A stretch of DNA of 64,000 nucleotides from Clostridia bacterium (lineage in GTDB: Bacteria; Bacillota; Clostridia; Oscillospirales; CAG-272). The position numbers were made by a program, and so were the translations under genes. Below the pieces are notes generated by a model. It was given only the letters and a program-made list of their open reading frames with translations, ran no database searches and was not told where the DNA came from. The DNA is taken from NCBI GenBank assembly GCA_017453285.1, contig JAFTKL010000008.1, positions 14,434 through 78,433 of the forward strand. The letters are read 5' to 3'. This document shows, piece after piece, positions 1-64,000 of this stretch. How positions within the stretch are numbered: position 1 is the stretch's first letter; the number at the start of each line of letters is the position of its first letter.

Positions 1-262
1 CAAGAACGTCATTTATGTTGAGTATAGTTCCATCGGGAAGATCAGCCTTATTTACCTGAACCTCTTCGAGCTTTGCATTGGTAACCTTCGTACCGCGCTT
101 GATATTTTCTTTGAGTCTTACTACGGTCACCTTTTCCTCATTGGAAGCACCGTTCTCCCCTGCGGGATCGTCGTTCTTATTGCAGGAAACGAGAAATCCG
201 CCGCACAGCATAAGAAGACAAAGCAATATGCAAACTGTATTTCTGAATATATTTTTCTTCAT
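1..262 (-). CDS. BH0: N-terminal part of a further SAF-like/beta-helix lipoprotein paralog. The gene runs off the left edge.
   Basis: Manual minus-strand translation from the ATG at 262-260 gives MKKNIFRNTVCILLCLLMLCGGFLVSCNKNDD (signal peptide plus LVSC lipobox). It continues VTVVRLKENIKRGTKVTNAKLEEVQV, colinear with the BH2 N-terminus. It is absent from the ORF track because no stop lies inside the window. It starts 20 nt after the BH1 stop. Confidence 0.75.
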   Translation of the reverse strand, partial: MKKNIFRNTVCILLCLLMLCGGFLVSCNKNDDPAGENGASNEEKVTVVRLKENIKRGTKVTNAKLEEVQVNKADLPDGTILNINDVL

Positions 263-282
263 ATCGATCATTCTCCTTTTAA

Positions 283-1704
283 TCATTCAAACCAATGTAC
301 CTTGCCGCGAAGGAACTTCTCGTAAGTATTGTCCGAGACCGCATTAACGTCAAATATCGGATCAAGAATACTTCCCTTTCCGTCCGTTCCGGAGAGTGAC
401 AAGAACTTGCACTGCTCAGCCGGAGCAGTGTAGAAGGCAGATACCGATCTTGCGACCGAATTCCAATTGTAAGAAGAGATAGCTACTTGGGTCTTATCTG
501 CAAAGTCCTCGGTCCATCTCGCCACACAAGACATAAGAAATGAGGTTGTGGACGAAATATTGAACGCGACACCGAAGTTGGTTGCACTGCAGTTATCGAA
601 CCAGTTTCTGCTTCCGTTATCCTGGAAGCCGTAGCAACGTTCGTACATGCTCTGCAGCTTCTTATTCATATTGAAGGTTACGTGGATATCGCGGATGAGG
701 TTTGCCGCGGTGTCGATCTTAACGCCGACCTGGACGTTAGAGATACGCATATTGGAGTATGTATTATCCCATCCTGCGATATGGAGTCCTATCGAGTTTC
801 TCTCACCGTTACCGACTATTCTGATATTCTCGATATCAGCGTCTGAAGATCCGCTGTTTGCGCCGTACTTGACGTAAAGTCCAACCTGGGTATTTACGAT
901 GGTAACATCCCTTACCGATGTCTCTCTTCCGTGGGCAACAACAACGCCGTTTGCCTTGCCGTTTCCATCGATGATTCCACCCTCAATATAGTAATTACTT
1001 CCGGGAACGGTGATGCTATTGAGCTGATCCTGTCCGCCGAGAAGGATCATTCCTTCGTGTGTATCATCCCAATCGTCGCTCGCCTTTATAACTGCGTTAT
1101 CCGAAAGCTTAAGAGAAACGCTTAAAAGACCGTTGGAGGGGGTTGCGATGGGCTTGGAGATAACATACTCTCCGTCAGGGAAATAGATGACCTGATTGAC
1201 GTTATCGGGGATATCTATAACCTTTTGGATCTCAGCAGAGAGATCCTTTCCCGTGTTGGGAGTAAGGTATTCGGTGATAACGATATATCCCTGCTCCTTG
1301 AAGCCCATATCGTTATCCTCGAGCTCAGCCCTCTTTACAGGCTCAACCGGCTTCTTTGCCGAGATATACTTGGAAATAAAGAAATCACCCTCTTCAAGAT
1401 CCATAAGCGGATACTTGCCGATAACTTCGTCGGGGTCCGAAATAGCACCGATCCAGGTCTCATTAATGTCTATCTTTACAAGTTCAAACTTGGAAGAGGT
1501 TATCTTGTCTCCCGCCTTGATCGGCTTCGTGACTCGCAGCACCTCTACCATATTGGGATCGGAATTGCCTGCATTCTCCGCTGCGGGCTCAGATGCGTAT
1601 GCATTACACGCGCTGAGAAGAGCAACGGAAAGCATAGTCACACAAAGCAAAAGTGCGATCATACACAGTCTTTGGTGCTTCCGCTTACTGTAGGTTTTGT
1701 TCAT
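283..1704 (-). CDS. BH1: lipoprotein with a SAF-like N-terminal module and a right-handed beta-helix (Pectate_lyase_3-like) domain. Subfamily A.
   Basis: The start was moved to MNKTYSKRKHQRLCMIALLL..LLSAC (lipobox), preceded by the RBS AAAGGAGA. The SAF-like stretch is VEVLRVTKPIKAGDKITSSKFELVKID...GKYPLMDLEEGDFF. The core shows GYIVITEYLTPNTGKDLSAEIQKVI..VIYFPDGEYVISKPI, GGIIDGNG, GRETSVRD and SSDADIENIRIVGN. Confidence 0.85.
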   Translation of the reverse strand: MNKTYSKRKHQRLCMIALLLCVTMLSVALLSACNAYASEPAAENAGNSDPNMVEVLRVTKPIKAGDKITSSKFELVKIDINETWIGAISDPDEVIGKYPLMDLEEGDFFISKYISAKKPVEPVKRAELEDNDMGFKEQGYIVITEYLTPNTGKDLSAEIQKVIDIPDNVNQVIYFPDGEYVISKPIATPSNGLLSVSLKLSDNAVIKASDDWDDTHEGMILLGGQDQLNSITVPGSNYYIEGGIIDGNGKANGVVVAHGRETSVRDVTIVNTQVGLYVKYGANSGSSDADIENIRIVGNGERNSIGLHIAGWDNTYSNMRISNVQVGVKIDTAANLIRDIHVTFNMNKKLQSMYERCYGFQDNGSRNWFDNCSATNFGVAFNISSTTSFLMSCVARWTEDFADKTQVAISSYNWNSVARSVSAFYTAPAEQCKFLSLSGTDGKGSILDPIFDVNAVSDNTYEKFLRGKVHWFE

Positions 1705-1768
1705 AATCAATTCTCCTTTCATAACACAATTTTCACCTAAAGCGAAAGTTTGCATTATCTATCAATGT

Positions 1769-1797
1769 ATTATAACATGCAAGCCTCACAAAGTCAA
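1769..1797 (-). promoter_or_regulatory. Sigma-A type promoter for BH1-BH0
   Basis: On the minus strand: TTGACT (1797-1792), 17-nt spacer, TATAAT (1774-1769). It lies about 65 nt upstream of the BH1 ATG. Confidence 0.6.
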
Positions 1798-1843
1798 TAC
1801 TTTTAATTATTTGTTGATTATTTTTGTACACTTTGCACAAAAG

Positions 1844-1870
1844 AAAGCTGCCGCTTTTAGCGACAGCTTT
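1844..1870 (-). terminator. Intrinsic terminator after BH2
   Basis: The hairpin pairs aaagctgccgct with agcgacagcttt (one mismatch, 3-nt loop). On the minus strand it is followed by CTTTTGTG. It sits 15 nt past the BH2 stop. Confidence 0.55.
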
Positions 1871-1884
1871 AAGGTGAATTTTAT

Positions 1885-3276
1885 TCAATTGACGATCGGG
1901 TCGTTGATAAGGTAATCTTTAGCCACGTCTCGCTCCGAAACCTTATGAACTTTGTATGCAGCACCGTCTATAGTACCGCTGCCGCCCTCCTCTCCGACGA
2001 GAAGAAAATTACATTCAATTCCCTCGGAGTTTATTCCGAATTCAGCGTCAGCCATACGGATCACCGCGTCAAACTTGCCCTCGCAGACAAACGCGTTGTG
2101 GTAGCCGTAGCCTTCGGTATACCAATAATTGAAGCAGCAGTCAAACATCGATCTGTTGCCCTCGACGAGATAAAATCCTGTTGAGAACTGATCGTTATAG
2201 CAGTTGTCGTAGAAGTTACGCGTACCGCCGTCATAAAAGGCAATACTGTCAACATAATTCTCTTCAGCCTTCAGCCCGCTTCTGAAAACGTATAGCGGAT
2301 GGAGATTGCGCAAGAAGTTTCCGTCACCGAGCAGCTTTATGCATATCTGATTTGCCGCGATACGCATATTTGTAAGAGTGTTGTTGTCGGTCTCAAGTAT
2401 AACGCCGACCGAGTCGAGCGTTCCGCTGCCGATGATGTTTGTGGTCACAACATCGACCGTCGGTCCGTTTCCGTTCTCGTCAGCTTTTACGTGTATTCCA
2501 ACCACTGCGTACTTGATAGCTGAGTATCTGATAGAAACGTTTCCGCCTCCAACCACCCAAATAGCATCCGCACGATTGTTGCCGTCGAGAATTCCGCCCT
2601 CAAACACAACGCCGTTCTCTGCGTCGGGCTCGTCACTCGCCTCGCCCTTCGCTCCTATCTTGAAGAGCGGCTCGCCGTAGGTCCAATTGTCCATAGGCTT
2701 GAACTGTGCGTAGTTTGAGAACTTGAAAGATACCTTTTTGTCGGGATCTGCCGAGGTCTCGATCGGCTTTGAAAGCATATATATTCCGTCGGGGAAATAG
2801 AGCGTGCGATTGGGATTTTCGTCGATAAGCTTCTGTATCGCATCTGACGCGTCGTTTTTCGGGTCGGGCTTGAGGTAGTCCGAGACGAGCACGTAGCCTG
2901 CGTCGGCAAAGTTGAGTTCGTTGTTCTCTTCTTTTTCGTCATCCTCTACGGCAGGCTTCTTGGATGAGATCTTCTCCGCGCTGAAAAAGTCGCCCGCGAA
3001 GATCTGTGCAGTCGCAAATTTTCCTACGACGTCCCCTTCTGTGCTCAAAGCACCATCCGGAACGACGGAGGCGTCCATAACCACGACCTCCACTTTATCA
3101 CTCGTTATTTTCGTGCCTGCCTTGATTCCCTCCTTGGCTCTGACCACGTTTACATTGTTACCGCTGAGAGTCGCCTCGGGATCATTATTGCAGGATACGA
3201 GCGCACCGCAAAGCAGCATCGAAAGACACAGCAGAGTGCTAACAAGGGCTTTTGCAAATTTATTTATTTTCATCAT
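1885..3276 (-). CDS. BH2: SAF-like/beta-helix lipoprotein paralog. Subfamily B, the most divergent.
   Basis: The N-terminus is MMKINKFAKALVSTLLCLSMLLCGALVSCNND (lipobox). The SAF-like stretch is VNVVRAKEGIKAGTKITSDKVEVVVMD..GKFATAQIFAGDFF. The core shows GYVLVSDYLKPDPKNDASDAIQKLIDENPNRTLYFPDGIYMLSKPI, GGILDGNN and DNNTLTNMRIA. Confidence 0.85.
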   Translation of the reverse strand: MMKINKFAKALVSTLLCLSMLLCGALVSCNNDPEATLSGNNVNVVRAKEGIKAGTKITSDKVEVVVMDASVVPDGALSTEGDVVGKFATAQIFAGDFFSAEKISSKKPAVEDDEKEENNELNFADAGYVLVSDYLKPDPKNDASDAIQKLIDENPNRTLYFPDGIYMLSKPIETSADPDKKVSFKFSNYAQFKPMDNWTYGEPLFKIGAKGEASDEPDAENGVVFEGGILDGNNRADAIWVVGGGNVSIRYSAIKYAVVGIHVKADENGNGPTVDVVTTNIIGSGTLDSVGVILETDNNTLTNMRIAANQICIKLLGDGNFLRNLHPLYVFRSGLKAEENYVDSIAFYDGGTRNFYDNCYNDQFSTGFYLVEGNRSMFDCCFNYWYTEGYGYHNAFVCEGKFDAVIRMADAEFGINSEGIECNFLLVGEEGGSGTIDGAAYKVHKVSERDVAKDYLINDPIVN

Positions 3277-3295
3277 CTTTTCTCCTTTGCTTCAA

Positions 3296-4693
3296 TCACT
3301 TGATGCTGCTCGATCTCAGATATTGCTTGTAAACGTCGCTATTTACGGCATTCTCGTCGAATATCGGATCGTATATATAGCCGCGTCCTTCTCTTTGTAC
3401 AACGAGAAAATCGCATTTCTCTTTAGGTGCCGTAAATTCTGCCGTAAGCGAGCGAACAACTCCGTTGAACTGTCCGTGAGTCGCGGTGAGCGCGACCTGC
3501 CGTCCGCTGCCGTAGACCTCACCCCAACTTGCCACGCAATTCGTCATCGTATCACCGTGATGAGCAAGCGAAAAGGCGGTAGAAAATCCCTCGCTGACGC
3601 AGGAATCAAACCAGCATCTGTGATCTCGGCTGAGAAATCCGTAGCTTGCCTCATAGACCGGATCGAGTCTGAAATTGGATACGTACTTCACGCGGATATT
3701 ACGGAAGATATGCGCGGGAGCGTCACATCTGACACCGATCTGGACGTTGGAGATGCGAAAATTCGTAAAGGTGCTGTCCGATCCCTCAACGTGAAGTCCG
3801 ATAGAGCCGGGCGCACCGTTTCCTATGATAGTGATATTCTCTGCATCCGAGTCTACCACGTTGCCTAAGTTATTGAAGTGAACGCCCGTTACGGTATTGA
3901 TGACCGTAAGGTTTCTTATCGAGGTCTCTCTGCCGTATTCTATCGAAATGCCGTCAGCTCTGCCATTTCCGTCGATAATTCCACCCTCAATATAGTAGTT
4001 TGCACCGATGATATCAATATTGTTGGTGGTATCATTTTTACCGAGCTGTATCATCGCACCGTTCAGTTTGTTCCAATCGTCGCTTGCCTTGATGACCGCG
4101 TTCGGTGCGAGCTTGAGCGAGATGCTCCTGGTGCCCGCGGACGACGTCATAATCGGCTTAGAGATAATATACTCACCGTCGGGAAAATAGATGACCTTAT
4201 TGATGCTCGTTGGCTTACTTATGATCTTTCTGATCTCTTCTATCAGATCGTTGCCGCCGTTAGGCGTGAGATAATCGGTGACTACAACGACTCCCTGCCC
4301 ACGAAAGCCAAAATCGTTTTTCTCAAGCTCTACCTCGACCTTCTCGGGTTCAGGCTTTTCGTCAGACAGATACGCGCCGATCAAGTAATCGCCCGCTTCA
4401 AGATCTGTCAGCGCGTACTTGCCTCTGATCAAAGCTTGATCGCTTATCGCGCCAACGGCTGCTTCGTTCTTTCCAACCCTCACCTCTTCGTACTTCGACG
4501 AAGTGATCTTCTCGCCCCTTGCAACGTCCTCGGTCAAGCGTATGACCGTAACGATGGGATCGTCGGCAAGATCTTCGCCCACGTCCTGCTTATTGCAAGC
4601 CGAGAGCGCAAATGTCAGCAGAAGAGCGCAAACGAGAGTAAGTGCGAGAGCGCGCGGACTTCTCTTTCTTTTGATTTTGCGAATGAATGCCAT
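3296..4693 (-). CDS. BH3: SAF-like/beta-helix lipoprotein paralog. Subfamily A.
   Basis: The N-terminus is MAFIRKIKRKRSPRALALTLVCALLLTFALSACNKQ (lipobox). The SAF-like stretch is VTVIRLTEDVARGEKITSSKYEEVRV..GKYALTDLEAGDYL. The core is colinear with BH1 (VIYFPDGEYIISKPI, GGIIDGNGRADG, GRETSIRN). Its stop is 19 nt before the BH2 start. Confidence 0.85.
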   Translation of the reverse strand: MAFIRKIKRKRSPRALALTLVCALLLTFALSACNKQDVGEDLADDPIVTVIRLTEDVARGEKITSSKYEEVRVGKNEAAVGAISDQALIRGKYALTDLEAGDYLIGAYLSDEKPEPEKVEVELEKNDFGFRGQGVVVVTDYLTPNGGNDLIEEIRKIISKPTSINKVIYFPDGEYIISKPIMTSSAGTRSISLKLAPNAVIKASDDWNKLNGAMIQLGKNDTTNNIDIIGANYYIEGGIIDGNGRADGISIEYGRETSIRNLTVINTVTGVHFNNLGNVVDSDAENITIIGNGAPGSIGLHVEGSDSTFTNFRISNVQIGVRCDAPAHIFRNIRVKYVSNFRLDPVYEASYGFLSRDHRCWFDSCVSEGFSTAFSLAHHGDTMTNCVASWGEVYGSGRQVALTATHGQFNGVVRSLTAEFTAPKEKCDFLVVQREGRGYIYDPIFDENAVNSDVYKQYLRSSSIK

Positions 4694-4771
4694 TCTAACA
4701 TTCTCCTTCGTATTTATTGCAAGAGGCTCGGTCAGCCGCTGCCGACCGAGCCGTGTGATAAGATCTTTCGA

Positions 4772-5794
4772 TCACTTTCTCCAGACTACTCTGTTTACCA
4801 GATATTCGCTGTAATCGTCTCCGCCGTCAAGATTTACGTCGAAGTTGGGCAGATCGAGAACTCCGCCGCCGCCTGCCTCGCCTACCTTGAGGTACGCGCG
4901 GTTGGTTACGTCGCTGCGAAGGTCAACGCGGTAGCTCTTGACGATAGAATTGAACTTTCCGTCGGAAAGGAAGCCTACCTGCTTGTCGCCGCGGTTGGAG
5001 TACCAATAAGCGTAGCAATCGGTGTAGGTCGACATAGTGTGACCGCTGGTGCGGAATCCGGTCGCAAAGTTATCGGGATAGCAGATCTCGTACCAGTTGC
5101 CGCCGCTTACATCCCAGAAGCCGATGCTGTCCTTATAGTCGTAATTGTCGCTGTAGATATAGAGGTTGTGGAGATATCTCAAGAAGTTACCTGCACCGCC
5201 GAGCTTTGTGCCGATCTCAAAGCCTGCAACACGCATATCGTTGAAGGTGTTGTCATAGCCGTCGCAGATAACGCCGATAGAGCCGGGGAGATTCATACCT
5301 ACGATGTGTACGTTCTCGATGTCCGCGTCGTTAGAGCCGTATTCCTTGTTGTACTTTACGTTAATTCCCTGCGTTACGAATTTAATGGAAAGATTTCTGA
5401 TGCAGGTCTCGCGTCCGCCGTCGATAGAAACGCCCTTTGCAACTCCGCTGCCGTCGATGCATCCGCCTGCGAGATAGTAGTTTGTACCCGTCTCCCAGAT
5501 GGTGAACTTCTTATTGAGCGCGCCGAGTCTGATCATAGCCTCGTCACTCGACCAATCCTTAGTTGCCTTGATAACTGCAAAATTGGAGAGGTTAAGAGAC
5601 ACCGCGTACTTTGCGTCGCTCGAGGTACAGAGCGGCTTCGAGATCATATATTCACCGTCGGGGAAATATATGGTTTTTCTGGGGTTGGAGTCGATGATAT
5701 TCTGCAGAGCATCTGCGAGGTCCTCGCCCGTGTTTGCCTTAACGTAATCCGTCACTACTACGTATCCAAGATCTTTTGCGTTTACTTCACTCAT
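4772..5794 (-). CDS. BH4: leaderless short beta-helix paralog. Subfamily C core, closest to BH10/BH11.
   Basis: It begins MSEVNAKDLGYVVVTDYVKANTGEDLADALQNII..TIYFPDGEYMISKPL, with the RBS GGAGG upstream and no signal peptide. The C-terminal block ICYPDNFATGFRTSGHTMSTYTDCYAYWY nearly matches BH10. Confidence 0.85.
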   Translation of the reverse strand: MSEVNAKDLGYVVVTDYVKANTGEDLADALQNIIDSNPRKTIYFPDGEYMISKPLCTSSDAKYAVSLNLSNFAVIKATKDWSSDEAMIRLGALNKKFTIWETGTNYYLAGGCIDGSGVAKGVSIDGGRETCIRNLSIKFVTQGINVKYNKEYGSNDADIENVHIVGMNLPGSIGVICDGYDNTFNDMRVAGFEIGTKLGGAGNFLRYLHNLYIYSDNYDYKDSIGFWDVSGGNWYEICYPDNFATGFRTSGHTMSTYTDCYAYWYSNRGDKQVGFLSDGKFNSIVKSYRVDLRSDVTNRAYLKVGEAGGGGVLDLPNFDVNLDGGDDYSEYLVNRVVWRK

Positions 5795-5861
5795 TTTTAA
5801 TTCCTCCGTTATTATATTTTGTATCGAATATCAATTTTACGGTGTAATATCCGTTTGGTTC

Positions 5862-5890
5862 ATTATACCATATCAAAAAAAGCAAGTCAA
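5862..5890 (-). promoter_or_regulatory. Sigma-A promoter for BH4. It overlaps the BH5 terminator.
   Basis: On the minus strand: TTGACT (5890-5885), 17-nt spacer, TGgTATAAT extended -10 (TATAAT at 5867-5862). Confidence 0.65.
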
Positions 5891-5917
5891 TTCCTTTTGG
5901 GAAAATCAGACTTGCTT
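5880..5917 (-). terminator. Intrinsic terminator after BH5
   Basis: The stem pairs aagcaagtc (5880-5888) with gacttgctt (5909-5917), plus inner ttcc/ggaa pairs. A T6 run follows on the minus strand. An A-run on the other side makes it look bidirectional. Confidence 0.65.
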
Positions 5918-5963
5918 TTTTGAAAAATTTTTATATTTTTATGCAGTTTTTACAAAAAACGAC

Positions 5964-6998
5964 TCAGATAATTCTACCCGTAACGAACTTCTTATAGGTC
6001 TTATCGGTAACGAGGTTATCATCAATGATGGGATTGTCGATAAATCCGTGTCCGCCTGCGTTCTCGGGAAGAACGAGAACTGCGTTATTTGTGGTGTCTC
6101 CTCTGAAGTGGATCTTGGGGTTGGTGATGGAAGCGTTGAAGTCGCCGTCACACTGGAAGCCGACCTCCTTGTTTCCTCTGGGGGAGTACCACATAATGAA
6201 TGCGTTCACGATAACAGCCTTGGAACCGGGGATGAGCTTGTAGCCGGTAGCCATCTGATCGCTGTAGCAGTAGTCGTACCAGTTGGTGCCCGATACTTCC
6301 TCAAGGAACGCGATGCTGTCCTCGAAGTTTATGTCGTCCTCTGCGTACTCGTAGCCGTAGATGAAGAGCGGGTGGATATTGCGCAGGCAGTTTCCGCCGC
6401 TGCGGAGCTTGATACCGACCTCGATAGCAGCTATACGCATATTGGTAAGAGTGTTGTCGTAGCCCTCGATAAGAACGCCGACAGAGCCCTTCTTATTGTT
6501 ACCTACGATATTTACGGTCTCGATATCAGCGTCGGACGAGCCGTTGTTTGCGCCGCGCTTGATGTGGATACCGATAAAGGTGTGCTTGATGGATACGTTG
6601 CGGATAGAGGTCTCACGTCCAGAGTCGATCGAGATGCCGTTTGCAACGCCGTTTCCGTCAACGATACCGCCCGCGAAGGAGTAGTTGCTTCCGTTGCGGT
6701 AGATGGTGTTATAAGGCTCAGCCGCGCCGAGACGAACCATAGCCTCGGTGTGATCCCAACCGTCAGCAGCCTTGAGGATCGCGAAGTTGGAGAGCTGAAG
6801 AGATACTGCGGTCTCGGGCTTGCCCGAGGTGCAGATCGGCTTTGCGAGGATATACTCGCCGTCGGGGAAATATATTGTTCTCATGGGGTTCTCGTCGATG
6901 ATCTTCTGGATGGCATCAGACACGTCCTTACCCGTGTTTGCCTCAAGATAATCGGTTACTACTACGTAGCCGAGAGCGTTTGCGTTGATATCGTTCAT
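5964..6998 (-). CDS. BH5: leaderless short beta-helix paralog. Subfamily D.
   Basis: It begins MNDINANALGYVVVTDYLEANTGKDVSDAIQKIIDENPMRTIYFPDGEYILAKPICTS. The core shows GGIVDGNGVANGISIDSGRETSIRNVSIKHT, SSDADIETVNIVGN and GYDNTLTNMRIA. The RBS is GGAGG and there is no signal peptide. Confidence 0.88.
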   Translation of the reverse strand: MNDINANALGYVVVTDYLEANTGKDVSDAIQKIIDENPMRTIYFPDGEYILAKPICTSGKPETAVSLQLSNFAILKAADGWDHTEAMVRLGAAEPYNTIYRNGSNYSFAGGIVDGNGVANGISIDSGRETSIRNVSIKHTFIGIHIKRGANNGSSDADIETVNIVGNNKKGSVGVLIEGYDNTLTNMRIAAIEVGIKLRSGGNCLRNIHPLFIYGYEYAEDDINFEDSIAFLEEVSGTNWYDYCYSDQMATGYKLIPGSKAVIVNAFIMWYSPRGNKEVGFQCDGDFNASITNPKIHFRGDTTNNAVLVLPENAGGHGFIDNPIIDDNLVTDKTYKKFVTGRII

Positions 6999-7048
6999 TG
7001 TTTTTTCCTCCGTTTAGAGATTTTTCGGCCTTTGCCGTTCTTATAGTA

Positions 7049-7077
7049 ATTATAACATACAAAAAATAGCAAGTCAA
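7049..7077 (-). promoter_or_regulatory. Sigma-A promoter for BH5. It overlaps the BH6 terminator.
   Basis: On the minus strand: TTGACT (7077-7072), 17-nt spacer, TATAAT (7054-7049). Confidence 0.65.
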
Positions 7078-7103
7078 TCACTTTTTTGCAATTGACCTGC
7101 TAT
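7066..7103 (-). terminator. Intrinsic terminator after BH6
   Basis: A 13-bp stem pairs atagcaagtcaat (7066-7078) with attgacctgctat (7091-7103), with one mismatch. It is flanked by A and T runs. Confidence 0.6.
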
Positions 7104-7119
7104 TTTTTAGTTTAATACC

Positions 7120-8133
7120 TTAATTTCTGTGGACCACGTGGCCTACGAGGTAATCCTTATAGGTCTCGTCGTCGCAGTTCTCGGGGGTAAAGATCGGGTT
7201 CTCTACGATTCCGAGTCCGCCGCTCTCGCTGACCTTGAGGAACGCGCGGTTAGCGCAGTCGCCGCGAAGTGCGATATTTGCGTTGCAGATGCTTGCGGCA
7301 AACTTGCCCTCTTCGCACTCAAATCCGACGTACTTAACTCCGCGGTTGGAGTACCACATACCAAAACAATGCTGGAATATGGGAGTTGCTCCGCCCTTGA
7401 ATCTGAAGCCGGTTGCCATTTCGTCGCTGTAGCAGTAGCTGTACCAGTTGTTGCCCCAGCTCTGATCGTCGAACGCGATACTCTTGGACTGATCGACCTC
7501 TCCGCCGTAAATAAAGAGCGGATGGATGTCGCGCAGCGAGTTGCCCGCACTCTTCATAAGAATACCTGTCTGAACCGACGCGATACGCATATTGCGCACT
7601 GTGTTATCGTAACCCTCGAGGAAAACTCCGACAGAATTTTCCTTGTTGTTACCTACGACGTTTACCATCTCGATATCCGAGTCGGACGAGCCGTTGTTTG
7701 CGCCGCGCTTTACGTGAATACCGATCTGTGTATTCTTGATAGAAACGTGAGAGATCAGAGTCTCGCGTCCCGAGTCTACCGAGATACCGTTTGCAACGCC
7801 GTTTCCGTCGATGATACCGCCCTTGAAGTGATAGTTACTTCCGGGGATGGTGATGCTGTTGAAGGGATAGATTCCGCCCATACGGACGAGTGCCTCGGGG
7901 CTGTCCCAGCCGTCTGCCGCCTTGATGATAGCAAAGCAGGAAAGCTCGAGAGATACTGCGATCCTCGGGTCTGCGGGGGTGCAGATCGGCTTTGCGAGCA
8001 CGTATTCACCGTCGGGGAAATAGATAGTCTTGTGGGGGTTGTCGTTGATTATCTGCTGAAGCGCGTCCGAAACATCCTTGCCGGTGTTAGCTTCGATATA
8101 GTCTGTAACTACTACGTAATTTTTGTTTTCCAT
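7120..8133 (-). CDS. BH6: leaderless short beta-helix paralog. Subfamily D.
   Basis: The start was moved to MENKNYVVVTDYIEANTGKDVSDALQQIINDNPHKTIYFPDGEYVLAKPICTP, with the RBS GAAAGGA 8 nt upstream. The longer track ORF would overlap the BH7 stop. Confidence 0.85.
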   Translation of the reverse strand: MENKNYVVVTDYIEANTGKDVSDALQQIINDNPHKTIYFPDGEYVLAKPICTPADPRIAVSLELSCFAIIKAADGWDSPEALVRMGGIYPFNSITIPGSNYHFKGGIIDGNGVANGISVDSGRETLISHVSIKNTQIGIHVKRGANNGSSDSDIEMVNVVGNNKENSVGVFLEGYDNTVRNMRIASVQTGILMKSAGNSLRDIHPLFIYGGEVDQSKSIAFDDQSWGNNWYSYCYSDEMATGFRFKGGATPIFQHCFGMWYSNRGVKYVGFECEEGKFAASICNANIALRGDCANRAFLKVSESGGLGIVENPIFTPENCDDETYKDYLVGHVVHRN

Positions 8134-8159
8134 AATATTTTCCTTTCTATTGAGAAATA

Positions 8160-9179
8160 TCAGCCTCTCCAATCGGGCATAAGGTAATCCTCGTGCGTTT
8201 TATCCGTCATATTGTCAACGCGCGATATCGGGAGATATATTATTCCCTTTCCGCCTGCTTCTCCGACTACCAAGAACGCCTTATTCGTAGCGCTGTCCTT
8301 GCATCTTACGTAGGAATTGCGAATAACGGAATTAAATTGACCGGAGCTCTCGTATCCGTGCTGTTTTCCGCCTCTGTCGGTGTACCAATAGCAATAGCAA
8401 TCGCTGTATGTGTTTATCGAATTTCCCTGCATATAAAATCCCGTAGCGAACTGATCGCTGTAGCAATTATTATACCAATTGATCGAGTTAACACAGTCAA
8501 GGAAGCCTATACTGTTCGCATATACCTCAGGATCGGCAAGCTCGCCGTCAAATATATACAGCGGATGCAGATTTTTCATTATCTGCGCCGAGCTATTCTG
8601 TATCTTAACTCCTATCTGGACTCCCGCGATACGCATATTGGTAAAGGAATTGTCACTTCCCTCAATAAGCATGCCAATAGAGCCTGCCTTACAGTTACCG
8701 ACGATATTCACGTTGAGTATATCAGCATCCGAGGAGTTTCCATTAGCACCTTTTTTGATATGCAGACCAATCGAGGTATGCTTTATTGAAGTGCCCTCTA
8801 TGCGAGTCTCACGTCCGCTCTCGATAGCAATACCCTGAGCCACGCCGTTTCCGTCAATGATACCGCCGCAAACCCTGTAGTTACTGCCGTTTTTCATTAT
8901 GGTATTGAAGGGCTCTGCCGCACCGAGTCTTATCATAGCCTCTTCGCTGTCCCATCCGTCTGCTGCCTTGACGGTGGCAAAATCCGAAAGCATAAGCGAG
9001 ACCGCGTTTGCAGGATTTGCAGGTGTGCAGATCGGCTTTGCGATAATATACTCACCGTCGGGGAAATATATAGTCCTATGAGGATTGTCGGTGATGATCT
9101 GCTGAAGAGCGTCCGAGACGTCTTTACCGCTATTCGCCTCGATATAGTCTGTAACTACTACGTATCCCTGGTTATTCAT
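8160..9179 (-). CDS. BH7: leaderless short beta-helix paralog. Subfamily D.
   Basis: It begins MNNQGYVVVTDYIEANSGKDVSDALQQIITDNPHRTIYFPDGEYIIAKPICTP. The core shows GGIIDGNGVAQGIAIESGRETRIEG, SSDADILNVNIVGN and GSDNSFTNMRIA. Confidence 0.88.
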   Translation of the reverse strand: MNNQGYVVVTDYIEANSGKDVSDALQQIITDNPHRTIYFPDGEYIIAKPICTPANPANAVSLMLSDFATVKAADGWDSEEAMIRLGAAEPFNTIMKNGSNYRVCGGIIDGNGVAQGIAIESGRETRIEGTSIKHTSIGLHIKKGANGNSSDADILNVNIVGNCKAGSIGMLIEGSDNSFTNMRIAGVQIGVKIQNSSAQIMKNLHPLYIFDGELADPEVYANSIGFLDCVNSINWYNNCYSDQFATGFYMQGNSINTYSDCYCYWYTDRGGKQHGYESSGQFNSVIRNSYVRCKDSATNKAFLVVGEAGGKGIIYLPISRVDNMTDKTHEDYLMPDWRG

Positions 9180-9192
9180 AGCTTACCTCTTC

Positions 9193-10218
9193 TCAAAGAT
9201 TTGTCATATCCTTGTCTACGACGTACTTCTTGTAAGTATGGTCAGTGAACTGCTCGGGCAATACCAGCGGATAGCTGATAGTTCCCTGTCCGCCCTCCTG
9301 AGTTTCGGTCAGATATGCCTTGAACTCGCACTCGTGGCGGTCGAAGACGTTGCAGCTACGGAGCACAGAGTTGAATCTGCCGTCTGCGTGGAATCCGACA
9401 GCCTTGCCTCCTCTGCCCGTGTACCAATAGCAGATGCAATCGGTATAGATCTGGCGCGCGCCGTCTTTCATACGGAAGCCGACTGCGAACTGATCGCTGT
9501 AGCAGCAGTTATATATGCTGTGGAACCAGGTATCGTCCCAGAACGCGCAGCTTGCCTTGAATACCTCGTCCTTCTCGAGATCGCCTCTGAAGGTATAGAG
9601 AGGATGGATATTCTTCATGAGCTGAGAAGATGCAAGTATCTTAAATCCGAACTGAACGCCCGCGATACGCATATTGGTAAAGCTGTTGTCCGAGCCCTCG
9701 ATGAGCACGCCGACCGAGCCTTCCTTGCAGTTGCCCACGATATTTACGTTCTGCACGTCAGCATCCGAGGAGTTCGAGTTTGCGCCGTGCTTGATGTGAA
9801 TTCCGACGAAGGTATTCTTGATCGACACCTTCTCGATAAGAGTCTCGCGTCCCGAGTCGATAGAAATTCCCTTTGCAACTCCGCTTCCGTCGATGATACC
9901 GCCGAAGATGCCGTAGTTGCTTCCGTTTATTCTGATATTGTTGAAGGGCTCAGCCGCGCCGAGACGAACCATAGCCTCGTCGCTGTCCCATCCGTCTGCC
10001 GCCTTGAGAGTCGCGAACTTGGAAAGCTCGAGATTTACCGCGTTAGCTCCGTTTGCAGAAGTGCAGATCGGCTTAGAAAGGATATACTCTCCATCTGGGA
10101 AATATATCGTTCTGTGGGGATTTTCGTCAATTATCTTCTGTATTGCATCCGATACATCCTTGCCGGTGTTAGCCTCGACGTAGTCGGTTACAACTACGTA
10201 GCCTCTGTTTTCGATCAT
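9193..10218 (-). CDS. BH8: leaderless short beta-helix paralog. Subfamily D.
   Basis: It begins MIENRGYVVVTDYVEANTGKDVSDAIQKIIDENPHRTIYFPDGEYILSKPICTS. The RBS is AAAGGAGAGAGG. A 13-nt gap separates it from BH7. Confidence 0.88.
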   Translation of the reverse strand: MIENRGYVVVTDYVEANTGKDVSDAIQKIIDENPHRTIYFPDGEYILSKPICTSANGANAVNLELSKFATLKAADGWDSDEAMVRLGAAEPFNNIRINGSNYGIFGGIIDGSGVAKGISIDSGRETLIEKVSIKNTFVGIHIKHGANSNSSDADVQNVNIVGNCKEGSVGVLIEGSDNSFTNMRIAGVQFGFKILASSQLMKNIHPLYTFRGDLEKDEVFKASCAFWDDTWFHSIYNCCYSDQFAVGFRMKDGARQIYTDCICYWYTGRGGKAVGFHADGRFNSVLRSCNVFDRHECEFKAYLTETQEGGQGTISYPLVLPEQFTDHTYKKYVVDKDMTNL

Positions 10219-10236
10219 AGCCTCTCTCCTTTACTT

Positions 10237-11253
10237 TTATATTACTCTGCCTACGAGATACTGCTTATAGGTCTCGTCGGTCACTCTCTCTGTGATGGGA
10301 TTTTCGATAAATCCGTGTCCGCCCTCTTCTGCAACCGTGATATACGCGTTGTTATCGTTGCTGTTGCGGTTGAAGTGAACTCTGCAATCGCGGATGATCG
10401 AATTGAACTTTCCGTCTACCTTGAAGCCTCTCTCGAGTCCGTCAGCCTTGTACCAATAGCAGAAGCAGTCAGCATATGTCAGTCTTGCGCCGTCTTTCAT
10501 ACGGAAACCTGTCGAGAACTGATCGCTGTAGCAGTTGTTGTACCAGACCTCGTGATTTGTGTCGTCCCAGAATGCACAGCTCTCTGCGTAGCGACCTGCA
10601 AGACCTGCGTCGTAGGTGTAGAGCGGATGGAGATTCTTGAGGAACTGCGAGGGAGCGAGTATCTTGAAACCGATCTCGATGTGAGCGATACGCATATTCG
10701 TAAAGGTGTTGTCGCAACCCTCGATCAGCACGCCGATAGACTCGGGCTGACCGTTACCTACGATATTTACGTTCATAATATCGGCATCCGAGGAGTTGGA
10801 ATTTGCTCCGTGCTTGATGTGGATACCTATCTGTGTATTTTTAATAGATACCTCGCGAATGAGAGTCTCTCTGCCGCTGTCGACCGACACGCCGTTAGCA
10901 ACGCCGCTTCCGTCGATGATACCGCCGATAATACCGTAGTTACTTCCGTTTACGGTTATGGTATTAAAGGGCTCTGCCGCGCCCAGACGCACGATAGCCT
11001 CCTTCTCGGTCCAATCCTTCGATGCCTTGAGAGTGGCGAACTTGGAAAGCTCGAGCGATACCGCGTTTACGGGGTTCGCCGAGGTACAGATCGGCTTCGA
11101 GAGGATATATTCGCCGTCGGGAAAATATATCGTTCTGTGCGGATTTTCATTGATGATCTTCTGAAGCTCGTCCGAGACGTCCTTGCCGGTGTTAGCCTCA
11201 ACGTAGTCTGTGACCACCACGTATCCGAATGCATTTGCATTGATATCTTTCAT
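10237..11253 (-). CDS. BH9: leaderless short beta-helix paralog. Subfamily D; first gene of the BH9-BH6 operon.
   Basis: The start was moved to MKDINANAFGYVVVTDYVEANTGKDVSDELQKIINENPHRTIYFPDGEYILSKPICTS, with the RBS AAAGGAGGT upstream. Confidence 0.85.
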   Translation of the reverse strand: MKDINANAFGYVVVTDYVEANTGKDVSDELQKIINENPHRTIYFPDGEYILSKPICTSANPVNAVSLELSKFATLKASKDWTEKEAIVRLGAAEPFNTITVNGSNYGIIGGIIDGSGVANGVSVDSGRETLIREVSIKNTQIGIHIKHGANSNSSDADIMNVNIVGNGQPESIGVLIEGCDNTFTNMRIAHIEIGFKILAPSQFLKNLHPLYTYDAGLAGRYAESCAFWDDTNHEVWYNNCYSDQFSTGFRMKDGARLTYADCFCYWYKADGLERGFKVDGKFNSIIRDCRVHFNRNSNDNNAYITVAEEGGHGFIENPITERVTDETYKQYLVGRVI

Positions 11254-11294
11254 TTTTTTACCTCCTTTGGTGGCAATTGCCACTTATTGAGTTC

Positions 11295-11323
11295 ATTATA
11301 ACACACAAAAAAAAGCAAGTCAA
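11295..11323 (-). promoter_or_regulatory. Sigma-A promoter for BH9-BH8-BH7-BH6. It overlaps the BH10 terminator.
   Basis: On the minus strand: TTGACT (11323-11318), 17-nt spacer, TATAAT (11300-11295). Confidence 0.65.
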
Positions 11324-11347
11324 TTCCTTTTGAGAAATTGACTTGCT
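11314..11347 (-). terminator. Intrinsic terminator after BH10
   Basis: A perfect 12-bp stem pairs agcaagtcaatt (11314-11325) with aattgacttgct (11336-11347). A T8 run follows on the minus strand. Confidence 0.7.
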
Positions 11348-11368
11348 AAATTTTTGATAGATTTTTTA

Positions 11369-12754
11369 TCAGCCGCCCCAGACTACCTTGCCGACGAGGT
11401 AATCCTTATAGGTGTCGTCATCGCACGCACCTACGGGGAATGCGGGATATTCAACGATGCCGTTGCCGCCCTCTTCACCGACGATCATAAATCTGCCGTC
11501 GGTCTGCGTCTCAAGGTCAACTCGGTAGTTCTTGAGGACAGAGTTGAACTTTCCGTCGGATGCAAAACCGTACTGCTTCTGTCCCTCTTCTTTTTTGTAC
11601 CAATAAGCGTAGCAGTTGTTATACACCGACATAGTGTGACCGCTGGTACGGAATCCGATAGCGAAGTTGTCGGGATAGCAGATATCGTAGGTGTTGCCCT
11701 CGCTCGTATCCCAGAAGCCTATACTGTCGCTGTAGTCGTAGTTGCTTGTGTAGATGAAGAGCATATGGAGATTGCGGAATATATTGTTCTTTCCGTTAGC
11801 CTTGGTAGCTACCTGGAAGCTTGCTACTCTCATATTGGTAAAGGTATTTCCGTCGCTGTCAACGAGAACTCCGACAGAGTCGGGAAGATTGCAGCCGACG
11901 ATGTTTACCGTCTCAATATCAGCGTAGCTCGAGGGGCTCTCGTCGTTGAGCGCGATGTGAAGTCCCTGCGTAACGAACTTGATCGATACGTATCTCACCG
12001 AGGTCTCAAGTCCGCCTGCGACCTCAACACCTCTTGCCTTATTAGAGCCGTCAATGCAACCGCCCTCCATGTAGTAGTTGCTTCCTACCTCGTCGACCGT
12101 AAATGTCTTGTCCTTAGCGCCGAGCTGGATCATATATCCGTTAGCATCATCCCAATCCGAAGCCGCCTTGATAATAGCAAAGGTCGAAAGTCTGAGTGAA
12201 ACTGCCTTGGCGGGATCGCTCGAGGTGATAAGAGGCTTGGAGATCAAATATTCTCCGTCGGGGAAATAGATAGTGGTATTGGGGTTCTCGTCGATGATCT
12301 TCTGAAGCTCTGCCGAAACGTCCTTGCGGGCATTTATTCTTATGTAGTCGGTAACTACTACGTAGCCCTTGGCTTTTGCGGTCTCTGCGTCAAGCTCTTC
12401 CTCGGGTTCTTCCTTTGAGGTTGTCTTTTTCTCGAGCATAGAGTCAGTAATGATGTCTCCCGCCTTAACGTCGACAAGGAGCTTTCTGCCGATAGCATCG
12501 GTCGCTTTGCTGAGATATCCTTCGGGTGCACTCGCCGCATCGACCTCTACCGTCTCAAGAGACACAATGCCAAAGGATGAACCTGCGGCAACATCAGTCT
12601 TTGCCTTAACGACTCTTACAAGAAGAGTGCTCTCCTGCTCGGATGGCTGTTCCTCCCCTCCGCCGTTGCAAGCACAGAGCGCAAGCATAACTACCGCAAG
12701 TACTGTGCACACGACAGTTCTGAATAATTTATTTATCGAAAATCTGTTTTTCAT
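11369..12754 (-). CDS. BH10: SAF-like/beta-helix lipoprotein paralog. Subfamily C.
   Basis: The N-terminus is MKNRFSINKLFRTVVCTVLAVVMLALCACNGGGEE (lipobox-like). The SAF-like stretch is LLVRVVKAKTDVAAGSSFG...GRKLLVDVKAGDIITDSML. An acidic linker follows, then GYVVVTDYIRINARKDVSAELQKIIDENPNTTIYFPDGEYLISKPL. Confidence 0.85.
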   Translation of the reverse strand: MKNRFSINKLFRTVVCTVLAVVMLALCACNGGGEEQPSEQESTLLVRVVKAKTDVAAGSSFGIVSLETVEVDAASAPEGYLSKATDAIGRKLLVDVKAGDIITDSMLEKKTTSKEEPEEELDAETAKAKGYVVVTDYIRINARKDVSAELQKIIDENPNTTIYFPDGEYLISKPLITSSDPAKAVSLRLSTFAIIKAASDWDDANGYMIQLGAKDKTFTVDEVGSNYYMEGGCIDGSNKARGVEVAGGLETSVRYVSIKFVTQGLHIALNDESPSSYADIETVNIVGCNLPDSVGVLVDSDGNTFTNMRVASFQVATKANGKNNIFRNLHMLFIYTSNYDYSDSIGFWDTSEGNTYDICYPDNFAIGFRTSGHTMSVYNNCYAYWYKKEEGQKQYGFASDGKFNSVLKNYRVDLETQTDGRFMIVGEEGGNGIVEYPAFPVGACDDDTYKDYLVGKVVWGG

Positions 12755-12772
12755 ATCTTCACCTCTTTACAA

Positions 12773-14131
12773 TCAACTGTTCCAGATTACATTTCCTACA
12801 AGATGGTTCACATAGCTGGTATTGTGCACCTTGCTCTTATCGAATATCGGATATTGAATAACTCCCTTTCCGCCTTCAGCACCGAGGTCAAGGAACATAC
12901 AATTCGCGTCATCCCCAAACTCCGCTCTGAAGTTGGAAACTATCGAGCTAAGACGTCCGTCGGTCGCGATAGCGGTCTGTGATGTCGCCTCGGGAGACGT
13001 CCAGCTTGCAGTGCAGTCGTTCATCATATCAAGCGCTCCGCCTCTGATTCTGAAGCCCACACGGAAGCCCTCGGCGTGAAATCCGTCCATCCAATTGCTT
13101 CCATTGGAATCAAGAAATCCGATACTGTCATTATAATCCCAGCTATCTCTGTGCTCGTAAACTGCGTGAACGTTGTGCATAAGGTTGCCTGCTTTTGTCA
13201 TCTGCATTCCGATCTCAAAGCCGCTGATGCGGATATCGGTCAGCGTGTTGTCAAGTCCGTCAACGTGAACGCCGATCGAACCGGGGAGATAGCAGCCCTC
13301 GATGTCTATAGCCTCGAAGTCGCAGTCGTTAGAGCCGTATGCCTGATTGTAAGCGATCTTGAGGCCCTGAGTTACGTTCTTGATCGAGATCTGACGGACC
13401 GAGGTCTCGCGTCCGCCCTCGAGAATGATTCCCTTTGCCTTGCGGTTACCGTCGATAATGCCGCCGTACATATAGTAGTTACTGCCGGTCTGGCTGATGG
13501 TGAAGGTCTCGTCGATAGCACCGAGCTGGATCATATGCTCGGCTCCGCCTCTCCAGCGGTCAGATGCCTTGATGACCGCGAAGCTCGACAGATGCAGAGA
13601 GACCGCCTTCTGAGGATTACTCGAGGTCTTAATTGGCTTTTCTATCGTATAAACTCCGTCGGGAAAGAAGATAGTCTTTCTCGGGTTCTTGTCGATGATC
13701 TCCTGGATCTTGTCGGTCAGGTTCTCGCCCGTGTTCGCGTCAAGATAATCGGTAACGACCACAAAACCAAGCTTTTTTGCAAGCGGAATAGTTATATTCG
13801 AGGTATCGACCTCCTTTTTCTCGGCAAGCATAGACTCTCCGATAACGTCGCCCGCCTTAATGTCAACGAGAAGCGTGCGTCCGACTATTTCACTCGTCTT
13901 GATAAGATAGTCATCGGGAGCGAGAGTTCTTTCGACCTCAACTACCTCAACGTCCTTTATTCCAAGGGCCTTTCCCGCCACCGCATCGACCTTCGTGCGA
14001 AGGGCCTTTACGAGCAACTTGGGTGCCTCTGTCTCTACCGCTTCTCCGCCGCCGTTACACGAGCAGGCGAGAAACACGGTCAGAACGAGAAGCACAAGGG
14101 CGAGCGCCTTGATAACCGTTCTTTTTTTCAT
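12773..14131 (-). CDS. BH11: SAF-like/beta-helix lipoprotein paralog. Subfamily C.
   Basis: The N-terminus is MKKRTVIKALALVLLVLTVFLACSCNGGGEA. The SAF-like stretch is LLVKALRTKVDAVAGKALG..GRTLLVDIKAGDVIGESML. The core begins GFVVVTDYLDANTGENLTDKIQEIIDKNPRKTIFFPDGVYTIEKPI. Its stop is 18 nt before the BH10 start. Confidence 0.85.
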   Translation of the reverse strand: MKKRTVIKALALVLLVLTVFLACSCNGGGEAVETEAPKLLVKALRTKVDAVAGKALGIKDVEVVEVERTLAPDDYLIKTSEIVGRTLLVDIKAGDVIGESMLAEKKEVDTSNITIPLAKKLGFVVVTDYLDANTGENLTDKIQEIIDKNPRKTIFFPDGVYTIEKPIKTSSNPQKAVSLHLSSFAVIKASDRWRGGAEHMIQLGAIDETFTISQTGSNYYMYGGIIDGNRKAKGIILEGGRETSVRQISIKNVTQGLKIAYNQAYGSNDCDFEAIDIEGCYLPGSIGVHVDGLDNTLTDIRISGFEIGMQMTKAGNLMHNVHAVYEHRDSWDYNDSIGFLDSNGSNWMDGFHAEGFRVGFRIRGGALDMMNDCTASWTSPEATSQTAIATDGRLSSIVSNFRAEFGDDANCMFLDLGAEGGKGVIQYPIFDKSKVHNTSYVNHLVGNVIWNS

Positions 14132-14192
14132 AGCTCTTTCCTTTCGAAAATATTTCTACCAAAAAGCAGATGCAAGATCTGCATACATAATC

Positions 14193-14221
14193 ATTTTACC
14201 ATAAAAAAACTGCCGTGTCAA
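14193..14221 (-). promoter_or_regulatory. Sigma-A promoter for BH11-BH10, inside DR1
   Basis: On the minus strand: TTGACA (14221-14216), 17-nt spacer, TGgTAAAAT (TAAAAT at 14198-14193). A small leader hairpin, gcagat/atctgc plus T5, lies at 14166-14182. Confidence 0.6.
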
Positions 14222-14291
14222 TACAAATCTTCTAAGCGACTTTGAGCCGAATTTTGCTCTTTTTTAACAATTCTTTGTTTTATAGAAAATT

Positions 14292-14318
14292 CCGCCTGCC
14301 GAGATTTTCGGCAGGCGG
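14292..14318 (-). terminator. Intrinsic terminator (DR1 copy) just after the lipoprotein gene
   Basis: A perfect 9-bp stem pairs ccgcctgcc with ggcaggcgg around a 9-nt loop. AATTTTCTAT follows on the minus strand. Confidence 0.6.
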
Positions 14319-14323
14319 TGGGG

Positions 14324-15220
14324 TTATTTAACGTTTATGTGCAGAACAGGAGGAGGAAAATCACTTGCGTTTTCTCCGTCAGGCAAAGTATAAACTCTTA
14401 TGTAATAATCGCCCTTAGAGTCAATTACAAGTCTTTTTTCCGCGATTTTCCATACTCCTTTAATACTTTTTTCCAAGGTGTCAAGAGCATTCTCTAATTC
14501 CTTTTTAGAGATATCCTCCTTTGCAGTATCAAACACTCCCATAAATCTTGCATTTATAGCAATAATCTTTCCTGCCTTATTAACGCTTATCTCAATATAA
14601 TCGTCAGTAAGAATTCCAAAAACATCCTCTTTTCTTTCGAAAACAATAAAATATCCTGTCTTAGTTCCGCTATCACTGAAAATCGCCTTGCTTTGAACAT
14701 AATTCTCCGCAATTTCTTTTCCATAAAGAGAATTAAGTGTTTCCTCCGCGATGTGTATTGCCTCGTCCTCGGTACAATTCCCCTCTGCCGTTCTATCTTC
14801 TCTATTGGTGATTGAGAAAAATACAATTTTATCGGTATTTTCTAAAAGCTCTACCGTCGCATCTTGACCTCTGTACTTGTTATATTTACTATACTGTCCC
14901 TTATATCGTTCAATATTTGAAAGATCATTTTTATATGATTTTACAAGACCAACAGAATATGAAAAATCAGAAATTTGAACCTCACGTGTTTTTGCCGCAT
15001 CATTGGGATCAATCTCTTCCTCATTTAAAGGAGAAAAGTCTATTTCTCCTTCGCTCTTTAGTTCTACATTATTGGGAAGGCTAATATCAAGTGCCCCACT
15101 TTGTATCCCACTTTTCAGATCAAAGTCTGAATATATCGTATATTTTATTCTTTCCCCTCCACACGAGCACAAGGATAAAACAAGCGTTATAAAGCATATC
15201 ATTGACATAATTTGTTTCAT
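14324..15220 (-). CDS. Hypothetical lipoprotein in the AT-rich insert
   Basis: The N-terminus is MKQIMSMICFITLVLSLCSCGGE (signal peptide plus lipobox). The 298-aa ORF is visibly AT-richer than its flanks. I recognise no family. Confidence 0.7.
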   Translation of the reverse strand: MKQIMSMICFITLVLSLCSCGGERIKYTIYSDFDLKSGIQSGALDISLPNNVELKSEGEIDFSPLNEEEIDPNDAAKTREVQISDFSYSVGLVKSYKNDLSNIERYKGQYSKYNKYRGQDATVELLENTDKIVFFSITNREDRTAEGNCTEDEAIHIAEETLNSLYGKEIAENYVQSKAIFSDSGTKTGYFIVFERKEDVFGILTDDYIEISVNKAGKIIAINARFMGVFDTAKEDISKKELENALDTLEKSIKGVWKIAEKRLVIDSKGDYYIRVYTLPDGENASDFPPPVLHINVK

Positions 15221-15232
15221 AGCAATTCTCCT

Positions 15233-15783
15233 TTACTGCAAATTTAAGTATTGAAACCCTTCGCCGCGATAATCCAACGGTAACTCAGATCTATATTCCA
15301 ATTGTGAACTCCCTTTATCACCAACTATAACAAAGACACCTCCAACCTTATCCGTTGCTTCCTCAATCGACTCGTTGATATTATATCCCTTATTGATGTT
15401 GTCTAAAAAATATTCAAGCCAATCATTTGTATTCGGTATACGTACCTGTTCAGTAAAGCCTAAAACAAAGTGAGCACCTTTGTTAAAAGTTTCATCTAAC
15501 AAACAAGAAATACCAGAAACAGAACTATAATTTTCATATGCCCAACCAAAGTAACCTAAATCATCCATGGTTTCACATAATAATCAACATTTTCGGTAGT
15601 ATCAAATGGCACATGTAAACCATATTCATAATGCATGTAATTGAAAGCAAATATCTCCGCATATCTTTTTTCAACCGCCATAAATGACCAATAGCATGCC
15701 GCTGTCTCTGTTGGGCTAAGATAAACATTACCACTCTCATCTTGCGCAACATATTTTGTACCTTTCGAGAATATTTCTGCCAA
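15233..15783 (-). pseudogene. 5'-truncated and frameshifted gene remnant (two overlapping ORF fragments)
   Basis: The 75-aa fragment (15556-15783) and the 111-aa fragment (15233-15568) overlap by 13 nt at CCATGGATGATTTAG in frames one nt apart. The upstream reading frame runs into DR2 with no ATG or RBS; only a TTG is available there. The RBS inherited from the repeat points at a different, junk-looking frame. Confidence 0.5.
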
Positions 15784-15813
15784 AAAGCAGATGCAAGAGC
15801 TGCATACATAACT

Positions 15814-15842
15814 ATTTTACCATAAAAAAACGATTATGTCAA
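15814..15842 (-). promoter_or_regulatory. Sigma-A promoter (DR2 copy) reading into the AT-rich insert
   Basis: On the minus strand: TTGACA (15842-15837), 17-nt spacer, TGgTAAAAT (15819-15814). Confidence 0.55.
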
Positions 15843-15912
15843 CACAAACCTTCTAAGCAACCTTGAGGCGAATTTTTCTCTTTTTTAACAATTCTTTGTT
15901 TTATAGAAAATT

Positions 15913-15939
15913 CCGCCTGCCGAGATTTTCGGCAGGCGG
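15913..15939 (-). terminator. Intrinsic terminator after the P-type ATPase (DR2 copy)
   Basis: The same ccgcctgcc/ggcaggcgg hairpin, 28 nt past the ATPase stop. Confidence 0.65.
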
Positions 15940-15966
15940 CGTGTAAATATAAGGTTTGGAGAAAGC

Positions 15967-17817
15967 TTATCTCAATCCTCGCATTGAATTCATGACTGCT
16001 ATAACAAGCACTCCGACGTCGGCAAAGATCGCGAGATCCATTCCCGCCACGCCGATCGCTACGAGCGCAAGGCAAGCGAGCTTTACGCCGATCGAGAACA
16101 CGATGTTCTGCTTTGCTATACGCATACATTTGCGAGAGAGCTTTATAGCATCCGCGACCTTGGAGATATCGTCGTCCATTATGACCACGTCAGCCGCGTC
16201 GGTCGCCGCATCCGAGCCGATACCGCCCATCGCGATACCGACGTCGGCTCTTGCGAGCACGGGCGCGTCGTTGATGCCGTCGCCGACAAAGGCGACCTTG
16301 CCGCCGCTCTCCATCAAGCTTTCAAGCTCTCCGACCTTGTCCTCGGGCAGAAGCGAGGCGCGCACGTCGCAGATGCCGACCTCACGCGCGACCGCCCGTC
16401 CGACGTCCTCGCGGTCGCCCGTGAGCATTACCGTCCGCACGCCGAGCTTTCCGAGCGCGCTGACTGCCGCCGCCGCATTCTCCTTCGGCGCGTCCGCGAG
16501 AGTTATATATCCCGCAAAGACACCGCTGACCGACACGCAAAGCAGAGTCGCGCCGTCGCTCTCTTTTGCTTGGCATCCAACAAGAGCGGGAGTTCCCACT
16601 CTTACCTCGATGCCGTCGACAGTAGCAACTACTCCCCTGCCGCGCTCCTCGCGTATCTCGCTCACTCTCGCGCGGTCGATCTTGCCGCCATAGGCAGAAA
16701 CGATGCTTTTAGCTATCGGGTGAGAGGATGCGTGCTCGGCGTGAGCCGCGTATTCAAGCAAAAGCTCGCGGCTGATCCCGACCGCCTCTACCTCTCTTAG
16801 CACGAATCTGCCGCAGGTCAGCGTACCGGTCTTGTCGGTTGCGACACACTTGAGTGATGCAAGCGTCTCAAGACAGTTCGAGCCCTTGACGAGTATTCCG
16901 CGCTTGCTCGCCCCACCAAGACTTGCGAAAAATCCCATCGGGATGCTGATGACGAGCGCACAAGGACAGCTTATAACGAGAAAGCTGAGTGCGCGGTATA
17001 TCCACTCGCCCACATTCGCGTCTCTGCCTGTAGCAAAAAGCACGAGCGGAGGCAAAAGCGCGAGCAGAAGCGCCGCCGCGCAGACCGCGGGGGTGTATAC
17101 TTTAGCAAATTTTGATATAAACTTCTCGGATTTCGACTTGCGCGAGCTTGCGTTCTCGACAAGGTCGAGAATCCTCGCGACCGCCGACTCGCCGTAGACC
17201 TTTGTCGTGCGGATGCGGAGCGGAGAGGAAAGATTGACCGACGCGCTGAGTATCTCGTCTCCGACATATACGTCGCTCGGCATACTCTCGCCCGTGAGCG
17301 CGGAGCTGTCGATTGCCGACTCGCCGCTCTCTATCACGCCGTCAATGGCAACTCGCTCGCCCGGGTTGACGACTATTATCTCGCCTATCTCTACTTCATC
17401 GGGAGAGAGCTCGTAAAGCTCACCGCCGCGCTCGACACGTGCAAAATCCGGGCGGATATCCATAAGTGCGGAGATGCTTTTGCGGCTCTTTCCGAGCGCG
17501 ATGCTCTGAAAAAGCTCGCCTATCTGGTAAAATAGCATTACCGCCACCGCCTCGGTGTAGTCTCCCCTTCCCCATATCGCGATGGCGAGCGCACCGACCG
17601 TGGCTATCGCCATAAGAAAGTTCTCGTCGAGAAGCTGACCGTGTATCAGTCCGCGCGCCGCCGAGAGCAGAACATCGTAACCTATCACGAGATAGGGCAC
17701 GAGCCAGAGGGCAAGCTCGATGTACCACTTAAGCTCGGGGGCGAGGATAAGCAGGGCGAGCATAAAGACGCCGCTGATGATTATCCGCAGAAGCCGTTTT
17801 TTCTGTTTTCTTGTCAT
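15967..17817 (-). CDS. Heavy-metal translocating P1B-type ATPase, probably Cd/Zn type
   Basis: It shows the CPC motif (SCPCALVIS), DKTGTLT, GDGINDAP and MLTGD. There is no fused N-terminal metal-binding domain; that domain is encoded by the preceding small gene. Confidence 0.92.
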   Translation of the reverse strand: MTRKQKKRLLRIIISGVFMLALLILAPELKWYIELALWLVPYLVIGYDVLLSAARGLIHGQLLDENFLMAIATVGALAIAIWGRGDYTEAVAVMLFYQIGELFQSIALGKSRKSISALMDIRPDFARVERGGELYELSPDEVEIGEIIVVNPGERVAIDGVIESGESAIDSSALTGESMPSDVYVGDEILSASVNLSSPLRIRTTKVYGESAVARILDLVENASSRKSKSEKFISKFAKVYTPAVCAAALLLALLPPLVLFATGRDANVGEWIYRALSFLVISCPCALVISIPMGFFASLGGASKRGILVKGSNCLETLASLKCVATDKTGTLTCGRFVLREVEAVGISRELLLEYAAHAEHASSHPIAKSIVSAYGGKIDRARVSEIREERGRGVVATVDGIEVRVGTPALVGCQAKESDGATLLCVSVSGVFAGYITLADAPKENAAAAVSALGKLGVRTVMLTGDREDVGRAVAREVGICDVRASLLPEDKVGELESLMESGGKVAFVGDGINDAPVLARADVGIAMGGIGSDAATDAADVVIMDDDISKVADAIKLSRKCMRIAKQNIVFSIGVKLACLALVAIGVAGMDLAIFADVGVLVIAVMNSMRGLR

Positions 17818-17819
17818 AC

Positions 17820-18038
17820 TCAGAAATAGATAACGCAGTCGCGCTCGACCTTCTTTGCCGCCTTCTGCGCAGCCTTCATTACCTTCTGCTCGTCAGCACC
17901 GTCGCAAAAATCGACGGTGAGCTTGAGTGCCATAAAGTTCACGCTCGCGTCAAGCACACCCTCAAGCTTTTTGATGCACTCTTCGACCTTGAGCGCGCAG
18001 TTGGGGCAATCCACTTCAATTTTGTATACCTTTTTCAT
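17820..18038 (-). CDS. Stand-alone heavy-metal-associated (HMA) domain protein
   Basis: The 72-aa protein reads KIEVDCPNCALKVEECIKKLEGV, the CxxC pattern seen at the N-terminus of Firmicute CadA-type pumps. Its stop is 2 nt before the ATPase ATG. Confidence 0.8.
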   Translation of the reverse strand: MKKVYKIEVDCPNCALKVEECIKKLEGVLDASVNFMALKLTVDFCDGADEQKVMKAAQKAAKKVERDCVIYF

Positions 18039-18050
18039 ATCAATACCTCA

Positions 18051-18084
18051 CATTCAATTAAATGATTGTTTAATCGTTGAATTT
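18051..18084. promoter_or_regulatory. Candidate ArsR/CadC operator
   Basis: An imperfect inverted repeat, ATTCAATTAAA..TTTAATcgTTGAAT, lies between the -10 box and the HMA start codon. Confidence 0.4.
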
Positions 18085-18113
18085 ATTATACCACATCCCC
18101 CGCCCGATGTCAA
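18085..18113 (-). promoter_or_regulatory. Sigma-A promoter of the HMA-ATPase operon
   Basis: On the minus strand: TTGACA (18113-18108), 17-nt spacer, TGgTATAAT (18090-18085). Confidence 0.65.
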
Positions 18114-18174
18114 GGGTAAAAGGAGAAAAAGTTGAATAAACGCGCTGTTTTCTTTGACGCACACACATAAAAAA

Positions 18175-18335
18175 TATATCGAACCTGTAGGGACCGGCGT
18201 CCCCGACGGTCCTAAAACAAAAATATAGATATCTTTTATATCTGTTATCCTTGTTTTGATAATAGACAAATATGCAATTTGTAACCGATACGACATTGGA
18301 CCGCCGAGGACGTCGGTCCCTACAGGTTCGATATA
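18175..18335. mobile_element. 161-bp inverted-repeat element: a REP-doublet or MITE-like non-autonomous element
   Basis: The termini are tatatcgaacctgtagggaccggcgtccccgacggtcc (left) and ggaccgccgaggacgtcggtccctacaggttcgatata (right), about 38-bp imperfect inverted repeats. They enclose an 85-bp AT-rich core. Each end is GTAGGG plus a hairpin, with the GTAG ends facing outward. Confidence 0.75.
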
Positions 18336-18423
18336 GTTTTGTGTTTCGGCAGCAGACGGAAATTCGGCTCTCTACCAATTTTCAACTTTCCACTTTCAAT
18401 TTTCAATTTTTCTCTCTTATCCC

Positions 18424-18452
18424 TTGATATTTCACTTAAAATTTGATATAAT
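18424..18452 (+). promoter_or_regulatory. Sigma-A promoter of the ArsR-family regulator
   Basis: TTGATA (18424-18429), 17-nt spacer, TATAAT (18447-18452). The ATG is at 18483, after the RBS AAAGGAG. Confidence 0.6.
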
Positions 18453-18482
18453 ATATCCGATAACGTCAGAAAGGAGATAAAT

Positions 18483-18857
18483 ATGTCGATACATCTTCCG
18501 CACGACCACGGCAACGCCGAGCGCGAGGAGCTGCTCGCTTCTATGTGGAGCCGCGAGAGCTTCGAGACCGTCTCAAGCCTCTTCAAACAGCTCTCGGACA
18601 CAACACGCCTGCGCATTTTCTGGGTGCTCTGTCACTCCGAGGAGTGCGTTATAAATCTCGCCGCTATTATGAATATGAGCTCGCCCGCCGTGTCACATCA
18701 TCTCCGCCTTCTGAAAGAAGCAGGACTCGTCGTCACGCGCAGAGAGGAAAAAGAGGTCTACTACAAGGTCGCAGACACCGAAGAAGCCTCACTTTTGCAC
18801 TCTATGATCGAGCAGCTTGAGCATATAACCTGCCCCGATGAGAAAAAAAGCAACTAA
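18483..18857 (+). CDS. ArsR/SmtB-family metalloregulator (CadC-like)
   Basis: It shows the winged-HTH signature LSDTTRLRIFWVLCHSEECVINLAAIMNMSSPAVSHHLRLLKEAGLV. It is divergent from the ATPase operon. Confidence 0.88.
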   Translation: MSIHLPHDHGNAEREELLASMWSRESFETVSSLFKQLSDTTRLRIFWVLCHSEECVINLAAIMNMSSPAVSHHLRLLKEAGLVVTRREEKEVYYKVADTEEASLLHSMIEQLEHITCPDEKKSN

Positions 18858-18871
18858 TTTGCGAAAAGATC

Positions 18872-18900
18872 TTGATTTCACGCAAAGTTTATTATATAAT
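18872..18900 (+). promoter_or_regulatory. Sigma-A promoter of asnA
   Basis: TTGATT (18872-18877), 17-nt spacer, TATAAT (18895-18900). Confidence 0.6.
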
Positions 18901-18939
18901 TATATGGTTATTTCCGTTATTTGAAAGGACACTTTTACA

Positions 18940-19947
18940 ATGAACAAAACCTTCGTACCCGAGGGCTACCGTCCTCAGCTCGATGCCTACCAGACGCAGA
19001 GAGCGATCGAATACATCAAAAGAACTTTTCAGGCTGAGTTTTCCTCGGCCCTTCACCTAAAGAGAGTTACCGCTCCCCTATTCGTTGCCGAGAATTCCGG
19101 TCTTAACGACAACCTCTCGGGCAAGGAGCGCCCCGTATCCTTCGATATCCCCGCGATCGGTCTTGATGCGCAGGTCGTTCACTCGCTTGCAAAGTGGAAG
19201 AGACTCGCGCTCAAGAGATATAATTTCGGTGTCGGCGACGGACTTTATACCGATATGAACGCAATACGGCGCGACGAGTGGCTCGATAACGTGCATTCTA
19301 TATACGTTGACCAGTGGGACTGGGAAAAGATAATCACCCGCGAGACGAGAAATATGGATTATCTCAAGCTCATAGTCACCGCGATCGTTGAGGCTATCTG
19401 CAACACCAACGACCGCCTGCGCGTGCGCTTTCCTCAGCTCACGACCGAGCTTTGCCGCAAGGTCTCATTTATCACCACGCAGGAGCTTGAGGATCTCTAC
19501 CCCGACCTTTCGGGCAACGAGCGCGAGAACGCGTATCTGCGCGAGCACAAGACTGCGTTTATTATGCAGATCGGCGGTGCGCTCCGCTCAGGCAAGCCGC
19601 ACGACAACCGCGCGCCCGACTACGACGACTGGTCGCTCAACGGCGATATCTTCTTCTGGGACGACGTACTTGGAAGAGCGCTTGAGATCTCCTCAATGGG
19701 TATCCGCGTTGACGCACAGACGCTCGACCGCCAGCTCACGATAGCAGGCTGTGACGATCGCCGCGCGCTTCCCTTCCATCAGATGCTGCTCCACGACGAG
19801 CTTCCCCTCACCATCGGCGGCGGTATCGGTCAGTCGCGCCTTTGTATGCTTATGATGGGCTGCGCTCACATCGGTGAGGTACAGTCGAGCATCTGGGACA
19901 GCGAGACTATCCGCATCTGCGAGGAAAACGGTATACCGTTGCTTTGA
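18940..19947 (+). CDS. asnA: Aspartate-ammonia ligase (asparagine synthetase A)
   Basis: The 335-aa protein begins ..QTQRAIEYIKRTFQAEFSSALHLKRVTAPLFV and continues through ..SSMGIRVD, ending GGGIGQSRLCMLMMG. This is typical AsnA, a class-II aaRS-like fold. Confidence 0.9.
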   Translation: MNKTFVPEGYRPQLDAYQTQRAIEYIKRTFQAEFSSALHLKRVTAPLFVAENSGLNDNLSGKERPVSFDIPAIGLDAQVVHSLAKWKRLALKRYNFGVGDGLYTDMNAIRRDEWLDNVHSIYVDQWDWEKIITRETRNMDYLKLIVTAIVEAICNTNDRLRVRFPQLTTELCRKVSFITTQELEDLYPDLSGNERENAYLREHKTAFIMQIGGALRSGKPHDNRAPDYDDWSLNGDIFFWDDVLGRALEISSMGIRVDAQTLDRQLTIAGCDDRRALPFHQMLLHDELPLTIGGGIGQSRLCMLMMGCAHIGEVQSSIWDSETIRICEENGIPLL

Positions 19948-20103
19948 TGGCTTTATAAATAAGGAACGTTTACATTCCTTCTCATTAGGGTGACAACCAT
20001 TTTGCTGACGTGTGCACTCCTATTTGGATAACGTCTATACCACTAATAACTTTCGGCAGAGATATTGTTTTCTCTGCCGCTTTGTGTTACAATAAAATGG
20101 GTG

Positions 20104-20619
20104 ATGAAAATGGATGAATTGAAAAACCGAAAAACTACTCGATTAAAGGGCGCTGATTATAATCGAAACCAGGTCGTTTTTTTGACGATATGCACCAAGG
20201 AACGACGCTGTATTCTCTCTCGAATTGTAGGGACCGGCGTCCTCGACGGTCCAAAAATCGAATTAACAAAATACGGACAAATTGCAGACAAATACATCAA
20301 ACAATTAAGTAATTTTTATGATGACTTTTCTGTCGAAAGCTATGTGATCATGCCAAATCACATTCATATTATGCTGTGGGTAAAAGGTGCCATAAATGGA
20401 CCGTCGGGGACGCCGGTCCCTACAAAACAAAATTCTATTCCGGCACGGTTCGTGTCAACGTTCAAGAGATTTTGCAATAAAGAATATGGGGAAAATATGT
20501 GGCAATACCGTTCTAACGATCACATCATCCGAAACCGCGAAGACTATGAAGAGCATTTGCGGTATATTTACGAAAATCCGCTACGTTGGTACTACGACGA
20601 ACTATATAAAGAAGAATAA
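20104..20619 (+). CDS. IS200-like Y1 HUH transposase-family protein (REP-associated tyrosine transposase, RAYT-like)
   Basis: The HUH motif is in YVIMPNHIHIML. A C-terminal tyrosine motif is in LRYIYENPLRW. The size is about 171 aa. No IS ends or a partner tnpB gene are present. It carries two REP-like hairpins in frame (see the two repeat features below). Confidence 0.75.
   Translation: MKMDELKNRKTTRLKGADYNRNQVVFLTICTKERRCILSRIVGTGVLDGPKIELTKYGQIADKYIKQLSNFYDDFSVESYVIMPNHIHIMLWVKGAINGPSGTPVPTKQNSIPARFVSTFKRFCNKEYGENMWQYRSNDHIIRNREDYEEHLRYIYENPLRWYYDELYKEE
20227..20252 (+). repeat. GTAGGG-hairpin (REP-like) inside the RAYT-like CDS
   Basis: The sequence is gtagggaccggcgtcctcgacggtcc, which encodes VGTGVLDGP. 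Confidence 0.85.
20398..20423 (-). repeat. GTAGGG-hairpin (REP-like) inside the RAYT-like CDS, inverted
   Basis: The reverse complement is gtagggaccggcgtccccgacggtcc. This is identical 26/26 to the intergenic copy at 18187-18212. It encodes GPSGTPVPT. Confidence 0.85.
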
Positions 20620-20624
20620 CAACG

Positions 20625-20660
20625 ATCCCCGACAGGCACTAAATCTGTCGGGGATTTTAA
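20625..20660 (+). terminator. Intrinsic terminator after the RAYT-like gene
   Basis: A perfect 11-bp stem pairs atccccgacag with ctgtcggggat, followed by TTTAATT. Confidence 0.6.
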
Positions 20661-20754
20661 TTGTGTGTTAAAATATTTTATTTTCCAAAAATCCCTTGCT
20701 TTTTTGTAGAATAGTGCTATAATTACATTTAGTGACTTTTAGCGGAGGTGTGAT

Positions 20755-22122
20755 ATGGCTCGCATAAAGAACGTAGACGTGCTCGGTGGCAAGCTTTTTC
20801 CGTCGATATTGCGATTTGGAATTCCGTTGCTTCTGGTAGCGCTTATCCAGACGCTCTTCAACGCGGTGGATATTATGGTGCTCAGCCAAATGGCAAATAA
20901 CAATGCCGTCGCGTCGGTCGGAGCGACGTCCACGATAGTAAGCCTTATCGTCAATCTCTCGCTCGGTATCTCGATGGGCGCGAAGATCGTTCTTGCGCGA
21001 CTTATCGGCGAGGGTGTAAGAGAAAAAACTCAGCAGACCGTCTTTACCACCATCGTGACCGCGATAATTCTCGGAGTTATCACTATGGTCGTGGGAATTA
21101 CGATTGCGCCTCTCTTCCTCAGACTCACTAATTGCCCGTCCGAGATATACGACGGCGCGCTGCTCTATCTGCAGATTTACTTTGCCGCCGCCCCCGCAAT
21201 AATGCTCTACAACTTCGGCTCGAACCTCATAAGAGTCTCGGGCGACTCGCAAAGACCGCTATACTATATGGTGGCATCGGGTCTGCTCAACATCGTCCTT
21301 AACTATATCCTCTGCCTCATTATGACCGAGAAGGTCGCCGCGGTAGCTATCGCGACGGCGGCGTCACAAGTACTCGGCGCAGTGCTGGTGTTGCGCAGAA
21401 CTTTGGTTATGGACAACGATTGCCGCCTCTGCATCCGCAGCTCCAAGTGGAATTGGCGCTCTTTCTATAAAATTATGGCAAACGGACTTCCGATCGGCTT
21501 CAGCTCCTCGCTCTACTCGATCGCCAATCTGCAGATACAGACCGCTCTCAACTCCTTCGGTCCCGATGCGATCGCAGGAAACGCGGCGGCGGTCAATATC
21601 GAGGCGATAACGGGCTCGATAGCCAACACGCCCTGGACCGCGACGGCAAGCGTATTTATCGGTCAGAACGTGGGCGCAGACAACAAGAAGCGCGTCAAGC
21701 AGTCTATACTTCTCTGCGGCGCGATCGCGCTCTCGCTCTCGCTCATCATCGGTGCGGTAACGATATTCTTCTCAGCACCTCTCCTCTCGCTTTTCGTTGA
21801 TACCGAAGCCGCAGTGCGCTACGGTCAGACAAGAATGCTCTACATAGTCATCCCCTACGTCATAGCCGCATTCAACGGACTTCTCGGCAACGCAATTCAG
21901 GCGTTCGGGTACTCAATATTCTCCACGCTCAACTCGATCTTCTCGGTCTTTGTTTTCCGTATGATCTGGATGAACAATATCTATCCGCTCTGCCCGACCT
22001 TCCACGTGCTGATGCAGTGCTTCCTGGTCTCCTGGATGATAACCGCGGTATTGAATACAGTATTCTTCTTCTATCTCTACTACGGAAAATTCAAAAAGAA
22101 TAAGATCAAGAAAATGGGATAA
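20755..22122 (+). CDS. MATE-family multidrug/toxin efflux transporter
   Basis: The 455-aa polytopic membrane protein begins with the typical MATE pattern ..KLFPSILRFGIPLLLVALIQTLFNAVDIMVLS and shows 12-TM-like periodicity. Confidence 0.85.
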   Translation: MARIKNVDVLGGKLFPSILRFGIPLLLVALIQTLFNAVDIMVLSQMANNNAVASVGATSTIVSLIVNLSLGISMGAKIVLARLIGEGVREKTQQTVFTTIVTAIILGVITMVVGITIAPLFLRLTNCPSEIYDGALLYLQIYFAAAPAIMLYNFGSNLIRVSGDSQRPLYYMVASGLLNIVLNYILCLIMTEKVAAVAIATAASQVLGAVLVLRRTLVMDNDCRLCIRSSKWNWRSFYKIMANGLPIGFSSSLYSIANLQIQTALNSFGPDAIAGNAAAVNIEAITGSIANTPWTATASVFIGQNVGADNKKRVKQSILLCGAIALSLSLIIGAVTIFFSAPLLSLFVDTEAAVRYGQTRMLYIVIPYVIAAFNGLLGNAIQAFGYSIFSTLNSIFSVFVFRMIWMNNIYPLCPTFHVLMQCFLVSWMITAVLNTVFFFYLYYGKFKKNKIKKMG

Positions 22123-22196
22123 GCAGGCGGAAAACAACATTATACCACAAAATAATCTTAAAATATACTCATATTAAGATTTTTTGGAGATTTTTT

Positions 22197-22388
22197 ATGA
22201 GAAACAAAAATAACAAACATCTCGGAATAGAGATTGATCCTGAATTACACTACAAACTGCACTATATTTCAAAATACTACGGTCGCTCGGCGAATGGCGA
22301 GATCCTTTATCTGATACGTCAGGAGATCAAAGCATTCGAAAAGGTCGAGGGAGAAATTGAGATTCCCAAAGAGACAAAAGACAATTAA
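22197..22388 (+). CDS. Small Arc/ribbon-helix-helix-like DNA-binding protein (tentative)
   Basis: The 63-aa protein reads LGIEIDPELHYKLHYISKYYGRSANGEILYLIRQEI, which fits a beta-strand/helix/helix pattern. A stem-loop terminator follows at about 22404-22437. Confidence 0.45.
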   Translation: MRNKNNKHLGIEIDPELHYKLHYISKYYGRSANGEILYLIRQEIKAFEKVEGEIEIPKETKDN

Positions 22389-22448
22389 ACTGTTATCATA
22401 AGCAAAAAGCACTTGCCAAATTTCGCAAGTGCTTTTGTAATTTTGATG

Positions 22449-23978
22449 TCAAAGAGTTATTTCGTTTTCTCCCGCCGCGATCTTATACTCCTTGCCGTCG
22501 ATCACGAGGGTATAGGGTGCGCTCGAGGTGACTGTGCATTTCTTACCGTCCGAGAGAATGTCGGTCTTGACGTCACCGAAGCGCAAGCCCTTTATTCCGA
22601 CCTTTCCCCAACTCTCATGCGGGTGCGACCATTCGACTCTGCGCTCAAATGCGTTCACGGTATGGAAGCCAAGCACGCACTCAATATAGATCGAGATCGG
22701 TCCGAGCGCAGACCAGCCGCAGAAATTCGGACGACACTTGTGATCGTGCGTTTCGGCAGATGCAGGCTCTGGCTTCGTGGGCGAATAGCACTCCCAGATG
22801 GTGTGAGGCTCGTAATCGGTGTAGGTCTTGTACATATGCTCGAGTATCTTCACGCCCGCGCGGTGTGCAACGTCGTAAAAGCCGTAGCGCACAAGTCCGC
22901 AGAGCGACGCGTAAGCGGTGGGCATCCAGAGCGAGCCGCGCCAATAAAGTCCGTCGCTCTCAAAGTCGTTATCCGAGCGAGAGAGCGAAAGCAGGGGCAC
23001 GTCGCCTCCCATAGTCTCGGGCTCGTCGACGCGAAGTGCGAGCTTCTCAGCCTGCTCACCCGACGCAACGCCCGAGGTCAATGCCCAATAGGACGCGGTG
23101 GTCATTACCTTGTAAAAGGAGTGGTCTCTGCGGTCGACGTCGTAGTAAAATCCGTCCTCTTCGTCCCAATAGACGCTGTTGATTATATCCTTCTTTTCGT
23201 CGTACCTCGCGCGCCAGAGCTCTGCATTCTCAGCGTCGCCGACAAGTGCGAACATCTCGCTGATTATATCCGCCGAGAGCGCCTGCTGGCAGATCGCGTC
23301 GATCCAGAGCATTTCGGGGTTGTTCGGTCTCTGCCCCTGCGCGTGCTCGGTCGTTCTTCCTCTCGGGGTGTTGTCCATTCCCGAGCATCCGCCCTCCCAT
23401 CTGTAGCCGTATTTCTCGGCGGTAAGGCAAGTGGGTAGCAGAACGTTCGGCAGCTTGACCGACTCGCGAAGGCTCTCTATCCATTCGTAGTGCTTTTGCA
23501 AAACGCCCTTATCATACAGCAGCTCGCGTAGATATTCGACGTCTCCGCGAACGAGCGCGTTTACGTACTCCGCCCACGCGAAAAGCGGCGGATTGTCGGC
23601 AAGATGGACCTTTATATTATACGGCACACCGGGAGTCGCGCCCGTCCAAAAGGGCTCGTTCTCGGGCGGTATGACCTCGGGCAGAGGCTTGCCGCCGTAG
23701 AGTGCCTCGTAGAAATTATTCAGAGTCTCGACTCCCGGAAAAACGTCCTGCGCGTATTTGCAGAAAAGCGTCATAAAGCAGGTATCCCAGATCCAGACCT
23801 GCGTGTCGCAGAACGCCTCGTCCATATAGGGAGTCTGCGGCATTCCGGGGATGTCCTTTATATGCGCAAAAGCAAGCTCCCACGCCTTTTTGTAGAATTC
23901 GTAATATTCGGGGTGCGCCTCGCACACGGGTGTCGGGATGTAGCTCTCCCAATACGCACAGCCAAATCTTTTTTCCAT
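22449..23978 (-). CDS. (alpha/alpha)6-barrel glycoside hydrolase, GH63/trehalase-like (tentative family)
   Basis: The 509-aa cytoplasmic protein shows the motif ..CDTQVWIWDTCFMTLFCKY.. and W/Y-rich acidic segments resembling MGH1/GH63-type enzymes. No search was run. Confidence 0.55.
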   Translation of the reverse strand: MEKRFGCAYWESYIPTPVCEAHPEYYEFYKKAWELAFAHIKDIPGMPQTPYMDEAFCDTQVWIWDTCFMTLFCKYAQDVFPGVETLNNFYEALYGGKPLPEVIPPENEPFWTGATPGVPYNIKVHLADNPPLFAWAEYVNALVRGDVEYLRELLYDKGVLQKHYEWIESLRESVKLPNVLLPTCLTAEKYGYRWEGGCSGMDNTPRGRTTEHAQGQRPNNPEMLWIDAICQQALSADIISEMFALVGDAENAELWRARYDEKKDIINSVYWDEEDGFYYDVDRRDHSFYKVMTTASYWALTSGVASGEQAEKLALRVDEPETMGGDVPLLSLSRSDNDFESDGLYWRGSLWMPTAYASLCGLVRYGFYDVAHRAGVKILEHMYKTYTDYEPHTIWECYSPTKPEPASAETHDHKCRPNFCGWSALGPISIYIECVLGFHTVNAFERRVEWSHPHESWGKVGIKGLRFGDVKTDILSDGKKCTVTSSAPYTLVIDGKEYKIAAGENEITL

Positions 23979-24118
23979 AGCATTTCTCCTTTGAGTCTTG
24001 TAAGAAAATTATAGCATTTTTCTCACGCTTTGTCAACAGAGAAACATTGAGTTTAGCTTTTAACCCAAAAAGGCTGCTTCACTTAGATGCAAAAGTCTCT
24101 AAATGAAGCAGCCCTCTT

Positions 24119-25060
24119 TTATGCGTTTTTGTAAGCGCCGACCATCATTCGCGTCAGCGCGGTTGCTTCGTCGATGCCGCAACCCTCAGGGGTCTCTCCC
24201 TTAACGAAGAATACTATGGGCTTGGGCAGATCCTCGTCGATCTCAAGCTCGCGTATGCCCTCTCGGTTGCGAAGAACGTACTTTCCGCCGTTCTGGTAAA
24301 TATAACCGTCAACACCGCCCACCTCAAGAGTCGTGGGACATCCGCGAGAAACGAAGCCGGTCTCGTTGATCGCGATAGCACCGTTCGGATAGGTCATCAC
24401 CGTAACCGCATTATCCTCGATACCGTCGGGATTAAGCTGTGCGTCCTTTTCGTCACGGCAGAAATGCTCAAAAGCAGATCTATATCCTGTAGGCTCGCCG
24501 AGTATCCAATGAGTCAGATACATTCCGTGCGCGCCAAGATCTATCATCGCACCTCCGCCGCACTGCTCCTTATTATAGAAATGCGCGGGAAGCCAATGGC
24601 TCGTGCTTCCGTCGTGGCAGTTGCGGAAACGCATATAGTTAGGAGTGCCGATAAGTCCGTCGTCAACAGCCTTCTTTACTGCTCTGTAACTGCCGAGCAT
24701 CTTCCAGAAAAACGAGATAACGAAACGCACACCGTTTCTCTCAACTGCCTCGCGAATGGCGTTGCAATCCTCCTCGGTAAGTGCAAGCACCTTTTCGGTA
24801 AAAATATGCTTGCCCGCGTTTGCCGCCGCTACGAGAACTTCTCTGTGCTTGTTGGTAGCCTCGTTGCAGATAACACCCTCAGCATCGCTCGCAAGAAGCT
24901 CCTCAAGAGTTGAAAATTCGTAAATATTATGCTTGTTGGCAAAATCCGCTCTGCGCTCTGCATCAGAGTCCCATACGCCTACGACCTCACCGTATTCCTT
25001 TGCGATCTTCGTATATTCGTCAGCGTGAACGTGCCACGCACCAAGAATAGCTACTCTCAT
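24119..25060 (-). CDS. Gfo/Idh/MocA-family oxidoreductase
   Basis: It has an N-terminal Rossmann fold (MRVAILGAWHVHA) and the usual C-terminal alpha/beta domain. It overlaps the upstream paralog by 4 nt. Confidence 0.8.
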   Translation of the reverse strand: MRVAILGAWHVHADEYTKIAKEYGEVVGVWDSDAERRADFANKHNIYEFSTLEELLASDAEGVICNEATNKHREVLVAAANAGKHIFTEKVLALTEEDCNAIREAVERNGVRFVISFFWKMLGSYRAVKKAVDDGLIGTPNYMRFRNCHDGSTSHWLPAHFYNKEQCGGGAMIDLGAHGMYLTHWILGEPTGYRSAFEHFCRDEKDAQLNPDGIEDNAVTVMTYPNGAIAINETGFVSRGCPTTLEVGGVDGYIYQNGGKYVLRNREGIRELEIDEDLPKPIVFFVKGETPEGCGIDEATALTRMMVGAYKNA

Positions 25061-26142
25061 TTGAAATATACCGCCTCTCCGGTCTGTGAGGACTTGTATA
25101 TAGCCTCAAGGATCTGAGATACTACGCAAGCCTGCTCGGGAAGAACAACGGGATCGGTATCGTTGATAACTGCGTCAATCCAACGTCTTGCCTCGGTCTC
25201 TGCAGGAGAAGAAGAGCTTCCGCTATAGAATGCAACTCCGCCTGCACCGAGATTTACGTTAGTGCTTACCGCTCTGTCAAGATCGATCTTGTTGATGTTA
25301 AGGCTGTTCTGCTCTACCATAAGACCTGCGCGGCTTCCGCAAAGGCGACAGCTTCCCTCCTGGATCTCACGGTCGGTGTTGAGCGCCCAGCTCGTCTCGA
25401 GCATAATCGTCGCGCCATTCTTCATAACGACGAGCGCGCAAGCCGCTTCTTCGAGAGGAGTGGTGCTGACGCCGTTATCGCCCCAGATGTTACCCGCTTC
25501 GGGATGCTCGAGCGACTTGTGGGTCTTGCCGAGGACCATAGCGGGTTCATAGTTGTTCATAAGATAGAGCGTGAGGTCAAGGGAGTGGGTAGCGATATCG
25601 ATGATAGGACCGCCGCCCTGCTCGTAGTCGTTGAGGAACACGCCCCAGTTGGGAGTACCTCTACGGCGGATAGCGTAACAGTTTGCATAATAAACTTCAC
25701 CGAGATCTCCACGGTCGATGTATTGCTTTGCGTACTGACTTGCCGCCTTATGTCTGTGCTGGTAGCCGATGGTGAGTTTTTTACCCGTCTCCTTTGCGGC
25801 TTCAACCATTCTTTTGGCGTCCTCGGCCGTTTTTGCCATAGGCTTCTCGCACATAACGTGCTTGCCTGCGTGGAGCGCGTCGATGGTGATATCGGCGTGG
25901 GAGCGGTTGGGGGTAAGCACGTGGATGACCTCGATGCTCTCATCCTTAAGCATCTCCTTGTAGTCGGTGTAGACCTTTGCGTCGGGCTCACCGTACTCAC
26001 GTGCCGCTTTGATCGCCTTCTCTTCTACGATGTCACAAAATGCGACCATCTTTGCCTCGGGGATCTTCTTGAGCGAAGGCATATGCTTTCCGTTCGCAAT
26101 ACCGCCGCATCCGATGATACCAATTCTTACTTCTCTGCTCAT
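25057..26142 (-). CDS. Gfo/Idh/MocA-family oxidoreductase
   Basis: The start was moved to MSREVRIGIIGCGGIANGKH (RBS AAAGGA). It shows the EKPMA motif (CEKPMAKT). Confidence 0.85.
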   Translation of the reverse strand: MSREVRIGIIGCGGIANGKHMPSLKKIPEAKMVAFCDIVEEKAIKAAREYGEPDAKVYTDYKEMLKDESIEVIHVLTPNRSHADITIDALHAGKHVMCEKPMAKTAEDAKRMVEAAKETGKKLTIGYQHRHKAASQYAKQYIDRGDLGEVYYANCYAIRRRGTPNWGVFLNDYEQGGGPIIDIATHSLDLTLYLMNNYEPAMVLGKTHKSLEHPEAGNIWGDNGVSTTPLEEAACALVVMKNGATIMLETSWALNTDREIQEGSCRLCGSRAGLMVEQNSLNINKIDLDRAVSTNVNLGAGGVAFYSGSSSSPAETEARRWIDAVINDTDPVVLPEQACVVSQILEAIYKSSQTGEAVYFK

Positions 26143-26301
26143 AACTAAAAATCCTTTCTTCATTAAATTATTGCTTTTATGATTTGAATTTACAAAAAAT
26201 TAATTTATTTACTTTGTATTTATTATAGCATTTTCTTGAGCGATATGCTATAATAAATATACTGAAAAGTATCAGAAATCTCATCCGGAGGAGCTTTTAA
26301 A

Positions 26302-27192
26302 ATGTCAGAATACTACATTGAAAGTGCAAATCACGAATTAGGAAAATACGGTATAGAATTTTTCTCGGTGCATCCCGAAAGCATCGGCACGGTTACCGCT
26401 CCTCATATACACTCCTCTCTCGAATTTATATACGTAAAGCGCGGAACATTTGAGGTCACGGTCGACAACAGATGCAGGATGACCGTGCAGCCTGAAAGTA
26501 TGCTTGTATTCCGTGCGAACACCATACACACCATCGTTCATATGAACGGATGCGACTCTCTCTACTACGTTCTTAAGGTCGCTCCATCTCTGCTCTTTCA
26601 GAACTTTGGCGGCGACTTGCAGAGCAAATATCTGTTTCCCTTCTTGCAAAAAAGAGCAGATGACGTAGTATGTCTCAGTGAGGCTGAGGTACCCTTAGGT
26701 GTAAAGAGCGTATGGAATGATATGATAGTTGAGGAACGGCAGAATGAGCTATTTTACGTGGCAGAGCGCATCAATGCCTCGCGTCTTTTGCTCGCGCTCG
26801 TACGCTCTGTACTTTGTCCGCAAAGCAGTAGCTGTTTGCAGGATATCAGCGAGCGCACGATCACTCAGATCTACGACACGGTAAACTATATAAACGATAA
26901 TTTTGCATACGACATAACGCCCGTAGAATGTGCCGAGCGCATACATATCAGCTACGGCTACTTTGCGAAGCTCTTCCGCAACGTGATGGGCAAGACCTTC
27001 AAGGAATATCTGCTTGATGTCCGCATGTCGCATGCACATACTATGCTACTTGCAAGCGACATATCTGTCACCGAGATCGCACTTGCGTGCGGATATTCAA
27101 ATCTTTCCTATTTCGTTGCCGAGTACCGCAGAGTTTTTGGACAAACCCCAAAAACGACACGAAAGGAGTCAAAAAGACTCCTTTCGACGTGA
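26302..27192 (+). CDS. AraC-family transcriptional regulator (cupin sensor plus HTH)
   Basis: The C-terminus shows ..ISYGYFAKLFRNVMGKTFKEYLLDVRMSHAHTMLL..ITEIALACGYSNLSYFVAEYRRVFGQTP. Confidence 0.88.
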   Translation: MSEYYIESANHELGKYGIEFFSVHPESIGTVTAPHIHSSLEFIYVKRGTFEVTVDNRCRMTVQPESMLVFRANTIHTIVHMNGCDSLYYVLKVAPSLLFQNFGGDLQSKYLFPFLQKRADDVVCLSEAEVPLGVKSVWNDMIVEERQNELFYVAERINASRLLLALVRSVLCPQSSSCLQDISERTITQIYDTVNYINDNFAYDITPVECAERIHISYGYFAKLFRNVMGKTFKEYLLDVRMSHAHTMLLASDISVTEIALACGYSNLSYFVAEYRRVFGQTPKTTRKESKRLLST

Positions 27193-27201
27193 TATTTATT
27201 T

Positions 27202-27735
27202 TCATCTCTCTCCGCCGAGAAGCTCGACGAGCTTTGCGTCGCTCGCAATTCTTATAAGCAGCGGCTCGCCGCATTCCTCGAGCAGCAGGATGCAGACAGG
27301 AGAGGTCTTCATATCCGCGCAATAGTCGTACGCCTTGCGCGATTCGTGGCGAGCGGTCGAGATCATCTCCTTTTCGCGCAGCTTATGCTCGGGATCGTTC
27401 ATATCGAACACGTGCAGCTCGGAGATATTCGCTATCGCAACACGGCAGACCGTGGTGACCTTTCTGCCGCCGTTTGCAAGCTCGGTGACGGTAAAGTCAA
27501 GCTGCCCGTCATCCTCGATCACGGCATACACGAAGCTCTTTGCGACGTATCTCGCAAGCAGGTAGATCACGGCGACGATCGCCACCGTGCCGAGAAGCTG
27601 AAATGCCCAATGAAACGGAACGCTCGGCAAAAGCAGGGGTGTGAAGAAGAGTGCCGCCGCGAGCGAGATAAGTATTATCATAGCCCCGAAGATCCTCGTC
27701 ATATTCTTTTCGGGTCTGTATTCGTATATATTCAT
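27202..27735 (-). CDS. Hypothetical two-TM membrane protein
   Basis: The start was moved to MNIYEYRPEKNM.. (RBS GGAGG). Two hydrophobic helices are present, and no family is recognised. Confidence 0.6.
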   Translation of the reverse strand: MNIYEYRPEKNMTRIFGAMIILISLAAALFFTPLLLPSVPFHWAFQLLGTVAIVAVIYLLARYVAKSFVYAVIEDDGQLDFTVTELANGGRKVTTVCRVAIANISELHVFDMNDPEHKLREKEMISTARHESRKAYDYCADMKTSPVCILLLEECGEPLLIRIASDAKLVELLGGER

Positions 27736-27838
27736 GTTGCCTCCGCAAAATTGTTTACATATATCTCTTGAATTCCCGGGGAACAAGTGATATAATATAA
27801 TAAAGTTCTTACATTTATTATACACGAAAGGAACCGAT

Positions 27839-28576
27839 ATGTCAAGAGTTTGGGTCGTATTAAAAAGACTTGGAAAGGTCATAAAATTCTTATTCGTCTG
27901 CCTTGTGCTGACCGTCTGCGTATTTATGGGCTGGCGCATTTTCTCTACGGGTATTCCGTCGGATATAAAGCCGCTTCTGCCAAACGACGAGCTTCGCGAG
28001 GCTTACGCCGAGAAGGGCGACGAGCTCTATATATTTGAGCAGAAATACGACGACATCACGCGCGCCGAGCGCAATTCGGGCTACTTTGCAGTTCCCGAGG
28101 CGGTCTTTATCCCCGAGATAGATCAGGCACAGATAGTTTTCAGATACAACAACAGTACCATCCGCCGCGTTGCCGAGGATCTCTCGCTTGATCCCGTACC
28201 TGACCGCGAGCAGAAGCTCTTTGACGTCAGCCTCGTGTTCTACGTCGATCTGACGCCCGAGGACGACACCGACAACGACGATCTCTCGTCTGCAGGACTC
28301 AAGAAGATCCGCGTCAAGCCCTCGTCGGAGAAATGCGAGCGCACGACGCTCTACAACTTCTACCGTTACTCGTTCGACTTTGATGACGCCGAGGAGCCGA
28401 TAGATATGTCCGCACTTATGGAAGAGGGACTTCTGATCGCCGTACACGCGGAATTCTATTTTGGTGACGAGCCTGACTACGAAAAGACTCCCTACGGTGC
28501 GCTCAGCCTTTACTACCATCAGCGCACGGACTACGACGTAAAGCTTTCGTCGAAGGACAAAAAGGCACTCGAATAA
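27839..28576 (+). CDS. Hypothetical N-terminally anchored protein
   Basis: The 245-aa protein has a single N-terminal TM segment (FLFVCLVLTVCVFMGW). No family is recognised. Confidence 0.6.
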   Translation: MSRVWVVLKRLGKVIKFLFVCLVLTVCVFMGWRIFSTGIPSDIKPLLPNDELREAYAEKGDELYIFEQKYDDITRAERNSGYFAVPEAVFIPEIDQAQIVFRYNNSTIRRVAEDLSLDPVPDREQKLFDVSLVFYVDLTPEDDTDNDDLSSAGLKKIRVKPSSEKCERTTLYNFYRYSFDFDDAEEPIDMSALMEEGLLIAVHAEFYFGDEPDYEKTPYGALSLYYHQRTDYDVKLSSKDKKALE

Positions 28577-28594
28577 TTCAACTGCGGGGAAAAT

Positions 28595-28924
28595 ATGGAA
28601 CAAAAGAGATTTACGAAAAACGACTCGGGATTTATATGCGCCAACTGCGGCAAGGAAGTTCTTCCTATGGGGACGAGCTCGCGCAATCACTGCCCCTTCT
28701 GCCTCTGCTCGCTCCACGTTGACATAAATCCCGGTGACCGCGCAAACGAATGCGGCGGACTTCTGCGCCCGATACGCACCGAGCCCGACGCAAGACGCGG
28801 ATTTATAATCATCCACAAGTGCGAGAGGTGCGGAGAGATCCGCCGCAATCGCGCCGCACTTGACGCGAAGGTCCAACCCGACAACCGCTCTCTGCTCATC
28901 AAGCTGACGGCGGGACAATTCTGA
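28595..28924 (+). CDS. RNHCP domain protein
   Basis: It contains the literal RNHCPFC motif plus additional Cys pairs (CANCG, CERCG). Confidence 0.75.
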   Translation: MEQKRFTKNDSGFICANCGKEVLPMGTSSRNHCPFCLCSLHVDINPGDRANECGGLLRPIRTEPDARRGFIIIHKCERCGEIRRNRAALDAKVQPDNRSLLIKLTAGQF

Positions 28925-28931
28925 GGTATAT

Positions 28932-29255
28932 ATGATCAAGAAATATTCGCAGGACGAGCTCGACCTTGACGCGATCGCATCGAGCGTGAAGTTGGAGCTT
29001 CGTGAGAGCCAGAAGCAGAGCTTTGCCAAAGATATCTGCGATATGCTCAATTATTGTTATGAAAATCTTTTTTGCGAGAGTGCCGACGGCACTCTCGAGC
29101 TTTCTTTGCGCGCATCAAAGACTCTTGGCGAGCTCCGCGACGACGAGGCTGTCGAGTGCGGATGCATCGCGCAGATGCTCGACAATTCACCTCTCGTGCA
29201 AAACGGTATGATCGCAGTACCAAAGGCGATCGGATCGGAGGGCGGCGATGAGTGA
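28932..29255 (+). CDS. gatC: Asp/Glu-tRNA amidotransferase subunit C
   Basis: It sits directly upstream of gatA and overlaps it. The C-terminus LRDDEAVE..DNSPLVQNGMIAVPKAI fits GatC. Confidence 0.75.
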   Translation: MIKKYSQDELDLDAIASSVKLELRESQKQSFAKDICDMLNYCYENLFCESADGTLELSLRASKTLGELRDDEAVECGCIAQMLDNSPLVQNGMIAVPKAIGSEGGDE

Positions 29256-30687
29256 TATCTTAAAGAGAAGCATCTCGGAGCACGCGACCGCGCTTGCGAA
29301 AAAGGAATACAGCTCGGTCGATCTGACGGGCGTGTTTTTAGAGAGAATAGAGCGCGAGAACAGCGAGATAAACGCGTACATCACGGTCGCGCGCGAGTCG
29401 GCGCTTGCCTCTGCTCGCGAGTCTGACGAACGTCGCGCATGCGGTGAGGCGCGCGGAGCTTTAGACGGAATTCCGTACGCGGCAAAGGACAATATCGCAG
29501 TGCGCGGACTTCGTCTCAGCTGCGCATCGAGAATGCTTGAAAATTATGTCTCTCCCTACGACGCGAGCGTGATCTCGTCGCTCAGAGATGCGGGCGCGGT
29601 ACTGCTCGGCAAGACCAACCTCGACGAGTTCGCGATGGGAACGGGCACCGAGAGCTCGCACTTCGGCAGAGCAAAAAATCCGCTTGACACCGACAGAGTT
29701 TCGGGCGGCAGCAGCGGTGGAAGTGCCGCGGCGGTGGCGGCTGATCTTTGCAGCTTCGCGCTCGGCTCGGACACGGGCGGCTCGGTCCGGCAGCCCGCGG
29801 CATTCTGCGGAATAATCGGTCTGCGCCCTACGTATTCGGCGCTCTCTCGAATGGGCCTTGTCGGCTTTGCGCCCTCGCTCGACACTATAGGAATTATAAG
29901 CCGTACTGTCGGCGACTGCGCGACCGTGTTTCGCGCTACCGCAAAGCGTGATCCACTTGACTCGACCTCGGCGCACTTCCCCACAGAGAGCCTTAACGGC
30001 GCGCTCCCTGCCGATATTCGCGGCAAGAGGATCGCGCTCATACGCGAGGTGATGGAGCTTGATATCTCCGAGGGTCAGCGCATCGCACACTCGCGCGCGG
30101 CAGATGCACTTCGCGAGCTTGGAGCAGAGGTGATCGAGGTCTCTGTACCCAGCCTTCGCGCGTCCTACGCGACATACTACGCGATATCCTCTGCCGAGGC
30201 ATCCTCAAATCTCGCGCGCTTTGACGGCGTGCGCTACGGTATGCGCGCAGATGACACAGAGTCGCTTGAAGAGATGTACGTCAAGAGCCGCTCGCTCGGC
30301 TTTGGCGACGAGGTGAAGCGCCGTATGATGTTCGGCGCGCTCATACTCAGCGGCGACTACAAAAAGGATATATACGAAAATGCTCTCAGAACGAGAGCGA
30401 GAATAAATGCTGAGCTTGCCGAGGCTTTCTCGGTGGCAGATCTTCTGATGCTCCCGACCTCGTCAGGATACGCATACAGAGCGGGGGAATTCAAGGACGG
30501 ACTCTTTGACGCACACGCTAAGGACGACCTTCTCTGCACGCTCTCCTCTCTTTCGGGACTTCCCTCGATCTCGCTCCCCTGCTCGACCGTCCGCAAGCTT
30601 CCGCTCGGAATTCAGCTTATCGGCAGAGCTTTTGAGGAAAAGACTCTCTTTGACGTAGCGGCGCACCTACAGTGCGCGCTCAACTGA
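29248..30687 (+). CDS. gatA: Asp/Glu-tRNA amidotransferase subunit A
   Basis: It shows the amidase signature GGSSGGSAAAVAA and GSDTGGSVRQPA. Length is 479 aa. Confidence 0.92.
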   Translation: MSDILKRSISEHATALAKKEYSSVDLTGVFLERIERENSEINAYITVARESALASARESDERRACGEARGALDGIPYAAKDNIAVRGLRLSCASRMLENYVSPYDASVISSLRDAGAVLLGKTNLDEFAMGTGTESSHFGRAKNPLDTDRVSGGSSGGSAAAVAADLCSFALGSDTGGSVRQPAAFCGIIGLRPTYSALSRMGLVGFAPSLDTIGIISRTVGDCATVFRATAKRDPLDSTSAHFPTESLNGALPADIRGKRIALIREVMELDISEGQRIAHSRAADALRELGAEVIEVSVPSLRASYATYYAISSAEASSNLARFDGVRYGMRADDTESLEEMYVKSRSLGFGDEVKRRMMFGALILSGDYKKDIYENALRTRARINAELAEAFSVADLLMLPTSSGYAYRAGEFKDGLFDAHAKDDLLCTLSSLSGLPSISLPCSTVRKLPLGIQLIGRAFEEKTLFDVAAHLQCALN

Positions 30688-30698
30688 CGGAGGAAGAG

Positions 30699-32120
30699 AT
30701 GAAAAATTACGAAATGACCGTGGGGCTCGAGGTACACGCAGAGCTTTCCACCAAAACAAAAATATTCTGCTCCTGCCCAACAGAGTTCGGCGCGCCCCCG
30801 AACAGCCAGATCTGCCCGATCTGTATGGGACTTCCGGGCACGCTCCCCGTACTCAATCGCAGAGCAGTCGAGTTTGCGATAAAGGCAGGGCTTGCGACCA
30901 ACTGCAAGATCGCGCACCGCGCGGGTATCGACCGCAAGAACTACTTCTACCCCGATCTGCCCAAAGGCTATCAGATCTCGCAGTACGCACGACCGATATG
31001 CTACGACGGATATATAGAATTCGATGGCGAGAGCGGCAGAGAGCGCGTCGAGCTTGAGCGCATCCATATCGAAGAGGACGCGGGCAAGCTTATCCACGAC
31101 GGCACCGAGCGCACGCTCGTCGACTTCAACAGATGCGGCAGACCGCTGATCGAGATCGTCTCACGGCCGCAGATATACTCATCCGAGAGCGCACGCGCCT
31201 ATCTCAAAAAGCTCCGCACGCTACTGCTTGCCGTCGGAGTTTCGGATTGCAAGATGAACGAGGGATCGCTCAGATGCGACGTAAATATCTCGGTTCGACG
31301 CGCAGGCGAGGAAAAGCTCGGCGAGCGCACAGAGATCAAAAACCTCAATTCCTTTGCGTTCGTGGCAAAGGCGATCGAGAATGAATTTTCGCGGCAGTGC
31401 GAAATGCTCGAGCGCGGCGAGAGGATAGTAAGACAAACGCTGAGATTTAACGCATCAAGCGGCAAGTGCGAGGTGATGCGTTCAAAGGAGAGCGCGACCG
31501 ATTACCGCTACTTTCCCGAACCGGACCTTGCGGATATTCTGATAGACGACGCGGATATCGAGCGCATCAGAGACGGGATACCGATGCTCCCCGACCAGAG
31601 ACGCGAGAGATATATCAAGGATCTTGCGCTTGCCGACGCAGACGCAGCGATACTTTCGTCCGATCTCGCGCTATCCGACTACTTTGACAGAGCGGCGAGC
31701 GTGACCGAGCATAAAAGAACAGTCGCGAATATGCTGATAAGCGAGGGGCTGCGACTCTCGGGAGGCGAGGACTTTTTCTGCCAGATCGCGCCCGAGAAAT
31801 TCGGGATGCTGTGCGATATGTTCGGTGAGGATAGGATAAACAGCTCGTCGGCTAAGAAGCTGCTCGCGCGTATGTGGAGCGATCCCGAGCTTGACCCTGA
31901 GGCGACGGCTGAGAGCGAGTCACTCTGGCAGATAAACGACCGCGATAGACTTCTCGGCTTGGCGTTGAGTGCGATAGAACAAAATCCGAAGGCAGTCGAG
32001 GATTACAGACGCGGCAAGAGCTTCGCACTCAAATCTATTATTGGAAAAGCTATGGGAGCGAGCGGCGGCAGAGCTAACCCGAAGATTTTAGAGGAGATCA
32101 TCCTTGAAAAAATAAAATAA
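30699..32120 (+). CDS. gatB: Asp/Glu-tRNA amidotransferase subunit B
   Basis: The start was moved to MKNYEMTVGLEVHAELSTKTKIFC (RBS GGAGG). It shows the motif ..CPICMGLPGTLPVLN. Confidence 0.92.
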   Translation: MKNYEMTVGLEVHAELSTKTKIFCSCPTEFGAPPNSQICPICMGLPGTLPVLNRRAVEFAIKAGLATNCKIAHRAGIDRKNYFYPDLPKGYQISQYARPICYDGYIEFDGESGRERVELERIHIEEDAGKLIHDGTERTLVDFNRCGRPLIEIVSRPQIYSSESARAYLKKLRTLLLAVGVSDCKMNEGSLRCDVNISVRRAGEEKLGERTEIKNLNSFAFVAKAIENEFSRQCEMLERGERIVRQTLRFNASSGKCEVMRSKESATDYRYFPEPDLADILIDDADIERIRDGIPMLPDQRRERYIKDLALADADAAILSSDLALSDYFDRAASVTEHKRTVANMLISEGLRLSGGEDFFCQIAPEKFGMLCDMFGEDRINSSSAKKLLARMWSDPELDPEATAESESLWQINDRDRLLGLALSAIEQNPKAVEDYRRGKSFALKSIIGKAMGASGGRANPKILEEIILEKIK

Positions 32121-32152
32121 TTTAATTTTTCTAAATTTTTTTGAAAAAAGAC

Positions 32153-32181
32153 TTGATTTTTATATTTTCTTGTGGTATAAT
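32153..32181 (+). promoter_or_regulatory. Sigma-A promoter of tRNA-Ser
   Basis: TTGATT (32153-32158), 17-nt spacer, TATAAT (32176-32181). It lies 14 nt before the tRNA 5' end. Confidence 0.65.
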
Positions 32182-32195
32182 AGTCAAGTCGATGT

Positions 32196-32287
32196 GGAGA
32201 GATGGCTGAGCTGGTCTAAGGCGCACGACTGGAAATCGTGTGAACGCTAATACCGTTCCGTGAGTTCGAATCTCACTCTCTCCGCCA
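32196..32287 (+). tRNA. tRNA-Ser (anticodon GGA), with encoded CCA
   Basis: The acceptor stem pairs GGAGAGA with TCTCTCC. The anticodon stem pairs CACGA with TCGTG, and the loop CTGGAAA gives anticodon GGA. It has a long variable arm, a GTTCGAATC T-loop, discriminator G and CCA. Confidence 0.92.
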
Positions 32288-32292
32288 CAAAA

Positions 32293-32327
32293 AATAAGAG
32301 GACTGCGTTGCAGTCCTCTTATTTTTT
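32293..32327 (+). terminator. Intrinsic terminator after tRNA-Ser
   Basis: A perfect 14-bp stem pairs aataagaggactgc with gcagtcctcttatt around a 3-nt loop, followed by a T-run. Confidence 0.8.
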
Positions 32328-32345
32328 GTGCCAGAGAGTACTAAT

Positions 32346-32380
32346 GCGAACTCACACTTGCGAAGCAAGTGTGAGTTCGC
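32346..32380. repeat. Perfect 16-bp-stem hairpin
   Basis: The sequence is gcgaactcacacttgc-gaa-gcaagtgtgagttcgc. A degenerate second copy of its right half lies at 32494-32524. Confidence 0.85.
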
Positions 32381-32415
32381 ATTTGAGCCTTAAGCCGACG
32401 GGAGCTCGCTCACGG
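32351..32415 (+). repeat. Direct repeat unit 1 (~65 bp)
   Basis: The unit ctcacacttgcgaagcaaNNgtgagttcgcatttgagcc..aagccg..gagctcgctca recurs 143 bp downstream. Confidence 0.75.
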
Positions 32416-32493
32416 TCGGCAAGGCGAAAAATCTTCGATCTGCGAGGAACGAGCAGAGCGAATACCTCACTCTCTAATATATTCGATCCAAAC

Positions 32494-32560
32494 CTCACAC
32501 TTGCGAAGCAAAAAGTGAGTTCGCATTTGAGCCGAAAGCCGTCTGTGAGCTCGCTCAGGA
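32494..32560 (+). repeat. Direct repeat unit 2 (~65 bp)
   Basis: See unit 1. This copy is diverged. Confidence 0.75.
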
Positions 32561-32596
32561 TGACAGTTTTAAGAAGGAAGGCGGTACCGATATCGC

Positions 32597-32620
32597 GGGC
32601 GCTTCGTGAAGCGCCCCTAC
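32597..32620 (-). repeat. GTAGGG-hairpin (REP-like), stem class GGGCGCTT
   Basis: The plus strand reads gggcgcttcgtgaagcgcccctac. The minus strand reads GTAG-GGGCGCTT-cacg-AAGCGCCC. Confidence 0.75.
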
Positions 32621-32679
32621 GAACTTGATAAAATCTCTTTGTGCCGTAGAGGGACAAAACAACGATTTCTATCTTGTGT

Positions 32680-32700
32680 GTAGGGACCGTGCGTCCCTAC
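32680..32700. repeat. GTAGGGAC palindromic hairpin (REP-like)
   Basis: The sequence is gtagggac-cgtgc-gtccctac. Its flank aggtttgatata matches the flank aggttcgatata at 18324-18335. Confidence 0.75.
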
Positions 32701-32760
32701 AGGTTTGATATAATTTTCTTGTATCGGAGACAGACGGATGTACGGCGGTGACCGATATTT

Positions 32761-32787
32761 CGGGCGAACTGTGTTCGCCCGTTGTAC
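32761..32787 (-). repeat. REP-like hairpin, stem class GGGCGAAC
   Basis: The minus strand reads gtacaacGGGCGAACacaGTTCGCCCg. It is the same element as 45937-45961 (GGGCGACCacaGGTCGCCC), with a compensatory A:T versus C:G stem pair. Confidence 0.7.
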
Positions 32788-32815
32788 GATATAAAGTCAC
32801 TTTCACGCAAAAAGC

Positions 32816-32848
32816 AAAAAGAACCTCCGAAATTCAGAGGTTCTTTTT
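32816..32848. terminator. Bidirectional intrinsic terminator that serves lemA
   Basis: The sequence is aaaaagaacctc-(9 nt)-gaggttcttttt. It lies 13 nt past the lemA stop on the minus strand. Confidence 0.75.
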
Positions 32849-32860
32849 AATTACTCTCGA

Positions 32861-33520
32861 TCAAAAGAAAACGTCGTTTGCCTTTTCCTTGATCTCCTTG
32901 GATGCGATGAACGGAAGTCTTGTGGTGTAGCCGTTTCTCGCCGCAACGATCTGCTTGGTCGGCCAGGAGAAGATCGCTCTGTTCCACGCGTTTACGGTGT
33001 CGTTGTAAAGCTCGCGCGCCGCGGTGATCTCTCTCTGCAGATACATATTCTGCTTCATCGCGTCCGCGATCTCGTTGTGCGCCTTGAGATCGGGGTAGTT
33101 CTCTACCGCGATATTGATGCTTCTCGAAAGATCGTCGATCTGTCCCGAAACTGCGTTTCTCGCCTCGTCGCCGGCGCCGCTTCTGTAGCGTGCGATGCTC
33201 TCAAAGGTGCTCTTGTCAAGGTCGATCGCCTTATCAAGCAAGCGCGCGCAGTTCTGAAGAACTACCACTCTCTGCTCAAGATAATTGTCGATCTGCGATG
33301 CGTTGTGCTGAAGCTTCTGCTCAAGCTGCTGAAGATAATTCTTTGCCTTTACCTTCATAATAAGGAATATAACGCCGGGAATGATGCCGCATACCCACAG
33401 AAGTATCTCGAATATCGTCGAGCCTACTCCCACGGTCGCGGGAATTCTCTTTGCTATAACGTTGGTCTCAAGACCCTCTTCTCTGATGTCGCCGCTAAGC
33501 TCGTCAAGCTGATTTGCCAT
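32861..33520 (-). CDS. lemA: LemA-family membrane protein
   Basis: It has an N-terminal TM helix, then NYPDLKAHNEIADAMKQNMYLQREITAARELYNDTVNAWNRAI..WPTKQIVAARNGY, which fits the LemA signature. Confidence 0.85.
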   Translation of the reverse strand: MANQLDELSGDIREEGLETNVIAKRIPATVGVGSTIFEILLWVCGIIPGVIFLIMKVKAKNYLQQLEQKLQHNASQIDNYLEQRVVVLQNCARLLDKAIDLDKSTFESIARYRSGAGDEARNAVSGQIDDLSRSINIAVENYPDLKAHNEIADAMKQNMYLQREITAARELYNDTVNAWNRAIFSWPTKQIVAARNGYTTRLPFIASKEIKEKANDVFF

Positions 33521-33534
33521 AATTCTTTCTCCTT

Positions 33535-35286
33535 TTATTGTTTTTCATTGATTATATTTGCCGTCATCCGATGGAAGAATACGCTCTCGTCTCTTCCCTC
33601 TTTCGCGCACGCAAGTCTGTATTCTCTCTCGCTGTACTCGGCTGCGCGAACTGTCATCTCGCTCTCCTTTTGTACGTAGTCGTACTCGATCCAGGGCACC
33701 GGCACGCCGTGCAATCTGCCGTCGCCGCCAAGCACGGGAACGTAGTCGAGTCTCGGTGTCGCGCTATAGCCCCACGCGAGAACCTTGACACGATCCGCAC
33801 CATCCTTGGTCGACAGATGCTCGGTCTTGTAGATCACCTCTGTCGCGCATCCCTCGGGAACGAGCTCGCCGCTCACTCTGTTTGCCATTACCTCGTGCTC
33901 GTAGTCGCCAAAGCATCTGTCGGTGCTCGGATTCTCGGCAAAGGAGGACTCGGGAGACTCGGCATACGCGGGGATCGCGATGAGCGGAGCGAGGTCGAAG
34001 AATATAGATTTGAAATACTCGTTGTTGAAATTGATGAAATTGCTCTTTATCTGCTCAATGTCAAACGAGCGGTAATTGTGCGTACCCGTGTCCATCTTCC
34101 AGGAGCGGCCGTGCTCGCTCGTTATGATATTGAGTCTCTTTTGCTTTCTGAAGTAGAAATCGTCGCCATAGCCGCTCGCGTCGGTCATAAGATCGACGGT
34201 ATTCTGCTGAGCCAGCGGCGTATACATAAGTCTGAACTGCACCTCGTGGTCGCGATTATGCGCACCGAAGAGCACCTCAAACTCGGAGTTTGCCATCGCC
34301 GCAAAGTCTGCGCCCTTCTCGACCATATCCTCTGCGTGCTTGTGCAGCTTCTTCTCGCCCTTGCGGATCTTTTTCTCAAGATCCTTCTCATCAAGAAGCT
34401 CGGAGTGCTGGGGAACTCGCATGAATGTCAGATCTGGCGCCGCCTGCGATCCGTAGCAGAGGTTGGTCTCGGTGTGATACTGAGGCTCAGGCTTGGTCAG
34501 AGATGCGTGGAGCGTCTGCGTTTTTGTCCTCGTCCGCGTTCTGCCCTCGCTGTCGCGGTATGTCTCGGTCCAGCTTATCGTCAGCGTGCCGTGATATGTA
34601 TGAGTTCCCATTTCGAAAACTCTGCTCTTTAAGAAAACGAAGGGATTTTTCGCAAAGCTGCCCGAAAGGATATCGACCATACAGTCCTTCTCGCCGAGCA
34701 GATCGAAAAAGTCGTATTCCTCGCGCAAAAGTCGCTCTCTGCTACACTCAAATCTCGGCTCGAGCTCAAGCTCGGGAATAGTTTTCTCGATCAGCATCGC
34801 CGAGTCGGTATCGTCAAACAGCTCGTTGAGCGGGCGCATCTGCTCGTACGCTTCGGCAAGATGTTTTCTTGCTTTTTCAAGATGCTTCTCGTGTAGCGCA
34901 CTTGCGTCCTTGATCTTCGGATTTATGATCTTAAATATCAGCACGAGCGAGCAGACGATCACAACAGCTCCGATGCCGAGCTTTATCGCGCCGCCTGCGG
35001 CGTCGCTTTCAATGAAGGAAATGACAGACAGCAGAGCGACGATTCCGCCTATGACCGCCGCGATTATCAAAAGCACACGCAGAGTCTTATAAAGCCTTAT
35101 GCGCTTGGCTATTTTCTCTGCCGCCGCCTCTTGCGCGCGATACTTTTTGACTGTCGCGTGGTTTGCGGCAATATCAACGCCCGAACGCGCGATAAGCTCG
35201 TCAAGATACTGCCTTGCATTTTCTTCGTGCCGCGCCCGTCCTGTGTTTTTGTAAAACTTCAACGGTTCCAAAAGCTCTTGGTTCAT
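33535..35286 (-). CDS. Hypothetical 583-aa two-TM protein, operon partner of lemA
   Basis: The start was moved to MNQELLEPLKFY (RBS GAAAGGAG). Two adjacent TM helices (LRVLLIIAAVIGGIVALLSV, IGAVVIVCSLVLIF) precede a large soluble C-terminal region. A 14-nt gap separates it from lemA. Confidence 0.7.
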   Translation of the reverse strand: MNQELLEPLKFYKNTGRARHEENARQYLDELIARSGVDIAANHATVKKYRAQEAAAEKIAKRIRLYKTLRVLLIIAAVIGGIVALLSVISFIESDAAGGAIKLGIGAVVIVCSLVLIFKIINPKIKDASALHEKHLEKARKHLAEAYEQMRPLNELFDDTDSAMLIEKTIPELELEPRFECSRERLLREEYDFFDLLGEKDCMVDILSGSFAKNPFVFLKSRVFEMGTHTYHGTLTISWTETYRDSEGRTRTRTKTQTLHASLTKPEPQYHTETNLCYGSQAAPDLTFMRVPQHSELLDEKDLEKKIRKGEKKLHKHAEDMVEKGADFAAMANSEFEVLFGAHNRDHEVQFRLMYTPLAQQNTVDLMTDASGYGDDFYFRKQKRLNIITSEHGRSWKMDTGTHNYRSFDIEQIKSNFINFNNEYFKSIFFDLAPLIAIPAYAESPESSFAENPSTDRCFGDYEHEVMANRVSGELVPEGCATEVIYKTEHLSTKDGADRVKVLAWGYSATPRLDYVPVLGGDGRLHGVPVPWIEYDYVQKESEMTVRAAEYSEREYRLACAKEGRDESVFFHRMTANIINEKQ

Positions 35287-35320
35287 ATCGGTCTCCTTTC
35301 GTAATGTCTGCTTTATTTTC

Positions 35321-35349
35321 ATTATATCACGCATATTTTTATTTGTCAA
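35321..35349 (-). promoter_or_regulatory. Sigma-A promoter of the 583-aa gene/lemA operon
   Basis: On the minus strand: TTGACA (35349-35344), 17-nt spacer, TGaTATAAT (35326-35321). Confidence 0.65.
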
Positions 35350-35485
35350 TAAAAATTTAATAGCATTATTTCCCGTCATCGAATAGCATTATATTCCGCG
35401 CCTGTCACAAATTATCAAGCATATATCGAAATTGGCGGTTAAAACTAACTTTGAACGGAAATTCCGTTTAAAAGGAGGAATTCTT

Positions 35486-35701
35486 ATGATCATGGATAGA
35501 ATTGCCTTGATAATCACGATCATCGGCGCGCTCAACTGGGGCAGCATAGGTATATTCAGCTTTGACATCGTCGCCTGGATCGGCGGAGGTCAGGACGCAC
35601 TCTTTTCCCGTATCGTTTACACGATAGTTGCTCTTGCGGGAATATGGTGCGTGTCTCTCTTGTTCCGCGCGCGTGATAAATTCGAGGCTATAGACGAATA
35701 A
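35486..35701 (+). CDS. DUF378-type small membrane protein
   Basis: The start was moved to MIMDRIALIITIIGALNWGSIGIFSFDIV (RBS AAAGGAGG). The GALNWG motif is typical of DUF378. Confidence 0.75.
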   Translation: MIMDRIALIITIIGALNWGSIGIFSFDIVAWIGGGQDALFSRIVYTIVALAGIWCVSLLFRARDKFEAIDE

Positions 35702-35736
35702 AAAAGAAATGGGATCTTCTCAAAGATCCCATTTTA

Positions 35737-36354
35737 TTATTGAAAATCATTATTCTTTATCAGGTATTCTGTCGTTTTGTCATAGAGCATCGACTCGTAG
35801 ATGATCTCTGCCATATTCTCCTTGACGTACTGCTCGGTGTAGCCATAGTCCGACACGTATTTCTGCACGTACTTACCAAAAAGGCTTTGCTTTTCGCTCT
35901 CGTTCAGCGTAATATTCGCATCGCGGCGCACAAGCTCGTAGATAACGTCGTCTGCAGCCATACTCTCTGCCTCGGCTCTTATGCTCTCCTCGGTCGCGCC
36001 GACCTCACTGAGCATATCCTCGTATGACATATCCGCCTGCTCTGCGTAATATTTATACTGTGCCTCTATCTGCGAGATATAGTAGGCGACCTGCTGCTCG
36101 GGGTGGGCTATGATCTTTGCGTTCTCCTTGACCGCGCGCCATACCGCCTCGCCCTTTGAGCCCGTTCCGACCGTAACTCTAAGACGGGTATATCCGCCGA
36201 GTGTGGCATAGCCCTCAAGCTCCTGCGAGCTTACCGCACTCATATCCATCGCCTCGCCCGTATGTTCGTTTTCATCCTTTTTGCAAGAAAAGGCAAAAAG
36301 CGCGAGAACGAGACAGAGCAGAAGTGCCGCTGTTATTGTGTATCTGTTCTTCAT
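35737..36354 (-). CDS. Hypothetical lipoprotein
   Basis: The start was moved to MKNRYTITAALLLCLVLALFAFSCKKD (RBS GGAGG). The remainder looks helical and acidic. Confidence 0.65.
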   Translation of the reverse strand: MKNRYTITAALLLCLVLALFAFSCKKDENEHTGEAMDMSAVSSQELEGYATLGGYTRLRVTVGTGSKGEAVWRAVKENAKIIAHPEQQVAYYISQIEAQYKYYAEQADMSYEDMLSEVGATEESIRAEAESMAADDVIYELVRRDANITLNESEKQSLFGKYVQKYVSDYGYTEQYVKENMAEIIYESMLYDKTTEYLIKNNDFQ

Positions 36355-36417
36355 AATTCCTCCGTGTAAAAAGAAACAGTAGCCCGTTAATTTCAAGCTA
36401 CTGTCCCTCTCGAGTTA

Positions 36418-36603
36418 TTACTTGCTCTCAACGTTGAGAACTTCCTTACCGTCATAGTAACCGCAAGCCTTGCAAACACGGTGGCTTCTTACGTATTCAC
36501 CGCACTTGGGGCACTTGGTCATGCCGGGGAGCACGAGCTTCCAATTGTTAGAACGTCTCTTGTCTCTGCGAGCCTTTGATACTTTTCTCTTCGGTACTGC
36601 CAT
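36418..36603 (-). CDS. rpmF: 50S ribosomal protein L32
   Basis: The protein is [23 protein letters not shown]...[20 protein letters not shown], with the RBS AAGGAGG. Confidence 0.95.
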
Positions 36604-36660
36604 AGTTACACCTCCTTGAAGCGTGTAAAACACGACTTTCAATTTATATTAAAAATTTTT

Positions 36661-37179
36661 TTATTTTTCGTCTTGGTCTTTGTCAAAGAAATTCTTGAGC
36701 ACTGCGAGCCGAGGATCTATCTCCTTGAACACACAACCGCAATCACCCTCGCGCTTCGGCTTACCACACTTGGGGCAAAGTCCCTCGCAATCCTCCGAGC
36801 AAAGAAGTCTTAACGGAAATCCGAGCAGAAGCTCCTCGCGGAGCGGCTCGTCAACGTCAAGCTCGTTGCCGCACAGCACGACGTATTCGTCGGCAAGCTC
36901 TTCAAGCTTATCCTCGTCGATAGTTCCCTCAGTGGTAACCGTGCGTTCGAAGTCAAGAGAGAAAACTCCGTCGACCGGAGCAAGACATCTCGCACATTCT
37001 CCGTGATAAACAAGCTCTGCCTTGAGACACAGGCGCATATATCCGCTATTGTCCGTAAGCGTACCCGATACGCGCGCGTCCTCAAACTCTACACCGTCGA
37101 GCTGCTCGGGGGAGAGCATATAGTCGATATCGATTTTTCGAATCTCTCCGCGGAGAAGCGGAGCAACGTCAACGACCAT
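36661..37179 (-). CDS. yceD: YceD/DUF177 family protein (large-subunit rRNA accumulation)
   Basis: It occupies the conserved position upstream of rpmF. It has C-terminal Cys pairs (CSEDCEGLCPKCG). The start was moved to MVVDVAPLLRGE (RBS GGAGG). Confidence 0.8.
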   Translation of the reverse strand: MVVDVAPLLRGEIRKIDIDYMLSPEQLDGVEFEDARVSGTLTDNSGYMRLCLKAELVYHGECARCLAPVDGVFSLDFERTVTTEGTIDEDKLEELADEYVVLCGNELDVDEPLREELLLGFPLRLLCSEDCEGLCPKCGKPKREGDCGCVFKEIDPRLAVLKNFFDKDQDEK

Positions 37180-37397
37180 ATTTTCCTCCGTTGCGATCTT
37201 GGTTTTTAGCACACATTTTTTCTTGACATAAAATGCGACAATACATATTATAATTCATTTTCCTTCAGTTGTCAAGAGTTTTTTTAAATATTCTTTGCAA
37301 ATAAAATATTTTTGCCGATATTTATAAAAATTCTTTACTTTTTTTGCTCTCTATGATAAAATTGTATTAAAGTAAACTTGGTTTTGTGAGGCTTATT

Positions 37398-38285
37398 ATG
37401 TCAATAGATCAGCTTTCTCACTTTTCATATGAAAGAAATGCTCTCTCGATGATGCCCGTGCGCCCCGCGCGCTCGAACAAGGGCGACTTCGGCAGAGTTC
37501 TGTGCGTTTGCGGCTCGCGCGGTATGTCGGGCGCGGCGTACCTTTCGGCAAAGGCAGCCTATCGCACGGGTGCGGGGCTCGTCGAGATCTTCACACATGA
37601 ATGCAACAGAATCGCGCTCCAGACCTCTTTGCCCAAGGCTATCGTCACGACCTACACCGACGAATACGACAAAAATACCCTGCTCTGCTCGCTCGAGCGC
37701 GCGGATACGGTGGTCGTCGGTTGCGGACTCGGGCTCACGCCGCTCTCGCGCACTATCTTCTCGGACATTCTGCACTCGCTCGAGGGAAAGGAGATCCCCC
37801 TCGTCATAGATGCGGACGCGATAAACCTGCTCGCGCGCAGTCGCTCGCTGCTAAAATACGTTCGCGGTGCGGTGCTGACTCCGCACTTTATGGAGGCTTC
37901 GCGCCTGCTTGACCGCCCGATAGGCGAGCTTCTTCCCCACACCGCCTCTGTCGCGCACGAGATCGCAGAACGTTACGGTGCAGTCTGCGTAATGAAGGAT
38001 CACGAAAGTGCGGTATCCGACGGCGGCACACGCGTGTATATAAATAAGTCGGGCAACAGCGGAATGGCGACAGGCGGCTCGGGCGACGTGCTTGCGGGAA
38101 TTCTCGGCGGACTTCTCTCGCAGAATTCAAAAGCCGCTCTCTCGCTCTCCAAACTTGAAGCGGTCGCGCTCGGCGTGTATATCCACGGCCTTGCGGGTGA
38201 CGCGGCTGCAATAAAGCTCGGTGAATACTCGCTTATGGCGACAGACATCATCGACGCGCTCCCGAGCGTGCTGAATTTCAGATAA
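37398..38285 (+). CDS. nnrD: ADP-dependent NAD(P)H-hydrate dehydratase (YjeF C-terminal / carbohydrate-kinase-like)
   Basis: It shows ..RSNKGDFGRVLCVCGSRGMSGAAYLSAKAAYRTGAG.. and GMATGGSGDVLAGILGGLL. Confidence 0.85.
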   Translation: MSIDQLSHFSYERNALSMMPVRPARSNKGDFGRVLCVCGSRGMSGAAYLSAKAAYRTGAGLVEIFTHECNRIALQTSLPKAIVTTYTDEYDKNTLLCSLERADTVVVGCGLGLTPLSRTIFSDILHSLEGKEIPLVIDADAINLLARSRSLLKYVRGAVLTPHFMEASRLLDRPIGELLPHTASVAHEIAERYGAVCVMKDHESAVSDGGTRVYINKSGNSGMATGGSGDVLAGILGGLLSQNSKAALSLSKLEAVALGVYIHGLAGDAAAIKLGEYSLMATDIIDALPSVLNFR

Positions 38286-38295
38286 CGGAGGCAGT

Positions 38296-39654
38296 ATGAA
38301 AAGAATAATTTCTCTTTTACTCATCCTCTGCACTCTTCTCGCGCTCATATCCTGCAACGAGACAGACGAGCCGAGTGCGTGCGAGAGTGAGATGCCAACA
38401 GAAGCGACCGAGAAGGCTACAAAGCCAAAGCAGACCGACAAAGACAAAGGAGACAAACCTATGATAAAGCCGAGCGAGGACGGAATACTTAAGATCCTCA
38501 CGATAGGAAACAGCTTTTCGGACGACACGATGCAGTATCTTTACAAGGTTGCAAAGAGCGCGGGTGTTGAGAAGATAAAGCTCGGAAATCTTTATATCGG
38601 CGGCTGCTCGCTTGACATTCACGCGAGCAACGCAAGAAACAACGCACGCGCGTACGACTACCGGACCAATTCGGCTGACTCGTGGGTGACTGCGCCAAGC
38701 TACAGAATGAAGGACGCAATACTTTCGGAGAATTGGGATTTTATATCGCTCCAGCAAGCGAGCGGCAGCAGCGGAATTGCCGACACCTATTCAGAGCTTG
38801 AATATCTGATCGGATACGTGCGAGAGCTCGCGCCCGAATCAAAGCTTGTCTGGAATATGACCTGGGCTTATCAGCAGGATTCGACGCACGGCGAATTTCC
38901 CAAATACGAGAGCGATCAGCTCAAAATGTACGAAAGCATCGTCGGCGCGGTGCAAAGCAGAGCGCTTGCGTGCGGCGAGTTTGAGCATATAGTTCCGAAC
39001 GGAACGGCGATACAGAACGCGCGCACGTCCTACGTTGGTGACAGACTGACGCGCGACGGCTTCCATCTCTCGCTCGACCTCGGCAGATATATCGCGTCGC
39101 TCACCTTCTTCTCAGAGCTCACGGGAATTTCGATCGAAAATATCGAATACGCCCCCGACGGCGTTGATCCCGATCTGCAAAAGATCGCCATAGAGGCGGC
39201 GACAAACGCGATCGCAGAGCCGTGGCAGGTGACAAATTCGGTCTACACCGAAGAGCCCGTGTTTGACGAAAGCCTTTACGAGCTTCTTGATCTCGAGATC
39301 ACGCTTCTCGGCTATTGGAACTCGGCATCGGGTGCGACCTCGATCGACACTGTATCCTCGAACCATATAAATTTCGCGGCAAGCAGAAAGTTCTCGCCCG
39401 AGGATATCCCCGTCGGCAGTGTGATAGTCCTCGCTGACGGCTGGCGTTACCGCCCTGACGCGTGGAAGAGCGCAGGTCCGCAATCCTCGCGCCCCGACAA
39501 CGTCACCGCAAAGCGTGTGGTCGTCACGGAGTCGTGGTGGGGTGAGTACATAAACCGCGCGTTCAACATATCCAAAGCCGACGGCTCCTCGCTCGAGGGA
39601 GTTACGCTTGACGAGATAAATCAGGCGTTCAAGATCTACGTACCGAAGGGTTGA
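38296..39654 (+). CDS. Lipoprotein with a DUF4886 / SGNH-hydrolase-like domain
   Basis: The N-terminus is MKRIISLLLILCTLLALISCNE (lipobox). The domain begins LKILTIGNSFSDDTMQYL...GNLYIGGCSLDIH. Confidence 0.7.
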   Translation: MKRIISLLLILCTLLALISCNETDEPSACESEMPTEATEKATKPKQTDKDKGDKPMIKPSEDGILKILTIGNSFSDDTMQYLYKVAKSAGVEKIKLGNLYIGGCSLDIHASNARNNARAYDYRTNSADSWVTAPSYRMKDAILSENWDFISLQQASGSSGIADTYSELEYLIGYVRELAPESKLVWNMTWAYQQDSTHGEFPKYESDQLKMYESIVGAVQSRALACGEFEHIVPNGTAIQNARTSYVGDRLTRDGFHLSLDLGRYIASLTFFSELTGISIENIEYAPDGVDPDLQKIAIEAATNAIAEPWQVTNSVYTEEPVFDESLYELLDLEITLLGYWNSASGATSIDTVSSNHINFAASRKFSPEDIPVGSVIVLADGWRYRPDAWKSAGPQSSRPDNVTAKRVVVTESWWGEYINRAFNISKADGSSLEGVTLDEINQAFKIYVPKG

Positions 39655-39683
39655 AATATTCTGAAAATAATAAATTATCCTCA

Positions 39684-39710
39684 AAAAGCACCGCGAAAGC
39701 GGTGCTTTTT
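39684..39710 (+). terminator. Intrinsic terminator
   Basis: The sequence is aaaagcaccgc-gaaa-gcggtgctttt followed by T. Confidence 0.8.
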
Positions 39711-39861
39711 GGTTATAGGCGGAGGTGCATTTTGTGACCGTAACGACCTCGGACGACCACATGGCAAGCCTGCAAGTTTTCTTCGAAAACATTGTGGTCG
39801 CCCCTACAATCATAGATATATGCCGTTTATTTGCTCAACAGACAAAGGCATCTATCTCTGC

Positions 39862-40209
39862 CTTCACAATTAAAATGAAAAAGAAACACGCGGTGGGTTG
39901 TCCGTCCGCGTGTTTCTACATCGCTTTTGTATTAAATTACAAATCGGGGATGTCGCTTTGGTTTACAATATCCCAAATCACCTTAGGGAATATCGGTGTG
40001 ATTTACGAATGCCCCCTACACCAACACCCGCAGGAAGTTCTTTTGATTTTCAAGTCGGCGCGTCCTGCGGACGATGAAGCCGACTTGAAAATAGGAAAAA
40101 ACAAGGAGTATTGGGCACGCGCTACGCGTTCGTGCTCAAGACGACTATGTTTTTGACCGAATTCTTTTCTTTCAAGAAAAGAACAGAAAAAACTCACTTC
40201 AAGCTAACT
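39862..40209 (-). repeat. Structured intergenic module, copy A (carries a ~115-bp internal insertion)
   Basis: It aligns to 46025-46250, apart from an extra hairpin-rich segment at 40049-40163. On the minus strand it begins at the stop codon of the metallophosphoesterase gene. It ends in a 12-bp-stem hairpin (39882-39917) followed by a T-run. Confidence 0.8.
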
Positions 40210-41032
40210 AAACCAGCGTTATCTCGCGGGCATATCCGTGATAGCCGCCCGCGGTCGTGATCTGTATCGCGCCGCCGGGGAGCTTCTCTTCGAAATTGAT
40301 ATGCGTATGTCCCGTTACGATAGCCTTTATCTGCGGCTCGCTGTTAATATACTCTATCGCGCGCAGAGTCACCTCGTCGGGTGACTGCTGACGGTCTCTG
40401 TCGGACGGATATTTGTCCGTATACTCGCGCGGTGCGCCCATAAGGAAAGCGCACTTGTTGCCGTTCGCAAGTATCTGATCCGCCTGCGCTCTCGTAAAGA
40501 GCGGAATGTGAAGGCCAAGCACGATCGGATATCCGCGTGCCGCCTCGGCACGAAGCAGCTCGATCTGTCCTTCGGTCATAAGGTAATAGGAATCATCAAG
40601 CGTTACGAAGTTGACTCCGTCGATCACACGCGAGTAGAAATAGAGGTTGTTGGGCAGGTGGGGCGCGGAATATTTTATTCTCTCCCACTTGTATGCGTAA
40701 TCCTCTTTAGCCTTGCCGACGAAATGGCAGAAATCGTGATTTCCCGCCGCGTATATGGTATCGGTCGAGAGAAGATATTTGTCCGCAAAAGCAAAATTGC
40801 TCTCTGTATGCGCGTCAAGCAGATCTCCCGTGTTGAGCATCGTAAGTCCGTTCTCCTTGGCATACGCGCAAGTCTGATGGAAATACTCCTCAGCGTTCGA
40901 AAAATACTTAAATCTTCCGCGCTCGTCGCCCTCGTCGTCAAGCGCGATATGTGAATCGGTAACGTGAAGCACCTTCACCTCGTGACCAAGTCCGATGTCT
41001 ACCGTCGTCTTTAATATTTTAAGCTCGGGCAT
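40208..41032 (-). CDS. Metallophosphoesterase (calcineurin-like)
   Basis: It shows the motifs VLHVTDSH, NTGDLLD, AAGNHD, GLHIP and TGHTH. Confidence 0.85.
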   Translation of the reverse strand: MPELKILKTTVDIGLGHEVKVLHVTDSHIALDDEGDERGRFKYFSNAEEYFHQTCAYAKENGLTMLNTGDLLDAHTESNFAFADKYLLSTDTIYAAGNHDFCHFVGKAKEDYAYKWERIKYSAPHLPNNLYFYSRVIDGVNFVTLDDSYYLMTEGQIELLRAEAARGYPIVLGLHIPLFTRAQADQILANGNKCAFLMGAPREYTDKYPSDRDRQQSPDEVTLRAIEYINSEPQIKAIVTGHTHINFEEKLPGGAIQITTAGGYHGYAREITLV

Positions 41033-42165
41033 CAGTCAATTCTCCATTTCGTGTAAAGTATCGACGTGCGCAGATCGTCGCCGTAAGGCTGATAGTAAAC
41101 TGTTACGAGCGATCCGTCGGCAAGCTCTGTCGTCGCAGGATAGCCGAGGTCGCCGTTGCGAGCGTCAGAGAGGATGAATTCCTCGCTGAAGGTGCGACAG
41201 CCGTCATAGCTGACTACCGCGCGAATGCCGAAGGGCGCACTTCTTCTGCCGTAGGTGACGAGTATCGAGCCGTCCTTGCGCAGAAGCAGGTGCGGAGGCG
41301 AGCCGATCTTGCCGAGGCTCCAAAGCTCGCTCCAGGTCTTTCCTCCGTCCTTGGACGAGGTGAAATATACTCCGAAATGATCGTATGCGGGATCGTCGTG
41401 CGCGCGGATCGCGACTATGATCTCACCGTCGGGAGTCTCAACGAGGTGAGGCTCGCAGAGATCCTTGTTTGCCGCGCCGTTCTTGCCGGGGAGCTTGGAT
41501 ACGTACTCCCAGCTCTCGCCGCCGTCAAAGCTCTCGTAAAGGAAGAGAGCCTCTCTGTCCTCTACAGGTGTCGTATCGGCAGAGTCGTCAAAATCATTGC
41601 TGTATCTGTTGGGAAGTCCGGGGAATTCGCGACCGACGTAGAGAAGTCTGCCGCTGACCGTCTTGACAGGTCCGTGTGGTGCGGAAACGACGGTCTTTAT
41701 GGGGTCTCCCCAGGTCTTGCCGTAGTCGTTCGAAATTCTGATAAACGAACCCGCTCTGTCCTGCTCGGGAGTATAGGTCTTGTAAGCCTCAAGGAAGCCC
41801 TCAAGCAGCGGCTTGAACTCGTCCTCAGCGTCGCCTACTATCCAATTTCTCCATATACCTTGATATATTACTGCAGGGTGATTGAACCAGGAGACGATCA
41901 TTCGTCCGTTGCCAAGATAAGTAAGTCCTGCATCTCTGTCGTCAAGCCAGGTGTCGTTGATGATGCTCGGCACGCTCCAGGTCTCGCCGCCGTCGGTCGA
42001 CGTGAACATCAGATCCTTACCAAACGTGCAAACGTGAGACGAGCGGTGTCCCGAGCAAGCGGCGTAGAGCACGCCGTTCTCGTCCTGAGTCACGGTCGGC
42101 CACGCCTGATAGCGAAACGGTCCCTCGTTTACTCTGTATACAATTCCCTTTTTGATTATCTTCAT
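41032..42165 (-). CDS. BNR/Asp-box six-bladed propeller protein (sialidase-fold, GH33-like), leaderless
   Basis: It has four Asp-boxes: STDGGETW, SNDYGKTW, SFDGGESW and SKDGGKTW. Its stop overlaps the start of the downstream phosphoesterase (TGATG). Confidence 0.75.
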   Translation of the reverse strand: MKIIKKGIVYRVNEGPFRYQAWPTVTQDENGVLYAACSGHRSSHVCTFGKDLMFTSTDGGETWSVPSIINDTWLDDRDAGLTYLGNGRMIVSWFNHPAVIYQGIWRNWIVGDAEDEFKPLLEGFLEAYKTYTPEQDRAGSFIRISNDYGKTWGDPIKTVVSAPHGPVKTVSGRLLYVGREFPGLPNRYSNDFDDSADTTPVEDREALFLYESFDGGESWEYVSKLPGKNGAANKDLCEPHLVETPDGEIIVAIRAHDDPAYDHFGVYFTSSKDGGKTWSELWSLGKIGSPPHLLLRKDGSILVTYGRRSAPFGIRAVVSYDGCRTFSEEFILSDARNGDLGYPATTELADGSLVTVYYQPYGDDLRTSILYTKWRID

Positions 42166-42284
42166 AGTCTTTACCTCCTTTTCGGTAAGCTTGCTGATGC
42201 CATTTTAACATACGCACCGCCAAATGTCAATACGAAAACAAGATAATTTTATATAAATAATAAAGTAAAAAAACACTATGACTC

Positions 42285-42313
42285 TTGACATTTGCCAAAA
42301 GATGTGATATACT
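42285..42313 (+). promoter_or_regulatory. Sigma-A promoter of ileS
   Basis: TTGACA (42285-42290), 17-nt spacer, TATACT (42308-42313). It lies about 55 nt before the ATG at 42369. Confidence 0.65.
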
Positions 42314-42368
42314 GTATTATCTATTAAAATGTGAAAGTATGTCAAAAACAGAAAGGACAGAAAACGAT

Positions 42369-45300
42369 ATGCAGGATAAATTTGAAACAAAGTATCCCTT
42401 TGTGGAAAATGAAAAGGAAGTCCTCGGCTTCTGGAAGGAAAACGATTGCTTCCAGAAACTCAAGGCAAAGAACGCAAACGGCCCGAAGTACCGCTTCATC
42501 GACGGTCCTATCACGGCTAACAACCCCATGGGTATACATCACACCTGGGGACGTACCCTCAAGGACACCTTCATCAAGTACAACGCTATGAAGGGTCGCG
42601 ACACCCACTACCGCAACGGCTTTGACTCTCAGGGTCTTTGGGTCGAGGTAGAGGTCGAAAAGGAGCTTGGCTTTAAGACCAAGCACGATATCGAGGCTTA
42701 CGGTCTTGATAAGTTTACCGAAAAGTGCATCGAGCGTGTAAAGAAGTTCTCGGGCGTTATCACTGAGCAGTCGATAAGACTCGGTCAGTGGATGGACTGG
42801 GATAACTCCTACTACACCTACACCGATGAAAATATTCAGGGCATCTGGACCTTCCTCAAGAAGTGCCACGAGGGCGGATGGATCCGTCAGGTCTATAAGC
42901 CTATGCCTTGGTGCTCGCGTTGCGGAACCTCGCTCTCCGAGCACGAAATGACAGGTTCTTATAAGGAGATCGAGCACGAGGCTGTATTCTTCAAGCTTCC
43001 CATCAAGGACACGAACGACTACATTCTCGTATGGACCACAACTCCCTGGACTCTCTCTGCTAACGTAGCTCTCGCGGTAAACCCCGAGATGACCTACGTA
43101 AGACTGCACGTTGCAGGTGAGGAGAACAACTACGTTACCTCGCTCAACTACTACAAACAGAAGTTCGAGAACAAAGAGGGCGTTGAGCTTCTCGCAACTA
43201 TGAAGGGTACTGACCTCGCAGGACTTGAGTACGAGACTTGCTTCCCCGAGATCGACGAGCAGAACTTTGCTCACAAGATCGTCCTCTGGGACGAGGTTGC
43301 CGACGACGAGGGATGCGGAGTCGTTCACATCGCTCCCGGATGCGGTGCCGAGGACTTTGCTCTCGGTGAGTCTATCGGTCTTCCCAAGATCATCCCCGTT
43401 GACGAGTACGGTATTTTCTATAACGGCTTCTCCTTCCTCTCCGGACTTGATGCGCAGGATTGCCGTCAGCTCGTATTCGACGAGCTCAAGAAGAGAAATA
43501 AGCTCTTCTACACACATAAGTATAAGCACAGCTACCCTGTCTGCTGGAGATGTAAGAAGGAGATCATCTTCCGTCTCGGCAAGGAATGGGCTATCGCTGT
43601 TGACGAGCTTCGCCCCCGCCTTATCGCTAACGCAAATAAGGTTCGTTGGGAACCCGCATATCAGGGCAAGAGAATGCTCGACTGGCTTGAGAATATGTCC
43701 GACTGGAATATCTCGCGTAAGAGATTTTACGGTCTTCCCCTTCCCTTCTATCTCTGCGACTGCGGCGAGCTGACCGTCGTTGGCTCCAAGGACGAGCTCT
43801 ACGAGCTTGCTGTCGACAAGTCCAAGGTAGACGCTATCCCCCATCTCCACCGTCCGTGGATCGACGACGTTCAGATCTGCTGCCCCAAGTGTAAAGCGGC
43901 AGTACAGAGAGTAACTCAGGTCGGCGACGTTTGGCTTGACGCGGGTATCGTTCCCTTCTCGACTCTCAAGTACCTTACCGATAAGGAATATTGGAAGCAG
44001 TACTTCCCTGCTGAGCACGTTCTCGAGATGAAGGAGCAGATCAGACTCTGGTTCTACTCTATGCTCTTTATGAGTACCGTTCTCGTTGACGAGCCTCCCT
44101 ATGAGAGAGTAAGCACACACGGTATGGTAGTTTCCGAGGACGGAAGCCGCTTCTCCAAGACCGGATTTATGATCCGCTTCGACGAGGCTGCTGACATCAT
44201 CGGTGCTGACGCATCGCGTTACATCTTTGCTTCCTCCTCGACCTCGACCGACGTACGCTTCGGCTTCAACCTCGGTGAAGAGGCAAGAAGAAAGCTCCTC
44301 GCTTTCTGGAACCTCGAGACATTCTTCGCAACCTACGCTGATATCGACGATACCAAGGTCGATCTCTCGAAGCTCGATCCCGCAAAGCTCTGCCCGATCG
44401 ACCGCTGGTTGCTCATCCGCACAAATAAGTTCATCAAGGAGACCAACGTTTATATGGCGGATTACTCCACCCGTGACGTCGTTACCCTCTTTGAGAGCTT
44501 TGTAAACGATATCTCCAACTTCTACATCCGTGTAAACCGCGGCCGCTTCTGGTCGACCGAGAACAGCGAGGATAAGCAGAACGCATATGCAGTTCTCTTC
44601 TACGCTATCAAGGCGATCACAGGAATTATGGCTCCCATTATTCCCTTTATGACCGAGTACACCTGGCAGAAGTTCATCAAGAGATACTCTGACGAAGAGA
44701 CTCTCTCGGTATTCCTCTCGGATTACCCCGAGGTAGATCCCGCGCTTGATATTTCCGACGACCGCATCCTTGCAGACGTTGAGTGCGCAAGAGAGATGAT
44801 CTCTCTCGGCCTCAAGCTCCGTAACGAGAAGCAGATCAAGATCCGCCAGCCTCTCTCGACTATGTACGTAAGTGCTACCGAGCAGAACGCAAACGCGATC
44901 GAGACCTTTGGCTCTGTTATTATGAGCGAGATGAATATCAACGCGATCGAACAGCTTGCTGATACCTCTGCGCTTGAGTCCAACTTCCTCACCGTTAACT
45001 TCAAGGTTGCAGGACGCGTTCTCAAGAACCGCGCAAACGAGGTCAAGGCATTCCTCGGCGAGCTTGACGCGGCACGTCAGCAGGAGCTTTCGAACGCAGT
45101 CAAGGCAGGACAGAACGTTTCTCTTCCCGAGCTTGAGCTCGAGGTAGAGCCCGACGTATTTACGCTGAACTCCAAACCTCTTGACAACGTGGCTATCTAC
45201 TCGAATAACGGCGAGTTCGTAGCACTTGATACCACCATCTCCGACGAGCTCGCAAGAGCAGGAATACTTCGTGATATCGTTCGTCAGTGTCAGGTATTCC

Positions 45301-45506
45301 GTAAGGCTGCAGGCTTTGACGTAAGCGACCGCATCTATATCGCGTTTGCGACCGAGTCCGAGCTTATCAAGAGCATTATCGCCGAAAAGCAGGCTCAGCT
45401 CGAGTCCGACCTTCTCGCGACATTCGAAGCTCCCGCAAATGTTGAGTACACAGGCACGATCGACCTCGACGGAACGGTCATCACCGTTTCGCTCCAGAGA
45501 AAGTGA
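42369..45506 (+). CDS. ileS: Isoleucyl-tRNA synthetase, long (about 1045 aa) type-2-like form
   Basis: It shows a HIGH-type motif (PMGIHHTWG) and a KMSKS-type motif (RFSKTG). It also has zinc-knuckle cysteines (CSRCGT, CWRCKK, CPKCKA). The start was chosen at MQDKFETKYPF. Confidence 0.92.
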   Translation: MQDKFETKYPFVENEKEVLGFWKENDCFQKLKAKNANGPKYRFIDGPITANNPMGIHHTWGRTLKDTFIKYNAMKGRDTHYRNGFDSQGLWVEVEVEKELGFKTKHDIEAYGLDKFTEKCIERVKKFSGVITEQSIRLGQWMDWDNSYYTYTDENIQGIWTFLKKCHEGGWIRQVYKPMPWCSRCGTSLSEHEMTGSYKEIEHEAVFFKLPIKDTNDYILVWTTTPWTLSANVALAVNPEMTYVRLHVAGEENNYVTSLNYYKQKFENKEGVELLATMKGTDLAGLEYETCFPEIDEQNFAHKIVLWDEVADDEGCGVVHIAPGCGAEDFALGESIGLPKIIPVDEYGIFYNGFSFLSGLDAQDCRQLVFDELKKRNKLFYTHKYKHSYPVCWRCKKEIIFRLGKEWAIAVDELRPRLIANANKVRWEPAYQGKRMLDWLENMSDWNISRKRFYGLPLPFYLCDCGELTVVGSKDELYELAVDKSKVDAIPHLHRPWIDDVQICCPKCKAAVQRVTQVGDVWLDAGIVPFSTLKYLTDKEYWKQYFPAEHVLEMKEQIRLWFYSMLFMSTVLVDEPPYERVSTHGMVVSEDGSRFSKTGFMIRFDEAADIIGADASRYIFASSSTSTDVRFGFNLGEEARRKLLAFWNLETFFATYADIDDTKVDLSKLDPAKLCPIDRWLLIRTNKFIKETNVYMADYSTRDVVTLFESFVNDISNFYIRVNRGRFWSTENSEDKQNAYAVLFYAIKAITGIMAPIIPFMTEYTWQKFIKRYSDEETLSVFLSDYPEVDPALDISDDRILADVECAREMISLGLKLRNEKQIKIRQPLSTMYVSATEQNANAIETFGSVIMSEMNINAIEQLADTSALESNFLTVNFKVAGRVLKNRANEVKAFLGELDAARQQELSNAVKAGQNVSLPELELEVEPDVFTLNSKPLDNVAIYSNNGEFVALDTTISDELARAGILRDIVRQCQVFRKAAGFDVSDRIYIAFATESELIKSIIAEKQAQLESDLLATFEAPANVEYTGTIDLDGTVITVSLQRK

Positions 45507-45526
45507 TCGTCAAATTTAAATTTAAA

Positions 45527-45565
45527 ATCACCTATGACGCGGCGCGTCATAGGTGATTTTTGTTT
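45527..45565 (+). terminator. Intrinsic terminator of ileS
   Basis: A perfect 14-bp stem pairs atcacctatgacgc with gcgtcataggtgat around a 3-nt loop, followed by TTTTGTTTT. Confidence 0.85.
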
Positions 45566-45606
45566 TGGGTGCAGACGGATGTTCATTTTGTGACCGAGGT
45601 GACCTC

Positions 45607-45629
45607 GGGAGGATAATATCCTCCCCTAC
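45607..45629 (-). repeat. GTAGGG-hairpin (REP-like), stem class GGGAGGAT
   Basis: The plus strand reads gggaggat-aat-atcctccc-ctac. Confidence 0.8.
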
Positions 45630-45682
45630 AATCCTGTTATTCATTTTTCATTATTCATCATTCGTTATTCATTTTTACATTT

Positions 45683-45705
45683 GTAGGGGAGGCTATTAGC
45701 CTCCC
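45683..45705 (+). repeat. GTAGGG-hairpin (REP-like), stem class GGGAGGCT
   Basis: The sequence is gtag-gggaggct-att-agcctccc. It differs from the 45607 copy by a compensatory stem pair. Confidence 0.8.
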
Positions 45706-45768
45706 GAAAAAAGCAGGATGAATGATATGTTTTCGTATGCAACCAAAATAACAAAATCCCCCCAAAGC

Positions 45769-45830
45769 CTTCACAATAAAAAATAGAAACCCGTGGTAGC
45801 CTGCTGTCCGCGTGTTTCTTTAATTTTAGA
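45769..45830 (-). repeat. Structured intergenic module, partial copy C (terminator-hairpin end only)
   Basis: The sequence is cttcacaataaaaaatagaaacccgtgg..ccgcgtgtttct. It matches the 5' ends (plus-strand sense) of copies A and B. Confidence 0.65.
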
Positions 45831-45886
45831 TTATAAAAGCCTTTGCTTTGGCTAAATGTCAAACGTGTATATTTTTTATCTTGTTC

Positions 45887-45909
45887 GTAGGGGCGACCTG
45901 CGGTCGCCC
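45887..45909 (+). repeat. GTAGGG-hairpin (REP-like), stem class GGGCGACC
   Basis: The sequence is gtag-gggcgacc-tgc-ggtcgccc. Confidence 0.8.
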
Positions 45910-45942
45910 GCCTTGAAATAAAAGTTACTTTTGTAGTACAAC

Positions 45943-45965
45943 GGGCGACCACAGGTCGCCCCTAC
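45943..45965 (-). repeat. GTAGGG-hairpin (REP-like), stem class GGGCGACC, inverted partner
   Basis: The sequence is gggcgacc-aca-ggtcgccc-ctac. With the 45887 copy it forms a 79-bp doublet with outward-facing GTAG ends. Confidence 0.8.
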
Positions 45966-46024
45966 CGGCATAGAGAGAAACCGTTGCTTTCGGTTACAGA
46001 TCAAACAAAGATTTAGAGCTCACT

Positions 46025-46250
46025 CTTCACAATAAAAAAGAAACACGCGGTAGCGAGCTGTCCGCGTGTTTCTACATCGCATTTATATTAAATTACAGAT
46101 CGGAGATGTCGCTTTGGCTTACAATAGCCCAAACTTCCTTAGGTAATATCGGTGCGAGCCACGTACAAACCCTACACAAACACCCACAGGAAGTTCTTTT
46201 GGTTCTTTTCTTTCAAGAAAAGAACAATAAATCCCTGCTCCAAGCTAACT
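46025..46250 (-). repeat. Structured intergenic module, copy B (~226 bp)
   Basis: On the minus strand it starts at the stop codon of the 251-aa gene. An 8-bp hairpin (gttctttt/aaaagaac) comes first. It ends in a perfect 12-bp-stem hairpin, agaaacacgcgg/ccgcgtgtttct (46039-46073), followed by T5. Confidence 0.8.
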
Positions 46251-47000
46251 CCTATACCAAGCTCGGCGCCCCTCGGTGCGCTTGTCGATAAGACCGATGT
46301 GAGAGAGGAGATTGAGGGCGGAATAAAGGTCTCTGCCGCGCAGACGGGTGTGTGGCTGATAGTCAGCAGCAGAGAATTCCTTGCCGATAAGCTCGGCAGG
46401 CAGAAATTCCACGTAATCCGCGACCTCGCGCAGTTCAACGAGCTCGACGAGCTTCGTAGGAAAGACCTCGTTGTCGTACTTGCCGCTCTTGCGGTAGCGT
46501 ACCGCTTCGGAATAGCGATATTCCTCGACTTCGACGAGCGCGACAATGATAGAAAAGCGCGAGTGACCTATAAAATCGCGCAGATAGTAGAGCTTCGGGA
46601 GAATATCCTCAAGATGCGCCCTCTTCGGCGAGGAACGCACGTAGGATATCTCGCCGCTCTCGCGGTCGGCGCGGATTATCTTCCGCTTGACCACGAGCGG
46701 ATGCACCACGGTCACGAAATTGTCGGTCTCGTTCAGATAATAACCGATCTTGTCGGTAAGCGGAGCAAATGACGCGCACTGTATCTCGTAGATGTGTCCG
46801 TCGCACAGCACGTCGGCAGTGTAGCGACCGACCTTGATCTCAAAGAAATTCTCGTTGTCGCAAAAGGTGCGCTTGAGCACCCGATGCAGCCGCTTTTCGT
46901 TGTATATGCCAATTCCCTCCTCGGCGGAGAGTCCTTTTACCGTATAGGACTCAGCCGCCGCAAGAGTGGCAAATCTTTCATAAAAATTAACGTCCGTCAC
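46245..47000 (-). CDS. Hypothetical protein with a CoiA-like PD-(D/E)XK nuclease motif (tentative)
   Basis: The stretch ..FFEIKVGRYTADVLCDGHIYEIQCASFAPLTDKIGYY.. fits the D..(E)xQ core of restriction-endonuclease-like folds. Its start overlaps the stop of the upstream ABC gene by 4 nt. Confidence 0.5.
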   Translation of the reverse strand: MTDVNFYERFATLAAAESYTVKGLSAEEGIGIYNEKRLHRVLKRTFCDNENFFEIKVGRYTADVLCDGHIYEIQCASFAPLTDKIGYYLNETDNFVTVVHPLVVKRKIIRADRESGEISYVRSSPKRAHLEDILPKLYYLRDFIGHSRFSIIVALVEVEEYRYSEAVRYRKSGKYDNEVFPTKLVELVELREVADYVEFLPAELIGKEFSAADYQPHTRLRGRDLYSALNLLSHIGLIDKRTEGRRAWYRS

Positions 47001-48874
47001 GTCGCAATACCCGCAAACTGATTGGAATAGAGCTTGTGGTACTCGCCGCCAAGCGCGAGCAGCTCCTCGTGACTTCCCGCCTCGGCAACTCTGCCGTCCT
47101 TGATGACCACGATCTTGTCCGCATCACGAATGGTCGAGAGTCGGTGCGCGATTATGAGCGAGGTACGGTTCTCCATCAGCGCGACCATAGCCTGCTGAAT
47201 GTGCATCTCGGTTCGCGTGTCAACGCTCGAGGTCGCCTCGTCGAGTATGAGTATCTTCGGATCGGCAAGCACCGCGCGTGCGATCGAGAGAAGCTGTCGC
47301 TGTCCCTGCGAGAGATTGCTTCCCGACTCGGCAAGCATCGTGTCATAGCCGTCGGGCAGACGCTCGATAAAGGTGTCCGCCTTTGCAAGCGCCGCCGCGG
47401 CGCGCATCTCTTCGTCGCTCGCCTCAAGTCTGCCGTACTTTATGTTTGCCCTGATGGTGTCCGAGAAAAGCACGGTGTCCTGCAAAACTATCGCAATAGA
47501 GCGGCGGAGCGTCTCCTTCGGTATCGTGGTAATGTCTCTGCCGTCGATCGTGATAACACCGCCGTCGACCTCGTAAAATCTCGTCAGCAGATTTACGACG
47601 GTAGTCTTTCCCGAACCGGTAGCACCGACGATCGCAATCTTCTGCCCCTTCTTGAGCCAGAGATCAAGTCCCTTGAGGACGGGCTCGCCCTCTTCATACG
47701 CAAAATCGATGTTCTCAAAGCGGATGTTGCCCTCGATCTCGCTCACGTGCACCTCTACCGTGCCCTCGTCGATCTCGTCCGCGCTGTCCATTATCTCAAA
47801 TATTCGCTCCGCGCCCGCGAGAGCCGTGAGTATTGACGCGTATTGGTTTGCGATCTCGTTTACGGGACGGGTGAATTTCTTGGAGTACTGAAGCATCGAG
47901 TGGATGTCGCCAAGCATAAGCGAGGGAACGAGCGGATTGGGATTGAGTACGAAAAATCCGCCGAACGCCGCGATAAGAACGTATTGGAAGTTACCAAGGA
48001 AGTTCATACACGGGCCCATGATCGAGCCCCAGACGCGCGCGAGGATACTGCTCTTCTTGAGCTCACCACTCGTCACGCCAAAGTCCTCTATCGCCTTGCC
48101 CTCCTTACCGTACGCAACGACCGTTTTGTAGGAAGTGACCATCTCCTCGACCTGACCGTTGAGCGCACCGACGAGCTTCTGCCGCTTGACGAAATATTTA
48201 CGCATAAACTTTGCAAGATTTGTGGATATCGCGATGGTCATAGGAATAGTGATGCAGGCGATGAGCGCCATTACCCAGCTATAATATACCATCATCGTGA
48301 ACGCTCCGATGAGCGTGAGAATGCTCGATATGAGCGATGCTATCGACTGCGAGACCGCGTTTGAAACGTTCTCGACGTCGTTGGTCATTCTCGACATTAT
48401 GTCGCCGTGCTTGTGCGTGTCTGTGTACTTGATCGGGAGCTTGGAGATTTTCTTGAACAGATCGTTACGCATCATATAAACGGTGTTCTGCGAAAGCTTT
48501 GCCGCGATTATTCCCTGCGCGAGTCCAAGTCCTGCGCTGATCAGGAACAGAACACCCATCGCTCCAAGGCAGAGGAACATCGTGTCAAGATCGACCGAAA
48601 GACTTCCGTCCTCGGCGACCTTGATGGTGTTGATCGCCGCGCCCTGAAGTGCAGGTCCTGCGAGGTCGGAGACCGTGACTATCGCCATAATGCAGACAAG
48701 TGCAATAACGAGCAGCTTGCTCTTTCCTATGTACTTAAGCAGTCTTCCAAGCGTCTGCAGAGTGTTCTTCGGCTTCTCTCTGTTCACTCTCGCACCCATA
48801 GGTCCGCCGCCACCACCGCCGGGGCGGCGCATATCCGGCATCTTTGCCTGAGGTGCTTTTCTCTGATCATTCAT
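46997..48874 (-). CDS. ABC exporter, fused permease/ATPase (type I, heterodimer partner)
   Basis: It shows Walker A (GATGSGKTT), the signature LSQGQRQ and Walker B (ILILDEATS), with a 6-TM N-terminal half. Confidence 0.9.
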   Translation of the reverse strand: MNDQRKAPQAKMPDMRRPGGGGGGPMGARVNREKPKNTLQTLGRLLKYIGKSKLLVIALVCIMAIVTVSDLAGPALQGAAINTIKVAEDGSLSVDLDTMFLCLGAMGVLFLISAGLGLAQGIIAAKLSQNTVYMMRNDLFKKISKLPIKYTDTHKHGDIMSRMTNDVENVSNAVSQSIASLISSILTLIGAFTMMVYYSWVMALIACITIPMTIAISTNLAKFMRKYFVKRQKLVGALNGQVEEMVTSYKTVVAYGKEGKAIEDFGVTSGELKKSSILARVWGSIMGPCMNFLGNFQYVLIAAFGGFFVLNPNPLVPSLMLGDIHSMLQYSKKFTRPVNEIANQYASILTALAGAERIFEIMDSADEIDEGTVEVHVSEIEGNIRFENIDFAYEEGEPVLKGLDLWLKKGQKIAIVGATGSGKTTVVNLLTRFYEVDGGVITIDGRDITTIPKETLRRSIAIVLQDTVLFSDTIRANIKYGRLEASDEEMRAAAALAKADTFIERLPDGYDTMLAESGSNLSQGQRQLLSIARAVLADPKILILDEATSSVDTRTEMHIQQAMVALMENRTSLIIAHRLSTIRDADKIVVIKDGRVAEAGSHEELLALGGEYHKLYSNQFAGIAT

Positions 48875-50687
48875 TTGCAGCTACCTCCTTCTCGTCCGCG
48901 CCCTTCATCTGCGAATTGTAGATATCGCGATAGGTCTCGCTGGTTCTCATAAGCTCGTCGTGCGATCCACAATCCTTGATGGTTCCGTTCTCGATGACCG
49001 CAATTCGATCTGCCTCCTTGACGCTGGCAATTCTCTGCGCGATCATAATGACCGTCGAGCCGCTCAGCTCTTCGCGAAGAGCTTTGCGCAATCTCGCCTC
49101 GGTAGCGAGGTCGAGTGCGGATGTCGCATCGTCAAGAATTATCATCTCGGGGCGACGGACGATAGCGCGCGCGATCGACATTCTCTGCTTCTGTCCGCCC
49201 GAGAGCGACGCGCCCTTCTCCGCTATGTAGTCGTCAAATCCGCCCGAGAAGCTGTTGACAAAGTCCTCAGCCTGCGCGATCCTTGCCGCCGCGCGTACCT
49301 CTTCGTCGGTCGCGTCGGGCTTTCCCCAACGGATATTCTCCGCGATAGTTCCCGAGAAGAGCTCGCTCTTCTGCATAACGTAGGATATGCTCGAGCGCAG
49401 AGCGGCGAGGTCGTATTCCTTTACGGGAATTCCGTTGACCAACACCTCTCCCTCGGTCGCGTCGTAGAAGCGGAGTATCATATTCACAAGCGAGGTCTTG
49501 CCCGATCCCGTAGCACCGATGATCGCGAAGGTCTCGCCCTTCTTTATGTCAATATTTATATCGTGAAGCACGGGGCGACCTGTTGCGGAGGGATACCTGA
49601 AGCTCACGTTACGGAAGGACACCGCGATCTCCTCAGACTCTCCGACCTTGTCTCCCGATATGATCACAGGGTCAGCGTCAAGCACCTCGTTTACACGCTT
49701 GACCGATGCCATAGCGCGAGATACCGAGGTAAAGAGCATAGTTACCATCATTATCGACATGATTACCTGCGTTACGTAGGTGACCGCCGCCATGATAGTT
49801 CCCGCGCTCATCTCGCTTCCCGCAACGTTTGCGATATCAAGACCGCCGATAAGTATTACCGCGATGATAGCCGCGTTCATTACCACCGTCAGCACGGGGT
49901 GCATTATCGCCATCATTTTCTGAACCTTCATATTGGTGTCGCGGAGCTCGCCGTTAGCCGTCTTGAAGCGTTCGAATTCGTGATCCTCGCGCACGTACGC
50001 CTTGACCACTCTCGCACCCGTCACGTTCTCCTGAACGACCGAGTTGACGCGGTCGAGCTTCTGCTGTATCTTGCTGAATATCGGCACTGCGCGAGTCAGC
50101 ACAAAGGTGAGCATCAGTGCCATTATCGGCAGAGCGCAGAGCAGCACGAAGCCGAATTTAACGTCGAGCGTGCAGAGCATTACCGTGCCGCCGATAAAGA
50201 ACATCGGCGAGCGCACGAGCATACGCAGAAGCATTTCGGTGAATTCTATTATCATCGTGACGTCGTTGGTCATTCGCGTTACGAGCGAGCCCGTGGTGAA
50301 TTTGTCGGTCTGCTCGATCGAGAGCGACATTACCTTTTTGTATGCGTCACGGCGCAGATCGTCGCCAAGGCTCTGGGATGCCTTAGCCGCGGTGTAGGCG
50401 CAGAACACGCCGAAAAATCCGCCGACCAGCACCACAAGCAGCATAAGCACACCGAAGGTGATTATGACCTGCATAGAGCTGTATGTACCCTCGCCGTAAA
50501 GCAAGCGCATCACAGTCGAGCCGAGCTCGGACTCCGAGACGTCGCCCGCCGCGTTTATTCCGTAGTCTACGATGACCGTCATAAGCTTCGGCAGAAACAG
50601 ATCTGCCATTACCTCGCCTATCATCAGCAAGGGCGAGATTATCGCAAGAAGCGCATATGGCTTCAGATATCGAAATACCGTTTTCAT
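48867..50687 (-). CDS. ABC exporter, fused permease/ATPase (type I, heterodimer partner)
   Basis: It shows Walker A (GATGSGKTS), the signature LSGGQKQ and Walker B (MIILDDATS). Confidence 0.9.
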   Translation of the reverse strand: MKTVFRYLKPYALLAIISPLLMIGEVMADLFLPKLMTVIVDYGINAAGDVSESELGSTVMRLLYGEGTYSSMQVIITFGVLMLLVVLVGGFFGVFCAYTAAKASQSLGDDLRRDAYKKVMSLSIEQTDKFTTGSLVTRMTNDVTMIIEFTEMLLRMLVRSPMFFIGGTVMLCTLDVKFGFVLLCALPIMALMLTFVLTRAVPIFSKIQQKLDRVNSVVQENVTGARVVKAYVREDHEFERFKTANGELRDTNMKVQKMMAIMHPVLTVVMNAAIIAVILIGGLDIANVAGSEMSAGTIMAAVTYVTQVIMSIMMVTMLFTSVSRAMASVKRVNEVLDADPVIISGDKVGESEEIAVSFRNVSFRYPSATGRPVLHDINIDIKKGETFAIIGATGSGKTSLVNMILRFYDATEGEVLVNGIPVKEYDLAALRSSISYVMQKSELFSGTIAENIRWGKPDATDEEVRAAARIAQAEDFVNSFSGGFDDYIAEKGASLSGGQKQRMSIARAIVRRPEMIILDDATSALDLATEARLRKALREELSGSTVIMIAQRIASVKEADRIAVIENGTIKDCGSHDELMRTSETYRDIYNSQMKGADEKEVAANE

Positions 50688-51178
50688 TCTTCCTCCTCAT
50701 TCTTCTGCTCGGACAGCAGATTTTCGCGTATTTTTCCAAGCAGAGTCATCAGCGTCGCCCTCTCGTCCTCACTCAGTCCCTCGAGCGCCAGCGCGTCGGT
50801 CTGTCTTATCTTCTCAAGACCGTTCCGATCTATCTCTCTTCCCTTTTGCGTGAGCCTTGCGCGAAGCTCGCGCTTGTCCTCGGGGTTCTTAAATAGCTCG
50901 ACTATCTCCTCGTCCTGCATCTTGCGCAGTATCACGCTGACCGTCGGCGGCCGCAGATGAGTCATCTCGACTATCTCGCGCTGACTTGCTCCGTCGCTCA
51001 TCGCAAGAGCCGACAAAACCAGCCGCGCGCCGTGCTGTGACATTACTCCCTCTATGTTCGCGCCTCTCACCCTCGCACCCGTGAGCCTTGAGATCTCGTG
51101 GCAGAGCTTGACGGGATTACTGCCAAGCTCGCATCTGCGAGGCGGTGTCGGCATAGAAAAGCATTGTTTTTTTGCCAT
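50684..51178 (-). CDS. MarR-family transcriptional regulator
   Basis: It has a winged HTH (..SQREIVEMTHLRPPTVSVILRKMQDEEIVE..DKRELRARLTQKG). It is the first gene of the ABC operon. Confidence 0.85.
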   Translation of the reverse strand: MAKKQCFSMPTPPRRCELGSNPVKLCHEISRLTGARVRGANIEGVMSQHGARLVLSALAMSDGASQREIVEMTHLRPPTVSVILRKMQDEEIVELFKNPEDKRELRARLTQKGREIDRNGLEKIRQTDALALEGLSEDERATLMTLLGKIRENLLSEQKNEEEE

Positions 51179-51216
51179 TTTTTCTTCCTTTCGCCAAAAT
51201 TTTAAAAAATAGTTAG

Positions 51217-51256
51217 TTACCTAAGTAATTATATCTCAACGTTCCCTATTTGTCAA
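51217..51256 (-). promoter_or_regulatory. Sigma-A promoter of the MarR operon, plus a candidate MarR box
   Basis: On the minus strand: TTGACA (51256-51251), 17-nt spacer, TATAAT (51233-51228). The near-palindrome TTACTTAGGTAA (51228-51217) lies at the predicted transcription start. Confidence 0.55.
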
Positions 51257-51435
51257 TAGGTGCGCGCTATTTTGAGCGAGCGATCAAGGAATTATTTTTT
51301 TCTGTTTTGATTTTAAACCCACAATTGAAACATATTTCAACGGTTGCTTTTTCTCTTTTCGCAAATGCTAATATTGTATCCGAAAATTTTCGGCATACTC
51401 CCGTTCTTTATCAAATTCAATAAAGAGGAAAAATT

Positions 51436-52605
51436 ATGAGAAGAAAATTCAAAAGATTTTGCACTCTGGCGCTCGCGCTTCTCCTGCTTGGTGCCCTGAT
51501 CCCGTCAGGCAGAGAGAGGCTCTCAAGCATAGCCGCCTCGGTCAGCGACGCGTTCTCGCAGAGCTTTGACGCTGACGACTACAGAGAGGTCATGATCGAG
51601 CCCGACGTGCTCACGGGCAGCGGCTACGCAACGCTGACCAAGAATGAGCTCAAGTCTCTGCGCCTCTACCCCGGCGGCACACCATTCGGCGTGAAGTTTA
51701 TGACCGAGGGCGTGCTCGTGGTCGGATTTTGCGACGTCGACACGAGCTCGGGACGCGTAAATCCCTCGAGCAACGCGGGGCTCTCGGTAGGCGACCGCAT
51801 AATCTCGCTCAACGGCAAGAGGATCTCAGGATCAGCCGAGCTCTCGCAGATAGTCGAGAGCAGCGCGGGCAAGAGCATCTCGATCGTCTACCGCCGCGGC
51901 GGCAGCGAGCACACCGCAACACTGACTCCTGCCTATTCGGTCAGCGAGGGCTGTTATAAGACCGGCGCGTACGTCAAGGACAACGGCGCGGGCATCGGCA
52001 CCGTGACCTATATCCTGCCAAACTCGCTTGAGTTCGGCGGACTCGGACACGGAATCTGCGAGGGCGACGGCGGTAAGCTCGTGCCTATCTCGCGAGGATC
52101 GGTTGTAAACGTCGGCATCGACGGAGTTGAAAAGGGCGAGTGCGGCAACCCCGGCGAGCTCCGCGGACACTTCAAGTCGGGCAAGAGCGGCTCGCTTTTG
52201 CAGAACACCGACTGCGGCGTGTTCGGCGTTCTCGCATCTCTCCCCGAAGGGCTCCCGAGCGAGCCGCTCTACCTTGGTCTGCGAGAGGACGTAAAGGAGG
52301 GGCGCGCGTATATCTGGTCAACGCTTGAAGGATGCGTACCGAGAAAATACGAGATCGAGATATCGAACATCGACCGAAGCGCCACCGCAGGCAAGTGCTT
52401 TACCGTCAAGATCACCGATAAGGATCTCATCGCAACGAGCGGCGGCATCGTTCAGGGAATGAGCGGCTCGCCGATAATCCAGAACGGCAAGCTCGTCGGA
52501 GCCGTCACGCACGTTATGATCAACGATCCCACATCCGGCTACGGAATATTCATCGAGAATATGCTCAATGCCGCGCAGAGTCAAGTAATGCCCAAAGTTG
52601 CTTAG
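51436..52605 (+). CDS. spoIVB: Stage IV sporulation protein B (S55 signal peptidase)
   Basis: It has an N-terminal anchor and a PDZ-like region (GLSVGDRIISLNG). The S55 catalytic region reads GIVQGMSGSPIIQNGKLVGAVTHV. Confidence 0.9.
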   Translation: MRRKFKRFCTLALALLLLGALIPSGRERLSSIAASVSDAFSQSFDADDYREVMIEPDVLTGSGYATLTKNELKSLRLYPGGTPFGVKFMTEGVLVVGFCDVDTSSGRVNPSSNAGLSVGDRIISLNGKRISGSAELSQIVESSAGKSISIVYRRGGSEHTATLTPAYSVSEGCYKTGAYVKDNGAGIGTVTYILPNSLEFGGLGHGICEGDGGKLVPISRGSVVNVGIDGVEKGECGNPGELRGHFKSGKSGSLLQNTDCGVFGVLASLPEGLPSEPLYLGLREDVKEGRAYIWSTLEGCVPRKYEIEISNIDRSATAGKCFTVKITDKDLIATSGGIVQGMSGSPIIQNGKLVGAVTHVMINDPTSGYGIFIENMLNAAQSQVMPKVA

Positions 52606-52648
52606 AAAAAAGGCAATACCACTTTTTGAGTGGTATTGCCTTCTTAAA

Positions 52649-53416
52649 TTATTTATAATTTTTCGGAGAAACGCCAAAGCGTTTCTTAAACTCCCGCGAA
52701 AAATGACAGGGCTCGGCATAGCCGCACATCTGCGCCGCCTCGGCGACACCCACCTCACCCGAGGATAAAAGCTGCTTTGCGTACTCCATTCTTAGCGATA
52801 TCATATACTCCTTTGGACTTACTCCAAACTTTTTTTCAAATACTTTCCGCAAATAGACCTCGCTCACTCCGCAAAGCTGAGCAAGATGCGACACACTCAG
52901 ATCATTATCGGTAAATCGAGCATCAAGTGCCGCTACTGCGGGCAAAATTTTTCGCTCTGTTTCCTTGCCAATATACTGCTCTGAATTCTCCTGCCCCCTG
53001 TGTATACTTTCATATAGCGCGACCATTGCCGCGGCGCTACGCGCAGGCGACTGTCGCATCCACTCGTCGCACGCAATCTTGAAACTCCTGCGCAGCTTAT
53101 CCCTACCCTTGGGCTTTAAGCAAAACGGCTCGTCCTCGATATCTGCCTCAAAGTTGATGGCATGGCAGCCGCCCCTACGTACGTCTTTTACAAAATACGA
53201 CGAGCCACGTGGCAGATAGAAAAGGCAACCGCCCTCGGTGCGCATAACTCTTCCGTCAGAGAAGAAATAATCCTTGACGGCATCATCGTCATTTATCACG
53301 AAGCCGTGATACGCTCTGTTCTTATGTGCGCTTTTTCCGCCACCTGCCGGTACGTATACTGCACCGCACACACAAAAAATAACGGTATCCTTCCATTTAT
53401 CGATCATTTTCATCAC
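52649..53416 (-). CDS. AraC-family transcriptional regulator
   Basis: It has an N-terminal cupin-like domain. The C-terminal HTH pair reads LAQLCGVSEVYLRKVFEKKFGVSPKEY ... AAQMCGYAEPCHFSREFKKRFGVSP. It is divergent from the GRE gene. Confidence 0.85.
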   Translation of the reverse strand: MMKMIDKWKDTVIFCVCGAVYVPAGGGKSAHKNRAYHGFVINDDDAVKDYFFSDGRVMRTEGGCLFYLPRGSSYFVKDVRRGGCHAINFEADIEDEPFCLKPKGRDKLRRSFKIACDEWMRQSPARSAAAMVALYESIHRGQENSEQYIGKETERKILPAVAALDARFTDNDLSVSHLAQLCGVSEVYLRKVFEKKFGVSPKEYMISLRMEYAKQLLSSGEVGVAEAAQMCGYAEPCHFSREFKKRFGVSPKNYK

Positions 53417-53530
53417 CTCGGATATATTATATATTTTTGTTTCGATTTTGTCAAGTGTTTTCTTTTATTCATTTACTAATAAATCTTCATATGATATAAT
53501 TAAGCAAAACCCAAAGGAGAGATTTCAGGT

Positions 53531-55753
53531 ATGTATATGATCAAAAATGAAGATTACGAATATATCAGAAACAAATATCACGATACTTCGCGTCCGTTTG
53601 ATCCTTTTAATAGATTTATCCGCCGCGACGACCTTTTTTCATCGGAAACGGGGATGGATCCCGATCAGATCCTTGCGCATATACCCGTGCAGGACGCCGA
53701 GCACGCGAGAGAGAGCCATCCCGTAAGAAAGGCATACGCGTTGTCATTTGTTTTGAAAAACACAAGAATTTCCTGCGATCCACGTGATATTTTCCCCGCG
53801 ATCAATATGGTAGACAGACCGCTCCGAGAAGCTCTCATTGAAAAATGGAAAAAGGAGATCTTCACGAACTTTATCCCGGAGGTTGCTGCAAGGCGCGCTC
53901 AGCTTGAGAATGACGGCATCGTAACTATGTGGCTGGATTATGACCACAGTGTTCCTGTTTGGGATCGCATTTTCGAGGTGGGCTTTGAGGGACTTTTGCG
54001 CGAAAGCGAAGCTGCGCGTGCGAACAGAGAGCTTTCGCCTGAGCAGAATGATTTTTTTGAGGGTATCCGGATCACCTACGAAGGAGTGCTTACTTTTTTG
54101 GAGCGTCTCTCTGTACTCGCAAGCAATACCAAGGGTTCTGAAAAAATGGCGGCGGCGCTTAAAAACATCCGTCACCGTCCGCCGAGCACCTTTTATGAGG
54201 CGCTTCTTACCGTGTACCTTTATTTTATGATAAGCGAGCATATCGATTGTCTTCAGGTACGCTCTCTGTCGAATTTTGACAGACTGTTTTTGCCTTTTTA
54301 TCAAAGTGATTTGACCAACGGCGTTAGCGAAGAAGAGATTCGGGCAGACCTTGCGTATTTTTTGATGCAATTTACCGCTATCGGCAATTATTGGAATCAA
54401 CCGATCTTTCTCGGCGGAGAGAATGCTGACGGCTCTACGGTAATAAGTGAGCTTTCATATCTGTTTTTGGACGTCTATGACAAAATGAAGATCTATAATC
54501 CAAAGGTGCAGATAAAGGTGTCCGATAGCACACCCAAGTCTTTTTTGCTCCGCGCGCTTGATATGATACGTCACGGACACAACAGTATTGTATTTGTGTG
54601 CGACAACACGATGCGCAAAGAGTTGATGCTCGCGGGCGCGAGCGAGGATGAAGCGCGTCTTTGCAACGTGACAGGCTGCTACGAATATTCGCTTCGCGGC
54701 TCTTACGGCACGGGAATGAACTATTCAAACCTCTTAAAGCCCTTGGAATACACCTTGCACGAGGGGCGCGACGGAGTTACGGGAGTAATGGCAGGACTTC
54801 CTTGTCCGCCTGCTTCGGAGTATGAAAGCTTTGATGAATTCTATGCGGAATATAAGCGTCAGCTGAAGAATTTGATAGATATCACGACTGCAGTCAACAA
54901 CTCGTACGATGAATATCTTTGCGAGATCAATCCTCTGTCCTTTCTCTCGGCAACCTTCCCAAGCTGTATCGAGCGCGCAAGAGATGCGATAGGCGGCGGT
55001 GCCGTTATGAACAACACCACGATGGCATTCGGTTTTATTGCCGATCTCGCCGATTCTCTTACAATGCTGCAAAAATATGTTTTCGAGCGCAAAGAACTTA
55101 CACTCCCCGCATTTGTTGAGATGCTTGATCACAATTTTGAAGGAAATGAGAATTTCCGCGCAAAGCTGCGCGCAGACCGCGAAAAATACGGCAACAACAA
55201 AGAGCGTCCCGACGCCTTTGCAACCGATATCGTGAATTTTATCATTGAAACTATCGGAGACCGGCCGAACAGCGAAAAACGCGGAGGCAAATGGGGAGCC
55301 AGCTTCCACGTTGCGCGTATGAGCTACACACAGGGCAAGCTTACAGCTTCCTCACCAAACGGCAGACTTTACGGAGAAGAGCTTTCAAAAAATCTCTCGG
55401 CGTCTATGGGACAGAACCGCGAAGGAGCAACAGCAGCCATTCTTTCCGTCACGAAGATCGACGCTACAAAGATACGGTGCGACGCGCCGCTCGACCTCGG
55501 TCTGCTCCCATCGGCAGTCAAGGGAGAGGACGGTCTTGAGGCAATGTACGGTCTGCTTATGACCTTCTGCAGACGCGGCGGCCATGCGATCCATATCAAT
55601 GTGTTTGATGCCGACACCCTCCGCGATGCACAAGCGCACCCCGAAAAATATCAGGACCTGCAGATAAGAGTCTGCGGTTGGAACGTGCTATGGAATAACA
55701 TAAATAAAGAAGAGCAGGACGGATTCATCCGTCAAGCGGAGGCACTTATATGA
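53531..55753 (+). CDS. Glycyl radical enzyme (PFL2/dehydratase-like), substrate unknown
   Basis: The C-terminal glycyl-radical motif is IRVCGWNV (Gly codon at 55676-55678). The Cys-loop is NVTGCYEY (Cys codon at 54677-54679). It is followed by an overlapping activase gene. At 740 aa it is shorter than the roughly 800-850-aa GREs I know. Confidence 0.85.
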   Translation: MYMIKNEDYEYIRNKYHDTSRPFDPFNRFIRRDDLFSSETGMDPDQILAHIPVQDAEHARESHPVRKAYALSFVLKNTRISCDPRDIFPAINMVDRPLREALIEKWKKEIFTNFIPEVAARRAQLENDGIVTMWLDYDHSVPVWDRIFEVGFEGLLRESEAARANRELSPEQNDFFEGIRITYEGVLTFLERLSVLASNTKGSEKMAAALKNIRHRPPSTFYEALLTVYLYFMISEHIDCLQVRSLSNFDRLFLPFYQSDLTNGVSEEEIRADLAYFLMQFTAIGNYWNQPIFLGGENADGSTVISELSYLFLDVYDKMKIYNPKVQIKVSDSTPKSFLLRALDMIRHGHNSIVFVCDNTMRKELMLAGASEDEARLCNVTGCYEYSLRGSYGTGMNYSNLLKPLEYTLHEGRDGVTGVMAGLPCPPASEYESFDEFYAEYKRQLKNLIDITTAVNNSYDEYLCEINPLSFLSATFPSCIERARDAIGGGAVMNNTTMAFGFIADLADSLTMLQKYVFERKELTLPAFVEMLDHNFEGNENFRAKLRADREKYGNNKERPDAFATDIVNFIIETIGDRPNSEKRGGKWGASFHVARMSYTQGKLTASSPNGRLYGEELSKNLSASMGQNREGATAAILSVTKIDATKIRCDAPLDLGLLPSAVKGEDGLEAMYGLLMTFCRRGGHAIHINVFDADTLRDAQAHPEKYQDLQIRVCGWNVLWNNINKEEQDGFIRQAEALI

Positions 55754-56571
55754 CCGCAACAATATTTGAAATCAAACGCTTTGCCGTCCACGACGGCGAC
55801 GGGATACGAACTACGGTATTTTTCAAGGGATGTCCACTGCGTTGCGTGTGGTGCCATAATCCCGAAGGACTTTCGGCAAAGTATGAGGTTGGCTTTTATG
55901 AGCACAAATGCATAGGCTGCGGTGAATGCAAAAAAGATAATTTTGAGGTTTCGGACTGTCTTGGCAATGCGCGTGTAGAATACGGTAAGGAAATAAGCGT
56001 TTCCGAGATTTTGCCCCTGCTACTTGAAGATAAGGAATTCTACGATAATTCAGAAGGCGGTGTTACCCTTTCAGGTGGCGAATGTCTTATTCAAGCCGAC
56101 TTCTGCGCTGAACTTTTGAAGGAATTAAAAAGGCTGGGCATCCATACCGCCGTGGATACCTGCGGTTTTGTATCAAGAAATGCTTTAGACAAGGTCATTC
56201 CATACACCGACGTATTTCTTTACGATGTCAAGGCATACGACGAGGATGTACATATCAGATGCACGGGGGTATCGAACAAACAAATACTTGAGAATTTGAA
56301 ATCTTTGAATATGCTGGACAAGAAAATTGAAATTCGCATTCCATACGTTCCCGACTATAACGACGGTCAGATTGAGAAAATTGCTTGCTTTCTCGCCCCT
56401 CTCAAGAACATCACAAAAATACGTGTATTACCGTATCACAATTATGCGGGATCAAAATATGAAGCATTGAACCTTCCGGACGCACTTCCAAATAGATTGC
56501 CCACGGACGAAGAAATAAAAATAGCCGCAGAAAAGATAAAAGTTATCACAAATTTTGTTGTCATTTCTTGA
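55750..56571 (+). CDS. Glycyl-radical-enzyme activating enzyme (radical SAM)
   Basis: It shows CPLRCVWCHNPE (CxxxCxxC) and an extra ferredoxin-like CIGCGECKK. An ATGA overlap couples it to the GRE gene. Confidence 0.9.
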   Translation: MTATIFEIKRFAVHDGDGIRTTVFFKGCPLRCVWCHNPEGLSAKYEVGFYEHKCIGCGECKKDNFEVSDCLGNARVEYGKEISVSEILPLLLEDKEFYDNSEGGVTLSGGECLIQADFCAELLKELKRLGIHTAVDTCGFVSRNALDKVIPYTDVFLYDVKAYDEDVHIRCTGVSNKQILENLKSLNMLDKKIEIRIPYVPDYNDGQIEKIACFLAPLKNITKIRVLPYHNYAGSKYEALNLPDALPNRLPTDEEIKIAAEKIKVITNFVVIS

Positions 56572-56670
56572 AAATATGCTCGCGGCGGCGTAGTTCTAAT
56601 AAAAATAATCCCTTATATAGCCTGCAAGGAGTTATATAAGGGATTATTCTCTTATTTGGGATGACAATTT

Positions 56671-57801
56671 TTATTCTTCAAAAATCACTCGATTTATGAA
56701 AATACTGTTATCGCTGCCGTATTTTGCGCACGCGTCCCAGCCGTGCGGATCGTTCTGCATCCACTCAGCCGCGTAGATATAGCCCTCGCTTTCGGAATAT
56801 GACTGACAGCCGAAGTTCCCGAGCCGCGCGCCTCTCTCGGCGACCGCGATCTGCTCGGTCGAGCGGATGACGCACATTCTCTCGGGATCGAATTCGGCAA
56901 TAAAGAGCGGTGCGCGGTGGCGGAAGATGTGGTCGTTCACACCCGCTCTACGCGTGTAGACGAGCCAGAGTTTGCCGCCGCCCGTCAGCCAATGCTGCTG
57001 GGTGTTGTAGTTACCTATATTCTCGCCGTCGTCAAAGCAGAGCTCGCGCGCGTCCTCGAAATGCAAGCCGTCAGAGCTTTTGGTAACAAATCCCGTCACG
57101 TCGTTGCGCAGGGTGAGGAAATATTCGTCCTTATGCTTTATTATCGACGGTTCGTCAAAGCCGCGCGGAACGTCAATGCTGAGCGCGTGCCCTATCTCGA
57201 TCACGCGTATGCTCCCGCCGTCAAACGAGCAACGCATCACGGCGGCATCCGAGCAAGCGTCACCTCCTGTGCACTTTTCGTAGGAGCGGTAGTATATCGG
57301 GATAAGCAGCTCGCCCGACTCGGTCTCGAGTATCTGCGAGCATCCCGCGCCTGCCGAGAAGTATGCCGCCTCGTCGGGCATCACGACGCTCTTCCATTTC
57401 CCGAAATCCTCACGCTCCTCGTCGTACACCGCATACGCGGTGCTCCTCGGGCGAGGATCCTTTAATATTTTATTATCCGCGCCGTAGACTACGGTATGCC
57501 CCGTGAGAATGATCTTGCCGCTCTTTTTGTGGTAAAACGGAGTCGCGTCGCTCATCACAACACTGCTACCGTCGGCAAAATATCTGCGAGCGAGTCCTCG
57601 GCAAAGCTTGGGGGCTGAGTAGCTCTTACCGCCGTCACGTGTGATCACTATCTCAATTCCGCTAAAGACGTCGCAACCCGAAATATCAAGCTTCTGCATC
57701 GTGACGATTCCGAAGCCGCAGGGCATCATCAGCCCTCTCGCGTGCACGTAACAGCGATCCTTTTCGCATTCCCATCTTACAGATCTGTTTTCTATTCTCA
57801 T
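56671..57801 (-). CDS. Hypothetical protein, possibly a sialidase/BNR-like beta-propeller (tentative)
   Basis: The start was moved to MRIENRSVRWE, which makes an ATGA overlap with the upstream AraC gene. One Asp-box-like TRDGGKSYS is present, and the composition looks beta-rich. The family call is weak. Confidence 0.35.
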   Translation of the reverse strand: MRIENRSVRWECEKDRCYVHARGLMMPCGFGIVTMQKLDISGCDVFSGIEIVITRDGGKSYSAPKLCRGLARRYFADGSSVVMSDATPFYHKKSGKIILTGHTVVYGADNKILKDPRPRSTAYAVYDEEREDFGKWKSVVMPDEAAYFSAGAGCSQILETESGELLIPIYYRSYEKCTGGDACSDAAVMRCSFDGGSIRVIEIGHALSIDVPRGFDEPSIIKHKDEYFLTLRNDVTGFVTKSSDGLHFEDARELCFDDGENIGNYNTQQHWLTGGGKLWLVYTRRAGVNDHIFRHRAPLFIAEFDPERMCVIRSTEQIAVAERGARLGNFGCQSYSESEGYIYAAEWMQNDPHGWDACAKYGSDNSIFINRVIFEE

Positions 57802-58637
57802 TTTGATCCTCTCTTTCTGTACTCGCTCGGAGAAACTCCGACGCATCTTTTGAACACGTTTGCAAAATAGGTCGAGTCGCAAAATCCGACAGAGAGCGCG
57901 ATCTCGGTCACGCTGAGTGACGAATAGCGCAAAAGCGTTTTCGCATCCTCTATCCTCAGCTCGCAAAGATACTCACGAAAGCTCTTGCCCGTGCTCCTCT
58001 TGAAGCTGTGGCTTATAGAAGAGCGACTGCAAGCGAATTCCTTGCATATATCCTCAAGCGTGATATTCTGCGTGTGATAGCGCTTTACGTAGCGCAGTAT
58101 TTTGCCCATCATCCCCTCTTCGTGTGTCGCAACACCCTCGGTGCGCAGATACGCAAGCTCGAGCATACTGCAAAGCGGCTGCACCAGCGTGTCGATGTAT
58201 TCCTTTGGCGGCATCTCTACCTTGAGACTTTGATATGCCTCACACAATCTCTCTTCGGGTATGTGGTAGGTCTGCGCCGTTCTTTTGATAAACGAGTCGG
58301 CATTCTCCGTGCGATATCCGCTGACCGAGATAAATCCGACCGTCTCGTGTCCGTTACTTATCGGGTATACGTACTCCGAAACACCCGCGAAGCACCTGCC
58401 GCAAAACGAGCCCTCGCGGCAACGCCCACGCACCTTGCTCTGCCGCTCGATACAGTGCTTTTGCGCGCGCTCGAAGGTCTTGATGTAAACACAATAGGGG
58501 TTGTCGTGAATATTGAAGGTGATAAGGTCGCTCAGACTTATCAGCGACTCGTTGCCGTATGGGTGAAGCGTGAGCGAGAGTCCGCACTCGCTCCGCAGAT
58601 AAAGTATGTAATTTTTTATGTCTTTTGTGTCGTACAT
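57798..58637 (-). CDS. AraC-family transcriptional regulator with a Cys-rich N-terminal sensor domain
   Basis: The C-terminal HTH reads ..LEDICKEFACSRSSISHSFKRSTGKSFREYL..VTEIALSVGFCDSTYFANVFKRCVGVSPSEY. The start is at MYDTKD (RBS AAGGAGAG). Confidence 0.85.
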   Translation of the reverse strand: MYDTKDIKNYILYLRSECGLSLTLHPYGNESLISLSDLITFNIHDNPYCVYIKTFERAQKHCIERQSKVRGRCREGSFCGRCFAGVSEYVYPISNGHETVGFISVSGYRTENADSFIKRTAQTYHIPEERLCEAYQSLKVEMPPKEYIDTLVQPLCSMLELAYLRTEGVATHEEGMMGKILRYVKRYHTQNITLEDICKEFACSRSSISHSFKRSTGKSFREYLCELRIEDAKTLLRYSSLSVTEIALSVGFCDSTYFANVFKRCVGVSPSEYRKRGSK

Positions 58638-58738
58638 AGTCTCTCCTTGCACGTTTTTACATAAATACAGCGCATAATCTAAGGAATACAGACTGTTTTT
58701 GTGCTATCATTATACCATAAGCTTTAGGAGGTTTCAAT

Positions 58739-60013
58739 ATGAAATACGAAATTGATCTGAAAATAAATTCGAGCTACGACGTTATCGTGGTAGGCTCGGG
58801 TCCTGCGGGAGTAGCGGCGGCTATCAGCTCGGGAAGAAACGGAGCGAGCACTCTGCTTATCGAGAGCTGTGGCAGAGTGGGCGGCATCTCGACCTCGGGA
58901 ATGATGAGTCATTTCACGGGCAGATGCGGAAATCCGCTCTACCGCGAGATACTGCAAAGATCCGCCGACAAGAACTATTTTGCGCCGGGCGAGGTTACGA
59001 AATACATTGACCCCGATATGCTCACGCTGACCTATATCGAGATGCTCGAGGAGGCGGGAGTAAAGACTCTGCTCTACACCACGTTCTGTGACGTTATGAT
59101 GGATGGCGAGAAAGTCACGGGTATCATCTGTCACTCAAAGGACGGATTTTCTGCTTTTGGCGCGAAGATCGTAATCGACGCGAGCGGAGACGGCGACGTA
59201 GCTTACAAGAGCGGTGCGGAATATATCAAGGGACGCGAGAGCGACGGCAAGATGCAGCCCGCAACGCTGATGTTCAAGGTCGGCGGAGTTGATATGGAGC
59301 GCGCGGTATTCCCCGGCTCGTTTGAGACGCTCGTTCCCACCGAGCGCGGAGAGCTTCAGGCGCTCGCAAAAGAGATACTTCCCCACCCCGCAGGTCACGT
59401 TCTGCTCTACCGATCGACCATCCCCGGCATCGTAACCTGCAATATGACCAACGTAACCGATATCGACGGCACTTCTGCCGAGGATCTGACACGCGCGGAG
59501 ACCGTATGCCGCAAGCAGATACCGCGCATAGTCAAATTTCTGCGTGAGTACGTCCCGGGATACGAGAACTGCTATATCATAGGCTCCGCATCGCTTATGG
59601 GAATTCGCGAGACAAGGCACTTCAAGGGAGTAAGCACCATAACCGAGCAGGAGATCTCTGCGGCAGCTCAGCACGAGGACGCGGTGGTGTTTGACGCACA
59701 CTTCAATTTTGACGTTCACAACATCACGGGCGCAGGACTTGATAAGACGGGCTGTCAGAAAAACTTCAAGCAACAGAACGGCTACACCATTCCTTACGGC
59801 TGTCTCGTTCCCGAGAGGATAGACGGACTTCTGCTCTCGGGCAGAAATATCTCGGGTACGCATATGGCACACTCTAACTTCCGAGTAATGCCGATATGCA
59901 TCGGCATCGGCGAGGCTTGCGGAGTCGCGGCGGCTCTCGCATCGAAAAGCGGCAGACAGCCGCGAGAGATAGATGCCGCAGAGATACGCGCGGTAATACT
60001 TAAAGAGATATGA
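58739..60013 (+). CDS. FAD-dependent oxidoreductase (FAD_oxidored/GIDA-like)
   Basis: It shows YDVIVVGSGPAGVAAAISSGRNGASTLLIE (GxGxxG plus acidic end). The RBS is AGGAGG. Confidence 0.8.
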   Translation: MKYEIDLKINSSYDVIVVGSGPAGVAAAISSGRNGASTLLIESCGRVGGISTSGMMSHFTGRCGNPLYREILQRSADKNYFAPGEVTKYIDPDMLTLTYIEMLEEAGVKTLLYTTFCDVMMDGEKVTGIICHSKDGFSAFGAKIVIDASGDGDVAYKSGAEYIKGRESDGKMQPATLMFKVGGVDMERAVFPGSFETLVPTERGELQALAKEILPHPAGHVLLYRSTIPGIVTCNMTNVTDIDGTSAEDLTRAETVCRKQIPRIVKFLREYVPGYENCYIIGSASLMGIRETRHFKGVSTITEQEISAAAQHEDAVVFDAHFNFDVHNITGAGLDKTGCQKNFKQQNGYTIPYGCLVPERIDGLLLSGRNISGTHMAHSNFRVMPICIGIGEACGVAAALASKSGRQPREIDAAEIRAVILKEI

Positions 60014-61062
60014 TTAGAATTCACGGTGATTTTATCGGCGGAAACATCCGCGTAAGTGAGATATACGGCGATAGAGTCTTGCTCCAAAACGAGCTTCGCG
60101 ACACGGTCGGCGATTGGTTCTATTGGGCATTCTGCGTCGAGGGCGCAGAGGGGCGCGAGCTGCGCTTTGAGCTTGGACAAAACCGCATCGGATACTTTGG
60201 ACCTGCAGTAAGCTATGACCTTTGCGAGTGGCATTGGCTCGGCAAGTGCGAGGGCAACTCATTCGTATACCACTTTGGCGAGAACGAAAGCCGCGTATAT
60301 TTTGCGCATCATATGCTCTACCACCCCGCGCGCTTCTTCTCGCTCTGTCAGCGGCTCGGACTTCAGACAGACGAGCTCTGCAAGAGCCGCAAGGGGCGCA
60401 GCGTTCCCTGCCTCTATATCGGTGAGGGCAAGCGCAGTATTATCTTTTGCGCGCGCCACCACGCCTGCGAGTCAACGGGCAGCTACGTCATGGAGGGCAT
60501 TATTGAAGAGCTGGCAAGCTCTCCTATCGAGAACGCGCGCTCTCTCTTCGTTCCGTTCGTAGATTTCGACGGAGTGGTCGACGGAGATCAGGGGAAAAGC
60601 CGCTATCCGCACGACCACAACCGCGACTACACGGACGAGCCGCTCTACCCCGAGGTGCGCGCCATCTGCGAATATCGTGAAAAGCACGGCTCCACACTCG
60701 GCTTTGATCTTCATTCCCCTTGGCACAAGGGCGGAGTCAACGACAAGATCTTTGTCGTGCGCAATATGTGCGAGAAGGCTCACAGATTTGACGAATTCTC
60801 GGCTCTGCTCGAGTCCGAGATCACCGAAAGCTCGATGAAATATTCGCACACCAACGATTTCCCACCGCTCACCGCCTGGAATCAGCCGAGTGCGAATTTT
60901 GCCTATACGACAAACTCTCGCCCCGATTGCCGCCTCGCCTTCTCGCTTGAGAGCGCGTATTTCGGCACCGAGGACGATCGCGTATCGGGCGCGAAGCTTG
61001 TCGAGCTCGGCAGATGCTTTGCAAGAGCGGTCAAAAAATACTTTTTGGAGGCAGAGATATGA
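60010..61062 (+). CDS. M14-like zinc carboxypeptidase-fold protein (tentative)
   Basis: It shows an HxxE motif (ARHHACES) and a downstream NRDY. ATGA overlaps couple it to both flanking FAD genes. Confidence 0.5.
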   Translation: MIRIHGDFIGGNIRVSEIYGDRVLLQNELRDTVGDWFYWAFCVEGAEGRELRFELGQNRIGYFGPAVSYDLCEWHWLGKCEGNSFVYHFGENESRVYFAHHMLYHPARFFSLCQRLGLQTDELCKSRKGRSVPCLYIGEGKRSIIFCARHHACESTGSYVMEGIIEELASSPIENARSLFVPFVDFDGVVDGDQGKSRYPHDHNRDYTDEPLYPEVRAICEYREKHGSTLGFDLHSPWHKGGVNDKIFVVRNMCEKAHRFDEFSALLESEITESSMKYSHTNDFPPLTAWNQPSANFAYTTNSRPDCRLAFSLESAYFGTEDDRVSGAKLVELGRCFARAVKKYFLEAEI

Positions 61063-62747
61063 GAACACTTGAATATAACGTGGATCTTTGCGTTGTCGGC
61101 GGTGGAATGTCGGGACTCTGCTGTGCGATAGCCGCGGCGCGACACGGCATAAAGGTCGCGCTCATCCAGGACAGAGCCGTGCTTGGCGGAAATGCGTCAA
61201 GCGAGATCAGAATGTGGATAGGCGGAGCGCACGGCAAGGATAACCGCGAGGGCGGCATCATCGAGGAGATCTTCCTTGAAAACTTTTATCAGAACCCCTC
61301 TCTCAAATATCCGATATGGGACAGCGTACTCTATGAGAAGGCAATACTCGAGGAAAATATCACTCTATTGCTCAACTCCTCTTGCCTTGATGCTACGATG
61401 GATAAAAACAGGATCGTCAGCGTAAAGGCGTGGCAGTCGAATGCGGAGACCTTTCACGTGGTACGCGCCAAATATTTTGCAGACTGCTCGGGCGATTCCA
61501 TCCTCTGCCCGCTGACGAATGCCGAATATATGTACGGCAGAGAGGCAAAGGCGGAGTTTGGCGAGAGTATACCGCCCGACGTGGCAGACAAAAAGACTAT
61601 GGGAATGAGCTGTCTGTTTCAGATCCGCGAGACCGATCACAAGGTCGAATTCACTCCGCCATCCTGGGCATATAAATACGAAACTGATGCCGATCTGCCC
61701 TACAAGGATCACAACAGGGGCAACAACTTCTGGTGGATAGAGATCGGCGGCGAATGGGATTGCATCCACGACACCGACAAATGCCGCGATGAGCTTCTGA
61801 AGATATGCTACGGCGTTTGGGATCATATGAAAAACCGTGGCGAGCACGACGTTGACAATTGGGAGCTTGAGTGGATAGGATTTTTGCCCGGCAAGCGCGA
61901 GAGCCGCAGATATATCGGAAAATATATAGTCACGCAGAACGACGTTGAGGCGGAGGGACGCTTTGACGACATAGTTGCCTACGCAGGCTGGACTATGGAC
62001 GACCACTTTCCCGAGGGCTTTTACTACCGTGCAGGGCATCCGACGATCTATCATCCCGCACCACAGCCCTGGGGACTTCCTTTGCGCTGTATGATCTCGA
62101 AAAATATCGAAAATCTCGTATTTGCGGGCAGAAATATCAGCGTAACACACGCCGCGCTCTCTTCCTCGAGAGTTATGGCGACCTGCGCTATTCTTGGTCA
62201 GGCACTCGGTACGGCGGTGGCTCTTGCGACAGAGAGCGGCAAAAGCGTCGAGGACGTGGACATCGCAAAGCTACAACAGACTCTTATGGAGGACGACTGC
62301 TACATTCCGTGGCACCGCCGCGAGCTGCCTGCTCTTACGAAAAACGCATACTGCAGCGCAGAGATCGTGCGCAACGGGCTTGACCGCGGAGAAGAAAATC
62401 TCTGGATCGGCAAAGAGGGTGAGGGCATCGAATATATCTTTGACGGCGACGTTGACCTGCAGGAAATAAGATTGGTATTTGATAACGATATGAATAGAAA
62501 ATATCACAATATGCCCTGCAATTATCCGCTGATCCAGGATAAATTCAAGCTTCCGCGCACGCTCATAAAGGAATATATACTCGAGGGCGAGGACTCGGAG
62601 GGCAACAGCTTTAACATTCACGTCACCGACTCGTATCAGCGATTCGTAAGACATAACGTCGGCAAAAAGGTCTGCCGCCTGCGCTTTATCCCCCTCTCCA
62701 CCCACGGAGCAAAGGATTTCAGGCTTTTCTCATTTGAGGTACGCTGA
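61059..62747 (+). CDS. FAD-dependent oxidoreductase (FAD_oxidored-like)
   Basis: The start was moved to [49 protein letters not shown]. Confidence 0.8.
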   Translation: [562 protein letters not shown]

Positions 62748-62825
62748 GAGCCTTCATTTGTAACAAATTGTTAACACACTACTCTCTCGCTTTGTGATAT
62801 AATTAAAAAAACGGAGGTGGCGGAT

Positions 62826-64000
62826 ATGACTGATCACGAATTGTTTTTATCAATAAACGAGCCTTTTGCAGCAGGTCTTTTTGAACTTGAGGGCGCGTCG
62901 CCCATGATCCGATTTGCCAACGCGCTCAAGCGTTTCTGGGAGAGCGCGGCTCTTCCGCCCTACGCGAGCGGCAGACTCTACCCGTCGGGCAGAAATATAT
63001 TCACCTTTAGCGGAGAGTACGCAGTAAAGCCACACAACTCTAACGTCTTTGAGGTCAATTGGTCTCTGCTCTCGTCCAAGAGCGAGAGAGCCTGCGAGCT
63101 TATGCGCGCCGAGTACGACCTCGTCTTTAAATTCTACGGCAATCCGCACACGGTCGGAGGAATGGGCTGGACTCACTCCTTTCCGAACTACACAAGAATT
63201 CTTCGCGACGGGCTCTCGGGCTACGAAGCGAGGGTAAGCGCGCTCGAGGATGGCGACTTCAAGCAGAGTCTGCTGATACTGCTTGAGGGAATAAAGCTCT
63301 ACCGCGCGCGCTGTCTTGAGCATCTGAGAGAGCAGAATGCGCCGAGCGAGCTTATCTCGGCTCTGCAGAGAATGCCCTACGAGACACCGAAGAGCTTTTA
63401 CGAAGCGCTAATCTCGCTCAACTTCTGCTATTATCTCGACGGCTGTGACGACATCGGACCTATCGACCGCACGCTCCTGCCCTACTACAAGGGCGAGGAC
63501 ATCGACGAGCTGGTCGGACTCTTCCGTGAGTTTTTCAAAAACGTAGACGTAAACGACGGCTGGTCGGGCACACTCGGACCTGAGTACAACGAGCTGACGC
63601 GCGCCGCTATCCGCGCGATAAAGAACGGACGGCGACCTAATCTTCAGCTACTTGTCACAAAGGATATGCCCGATTGGGTATGGCAGGAATGCGCCGACAC
63701 GCTCTCAAGCAGCTGCGGTCAGCCTGCGTTTTACAACTATGCGCTCTACACCGAGCGTCTGCGTCTGCTGATGCCCGACGTACCCGAGGAGGATATGCGC
63801 CGCATAGCCTTCGGCGGATGCACCGAGACTATGTTCGAGGGGCTCTCGAACGTCGGCTCGGACGATGCGGGCATAAACACCGCGCTCGTGCTCTCGGACT
63901 ATATGCGCCGCGAGCTTGCGAGCCGCGATAGCTACGAGGACTTCTATCTTGGCTACGTGGAAGAGCTGAGGCGGGTTATTGCCGAGGTTGAGGATCTCGT
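62826..64000 (+). CDS. Second PFL-like / glycyl-radical-enzyme-family protein, 5' part (runs off the right edge)
   Basis: Manual translation from the ATG at 62826 (RBS GGAGGTGG) gives MTDHELFLSINEPF... The frame stays open to the window end. It shows P.SFYEAL, SCGQPAFYNY and FGGCTETMFEG (a GCxE Cys-loop), paralogous to 53531-55753. It is absent from the ORF track because no stop lies in the window. Confidence 0.7.
   Translation, partial: MTDHELFLSINEPFAAGLFELEGASPMIRFANALKRFWESAALPPYASGRLYPSGRNIFTFSGEYAVKPHNSNVFEVNWSLLSSKSERACELMRAEYDLVFKFYGNPHTVGGMGWTHSFPNYTRILRDGLSGYEARVSALEDGDFKQSLLILLEGIKLYRARCLEHLREQNAPSELISALQRMPYETPKSFYEALISLNFCYYLDGCDDIGPIDRTLLPYYKGEDIDELVGLFREFFKNVDVNDGWSGTLGPEYNELTRAAIRAIKNGRRPNLQLLVTKDMPDWVWQECADTLSSSCGQPAFYNYALYTERLRLLMPDVPEEDMRRIAFGGCTETMFEGLSNVGSDDAGINTALVLSDYMRRELASRDSYEDFYLGYVEELRRVIAEVEDL

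Follow-up and report, generated by a model that had tools for sequence, protein, structure and literature searches.

The window, as we call the whole stretch of 64,000 nucleotides that was analyzed, includes an open reading frame (ORF) with the motifs PNHIHIM (HUH) and YIYENP (the tyrosine motif Y---NP, a class 2 signature). Table 1 lists this gene and the features found within and around it. Other translation starts are available: an upstream TTG would give a product of 184 amino acids, and the ATG at position 20110 is also possible, many homologs starting with MDELK. Short and monocistronic, the gene is flanked by two terminator-like sites. Neither a second RAYT paralog nor a solo arm-HUH-arm cassette was found in the window.

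Table 1. Features of the RAYT-like gene and of the related intergenic element, in window positions.
Feature	Position	Strand	Remarks
Intergenic REPIN-like element	18170..18340		REPs 18187-18212 + and 18298-18323 -, GTAG-outward, 85-nt AT-rich spacer
Second terminator-like site	20054-20079		upstream of gene
RAYT/TnpA_REP-like Y1 HUH gene	20104..20619	+	171 aa plus stop; from the ORF list
In-gene REP arm 1	20227..20252	+	GTAG foot and hairpin on coding strand; peptide VGTGVLDGP, residues 42-50
Inter-arm segment	20253..20397	+	residues 51-98: helix, strand, HUH strand
HUH codons H86-I87-H88	20359-20367	+	within inter-arm segment
In-gene REP arm 2	20398..20423	-	GTAG foot and hairpin on template strand; peptide GPSGTPVPT, residues 99-107
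Codons W133 Q134 ... D139 H140 ... R143	20500..20532	+	HMMER alignment to 4ER8
Putative catalytic Tyr154 codon	20563..20565	+	motif YIYENP; conservation in 42 homologs
Terminator-like stem-loop, not a REP	20624..20656	+	directly 3′ of gene

By sequence and fold, the 171-amino acid protein is a Y1 HUH enzyme of the RAYT/TnpA_REP type. A profile search of the PDB gave E. coli TnpA_REP (4ER8) as the best match (E value 9.2e-14), while the IS200/ISDra2 transposases reached merely about 1e-4. The same structure was the top Foldseek match of the modeled protein (E value 3.5e-6, TM score 0.56-0.58) and is its closest solved relative. The NCBIfam model NF047646 (REP_Tyr_transpos) was matched with 51.8 bits, under its cut-off of 80, and no Pfam family, including Y1_Tnp, was found for the protein at E ≤ 0.1. 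Residues H86, H88, Y154 and N158 were invariant, and P159 nearly so (at least 90%), in 42 diverse homologs with identities down to 37%. In the alignment to 4ER8, W133, Q134, D139, H140 and R143 coincide with the E. coli residues W94, Q95, E100, H101 and R104, which contact the GTAG sequence according to Messing 2012 as quoted in the text of Quentin et al. 2018. All five putative contact positions are kept in the window protein, one of them as an E-to-D change that the same text gives for subclasses 2.5 and 2.7. Outside the arms described below, dN/dS was ≤ 0.055, which indicates strong purifying selection on the gene. These matches, together with the conservation of HUH and Y---NP, agree with an earlier note on this DNA that had called the gene RAYT-like. 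As judged from its sequence, the protein is most likely an ssDNA nuclease-ligase of the type that Quentin et al. call subclass 2.4.

Two hairpins lie within the reading frame. The pattern GTAGGGACCGGCGTCC[C/T]CGACGGTCC has four copies in the window, at 18187-18212 (+), 18298-18323 (-), 20227-20252 (+) and 20398-20423 (-), and was found nowhere else in it; the number expected from 100 dinucleotide-preserving shuffles was 0. The presumed target hairpin of the window protein is GTAGGGACCGGCGTCCYCGACGGTCC. As single-stranded DNA, each 26-mer is predicted to form GTAG followed by 6 bp, a mismatch, 2 bp and a tetraloop (-9.5 to -9.8 kcal/mol, z about -3). The two copies inside the gene, the arms, make up a 29-nt inverted repeat that is 97% complementary with its halves 143 nt apart, and the spacer from hairpin to hairpin is 145 nt, all of it coding. 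As the earlier note had reported, they bracket the HUH-coding segment in inverted orientation, and the frame stays open through both of them, reading VGTGVLDGP and GPSGTPVPT. Since the GTAG feet point outward around this segment, the gene holds a REPIN-like inverted pair with a spacer that codes for the HUH catalytic strand. A second copy of the arm-spacer-arm unit was found neither in the window nor in 80 REP-bearing metagenome contigs. Structure prediction, one of the checks proposed in the note, placed both segments in modeled loops. Arm 1 corresponds to a loop between short strands, following beta1, and arm 2 to a loop that connects the HUH strand with helix 112-128, with pLDDT < 50 for residues 98-107; the latter position is the beta3:alphaC site given for subclass 2.4 in the text of Quentin et al. 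2018. Both peptides are thus predicted to be variable or disordered surface loops, which would explain why the protein tolerates the in-frame hairpins.

The other two copies belong to an intergenic element located between HMA/P-type ATPase genes on one side and an ArsR-family gene on the other. Its inverted repeat has 43-nt arms that are 91% complementary, and the whole element is predicted to form a single long hairpin (-49.7 kcal/mol, z -11.7). The earlier note had described the hairpins of the gene as the ends of a 161-bp element at 18175-18335. The sharing of hairpins was confirmed, including the count of differences (in-gene arm 2 has the same sequence as the left intergenic arm, and 2 positions differ between in-gene arm 1 and the right one), but the coordinates had to be replaced by those in Table 1. 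No Rfam family reached the gathering score for the element; the sub-threshold matches were to plant miRNA precursors alone, and they were read as generic long hairpins rather than as a known RNA. The spacer of the intergenic REPIN was compared with the inter-arm segment of the gene in search of an internal-deletion relationship, in line with the idea of a master copy. The local score was 11, against 12.6 ± 2.1 in shuffles. This result offers no direct evidence that the gene is the source from which genomic REPINs were copied. The REPs of this element are the nearest ones outside the gene, 1.8 kb upstream and past two other genes, and no REP flanks the gene downstream within the window.

Metagenomes carry the window hairpin mostly outside RAYT-like genes (105 of 112 copies). 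Pairs were almost always GTAG-outward and 50-113 nt apart, and one doublet with a 52-nt spacing was present in multiple copies. A T preceded GTAG at position -1 in 82% of the contexts, and CT was found ≤ 4 nt 5′ of GTAG in 42 of 93 contexts, compared with 4 of 93 at control positions. The REPIN copy number was apparently low, about one REP per 35-65 kb of flank. The in-gene arms are therefore true dispersed REPs, and the matching copies outside the gene support the earlier proposal that the hairpins are its presumed cognate REPs. An enzyme-substrate relation between the protein and the REP hairpin is suggested by homology and co-occurrence.

The window gene and its relatives from 80 species were compared, 81 genes in all. 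The data were mostly metagenome-assembled genomes (MAGs) with flanks of ≤ 10 kb, and the sample was biased to relatives of the window protein. Isolates of Gemmiger formicilis and Ruminococcus flavefaciens were among the sources of the loci (L033 and L045). The arm pair was present in 64 of the 81 genes, at nucleotides ~110-125 and ~265-295, and the arm-HUH-arm architecture thus occurs in 64 independent species genomes; it was also found in thousands of database proteins. The question raised in the earlier note, whether homologs always have the two segments, was answered positively for these 64 genes and negatively for the other 17, where one or both arms are missing and the catalytic motifs are retained. 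The arms are therefore not required for the protein and their loss is tolerated. The possibility that the segments are unique to the window copy was not borne out. The 64 genes with the pair had 47 distinct arm sequences with lineage-specific stems, and arm identity was 94.6% within a gene as opposed to 43.9% between loci. An example of a heterologous arm in the family is GTAGGGGCGATTCACGAATCGCCC. At 19 loci the same lineage-specific hairpin was present outside the gene within ±10 kb, so that matching hairpins, whose absence the note had considered, do exist in the same genomes; at about ten related loci a REP was located 100-1000 nt from the gene. The arrangement is fixed in position and frame and appears to be ancient.

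The arms also show the signs of constraint at the DNA level. Among 30 distinct class-A arms, all 240 cells were paired (100%), and slid controls gave ≤ 60% pairing. Changes on both sides were found in 39 cells, compared with 9.5 ± 4.8 in shuffles, none of which reached 39 in 500 trials; the compensatory stem changes that the earlier note suggested looking for are thus present. Differences between the arms of a gene are balanced by compensatory changes inside the same arm. Synonymous sites were 5-10 times more conserved in the arms than in the rest of the gene (pS 0.06-0.18 and 0.71-0.87, respectively; Fisher test on third positions, p = 5.6e-5). A covariation of the VG..../G...P.PT peptides, which the note had mentioned, was also recovered, as distant homologs have different peptides that are exact reverse-complement partners. 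By these comparisons, it is the DNA hairpins of the arms that are under constraint, and not the peptides. Such conservation could also come about without any benefit, via homogenization. Simple colonization of the coding sequence by a REP doublet, one of the readings in the earlier note, fits poorly, because position and frame are fixed family-wide and the synonymous sites of the arms are strongly conserved.

The region is prone to rearrangement within the family. Extra in-frame copies of the unit, that is, tandem expansions, were found in 46 of 120 close homolog clusters. Three in-frame derivatives without HUH (L201, L202 and L203) lack the whole inter-arm segment, so that a single double-foot hairpin is left, and two independent assemblies contain one of the three.

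Metagenome contigs often end at these hairpins (L097, L117), and L117 folds back at the hairpin at its end. Several database proteins are chimeric, broken exactly at an arm (P0121, P0124, P0125, P0220 and P0241). Since assemblers break and misjoin at 26-nt repeats, the chimeric proteins were left out as evidence of enzyme-driven rearrangement.

The explanation that we favor, with moderate confidence, is that a RAYT gene carries an in-frame pair of its cognate REPs, that the arms are retained since they are still substrates of the encoded enzyme, and that the ORF serves as a resident seed, or master REPIN. A single ORF would then carry both the enzyme and a copy of its recognition element through inheritance and transfer between genomes, and enzyme- or hairpin-mediated exchange would keep the arms of the ORF matched to the genomic REP population. 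The price would be instability, in the form of tandem unit expansions and an occasional loss of the inter-arm segment that kills the enzyme.

A serious alternative, although we consider it unlikely, follows the text of Quentin et al. 2018: the REPs would be tolerated passengers of two permissive loops, harmless and with no role, kept similar by occasional conversion or re-insertion. The predicted variable or disordered loops agree with this reading, and so do the free variation of the peptides between lineages and the retention of every catalytic motif in the relatives without one or both arms. In-frame REPs are known from many unrelated genes (Di Nocera 2013), and the subclass 2.4 extension is regarded in the text of Quentin et al. 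2018 as peripheral, with little impact on activity. However, passengers would be expected to decay neutrally, yet the GTAGGG foot is intact and the stems are fully paired in 64 of 81 genes, while the pS values outside the arms are saturated. Repeated re-insertion would hardly give a constant position and reading frame, and the homogenization of 24-26-nt tracts would itself most plausibly need the encoded enzyme to act there.

It is improbable that the hairpins, or the 29-nt duplex between the arms, serve at the RNA level by throttling translation or setting mRNA stability, so that the nuclease is kept low, with the protein possibly binding its own message. A 211-nt stretch does fold into a long arm-arm stem (-48 kcal/mol, z -8.9, with DNA parameters), REPs elsewhere affect mRNA stability (background in Di Nocera 2013), and a short monocistronic gene between terminator-like sites would suit such control. 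Nonetheless, diverged arms (L043, L038, L027, L034, L050, L072 and others) stay complementary to themselves rather than to each other. The long-range duplex is therefore not the conserved feature, and it was set aside as a target of selection. Furthermore, TnpA_REP uses the invariant GTAG foot for DNA recognition, no role in RNA is known for it, and the GUAG-hairpin polarity exists in the mRNA for arm 1 only.

Selection on the peptides themselves, for example as DNA-contacting loops with the palindromic DNA as a by-product, is very doubtful. The initial V-G and the final P-T or P-L are nearly constant. Nevertheless, these are the mere translation of GTAGGG and CCCTAC: arm 1 always reads GTA-GGG, and arm 2 ends with P-T in 58 genes and with P-L in 6. 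The inner residues follow the stem as exact reverse-complement partners (T/V, G/P, D/S, A/A), and the second loop is predicted to be disordered. Together with the conservation of synonymous sites, this covariation already contradicts the reading. That the window gene is a disrupted pseudogene or an assembly artifact at a repeat is scarcely credible, as the broken contigs and chimeric proteins would allow such a suspicion but the intact ORF, the low dN/dS and an architecture shared by 64 species genomes and thousands of proteins refute it.

The preferred reading, arms retained as substrates of the enzyme, can be taken a step further, and here our proposal is tentative. The in-gene pair may be a selected cis element that makes the gene a self-contained REPtron, whose enzyme and substrate neither recombination nor horizontal transfer could separate, with a built-in self-limiting switch. 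If so, a newly arrived RAYT could seed its own REP family, and the in-gene pair would be the master copy that sustains enzyme-REP co-evolution. The position of the arms on either side of the HUH strand would provide the switch: if the inter-arm segment were excised or collapsed, an in-frame, catalytically dead protein would remain, comparable to L201 and L202/L203. The earlier note had thought of autoregulation or self-mobilization, and the in-gene hairpins might have such functions.

To our knowledge, the REP/REPIN field has yet to explain the long-term matching of REPs and their domesticated transposases, or to demonstrate a pathway of dissemination. The family is a tractable model, with a short gene, a short well-defined hairpin and dozens of natural enzyme/hairpin variants that could be used to swap specificities, and alleles with an empty site or an expansion occur naturally. 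For annotation, the G/P/A-rich "low-complexity" loops of thousands of unnamed Clostridia proteins are translated REPs. The core phenomenon was published before, as the text of Quentin et al. 2018 indicates, and the functions proposed here follow from comparison.

The window system has in common with IS200/IS605 elements a Y1 HUH enzyme, presumed here to act, as theirs does, on subterminal hairpins in ssDNA, and the bracketing of coding sequence by hairpins. Membership was ruled out by the motif, which is Y---NP and not Y---Q, by the single copy in the window with no identical multi-copy gene, and by the hairpins lying inside the ORF, so that the unit between them does not form an autonomous element. 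Intragenic REPs (Di Nocera et al. 2013) and the Rickettsia palindromic elements (RPEs) in housekeeping genes are also in-frame palindromes in protein loops that do not destroy the protein; those are scattered, lineage-restricted and located in unrelated genes, whereas here the host gene codes for the putative recognizing enzyme and the sites are conserved family-wide. The E. coli REPtron/TnpA_REP (Nunvar 2010; Ton-Hoang 2012; Messing 2012, PDB 4ER8; Corneloup 2021), the best sequence and fold match, resembles the window system in the GTAG-contact residues, in a REP made of a GTAG foot and an imperfect hairpin with an internal mismatch, and in a CT-rich position 5′ of GTAG. However, the window protein has 22% identity to it, lacks the C-terminal tail domain and misses the NCBIfam equivalog cut-off, and REPs flank the E. 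coli gene, whereas in the window none does and two are inside. The REPIN-RAYT systems of Pseudomonas and Enterobacteria (Bertels and Rainey 2011, 2017, 2023) likewise combine inverted REP doublets that form one long hairpin, in many copies, with a co-evolving RAYT gene of low copy number. Their features (Bertels and Rainey 2011) are those of the intergenic element at 18170-18340 and of the multi-copy metagenomic doublet with 52-nt spacing; the in-gene pair is also inverted and folds, but its spacer is coding, and such a pair inside the RAYT gene is absent from the REPIN-RAYT description.

The closest precedent is subclass 2.4 of tnpA_REP (Bertels Group 4 RAYTs), for which the text of Quentin, Siguier, Chandler and Fichant (2018, BMC Genomics 19:475) gives in-frame REP insertions. 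The premise of the earlier note that REPs flank RAYT genes and never lie within them was thus wrong, and the arrangement is less of a surprise than the note claimed. A literature search for REPs within RAYT genes returned only this article and Di Nocera 2013, and nothing later. As far as that text describes the subclass, the likeness extends to the motifs NH[IFV]H, WQ and Y---NP (NHIH and WQ in the window protein), to long GTAG-footed REPs with a frame-keeping in-gene copy in the beta3:alphaC loop, a variable one that follows the HUH strand, to length variation through short DNA repeats, here in the homolog clusters with expansions, and to "double-foot" REPs from central deletion of an inverted dimer, exactly as in L201. 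The tyrosine motif is YIYENP here, with E for N, against the YIxNNP consensus of the subclass in that text. The taxa named there are Cyanobacteria, Bacteroidetes and "various phyla", and those found here are Clostridia, in gut and rumen MAGs of the Oscillospirales type. The second arm of the Clostridia genes lies before the HUH strand, in the beta1:alphaA loop, and forms with the first site an inverted pair that is fixed in most of the family. Relative to the text of Quentin et al. 2018, with its Figure S10 aside, this two-loop inverted arrangement, the covariation and the DNA-level constraint are new.

The RAYT gene, read here from the ATG at 20104 (many homologs begin at the position of ATG 20110), encodes a TnpA_REP-type Y1 HUH enzyme that reads ...ILSRIVGTGVLDGPKIELT...VIMPNHIHIMLWVKGAINGPSGTPVPTKQNS...LRYIYENPLRW.... 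A Pfam search of the protein found no family, and its match to the NCBIfam REP-associated tyrosine transposase equivalog (51.8 bits) was below the cut-off of 80. A profile built from 42 diverse homologs matched E. coli TnpA_REP (PDB 4ER8) with an E value of 9e-14 and the IS200/ISDra2 transposases at about 1e-4 only, and 4ER8 was the top Foldseek match of the AlphaFold model (mean pLDDT 75.9). Among homologs with identities as low as 37%, no substitution affects H86, H88, Y154, or N158, and P159 is retained in at least 90%. The five GTAG-contacting residues of the E. coli complex, with roles summarized in PMC6006769, correspond in the alignment to W133, Q134, D139, H140, and R143. The protein family is large (2,783 matches in a word-indexed search; 13,858 representatives at E <= 1e-3). 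With a low pN (0.07-0.18), a saturated pS (0.71-0.87), and a dN/dS of at most 0.055 outside the hairpins, the gene is under strong purifying selection there, a working gene and no wreck. The gene has a G+C content of 39.7%, or 35.8% when the arms are left out, whereas the window as a whole has 50.6% and the neighboring genes have 52-58%; this AT-richness suggests a horizontal origin or an unusual codon usage, and is compatible with horizontal arrival. A terminator-like hairpin is located at 20054-20079, about 25 nt 5′ of the start, and a scan upstream of the gene (20054-20079 and 20080-20110) found no sigma-70-like promoter on the + strand.

The earlier note had described an intact ORF carrying two hairpins that recur in an intergenic element. 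This description was correct: the 26-mer GTAGGGACCGGCGTCC[C/T]CGACGGTCC has exactly four copies in the 64-kb window, in the places named, and 0 in 100 shuffles. The presence and the arms of the intergenic element also stood, and its hairpin coordinates were sharpened to those in the table. One pair of intergenic and in-gene arms is identical, and the other intergenic arm has two differing positions. As single-stranded DNA, each 26-mer has a GTAG foot and a stem of 6 bp and then 2 bp that are separated by a G.A mismatch and capped by a tetraloop, with a fold energy of about -9.7 kcal/mol (z about -3). The intergenic REPIN (inverted REP doublet) occupies a divergent promoter region, with an HMA-domain gene and a P-type ATPase gene (15967-18038, -) on one side and an ArsR-family regulator gene (18483-18857, +) on the other, and it could affect the regulation of this metal-resistance unit. 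Rfam returned only sub-threshold plant miRNA-precursor matches for the element, and this identity was rejected as a generic long-hairpin signal. The other intergenic GTAGGG-hairpins represent three further REP families with stems GCGCTTCACGAAGCGC, GAGGATATTATCCTC / GAGGCTATTAGCCTC, and GCGACCTG[C/T]GGTCGC, the last forming a GTAG-outward doublet. Since these families are near or equal to the in-gene arms of RAYT paralogs from other genomes (L044, L043, and L050), more paralogs are probably present in the source genome beyond the window.

Features of the window and of related RAYT loci (L-numbers)
Feature	Locus	Position	Strand	Description
RAYT ORF, intact	window	20104-20619	+	171 aa counted from ATG 20104
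In-gene hairpin copy, arm 1	window	20227-20252	coding	26-mer pattern
In-gene hairpin copy, arm 2	window	20398-20423	opposite to coding	26-mer pattern
Intergenic inverted repeat	window	18170-18340		43-nt arms; hairpin copies 18187-18212 and 18298-18323
Other intergenic GTAGGG-hairpin REP	window	32597-32620	-	
Other intergenic GTAGGG-hairpin REP	window	45605-45629	-	
Other intergenic GTAGGG-hairpin REP	window	45683-45706	+	
Other intergenic GTAGGG-hairpin REP	window	45887-45910	+	
Other intergenic GTAGGG-hairpin REP	window	45942-45965	-	
Tandem unit	L001			27 nt, hairpin without foot
Tandem unit	L004			33 nt, whole REP
Tandem unit	L010			60 nt
Tandem unit	L062	1382-1480		21-nt half-hairpins, five units inside the RAYT ORF, read as repeated KGSPLPI
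HUH-less derivative	L201	153-500		arms collapsed to single double-foot hairpin GTAGGGGGCGACGTCCTCGACGCCCCCCCTAC
HUH-less derivative	L202	3001-3336		collapsed to GTAGGGACCGGCGTCCCTAC; one of two independent assemblies
HUH-less derivative	L203	112-447		collapsed to GTAGGGACCGGCGTCCCTAC; the other independent assembly

Metagenomes were scanned with the exact pattern, and copies with up to 3 mismatches were counted in 80 contigs among the matches listed. The window REP has at least 112 copies in these contigs, 7 in RAYT-like genes and 105 elsewhere. Among the matches listed, adjacent copies nearly always point their GTAG feet outward as a (+,-) pair, 50-113 nt apart, an orientation common to the metagenome pairs, the in-gene pair, and the intergenic element of the window. 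A recurrent doublet of the window REP and the subtype GTAGGGACCGGCCTCCCGGACGGTCC, distinguished by a compensatory change from G-C to C-G in its inner stem, was found with conserved flanks in many of the listed contigs (seen in L082, L103, L110, L111, L113, L139, and L157, start-to-start spacing 50-54 nt) and is a multi-copy REPIN. Of 93 non-identical contexts among these matches, 82% have T as the base directly 5′ of GTAG, and 42 have a CT dinucleotide no more than 4 nt 5′ of it, versus 4 at control positions; this CT recalls the CT cleavage sites of characterized TnpA_REP enzymes (PMC8266576). The in-gene hairpins are genuine dispersed REPs. Among the listed matches, 16 of 104 scored extragenic copies were spanned by stop-free frames of at least 300 aa, and some of them may represent REPs inserted in frame into other genes, like those reported by Di Nocera 2013. 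Contig L152 (1040-1137) carries a tandem array outside genes, in which three whole copies of the REP repeat every 36 nt in non-RAYT DNA.

The peptides encoded by the arms, VGTGV[L/P]DGP and GPS[R/G]TPVPT, were present in 120/120 of the closest protein clusters. The covariation of such peptide pairs, which the earlier note had suggested, proved to be real. In representatives at 40-60% identity both segments were retained in place, and the differing residues were exact reverse-complement partners (VGGDVLDAP / GASRTSPPT, VGDGVLDVP / GTSRTPSPT, VGAGVPDGP / GPSRTPAPT, and VGAIHESP / RAIRESPL). The arrangement is old: when the window gene and 80 loci, each from another GTDB species, were compared at the DNA level, 64 of the 81 genes had an in-ORF inverted GTAGGG-hairpin pair, at nt ~110-125 and ~265-295. 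These paired genes have 47 distinct arm-1 sequences, arm identity beyond the common GTAGGG is 94.6% within one gene versus 43.9% between loci, and all 128 arms folded better than their own shuffles. Arm 1 is always read as GTA-GGG, whereas the reading of arm 2 is P-T (58 genes) or P-L (6 genes); because the register is fixed across genes, it argues for one inherited arrangement and against repeated colonization. The compensatory stem changes that had been looked for were also found. In the structural class to which the window's arms belong, 30 distinct arms were compared, and 240/240 pair cells were standard, with both-side changes at 4 of the 8 stem pairs; both-side-changed cells numbered 39 versus 9.5 +- 4.8 in shuffles (0 of 500 reached 39), and slid controls were at most 60% paired. 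In genes whose two arms have different stems (L043, L038, L027, L034, L050, L072, L012, L014, L024, and L026), the changes are compensatory inside each arm, which indicates that conservation acts on the individual hairpin of each arm and that a long arm-arm duplex is not the conserved feature.

Matching hairpins were also found outside the gene in the same genome. The lineage-specific hairpin, often identical, was detected at 19 of the 64 loci in flanks of up to 10 kb; these flanks total 937 kb and contain 27 copies, of which about half are less than 1 kb from the gene. At L043 an adjacent doublet repeats both differing arm types of the gene. Two metagenome-assembled genomes encode two divergent RAYT paralogs each. 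In JAZNNG01, L001 and L018 each have their own in-gene hairpin type, as fits the rule of one REP family per tnpA_REP (Quentin 2018, PMC6006769); in JAZKZH01, L058 has the post-HUH arm only and L079 no arm.

The arms are constrained at the DNA level. Between the window gene and homologs at 52-89% protein identity, 2-13 of 54 arm nucleotides differ, whereas in the rest of the gene 21-44% of the nucleotides and 43-63% of the third codon positions do. In the comparison with L011, the third positions differ at 2/18 in the arms and 87/141 elsewhere (Fisher p = 5.6e-5). Over the comparisons, pS is 0.06-0.18 in the arms versus 0.71-0.87 elsewhere. Since the peptides vary freely between lineages, the constraint acts on the nucleic acid. 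In the AlphaFold model both peptides are loops, one (residues 42-50) joining two short strands after beta1 and the other (98-107, pLDDT < 50) leading from the HUH strand (86-93) to helix 112-128. Some relatives have the post-HUH arm alone (L074, L068, L051, L058, and L021) or no arm at all (L023, L042, L065, L079, and L080), and L067, from Ignavibacteria, has arm 1 and double-foot REPs after HUH; because all of them keep the catalytic motifs, the arms are dispensable for the protein.

The main rival explanation is the published view that in-gene REPs are harmless passengers. This view accounts for relatives without arms and for the placement of the peptides in loops, but undecayed arms at saturated divergence would need extra homogenization. 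We favor instead that the arms have been retained since the encoded enzyme would still act on them. The substrate copy residing in the ORF would then pass along with the enzyme, through inheritance and transfer alike, and would stay matched to the REPs of the genome. In a newly entered genome, an enzyme that brings its REP in one self-contained unit would be useful. A simple master-copy model is disfavored by the intergenic REPIN of the window, whose spacer is unrelated to the RAYT inter-arm segment.

The gene is unstable at the arms. Extra in-frame copies of arm units occur in 46/120 of the closest clusters, with tandem units of diverse kinds (table). Several short RAYT homologs lack everything between the arms, the HUH motif included, and are still in frame; L201, L202, and L203 are 111-115 aa long, and the derivative found in two assemblies adjoins alanine racemase, LuxS, and PNP genes. 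The expansions and collapses may be caused by the enzyme or by replication past the palindrome. In contigs L117 (4192-4425) and L097 (1096-1314), the contig ends or folds back precisely at an in-gene hairpin of RAYT. The assembly was broken there by the repeat, and given such breaks, chimeric database proteins should not be taken for biological rearrangements.

RAYTs were defined as genes with inverted REPs flanking them (Nunvar 2010), and in-frame REPs in unrelated genes, as well as REPs overlapping RAYT ORF ends, were catalogued by Di Nocera 2013. The premise that REPs flank the RAYT gene and never lie within it was wrong: REPs in frame within tnpA_REP, the core phenomenon, are already published (Quentin et al. 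2018, PMC6006769). A literature search found no later treatment of REPs inside RAYT genes. Quentin et al. assign to TnpA_Y1 subclass 2.4 the motifs NH[IFV]H, WQ, and YIxNNP, describe in-frame insertions that vary in length through short DNA repeats, read as a peripheral extension of little consequence, and note that central deletion of an inverted dimer could give rise to double-foot REPs. Relative to that description, the present analysis appears to add a second fixed site, N-terminal to the HUH strand, which results in a GTAG-outward inverted pair around the catalytic strand; the conservation of the pair across Clostridia, with arms covarying mutually and with extragenic REPs; strong synonymous-site conservation in the arms; frequent in-frame unit expansions; and HUH-less collapse products. 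The window protein fits two of the three subclass 2.4 motifs and the arm-2 site. The feature is real and well supported, a member or a sister of the known in-frame-REP class, and its arrangement and evolutionary signature extend the earlier report.

Follow-up and report, generated by a model that had tools for sequence, protein, structure and literature searches.

The characterised glycyl radical enzymes (GREs) with which the present locus can be compared are HypD, an amino-acid dehydratase, the glycerol and propanediol dehydratases, CutC, IslA/HpsG/HpfG and the YbiW/PflD isomerases. Two GRE genes, GRE1 and GRE2, are present in a 64-kb window (the whole stretch of DNA that was analysed) of an uncultured spore-forming member of the Clostridia from the herbivore gut. 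Both carry the GCxE Cys loop, as originally predicted, and are assigned on sequence motifs (the Cys-x-Glu loop, a His aligned with GD His164, and RVxG), which they have in common with two further local GRE families, to the eliminase/isomerase branch. Curated-model and PDB scores indicate that neither clusters with a characterised GRE. GRE1 reached none of the NCBIfam GRE equivalog cutoffs, scoring 3–5 times under them; its best curated-model score was 287 bits vs the 1100-bit HypD cutoff, with 224 vs 1109 for PRK09983, the best-scoring curated formate C-acetyltransferase model, and 199 vs 1050 for CutC. The best PDB matches were HypD for GRE1 (240 bits) and a 128-bit match for GRE2, and identity of the local GREs to E. 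coli PflD and YbiW was 23–27%. HypD Asp278 aligns with Gln242, which is invariant in the GRE1 family, while GD Asp447 and Tyr640 align with Gly395 and His593 of GRE1. Family members are labelled only as 'hypothetical protein', 'pyruvate formate lyase family protein' or 'formate C-acetyltransferase', and a June 2026 review describes no such enzyme (PMC13450708). The two proteins had been called paralogs, which holds at the superfamily level but not any closer, their identity being only ~22%.

The gene list, overlaps and motifs given in the original prediction were all found again in the sequence (Table 1), including all four ATGA overlaps (GRE1/AE1, AraC2/PROP, FAD-ox A/M14L and M14L/FAD-ox B). 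Each ORF between 52.6 and 64 kb was assigned, and the reported lack of shell, aldehyde dehydrogenase, sulfite reductase and P5C reductase genes was borne out for this region. The longest FAD-ox B ORF begins at 61014; gene callers chose instead the one at 61059 that is coupled by ATGA, the corresponding protein of 562 aa is on record, and the product called on contig L001, from a near-identical strain, is identical to that of the window. We interpret the stretch as a mosaic of three AraC-regulated catabolic cassettes that are independent of one another and do not form one pathway, a reading we consider about 70% probable. The first cassette would comprise AraC1 / GRE1-AE1, the second PocR-AraC2(-PROP) / FAD-ox A-M14L-FAD-ox B, which recurs elsewhere mostly without a nearby GRE, and the third would be GRE2-AE2, a further GRE unit equipped with an activase of its own. 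Separate promoter-like sites, identified as consensus matches, lie ahead of AraC1, GRE1 and AraC2.

Table 1 Genes and promoter-like sites in the 52.6–64 kb stretch of the window
Feature	Position	Strand	Description
AraC1	52649-53416	-	AraC/XylS-family regulator, HTH_18 E=1e-21 + HTH_AraC; divergent from GRE1
Promoter-like site, AraC1/GRE1 intergenic	53454-53426	-	TTGACA-17-TATAAT, 12/12; consensus match only
Promoter-like site, AraC1/GRE1 intergenic	53472-53500	+	10/12 with TG extension; consensus match only
GRE1	53531-55753	+	740 aa; PFL-like E=9e-94, Gly_radical E=4e-21
AE1	55750-56571	+	Radical-SAM GRE activase; TIGR02494, 290.8 bits vs cutoff 174
PROP	56671-57801	-	376 aa; six-bladed beta-propeller, sialidase (GH33) fold
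AraC2	57798-58652	-	HTH_18 E=4e-25, PocR sensory domain E=1.6e-10; divergent from FAD-ox/M14 operon
Promoter-like site before AraC2	58737-58709	-	11/12 with TG; consensus match only
FAD-ox A	58739-60013	+	424 aa; PF12831 (FAD_oxidored) E=9e-105; first gene of operon
M14L	60010-61062	+	350 aa; cytosolic-carboxypeptidase-like (M14D-type) zinc hydrolase, N-terminal beta-sandwich
FAD-ox B	61059-62747	+	562 aa; PF12831 (FAD_oxidored) E=2e-85; C-terminal extension ~140 aa
GRE2	62826-64000 (window end)	+	N-terminal 391/663 aa in window; PFL-like E=9e-15 on fragment

GRE1 carries the motifs STFYEAL at 219, GCYE at 382 and RVCGW at 713, its key residues being the Cys383-x-Glu385 loop, His139 and Gly716 within RVCGW. 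The translationally coupled AE1 has a CPLRCVWC motif (residue 28) and only one auxiliary-cluster Cys motif (CIGCGEC). A one-genome-per-species collection contained relatives of GRE1 in 253 stretches. To examine co-conservation, the window proteins were sought with tblastn in 80 GRE1 loci belonging to other species and in 80 GRE2 loci, for which naive (ATG-only) ORF calling and the many short contigs make all counts lower bounds on presence. AraC1 is a conserved partner of the GRE1 cassette, with a homolog divergently upstream of GRE1 in at least 74 of the 80 loci, and AE1 lies downstream in at least 59. Other loci add same-strand operon partners, namely EamA (18), SGL (17), SASA (10), GDSL (7) and GH2 (3), and in orthologous operons an SMP30-type lactonase, an EamA transporter and SASA/GDSL acetylesterases are inserted between GRE1 and AE1. 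The SGL partner is regucalcin/SMP30-like (E=2e-27), and the best curated match of the EamA partner is a carboxylate/amino acid/amine transporter model. These SGL, EamA and esterase genes accompany only about one-fifth of GRE1 loci, and none was found within this 64-kb window. A further GRE lies within 10 kb in ~16 of the 80 GRE1 loci, and functional cross-talk between GRE modules is possible.

GRE2 was completed rightwards on contig L001, which differs from the window at 4 of 1301 nt and yields a full-length protein of 663 aa with its glycyl loop and the activase gene AE2 next to it, beginning 2 nt past the GRE2 stop. The single activase noted originally was a window-edge artefact, and each GRE has its own dedicated activase. 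Motifs include KSFYEAL at 189, GQPAFYN at 298 and GCTE at 331, with Cys332-x-Glu334 and, past the window end, Gly641 and the VRIGGF glycyl loop read from L001. None of the 942 matches in the GRE2 family bears a specific functional name. Close relatives adjoin GH2 with YgjV and PROP, a NAGLU-like (GH89-like) gene, GH20 or GH36, while neighbours across the broad family are heterogeneous. FAD-ox B and GRE2 are separated by 78 nt with no terminator predicted in the gap, so the two may be co-transcribed in this genome.

The FAD-ox/M14 operon was found in five other contexts. The gene order is PocR-AraC / FADox-PGA_cap-M14L in L165, AraC / FADox-PGA_cap-M14L-FADox in L167 and L168, PocR-AraC / FADox-M14L following SpoIVB in L174, and PocR-AraC / FADox-PGA_cap-M14L-FADox in L175, a PGA_cap gene often being added in relatives. 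A GRE lies 8.5 kb away in L175, and none was found within the 8–10 kb examined in the other four. PocR-type AraC genes are placed divergently in the same way in L165, L174 and L175, and also in L004, L007 and L035; the divergent AraC of L167 and L168 has no PocR match on record. The first operon gene in L165, L167, L174 and L175 is a homolog of FAD-ox A (53–77% identity), and homologs of FAD-ox B (78–79%) occur in L035 and L167, with a 562-aa PF12831 gene at the FAD-ox B position in L175. FAD-ox A has no solved close homolog, its PDB match being limited to the Rossmann N-terminus. In L174 the unit sits directly against spoIVB, as if the GRE1 unit had been inserted in the window genome.

The two proteins described from the sequence as M14-like and as a sialidase-like propeller were both upheld at the fold level. 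A Pfam search with M14L gave nothing above threshold (Peptidase_M14 and Pepdidase_M14_N were sub-threshold), and the protein matched PDB 4a37 with E=6e-7. Its AF2 model (pLDDT 87.5) aligned in Foldseek at TM 0.8 to 4a37, 4b6z and 3k2k, then CCP5, and H151-x-x-E154, N204-R205, H235 and E314 are invariant in the family. PROP, ATGA-coupled behind AraC2, likewise has no Pfam match above threshold and no apparent signal peptide; its family profile matches NanA sialidase (E=9e-7), and its AF2 model (pLDDT 95.1) matched GH33 sialidases in Foldseek with probability 1.0 and TM 0.6–0.7. In members of the PROP family the propeller is joined to esterase domains of the GDSL, CE4 and SASA types, and PROP lies near GRE2 in L082, L100 and L164.

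The chemistry proposed for both GREs agrees with that of known GRE 1,2-eliminases and isomerases. A CX3CX2C radical-SAM activase would place the radical on Gly716 (GRE1) or Gly641 (GRE2), from where it would move to Cys383 or Cys332, respectively. The thiyl radical would then take a hydrogen off the hydroxyl-bearing carbon of the substrate, whose hydroxyl would be deprotonated by Glu385 or Glu334 of the Cys-x-Glu loop, with loss of a beta leaving group, either OH or a ring or ether oxygen. Judged from gene content, a weak guide in this respect, the substrates are probably small carbohydrate-derived molecules, which is plausible for both enzymes. The lactonase, carboxylate-type EamA transporter and acetylesterases of orthologous operons suggest a sugar acid, sugar lactone or de-O-acetylated sugar for GRE1, and the GH2, GH89-like and sialidase-fold PROP genes beside close relatives suggest a product freed by glycosidases for GRE2. 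The glycan theme proposed earlier gains some support, mostly from genes of orthologous loci, but little from the window's own genes. Substrates of other origin, such as a hydroxy compound derived from amino acids or peptides, or a lactone or ester of plant secondary metabolism imported via EamA, appear rather unlikely. They would fit the amino acid and amine range of the EamA model, the activity of SMP30-fold and GDSL/SASA hydrolases on non-sugar esters and lactones, the amino-acid substrate of HypD as the nearest characterised GRE to GRE1, and a minimal cassette in the window with no sugar-specific gene; however, GH2, GH20, GH89-like and GH36 genes recur in GRE islands, as do a PfkB sugar kinase, a DHDPS/NAL-like aldolase and sialidase-fold proteins.

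A doubtful alternative is that, in this lineage, GRE2-AE2 is transcribed together with the FAD-ox/M14 operon and acts after it, both being controlled by AraC2, with GRE1 separate. It is favoured by the short gap described above, the lack of an upstream regulator of GRE2 here, the M14L-FAD-ox B-GRE2-AE2 order preserved in strain contigs L176 and L001, and PF12831 (L117, L147, L169) or PGA_cap (L170) genes beside GRE2 relatives. Yet a putative extended -10 element, TGATATAAT, read by eye, and a good RBS precede GRE2, which in relatives has its own divergent AraC or is placed after another GRE, and the 150 genes directly flanking members of the GRE2 family show no enrichment of PF12831.

A single integrated pathway, in which PROP, M14L and the flavoproteins supply GRE1 and GRE2 with substrates made from a glycan or peptide conjugate, is very improbable. 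The genes lie side by side here and in strains that are nearly identical, no terminator is predicted between FAD-ox B and GRE2, AraC2 and FAD-ox lie ≤7 kb from GRE1-AE1 in L004, L007 and L035, and GRE2 is near GRE1 in L036. The neighbours, however, are not co-conserved with the GREs, which largely refutes the one-cluster reading of the original prediction: as lower bounds, the 80 GRE1 loci contained FAD-ox A-type genes in 9, FAD-ox B-type in 3, GRE2 in 3, and PROP and M14L in none, and the 80 GRE2 loci AE2 in 18, PROP in 2, FAD-ox in 2 and M14L in none. The GRE-free contexts of the FAD-ox/M14 operon, including its position directly on spoIVB in L174, argue in the same direction, as do one activase per GRE and an own AraC regulator in two of the three units. 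That GRE1 or GRE2 is a divergent ortholog of a characterised GRE can be given almost no credence, for although HypD tops the GRE1 matches in NCBIfam and PDB and the CxE loop and His are shared, the low scores, substituted residues and PflD/YbiW identities stand against it, together with a cassette that has no P5C reductase, BMC shell, aldehyde dehydrogenase, PTS or aldolase genes.

Lying far below each curated GRE model and each solved GRE, GRE1 and GRE2 represent uncharacterised clades and are members of two large uncharacterised GRE families. Within the proposed mosaic of three cassettes, AraC1 / GRE1-AE1 is a self-contained inducible unit that has been kept across hundreds of species-level genomes.

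The region from 52649 to the end of the window most likely comprises three inducible cassettes present side by side: the regulator AraC1 with a divergent glycyl radical enzyme (GRE1) and its radical-SAM activase AE1 (cassette 1); the PocR-type regulator AraC2, together with the propeller protein PROP, facing two PF12831 flavoproteins (FAD-ox A and B) that flank the M14-like hydrolase M14L (cassette 2); and a second glycyl radical enzyme, GRE2, with its activase AE2 (cassette 3). The gene order, the four ATGA overlaps and all motifs quoted in the original prediction are present in the sequence, and both of its fold guesses, an M14-like protein and a sialidase-like propeller, proved correct based on AF2 models and Foldseek searches. 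Pfam matches place both regulators in the AraC/XylS family, AraC1 having a C-terminal double HTH (HTH_18/HTH_AraC, E=1e-21) and AraC2 a double HTH (E=4e-25) plus PocR (E=1.6e-10). FAD-ox A and FAD-ox B scored 351.8 and 288.1 bits against PF12831 (cutoff 27) and contain the GxGxxG dinucleotide fold. The SpoIVB-like gene indicates that the DNA derives from a spore-forming Firmicute, and the nearest relatives of every protein of the region belong to uncultured Clostridia/Oscillospiraceae MAGs, with sheep, goat, deer, yak or buffalo gut as named sources.

Features of the region from the SpoIVB-like gene to the end of the window
Feature	Position	Strand	Remarks
SpoIVB-like gene	51436-52605		Upstream of AraC1; counterpart on contig L174 has Peptidase_S55 and PDZ
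AraC1	52649-53416	-	ORF and Pfam/NCBIfam scan
GRE1	53531-55753	+	740 aa; PFL-like and Gly_radical
AE1	55750-56571	+	Glycyl-radical activase; TIGR02494 above cutoff
PROP	56671-57801	-	376 aa; no Pfam match
AraC2	57798-58652	-	PocR sensory domain
FAD-ox A	58739-60013	+	PF12831
M14L	60010-61062	+	350 aa; no Pfam match
FAD-ox B	61059-62747	+	PF12831
GRE2	62826 to window end	+	N-terminus only in window

GRE1 relatives were found in 253 stretches of a one-genome-per-species collection, from which 80 loci were taken and searched with all window proteins. A divergent AraC1 was present in 74 of the 80 loci and a downstream AE1 in 59, with same-strand genes inserted between GRE1 and AE1 in about a quarter. 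The remaining genes were rare (FAD-ox A-type, 9/80; FAD-ox B-type, 3/80; GRE2, 3/80) or absent (PROP and M14L, 0/80 each). Eighty GRE2 loci from metagenomes, searched in the same way, yielded AE2 in 18, PROP in two, FAD-ox in two and M14L in none, and among 150 genes immediately adjoining members of the GRE2 family, PF12831 was not a recurrent one. The region had been proposed to be a single cluster serving a joint pathway, with co-conservation of the neighbouring genes named as the check; the neighbours are not co-conserved with the GREs, and that proposal is abandoned here.

The flavoprotein and M14-like genes recur as a unit in other genomes or metagenomes. Within the M14L family (2372 members), the arrangement divergent AraC / PF12831-PGA_cap-M14L-PF12831 was found in five independent contexts, with a PocR-type regulator on contigs L165, L174 and L175, and some contexts lacking PGA_cap or the second flavoprotein. 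No GRE occurs within the 8-10 kb examined in four of these five contexts, and on L175 a GRE lies 8.5 kb away; in a sixth context, M14L stands alone among GH31, GH63, GH2 and GH29 genes (L166). We regard cassette 2 as an independent flavoprotein/metallohydrolase operon under a PocR-type sensor. On L174 (4782-9283) the PocR-AraC / FAD-ox-M14L unit directly abuts spoIVB, and the GRE1 unit adjoins spoIVB in 12 GRE1 loci; in the window (51436-61062) AraC1 / GRE1-AE1 and PROP stand between spoIVB and AraC2. The window looks like a case of both units placed at one chromosomal spot, and the DNA that follows spoIVB seems to receive cassettes of this kind repeatedly.

GRE2 was extended beyond the window edge using a 4.9-kb contig (L001) recovered via the exact FAD-ox B protein, with 4 differences from the window over 1301 aligned bases. 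Full-length GRE2 is a member of the GRE superfamily by its domains (663 aa, PFL-like and Gly_radical, with VRIGGF at 638 in VVRIGGFSEYF), and AE2 (L001:4036-4863) starts 2 nt after its stop, carrying CNLRCAWC and two CxxCxxCxxxC ferredoxin-like motifs. Each GRE is accompanied by a dedicated activase, AE1 for GRE1 and AE2 for GRE2, in place of the one activase originally counted. The order M14L-FAD-ox B-GRE2-AE2 is repeated on two further strain contigs (L176 and L177). The extension to the right that had been recommended completed GRE2 and revealed AE2; it brought no genes further downstream, all three contigs breaking inside AE2. These are independent metagenome assemblies ending at nearly one position, which suggests a repeat or strain-variable junction directly downstream. 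The gap between FAD-ox B and GRE2 is 78 nt and contains no predicted terminator, an arrangement that would favour a functional tie of GRE2 to the flavoprotein/M14 operon in this lineage, but an extended -10 element (TGATATAAT) precedes GRE2 and we consider such a tie improbable. In this gap an imperfect inverted repeat, TTGTAACAAATTGTTAACA (62757-62776), lies shortly before TGATATAAT and may be an operator site.

GRE1 matches PF02901 (E=9e-94) and PF01228 (E=4e-21) with the glycyl radical motif RVCGW at 713, placing it in the GRE superfamily, and AE1 scored 290.8 against TIGR02494 (cutoff 174) with the radical-SAM motif CPLRCVWC (CX3CX2C). AE1 has a single auxiliary-cluster motif (CIGCGEC, followed further on by one more Cys) and an insert about 20-25 residues shorter than the model, AE2 having the usual two CxxCxxCxxxC motifs; judging from these motifs, AE1-type activases may hold a single auxiliary [4Fe-4S] cluster. 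Both GREs keep the machinery of the eliminase/isomerase branch, namely the CxE loop, a His at the position of His164 of the B12-independent glycerol dehydratase (GD), and the RVxG glycine. The loop (C383-Y-E385 in GRE1, C332-T-E334 in GRE2) is invariant in 12-member alignments of each family. GRE1 His139, likewise invariant in its family, aligns with GD His164, the proposed general acid, and GRE2, PflD and YbiW also have a His in this column. The Cys-x-Glu motif was defined for the GRE 1,2-eliminase/isomerase branch according to PMC13450708. Lengths are uniform in both families (GRE1, 856 matches at E<1e-30, 734-750 aa; GRE2, 942 matches at E<1e-20, about 660 aa). Identity to the window GRE1 ranges from 53 to 86% for members from other species, and the sources label both families only generically, for example as 'hypothetical protein' or 'formate C-acetyltransferase'.

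The original description of the two GREs as uncharacterised stands, as all curated models scored far below cutoff and the best matches among all solved structures reached 240 bits (HypD) for GRE1 and 128 bits for GRE2. E. coli PflD and YbiW share 23-27% identity with GRE1 and GRE2, which are themselves about 22% identical. The best curated equivalog for GRE1, the HypD model NF043068, gave 286.9 bits against a cutoff of 1100, a model to which GRE2 has no match; HypD Asp278, which we take to contact the leaving hydroxyl in the HypD structure, is replaced by Gln242. An assignment to glycerol/propanediol dehydratase is contradicted by 298.8 bits against 678 for TIGR01774, the broad PFL2/glycerol-dehydratase subfamily model, and by Asp447 and Tyr640 of GD being replaced by Gly395 and His593. 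These residues were compared using phmmer alignments to HypD and GD, with HypD Asp278 numbered via the 20-residue tag offset of chain 6vxc_A, and Gln242, Gly395 and His593 are each invariant in the GRE1 family. Scores for CutC (198.9 against 1050) and HpsG/HpfG (203 and 194, each against 1000) were lower still. The best formate-acetyltransferase-type model, PRK09983 formate C-acetyltransferase, gave 224.5 against 1109 and, with the low identity to YbiW/PflD and a cassette containing no PTS or aldolase gene, argues against a YbiW/PflD isomerase; decarboxylase models also fell below the HypD score. The GRE2 fragment is not of the YjjI family (TIGR04040, 21.5 bits against 498; PF11230, 22.2 against 23).

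GRE1 resembles HypD (6vxc/6vxe) in its PFL-like ten-stranded barrel, CxE loop (GCYE, GCVE in HypD), RVxG glycyl loop, a Tyr (Tyr398, aligned with HypD Tyr450) and an activase gene directly downstream. It is about 50 residues shorter than HypD and has no P5C reductase neighbour, its context being an AraC regulator and, in its relatives, lactonase, transporter and esterase genes. His139 and the CxE loop are shared with GD and propanediol dehydratase (1r8w, 5i2a), whose direct-elimination chemistry is proposed likewise for GRE1, but unlike those enzymes the GRE1 region has no microcompartment shell or aldehyde dehydrogenase genes. YbiW and PflD, the AG6P/AM6P ring-opening isomerases of 'anhydroglycolysis', are CxE-type like GRE1 and GRE2, act on sugar derivatives, and demonstrate ring C-O cleavage in a carbohydrate by this GRE branch. 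In E. coli they are encoded alongside PTS components, a sugar phosphatase and an aldolase, none of which is present in the GRE1 and GRE2 cassettes. The pflD operon of E. coli K-12 (L172, 4143995-4148317) parallels the AraC / GRE-AE layout in having an adjacent regulator gene, yijO, presumably AraC-type and recorded as a putative DNA-binding regulator.

Accessory genes of GRE1 were tallied by scanning its 103 same-strand operon partners, without exception, against Pfam. The most frequent were EamA transporters (18) and SMP30/gluconolactonase-like SGL proteins (17), followed by SASA carbohydrate acetylesterases (10), GDSL esterases (7), GH2 (3) and further GREs (3). This lactonase, transporter and acetylesterase set occurs in about a fifth of GRE1 loci. 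The nearest solved relative of the SGL protein is regucalcin/SMP30, a lactonase (E=2e-27), the best curated match of the EamA protein, below cutoff, is a carboxylate/amino acid/amine transporter model, and one locus contains a GH20-type gene. None of SGL, EamA, SASA, GDSL, PfkB, YgjV, GH2, PGA_cap or Iso_dh was found in the window at E<1e-5, the GRE1 subclade of the window having the minimal AraC1 / GRE1-AE1 form. Taken from gene content, the accessory genes point to a small substrate of ester, lactone or sugar-acid type, and the EamA partner suggests that it is unphosphorylated, unlike those of YbiW/PflD. Approximately 16 of the 80 GRE1 loci have another, different GRE within 10 kb, indicating 'GRE islands' in these bacteria, with four or more families that are distant from one another.

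The closest GRE2 relatives (75-79% identity) are found in the arrangement AraC / GRE(706 aa)-GRE2-AE2-Imp-YgjV-GH2, beyond which a 376-aa gene with 64% identity to PROP runs in the convergent direction. Their surroundings include SASA, PfkB, a DHDPS/NAL-like aldolase and a BNR/GH43-like protein, as well as another AraC / GRE(733 aa)-AE unit. Two such loci (L162:7812-12824 and L164:7812-12826) have the 706-aa GRE and the 663-aa GRE2 in tandem with one AraC and one activase, and the pair may act sequentially or share the activase. Relatives at 62-69% identity neighbour NAGLU-like, GH36, GH20, PGA_cap, PF12831 and SDR-GRE-AE units, and PROP adjoins GRE2 on L082 and L100. At 35-55% identity the neighbours are heterogeneous, so the GRE2 family is probably multifunctional.

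PROP was modelled as a six-bladed sialidase-type propeller (AF2 pLDDT 95.1), and its top 50 Foldseek matches in the PDB are all sialidases or BNR proteins (probability 1.0, TM 0.6-0.7); a sequence-only PDB search with PROP returned no match. A HMMER search of the full library identified 672 clusters at E<=0.001, and the resulting family profile matches pneumococcal NanA (E=9e-7) and other GH33 sialidases (E ~1e-6). BNR_2 is matched by 17 of 42 multidomain family members, and such members are also fused to GDSL, CE4, SASA or AXE1 esterase domains. Like the GH33 exo-sialidases NanA, NanH and Neu2, PROP is a six-bladed propeller, with one Asp-box-like motif, and relatives are fused to sugar O-acetylesterases; compared with those sialidases it shows 10-15% identity, no BNR_2 match and a cytoplasmic size. 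R231, R283, R293, R295, Y281, E216, E315 and E345 are invariant and D43 is conserved in 32 of 33 members, a pattern that would be compatible with an Arg triad and a Tyr/Glu nucleophile pair. Only 23 of 33 members have the Arg of the first blade, so PROP may or may not be a true sialidase. A second sialidase-like gene of 377 aa (41032-42165, minus strand; BNR_2, E=1.6e-18) is directly followed by a calcineurin-like metallophosphoesterase (40208-41032, minus strand), the two ORFs sharing one base; PROP is not a duplicate of this BNR_2 protein, to which it has no significant similarity.

The M14L model (AF2 pLDDT 87.5) combines an M14 fold with an N-terminal beta-sandwich and matches 4a37/4b6z (Foldseek E=1e-21, TM 0.79-0.80), the ranking being headed by bacterial cytosolic-carboxypeptidase-like (CCP-like) enzymes and then CCP5; 4a37 is also matched in the PDB by sequence (E=6e-7). 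H151-A-C-E154, N204-R205, H235 and E314, assigned to carboxypeptidase A positions by motif order, are invariant in 24 sequences. M14L shares with CCP-like M14 enzymes (4a37, 4b6z, 3k2k) and CCP5 the beta-sandwich plus M14 domain (TM 0.8), HxxE...H zinc ligands, N-R substrate-binding pair and catalytic Glu, all invariant, but is only 17-22% identical to them and falls below the Pfam gathering score (PF00246, 15.6 bits against 21.6), some family members having precomputed PF00246 or PF18027 matches. Unlike them, it is encoded between two PF12831 flavoproteins under PocR-AraC, often with PGA_cap. For PF12831 we found no close solved homolog and no characterised member, and the FAD_oxidored literature consists of flavoproteome lists giving no function. 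The PGA_cap (CapA-like) gene lies between FAD-ox A and M14L in most relatives (L167:6597-7718, L165:6886-8004 and L175:6800-7918) and is absent from the window operon. Its weak match, far below cutoff, is to MslH, a lasso-peptide C-terminal Trp epimerase (E=2.5e-10), and chemistry at a peptide C-terminus or gamma-glutamyl bond by PGA_cap and a CCP-like carboxypeptidase is speculation.

Further features lie elsewhere in the window. Four tandem paralogs of about 340 aa each (4772-9179) lie between groups of lipoprotein-like proteins of about 460-490 aa (283-4693 and 11369-14131). The proteins scanned from 283-14131 gave pectate-lyase-like RHGA/epimerase beta-helix matches, the long forms with an additional SAF domain. 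Apparently a family of carbohydrate-active beta-helix proteins, both secreted and cytoplasmic, has expanded here. Across 14001-18000, GC content shifts from 0.37 at 14-16 kb to 0.58 at 16-18 kb (window average ~0.50), which may mark a boundary of acquired DNA. A GH63/MGH1-like glycosidase (22449-23978) and a Gfo/Idh/MocA oxidoreductase identified by scanning (25057-26163) enclose an ORF read as a putative second such oxidoreductase (24119-25060) and precede an ORF with AraC-like similarity by tblastn (26302-27192); 22449-27192 may be another AraC-controlled sugar cassette.

CxE-loop GREs have more than once proved to carry out important gut reactions, among them the conversion of choline to TMA, hydroxyproline dehydration, sulfonate cleavage and the opening of anhydro-sugar rings. 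The motifs, dedicated activases and regulators of the GRE cassettes are directly observed; radical chemistry is assigned to GRE1 and GRE2 from family membership, and carbohydrate-derived substrates from the neighbours in other genomes. In cassettes 1 and 3 the activase would generate a glycyl radical on its GRE, which would pass on to the cysteine of the loop. The resulting thiyl radical would then abstract a hydrogen adjacent to a substrate hydroxyl, this hydroxyl would be deprotonated by the glutamate of the loop, and the beta substituent would leave, either as a dehydration or as ring C-O cleavage of the kind catalysed by YbiW/PflD. Under a joint reading, to which we give roughly one chance in four, GRE1 would perform a new radical reaction on carbohydrates, GRE2 and PROP would contribute a second sugar step, and both would belong to an unexplored set of GREs. 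GRE1 would dehydrate or ring-open an aldonic acid, an aldonolactone-derived compound or a de-O-acetylated sugar, imported by EamA and prepared by the SMP30-type lactonase and SASA/GDSL esterases; GRE1 itself is widespread among uncultured Clostridia of herbivore guts. GRE2, acting with PROP of sialidase fold and adjacent glycosidases, would carry out a radical step on a sugar liberated from glycans of the host or of plants.

GRE1 and GRE2 are CxE-type GREs, and the field already acknowledges many such clades; whole GRE clades are still without any validation (June 2026 review, PMC13450708). Literature searches that combined GREs with sialic acid or the rumen brought up no paper about either clade. 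The PocR-AraC / PF12831-PGA_cap-CCP-like M14-PF12831 arrangement is a conserved cassette in its own right, and recognising the flavoprotein/M14 operon as separate keeps substrate hypotheses off the wrong genes. GRE1, with a cleanly delimited and widely conserved cassette, informative accessory genes and a presence in at least 253 species-level genomes, is a well-defined discovery target. If the joint reading is true, these enzymes and the neighbouring 706- and 733-aa GREs would constitute a radical sugar-processing set beyond the two known 'anhydroglycolysis' isomerases.
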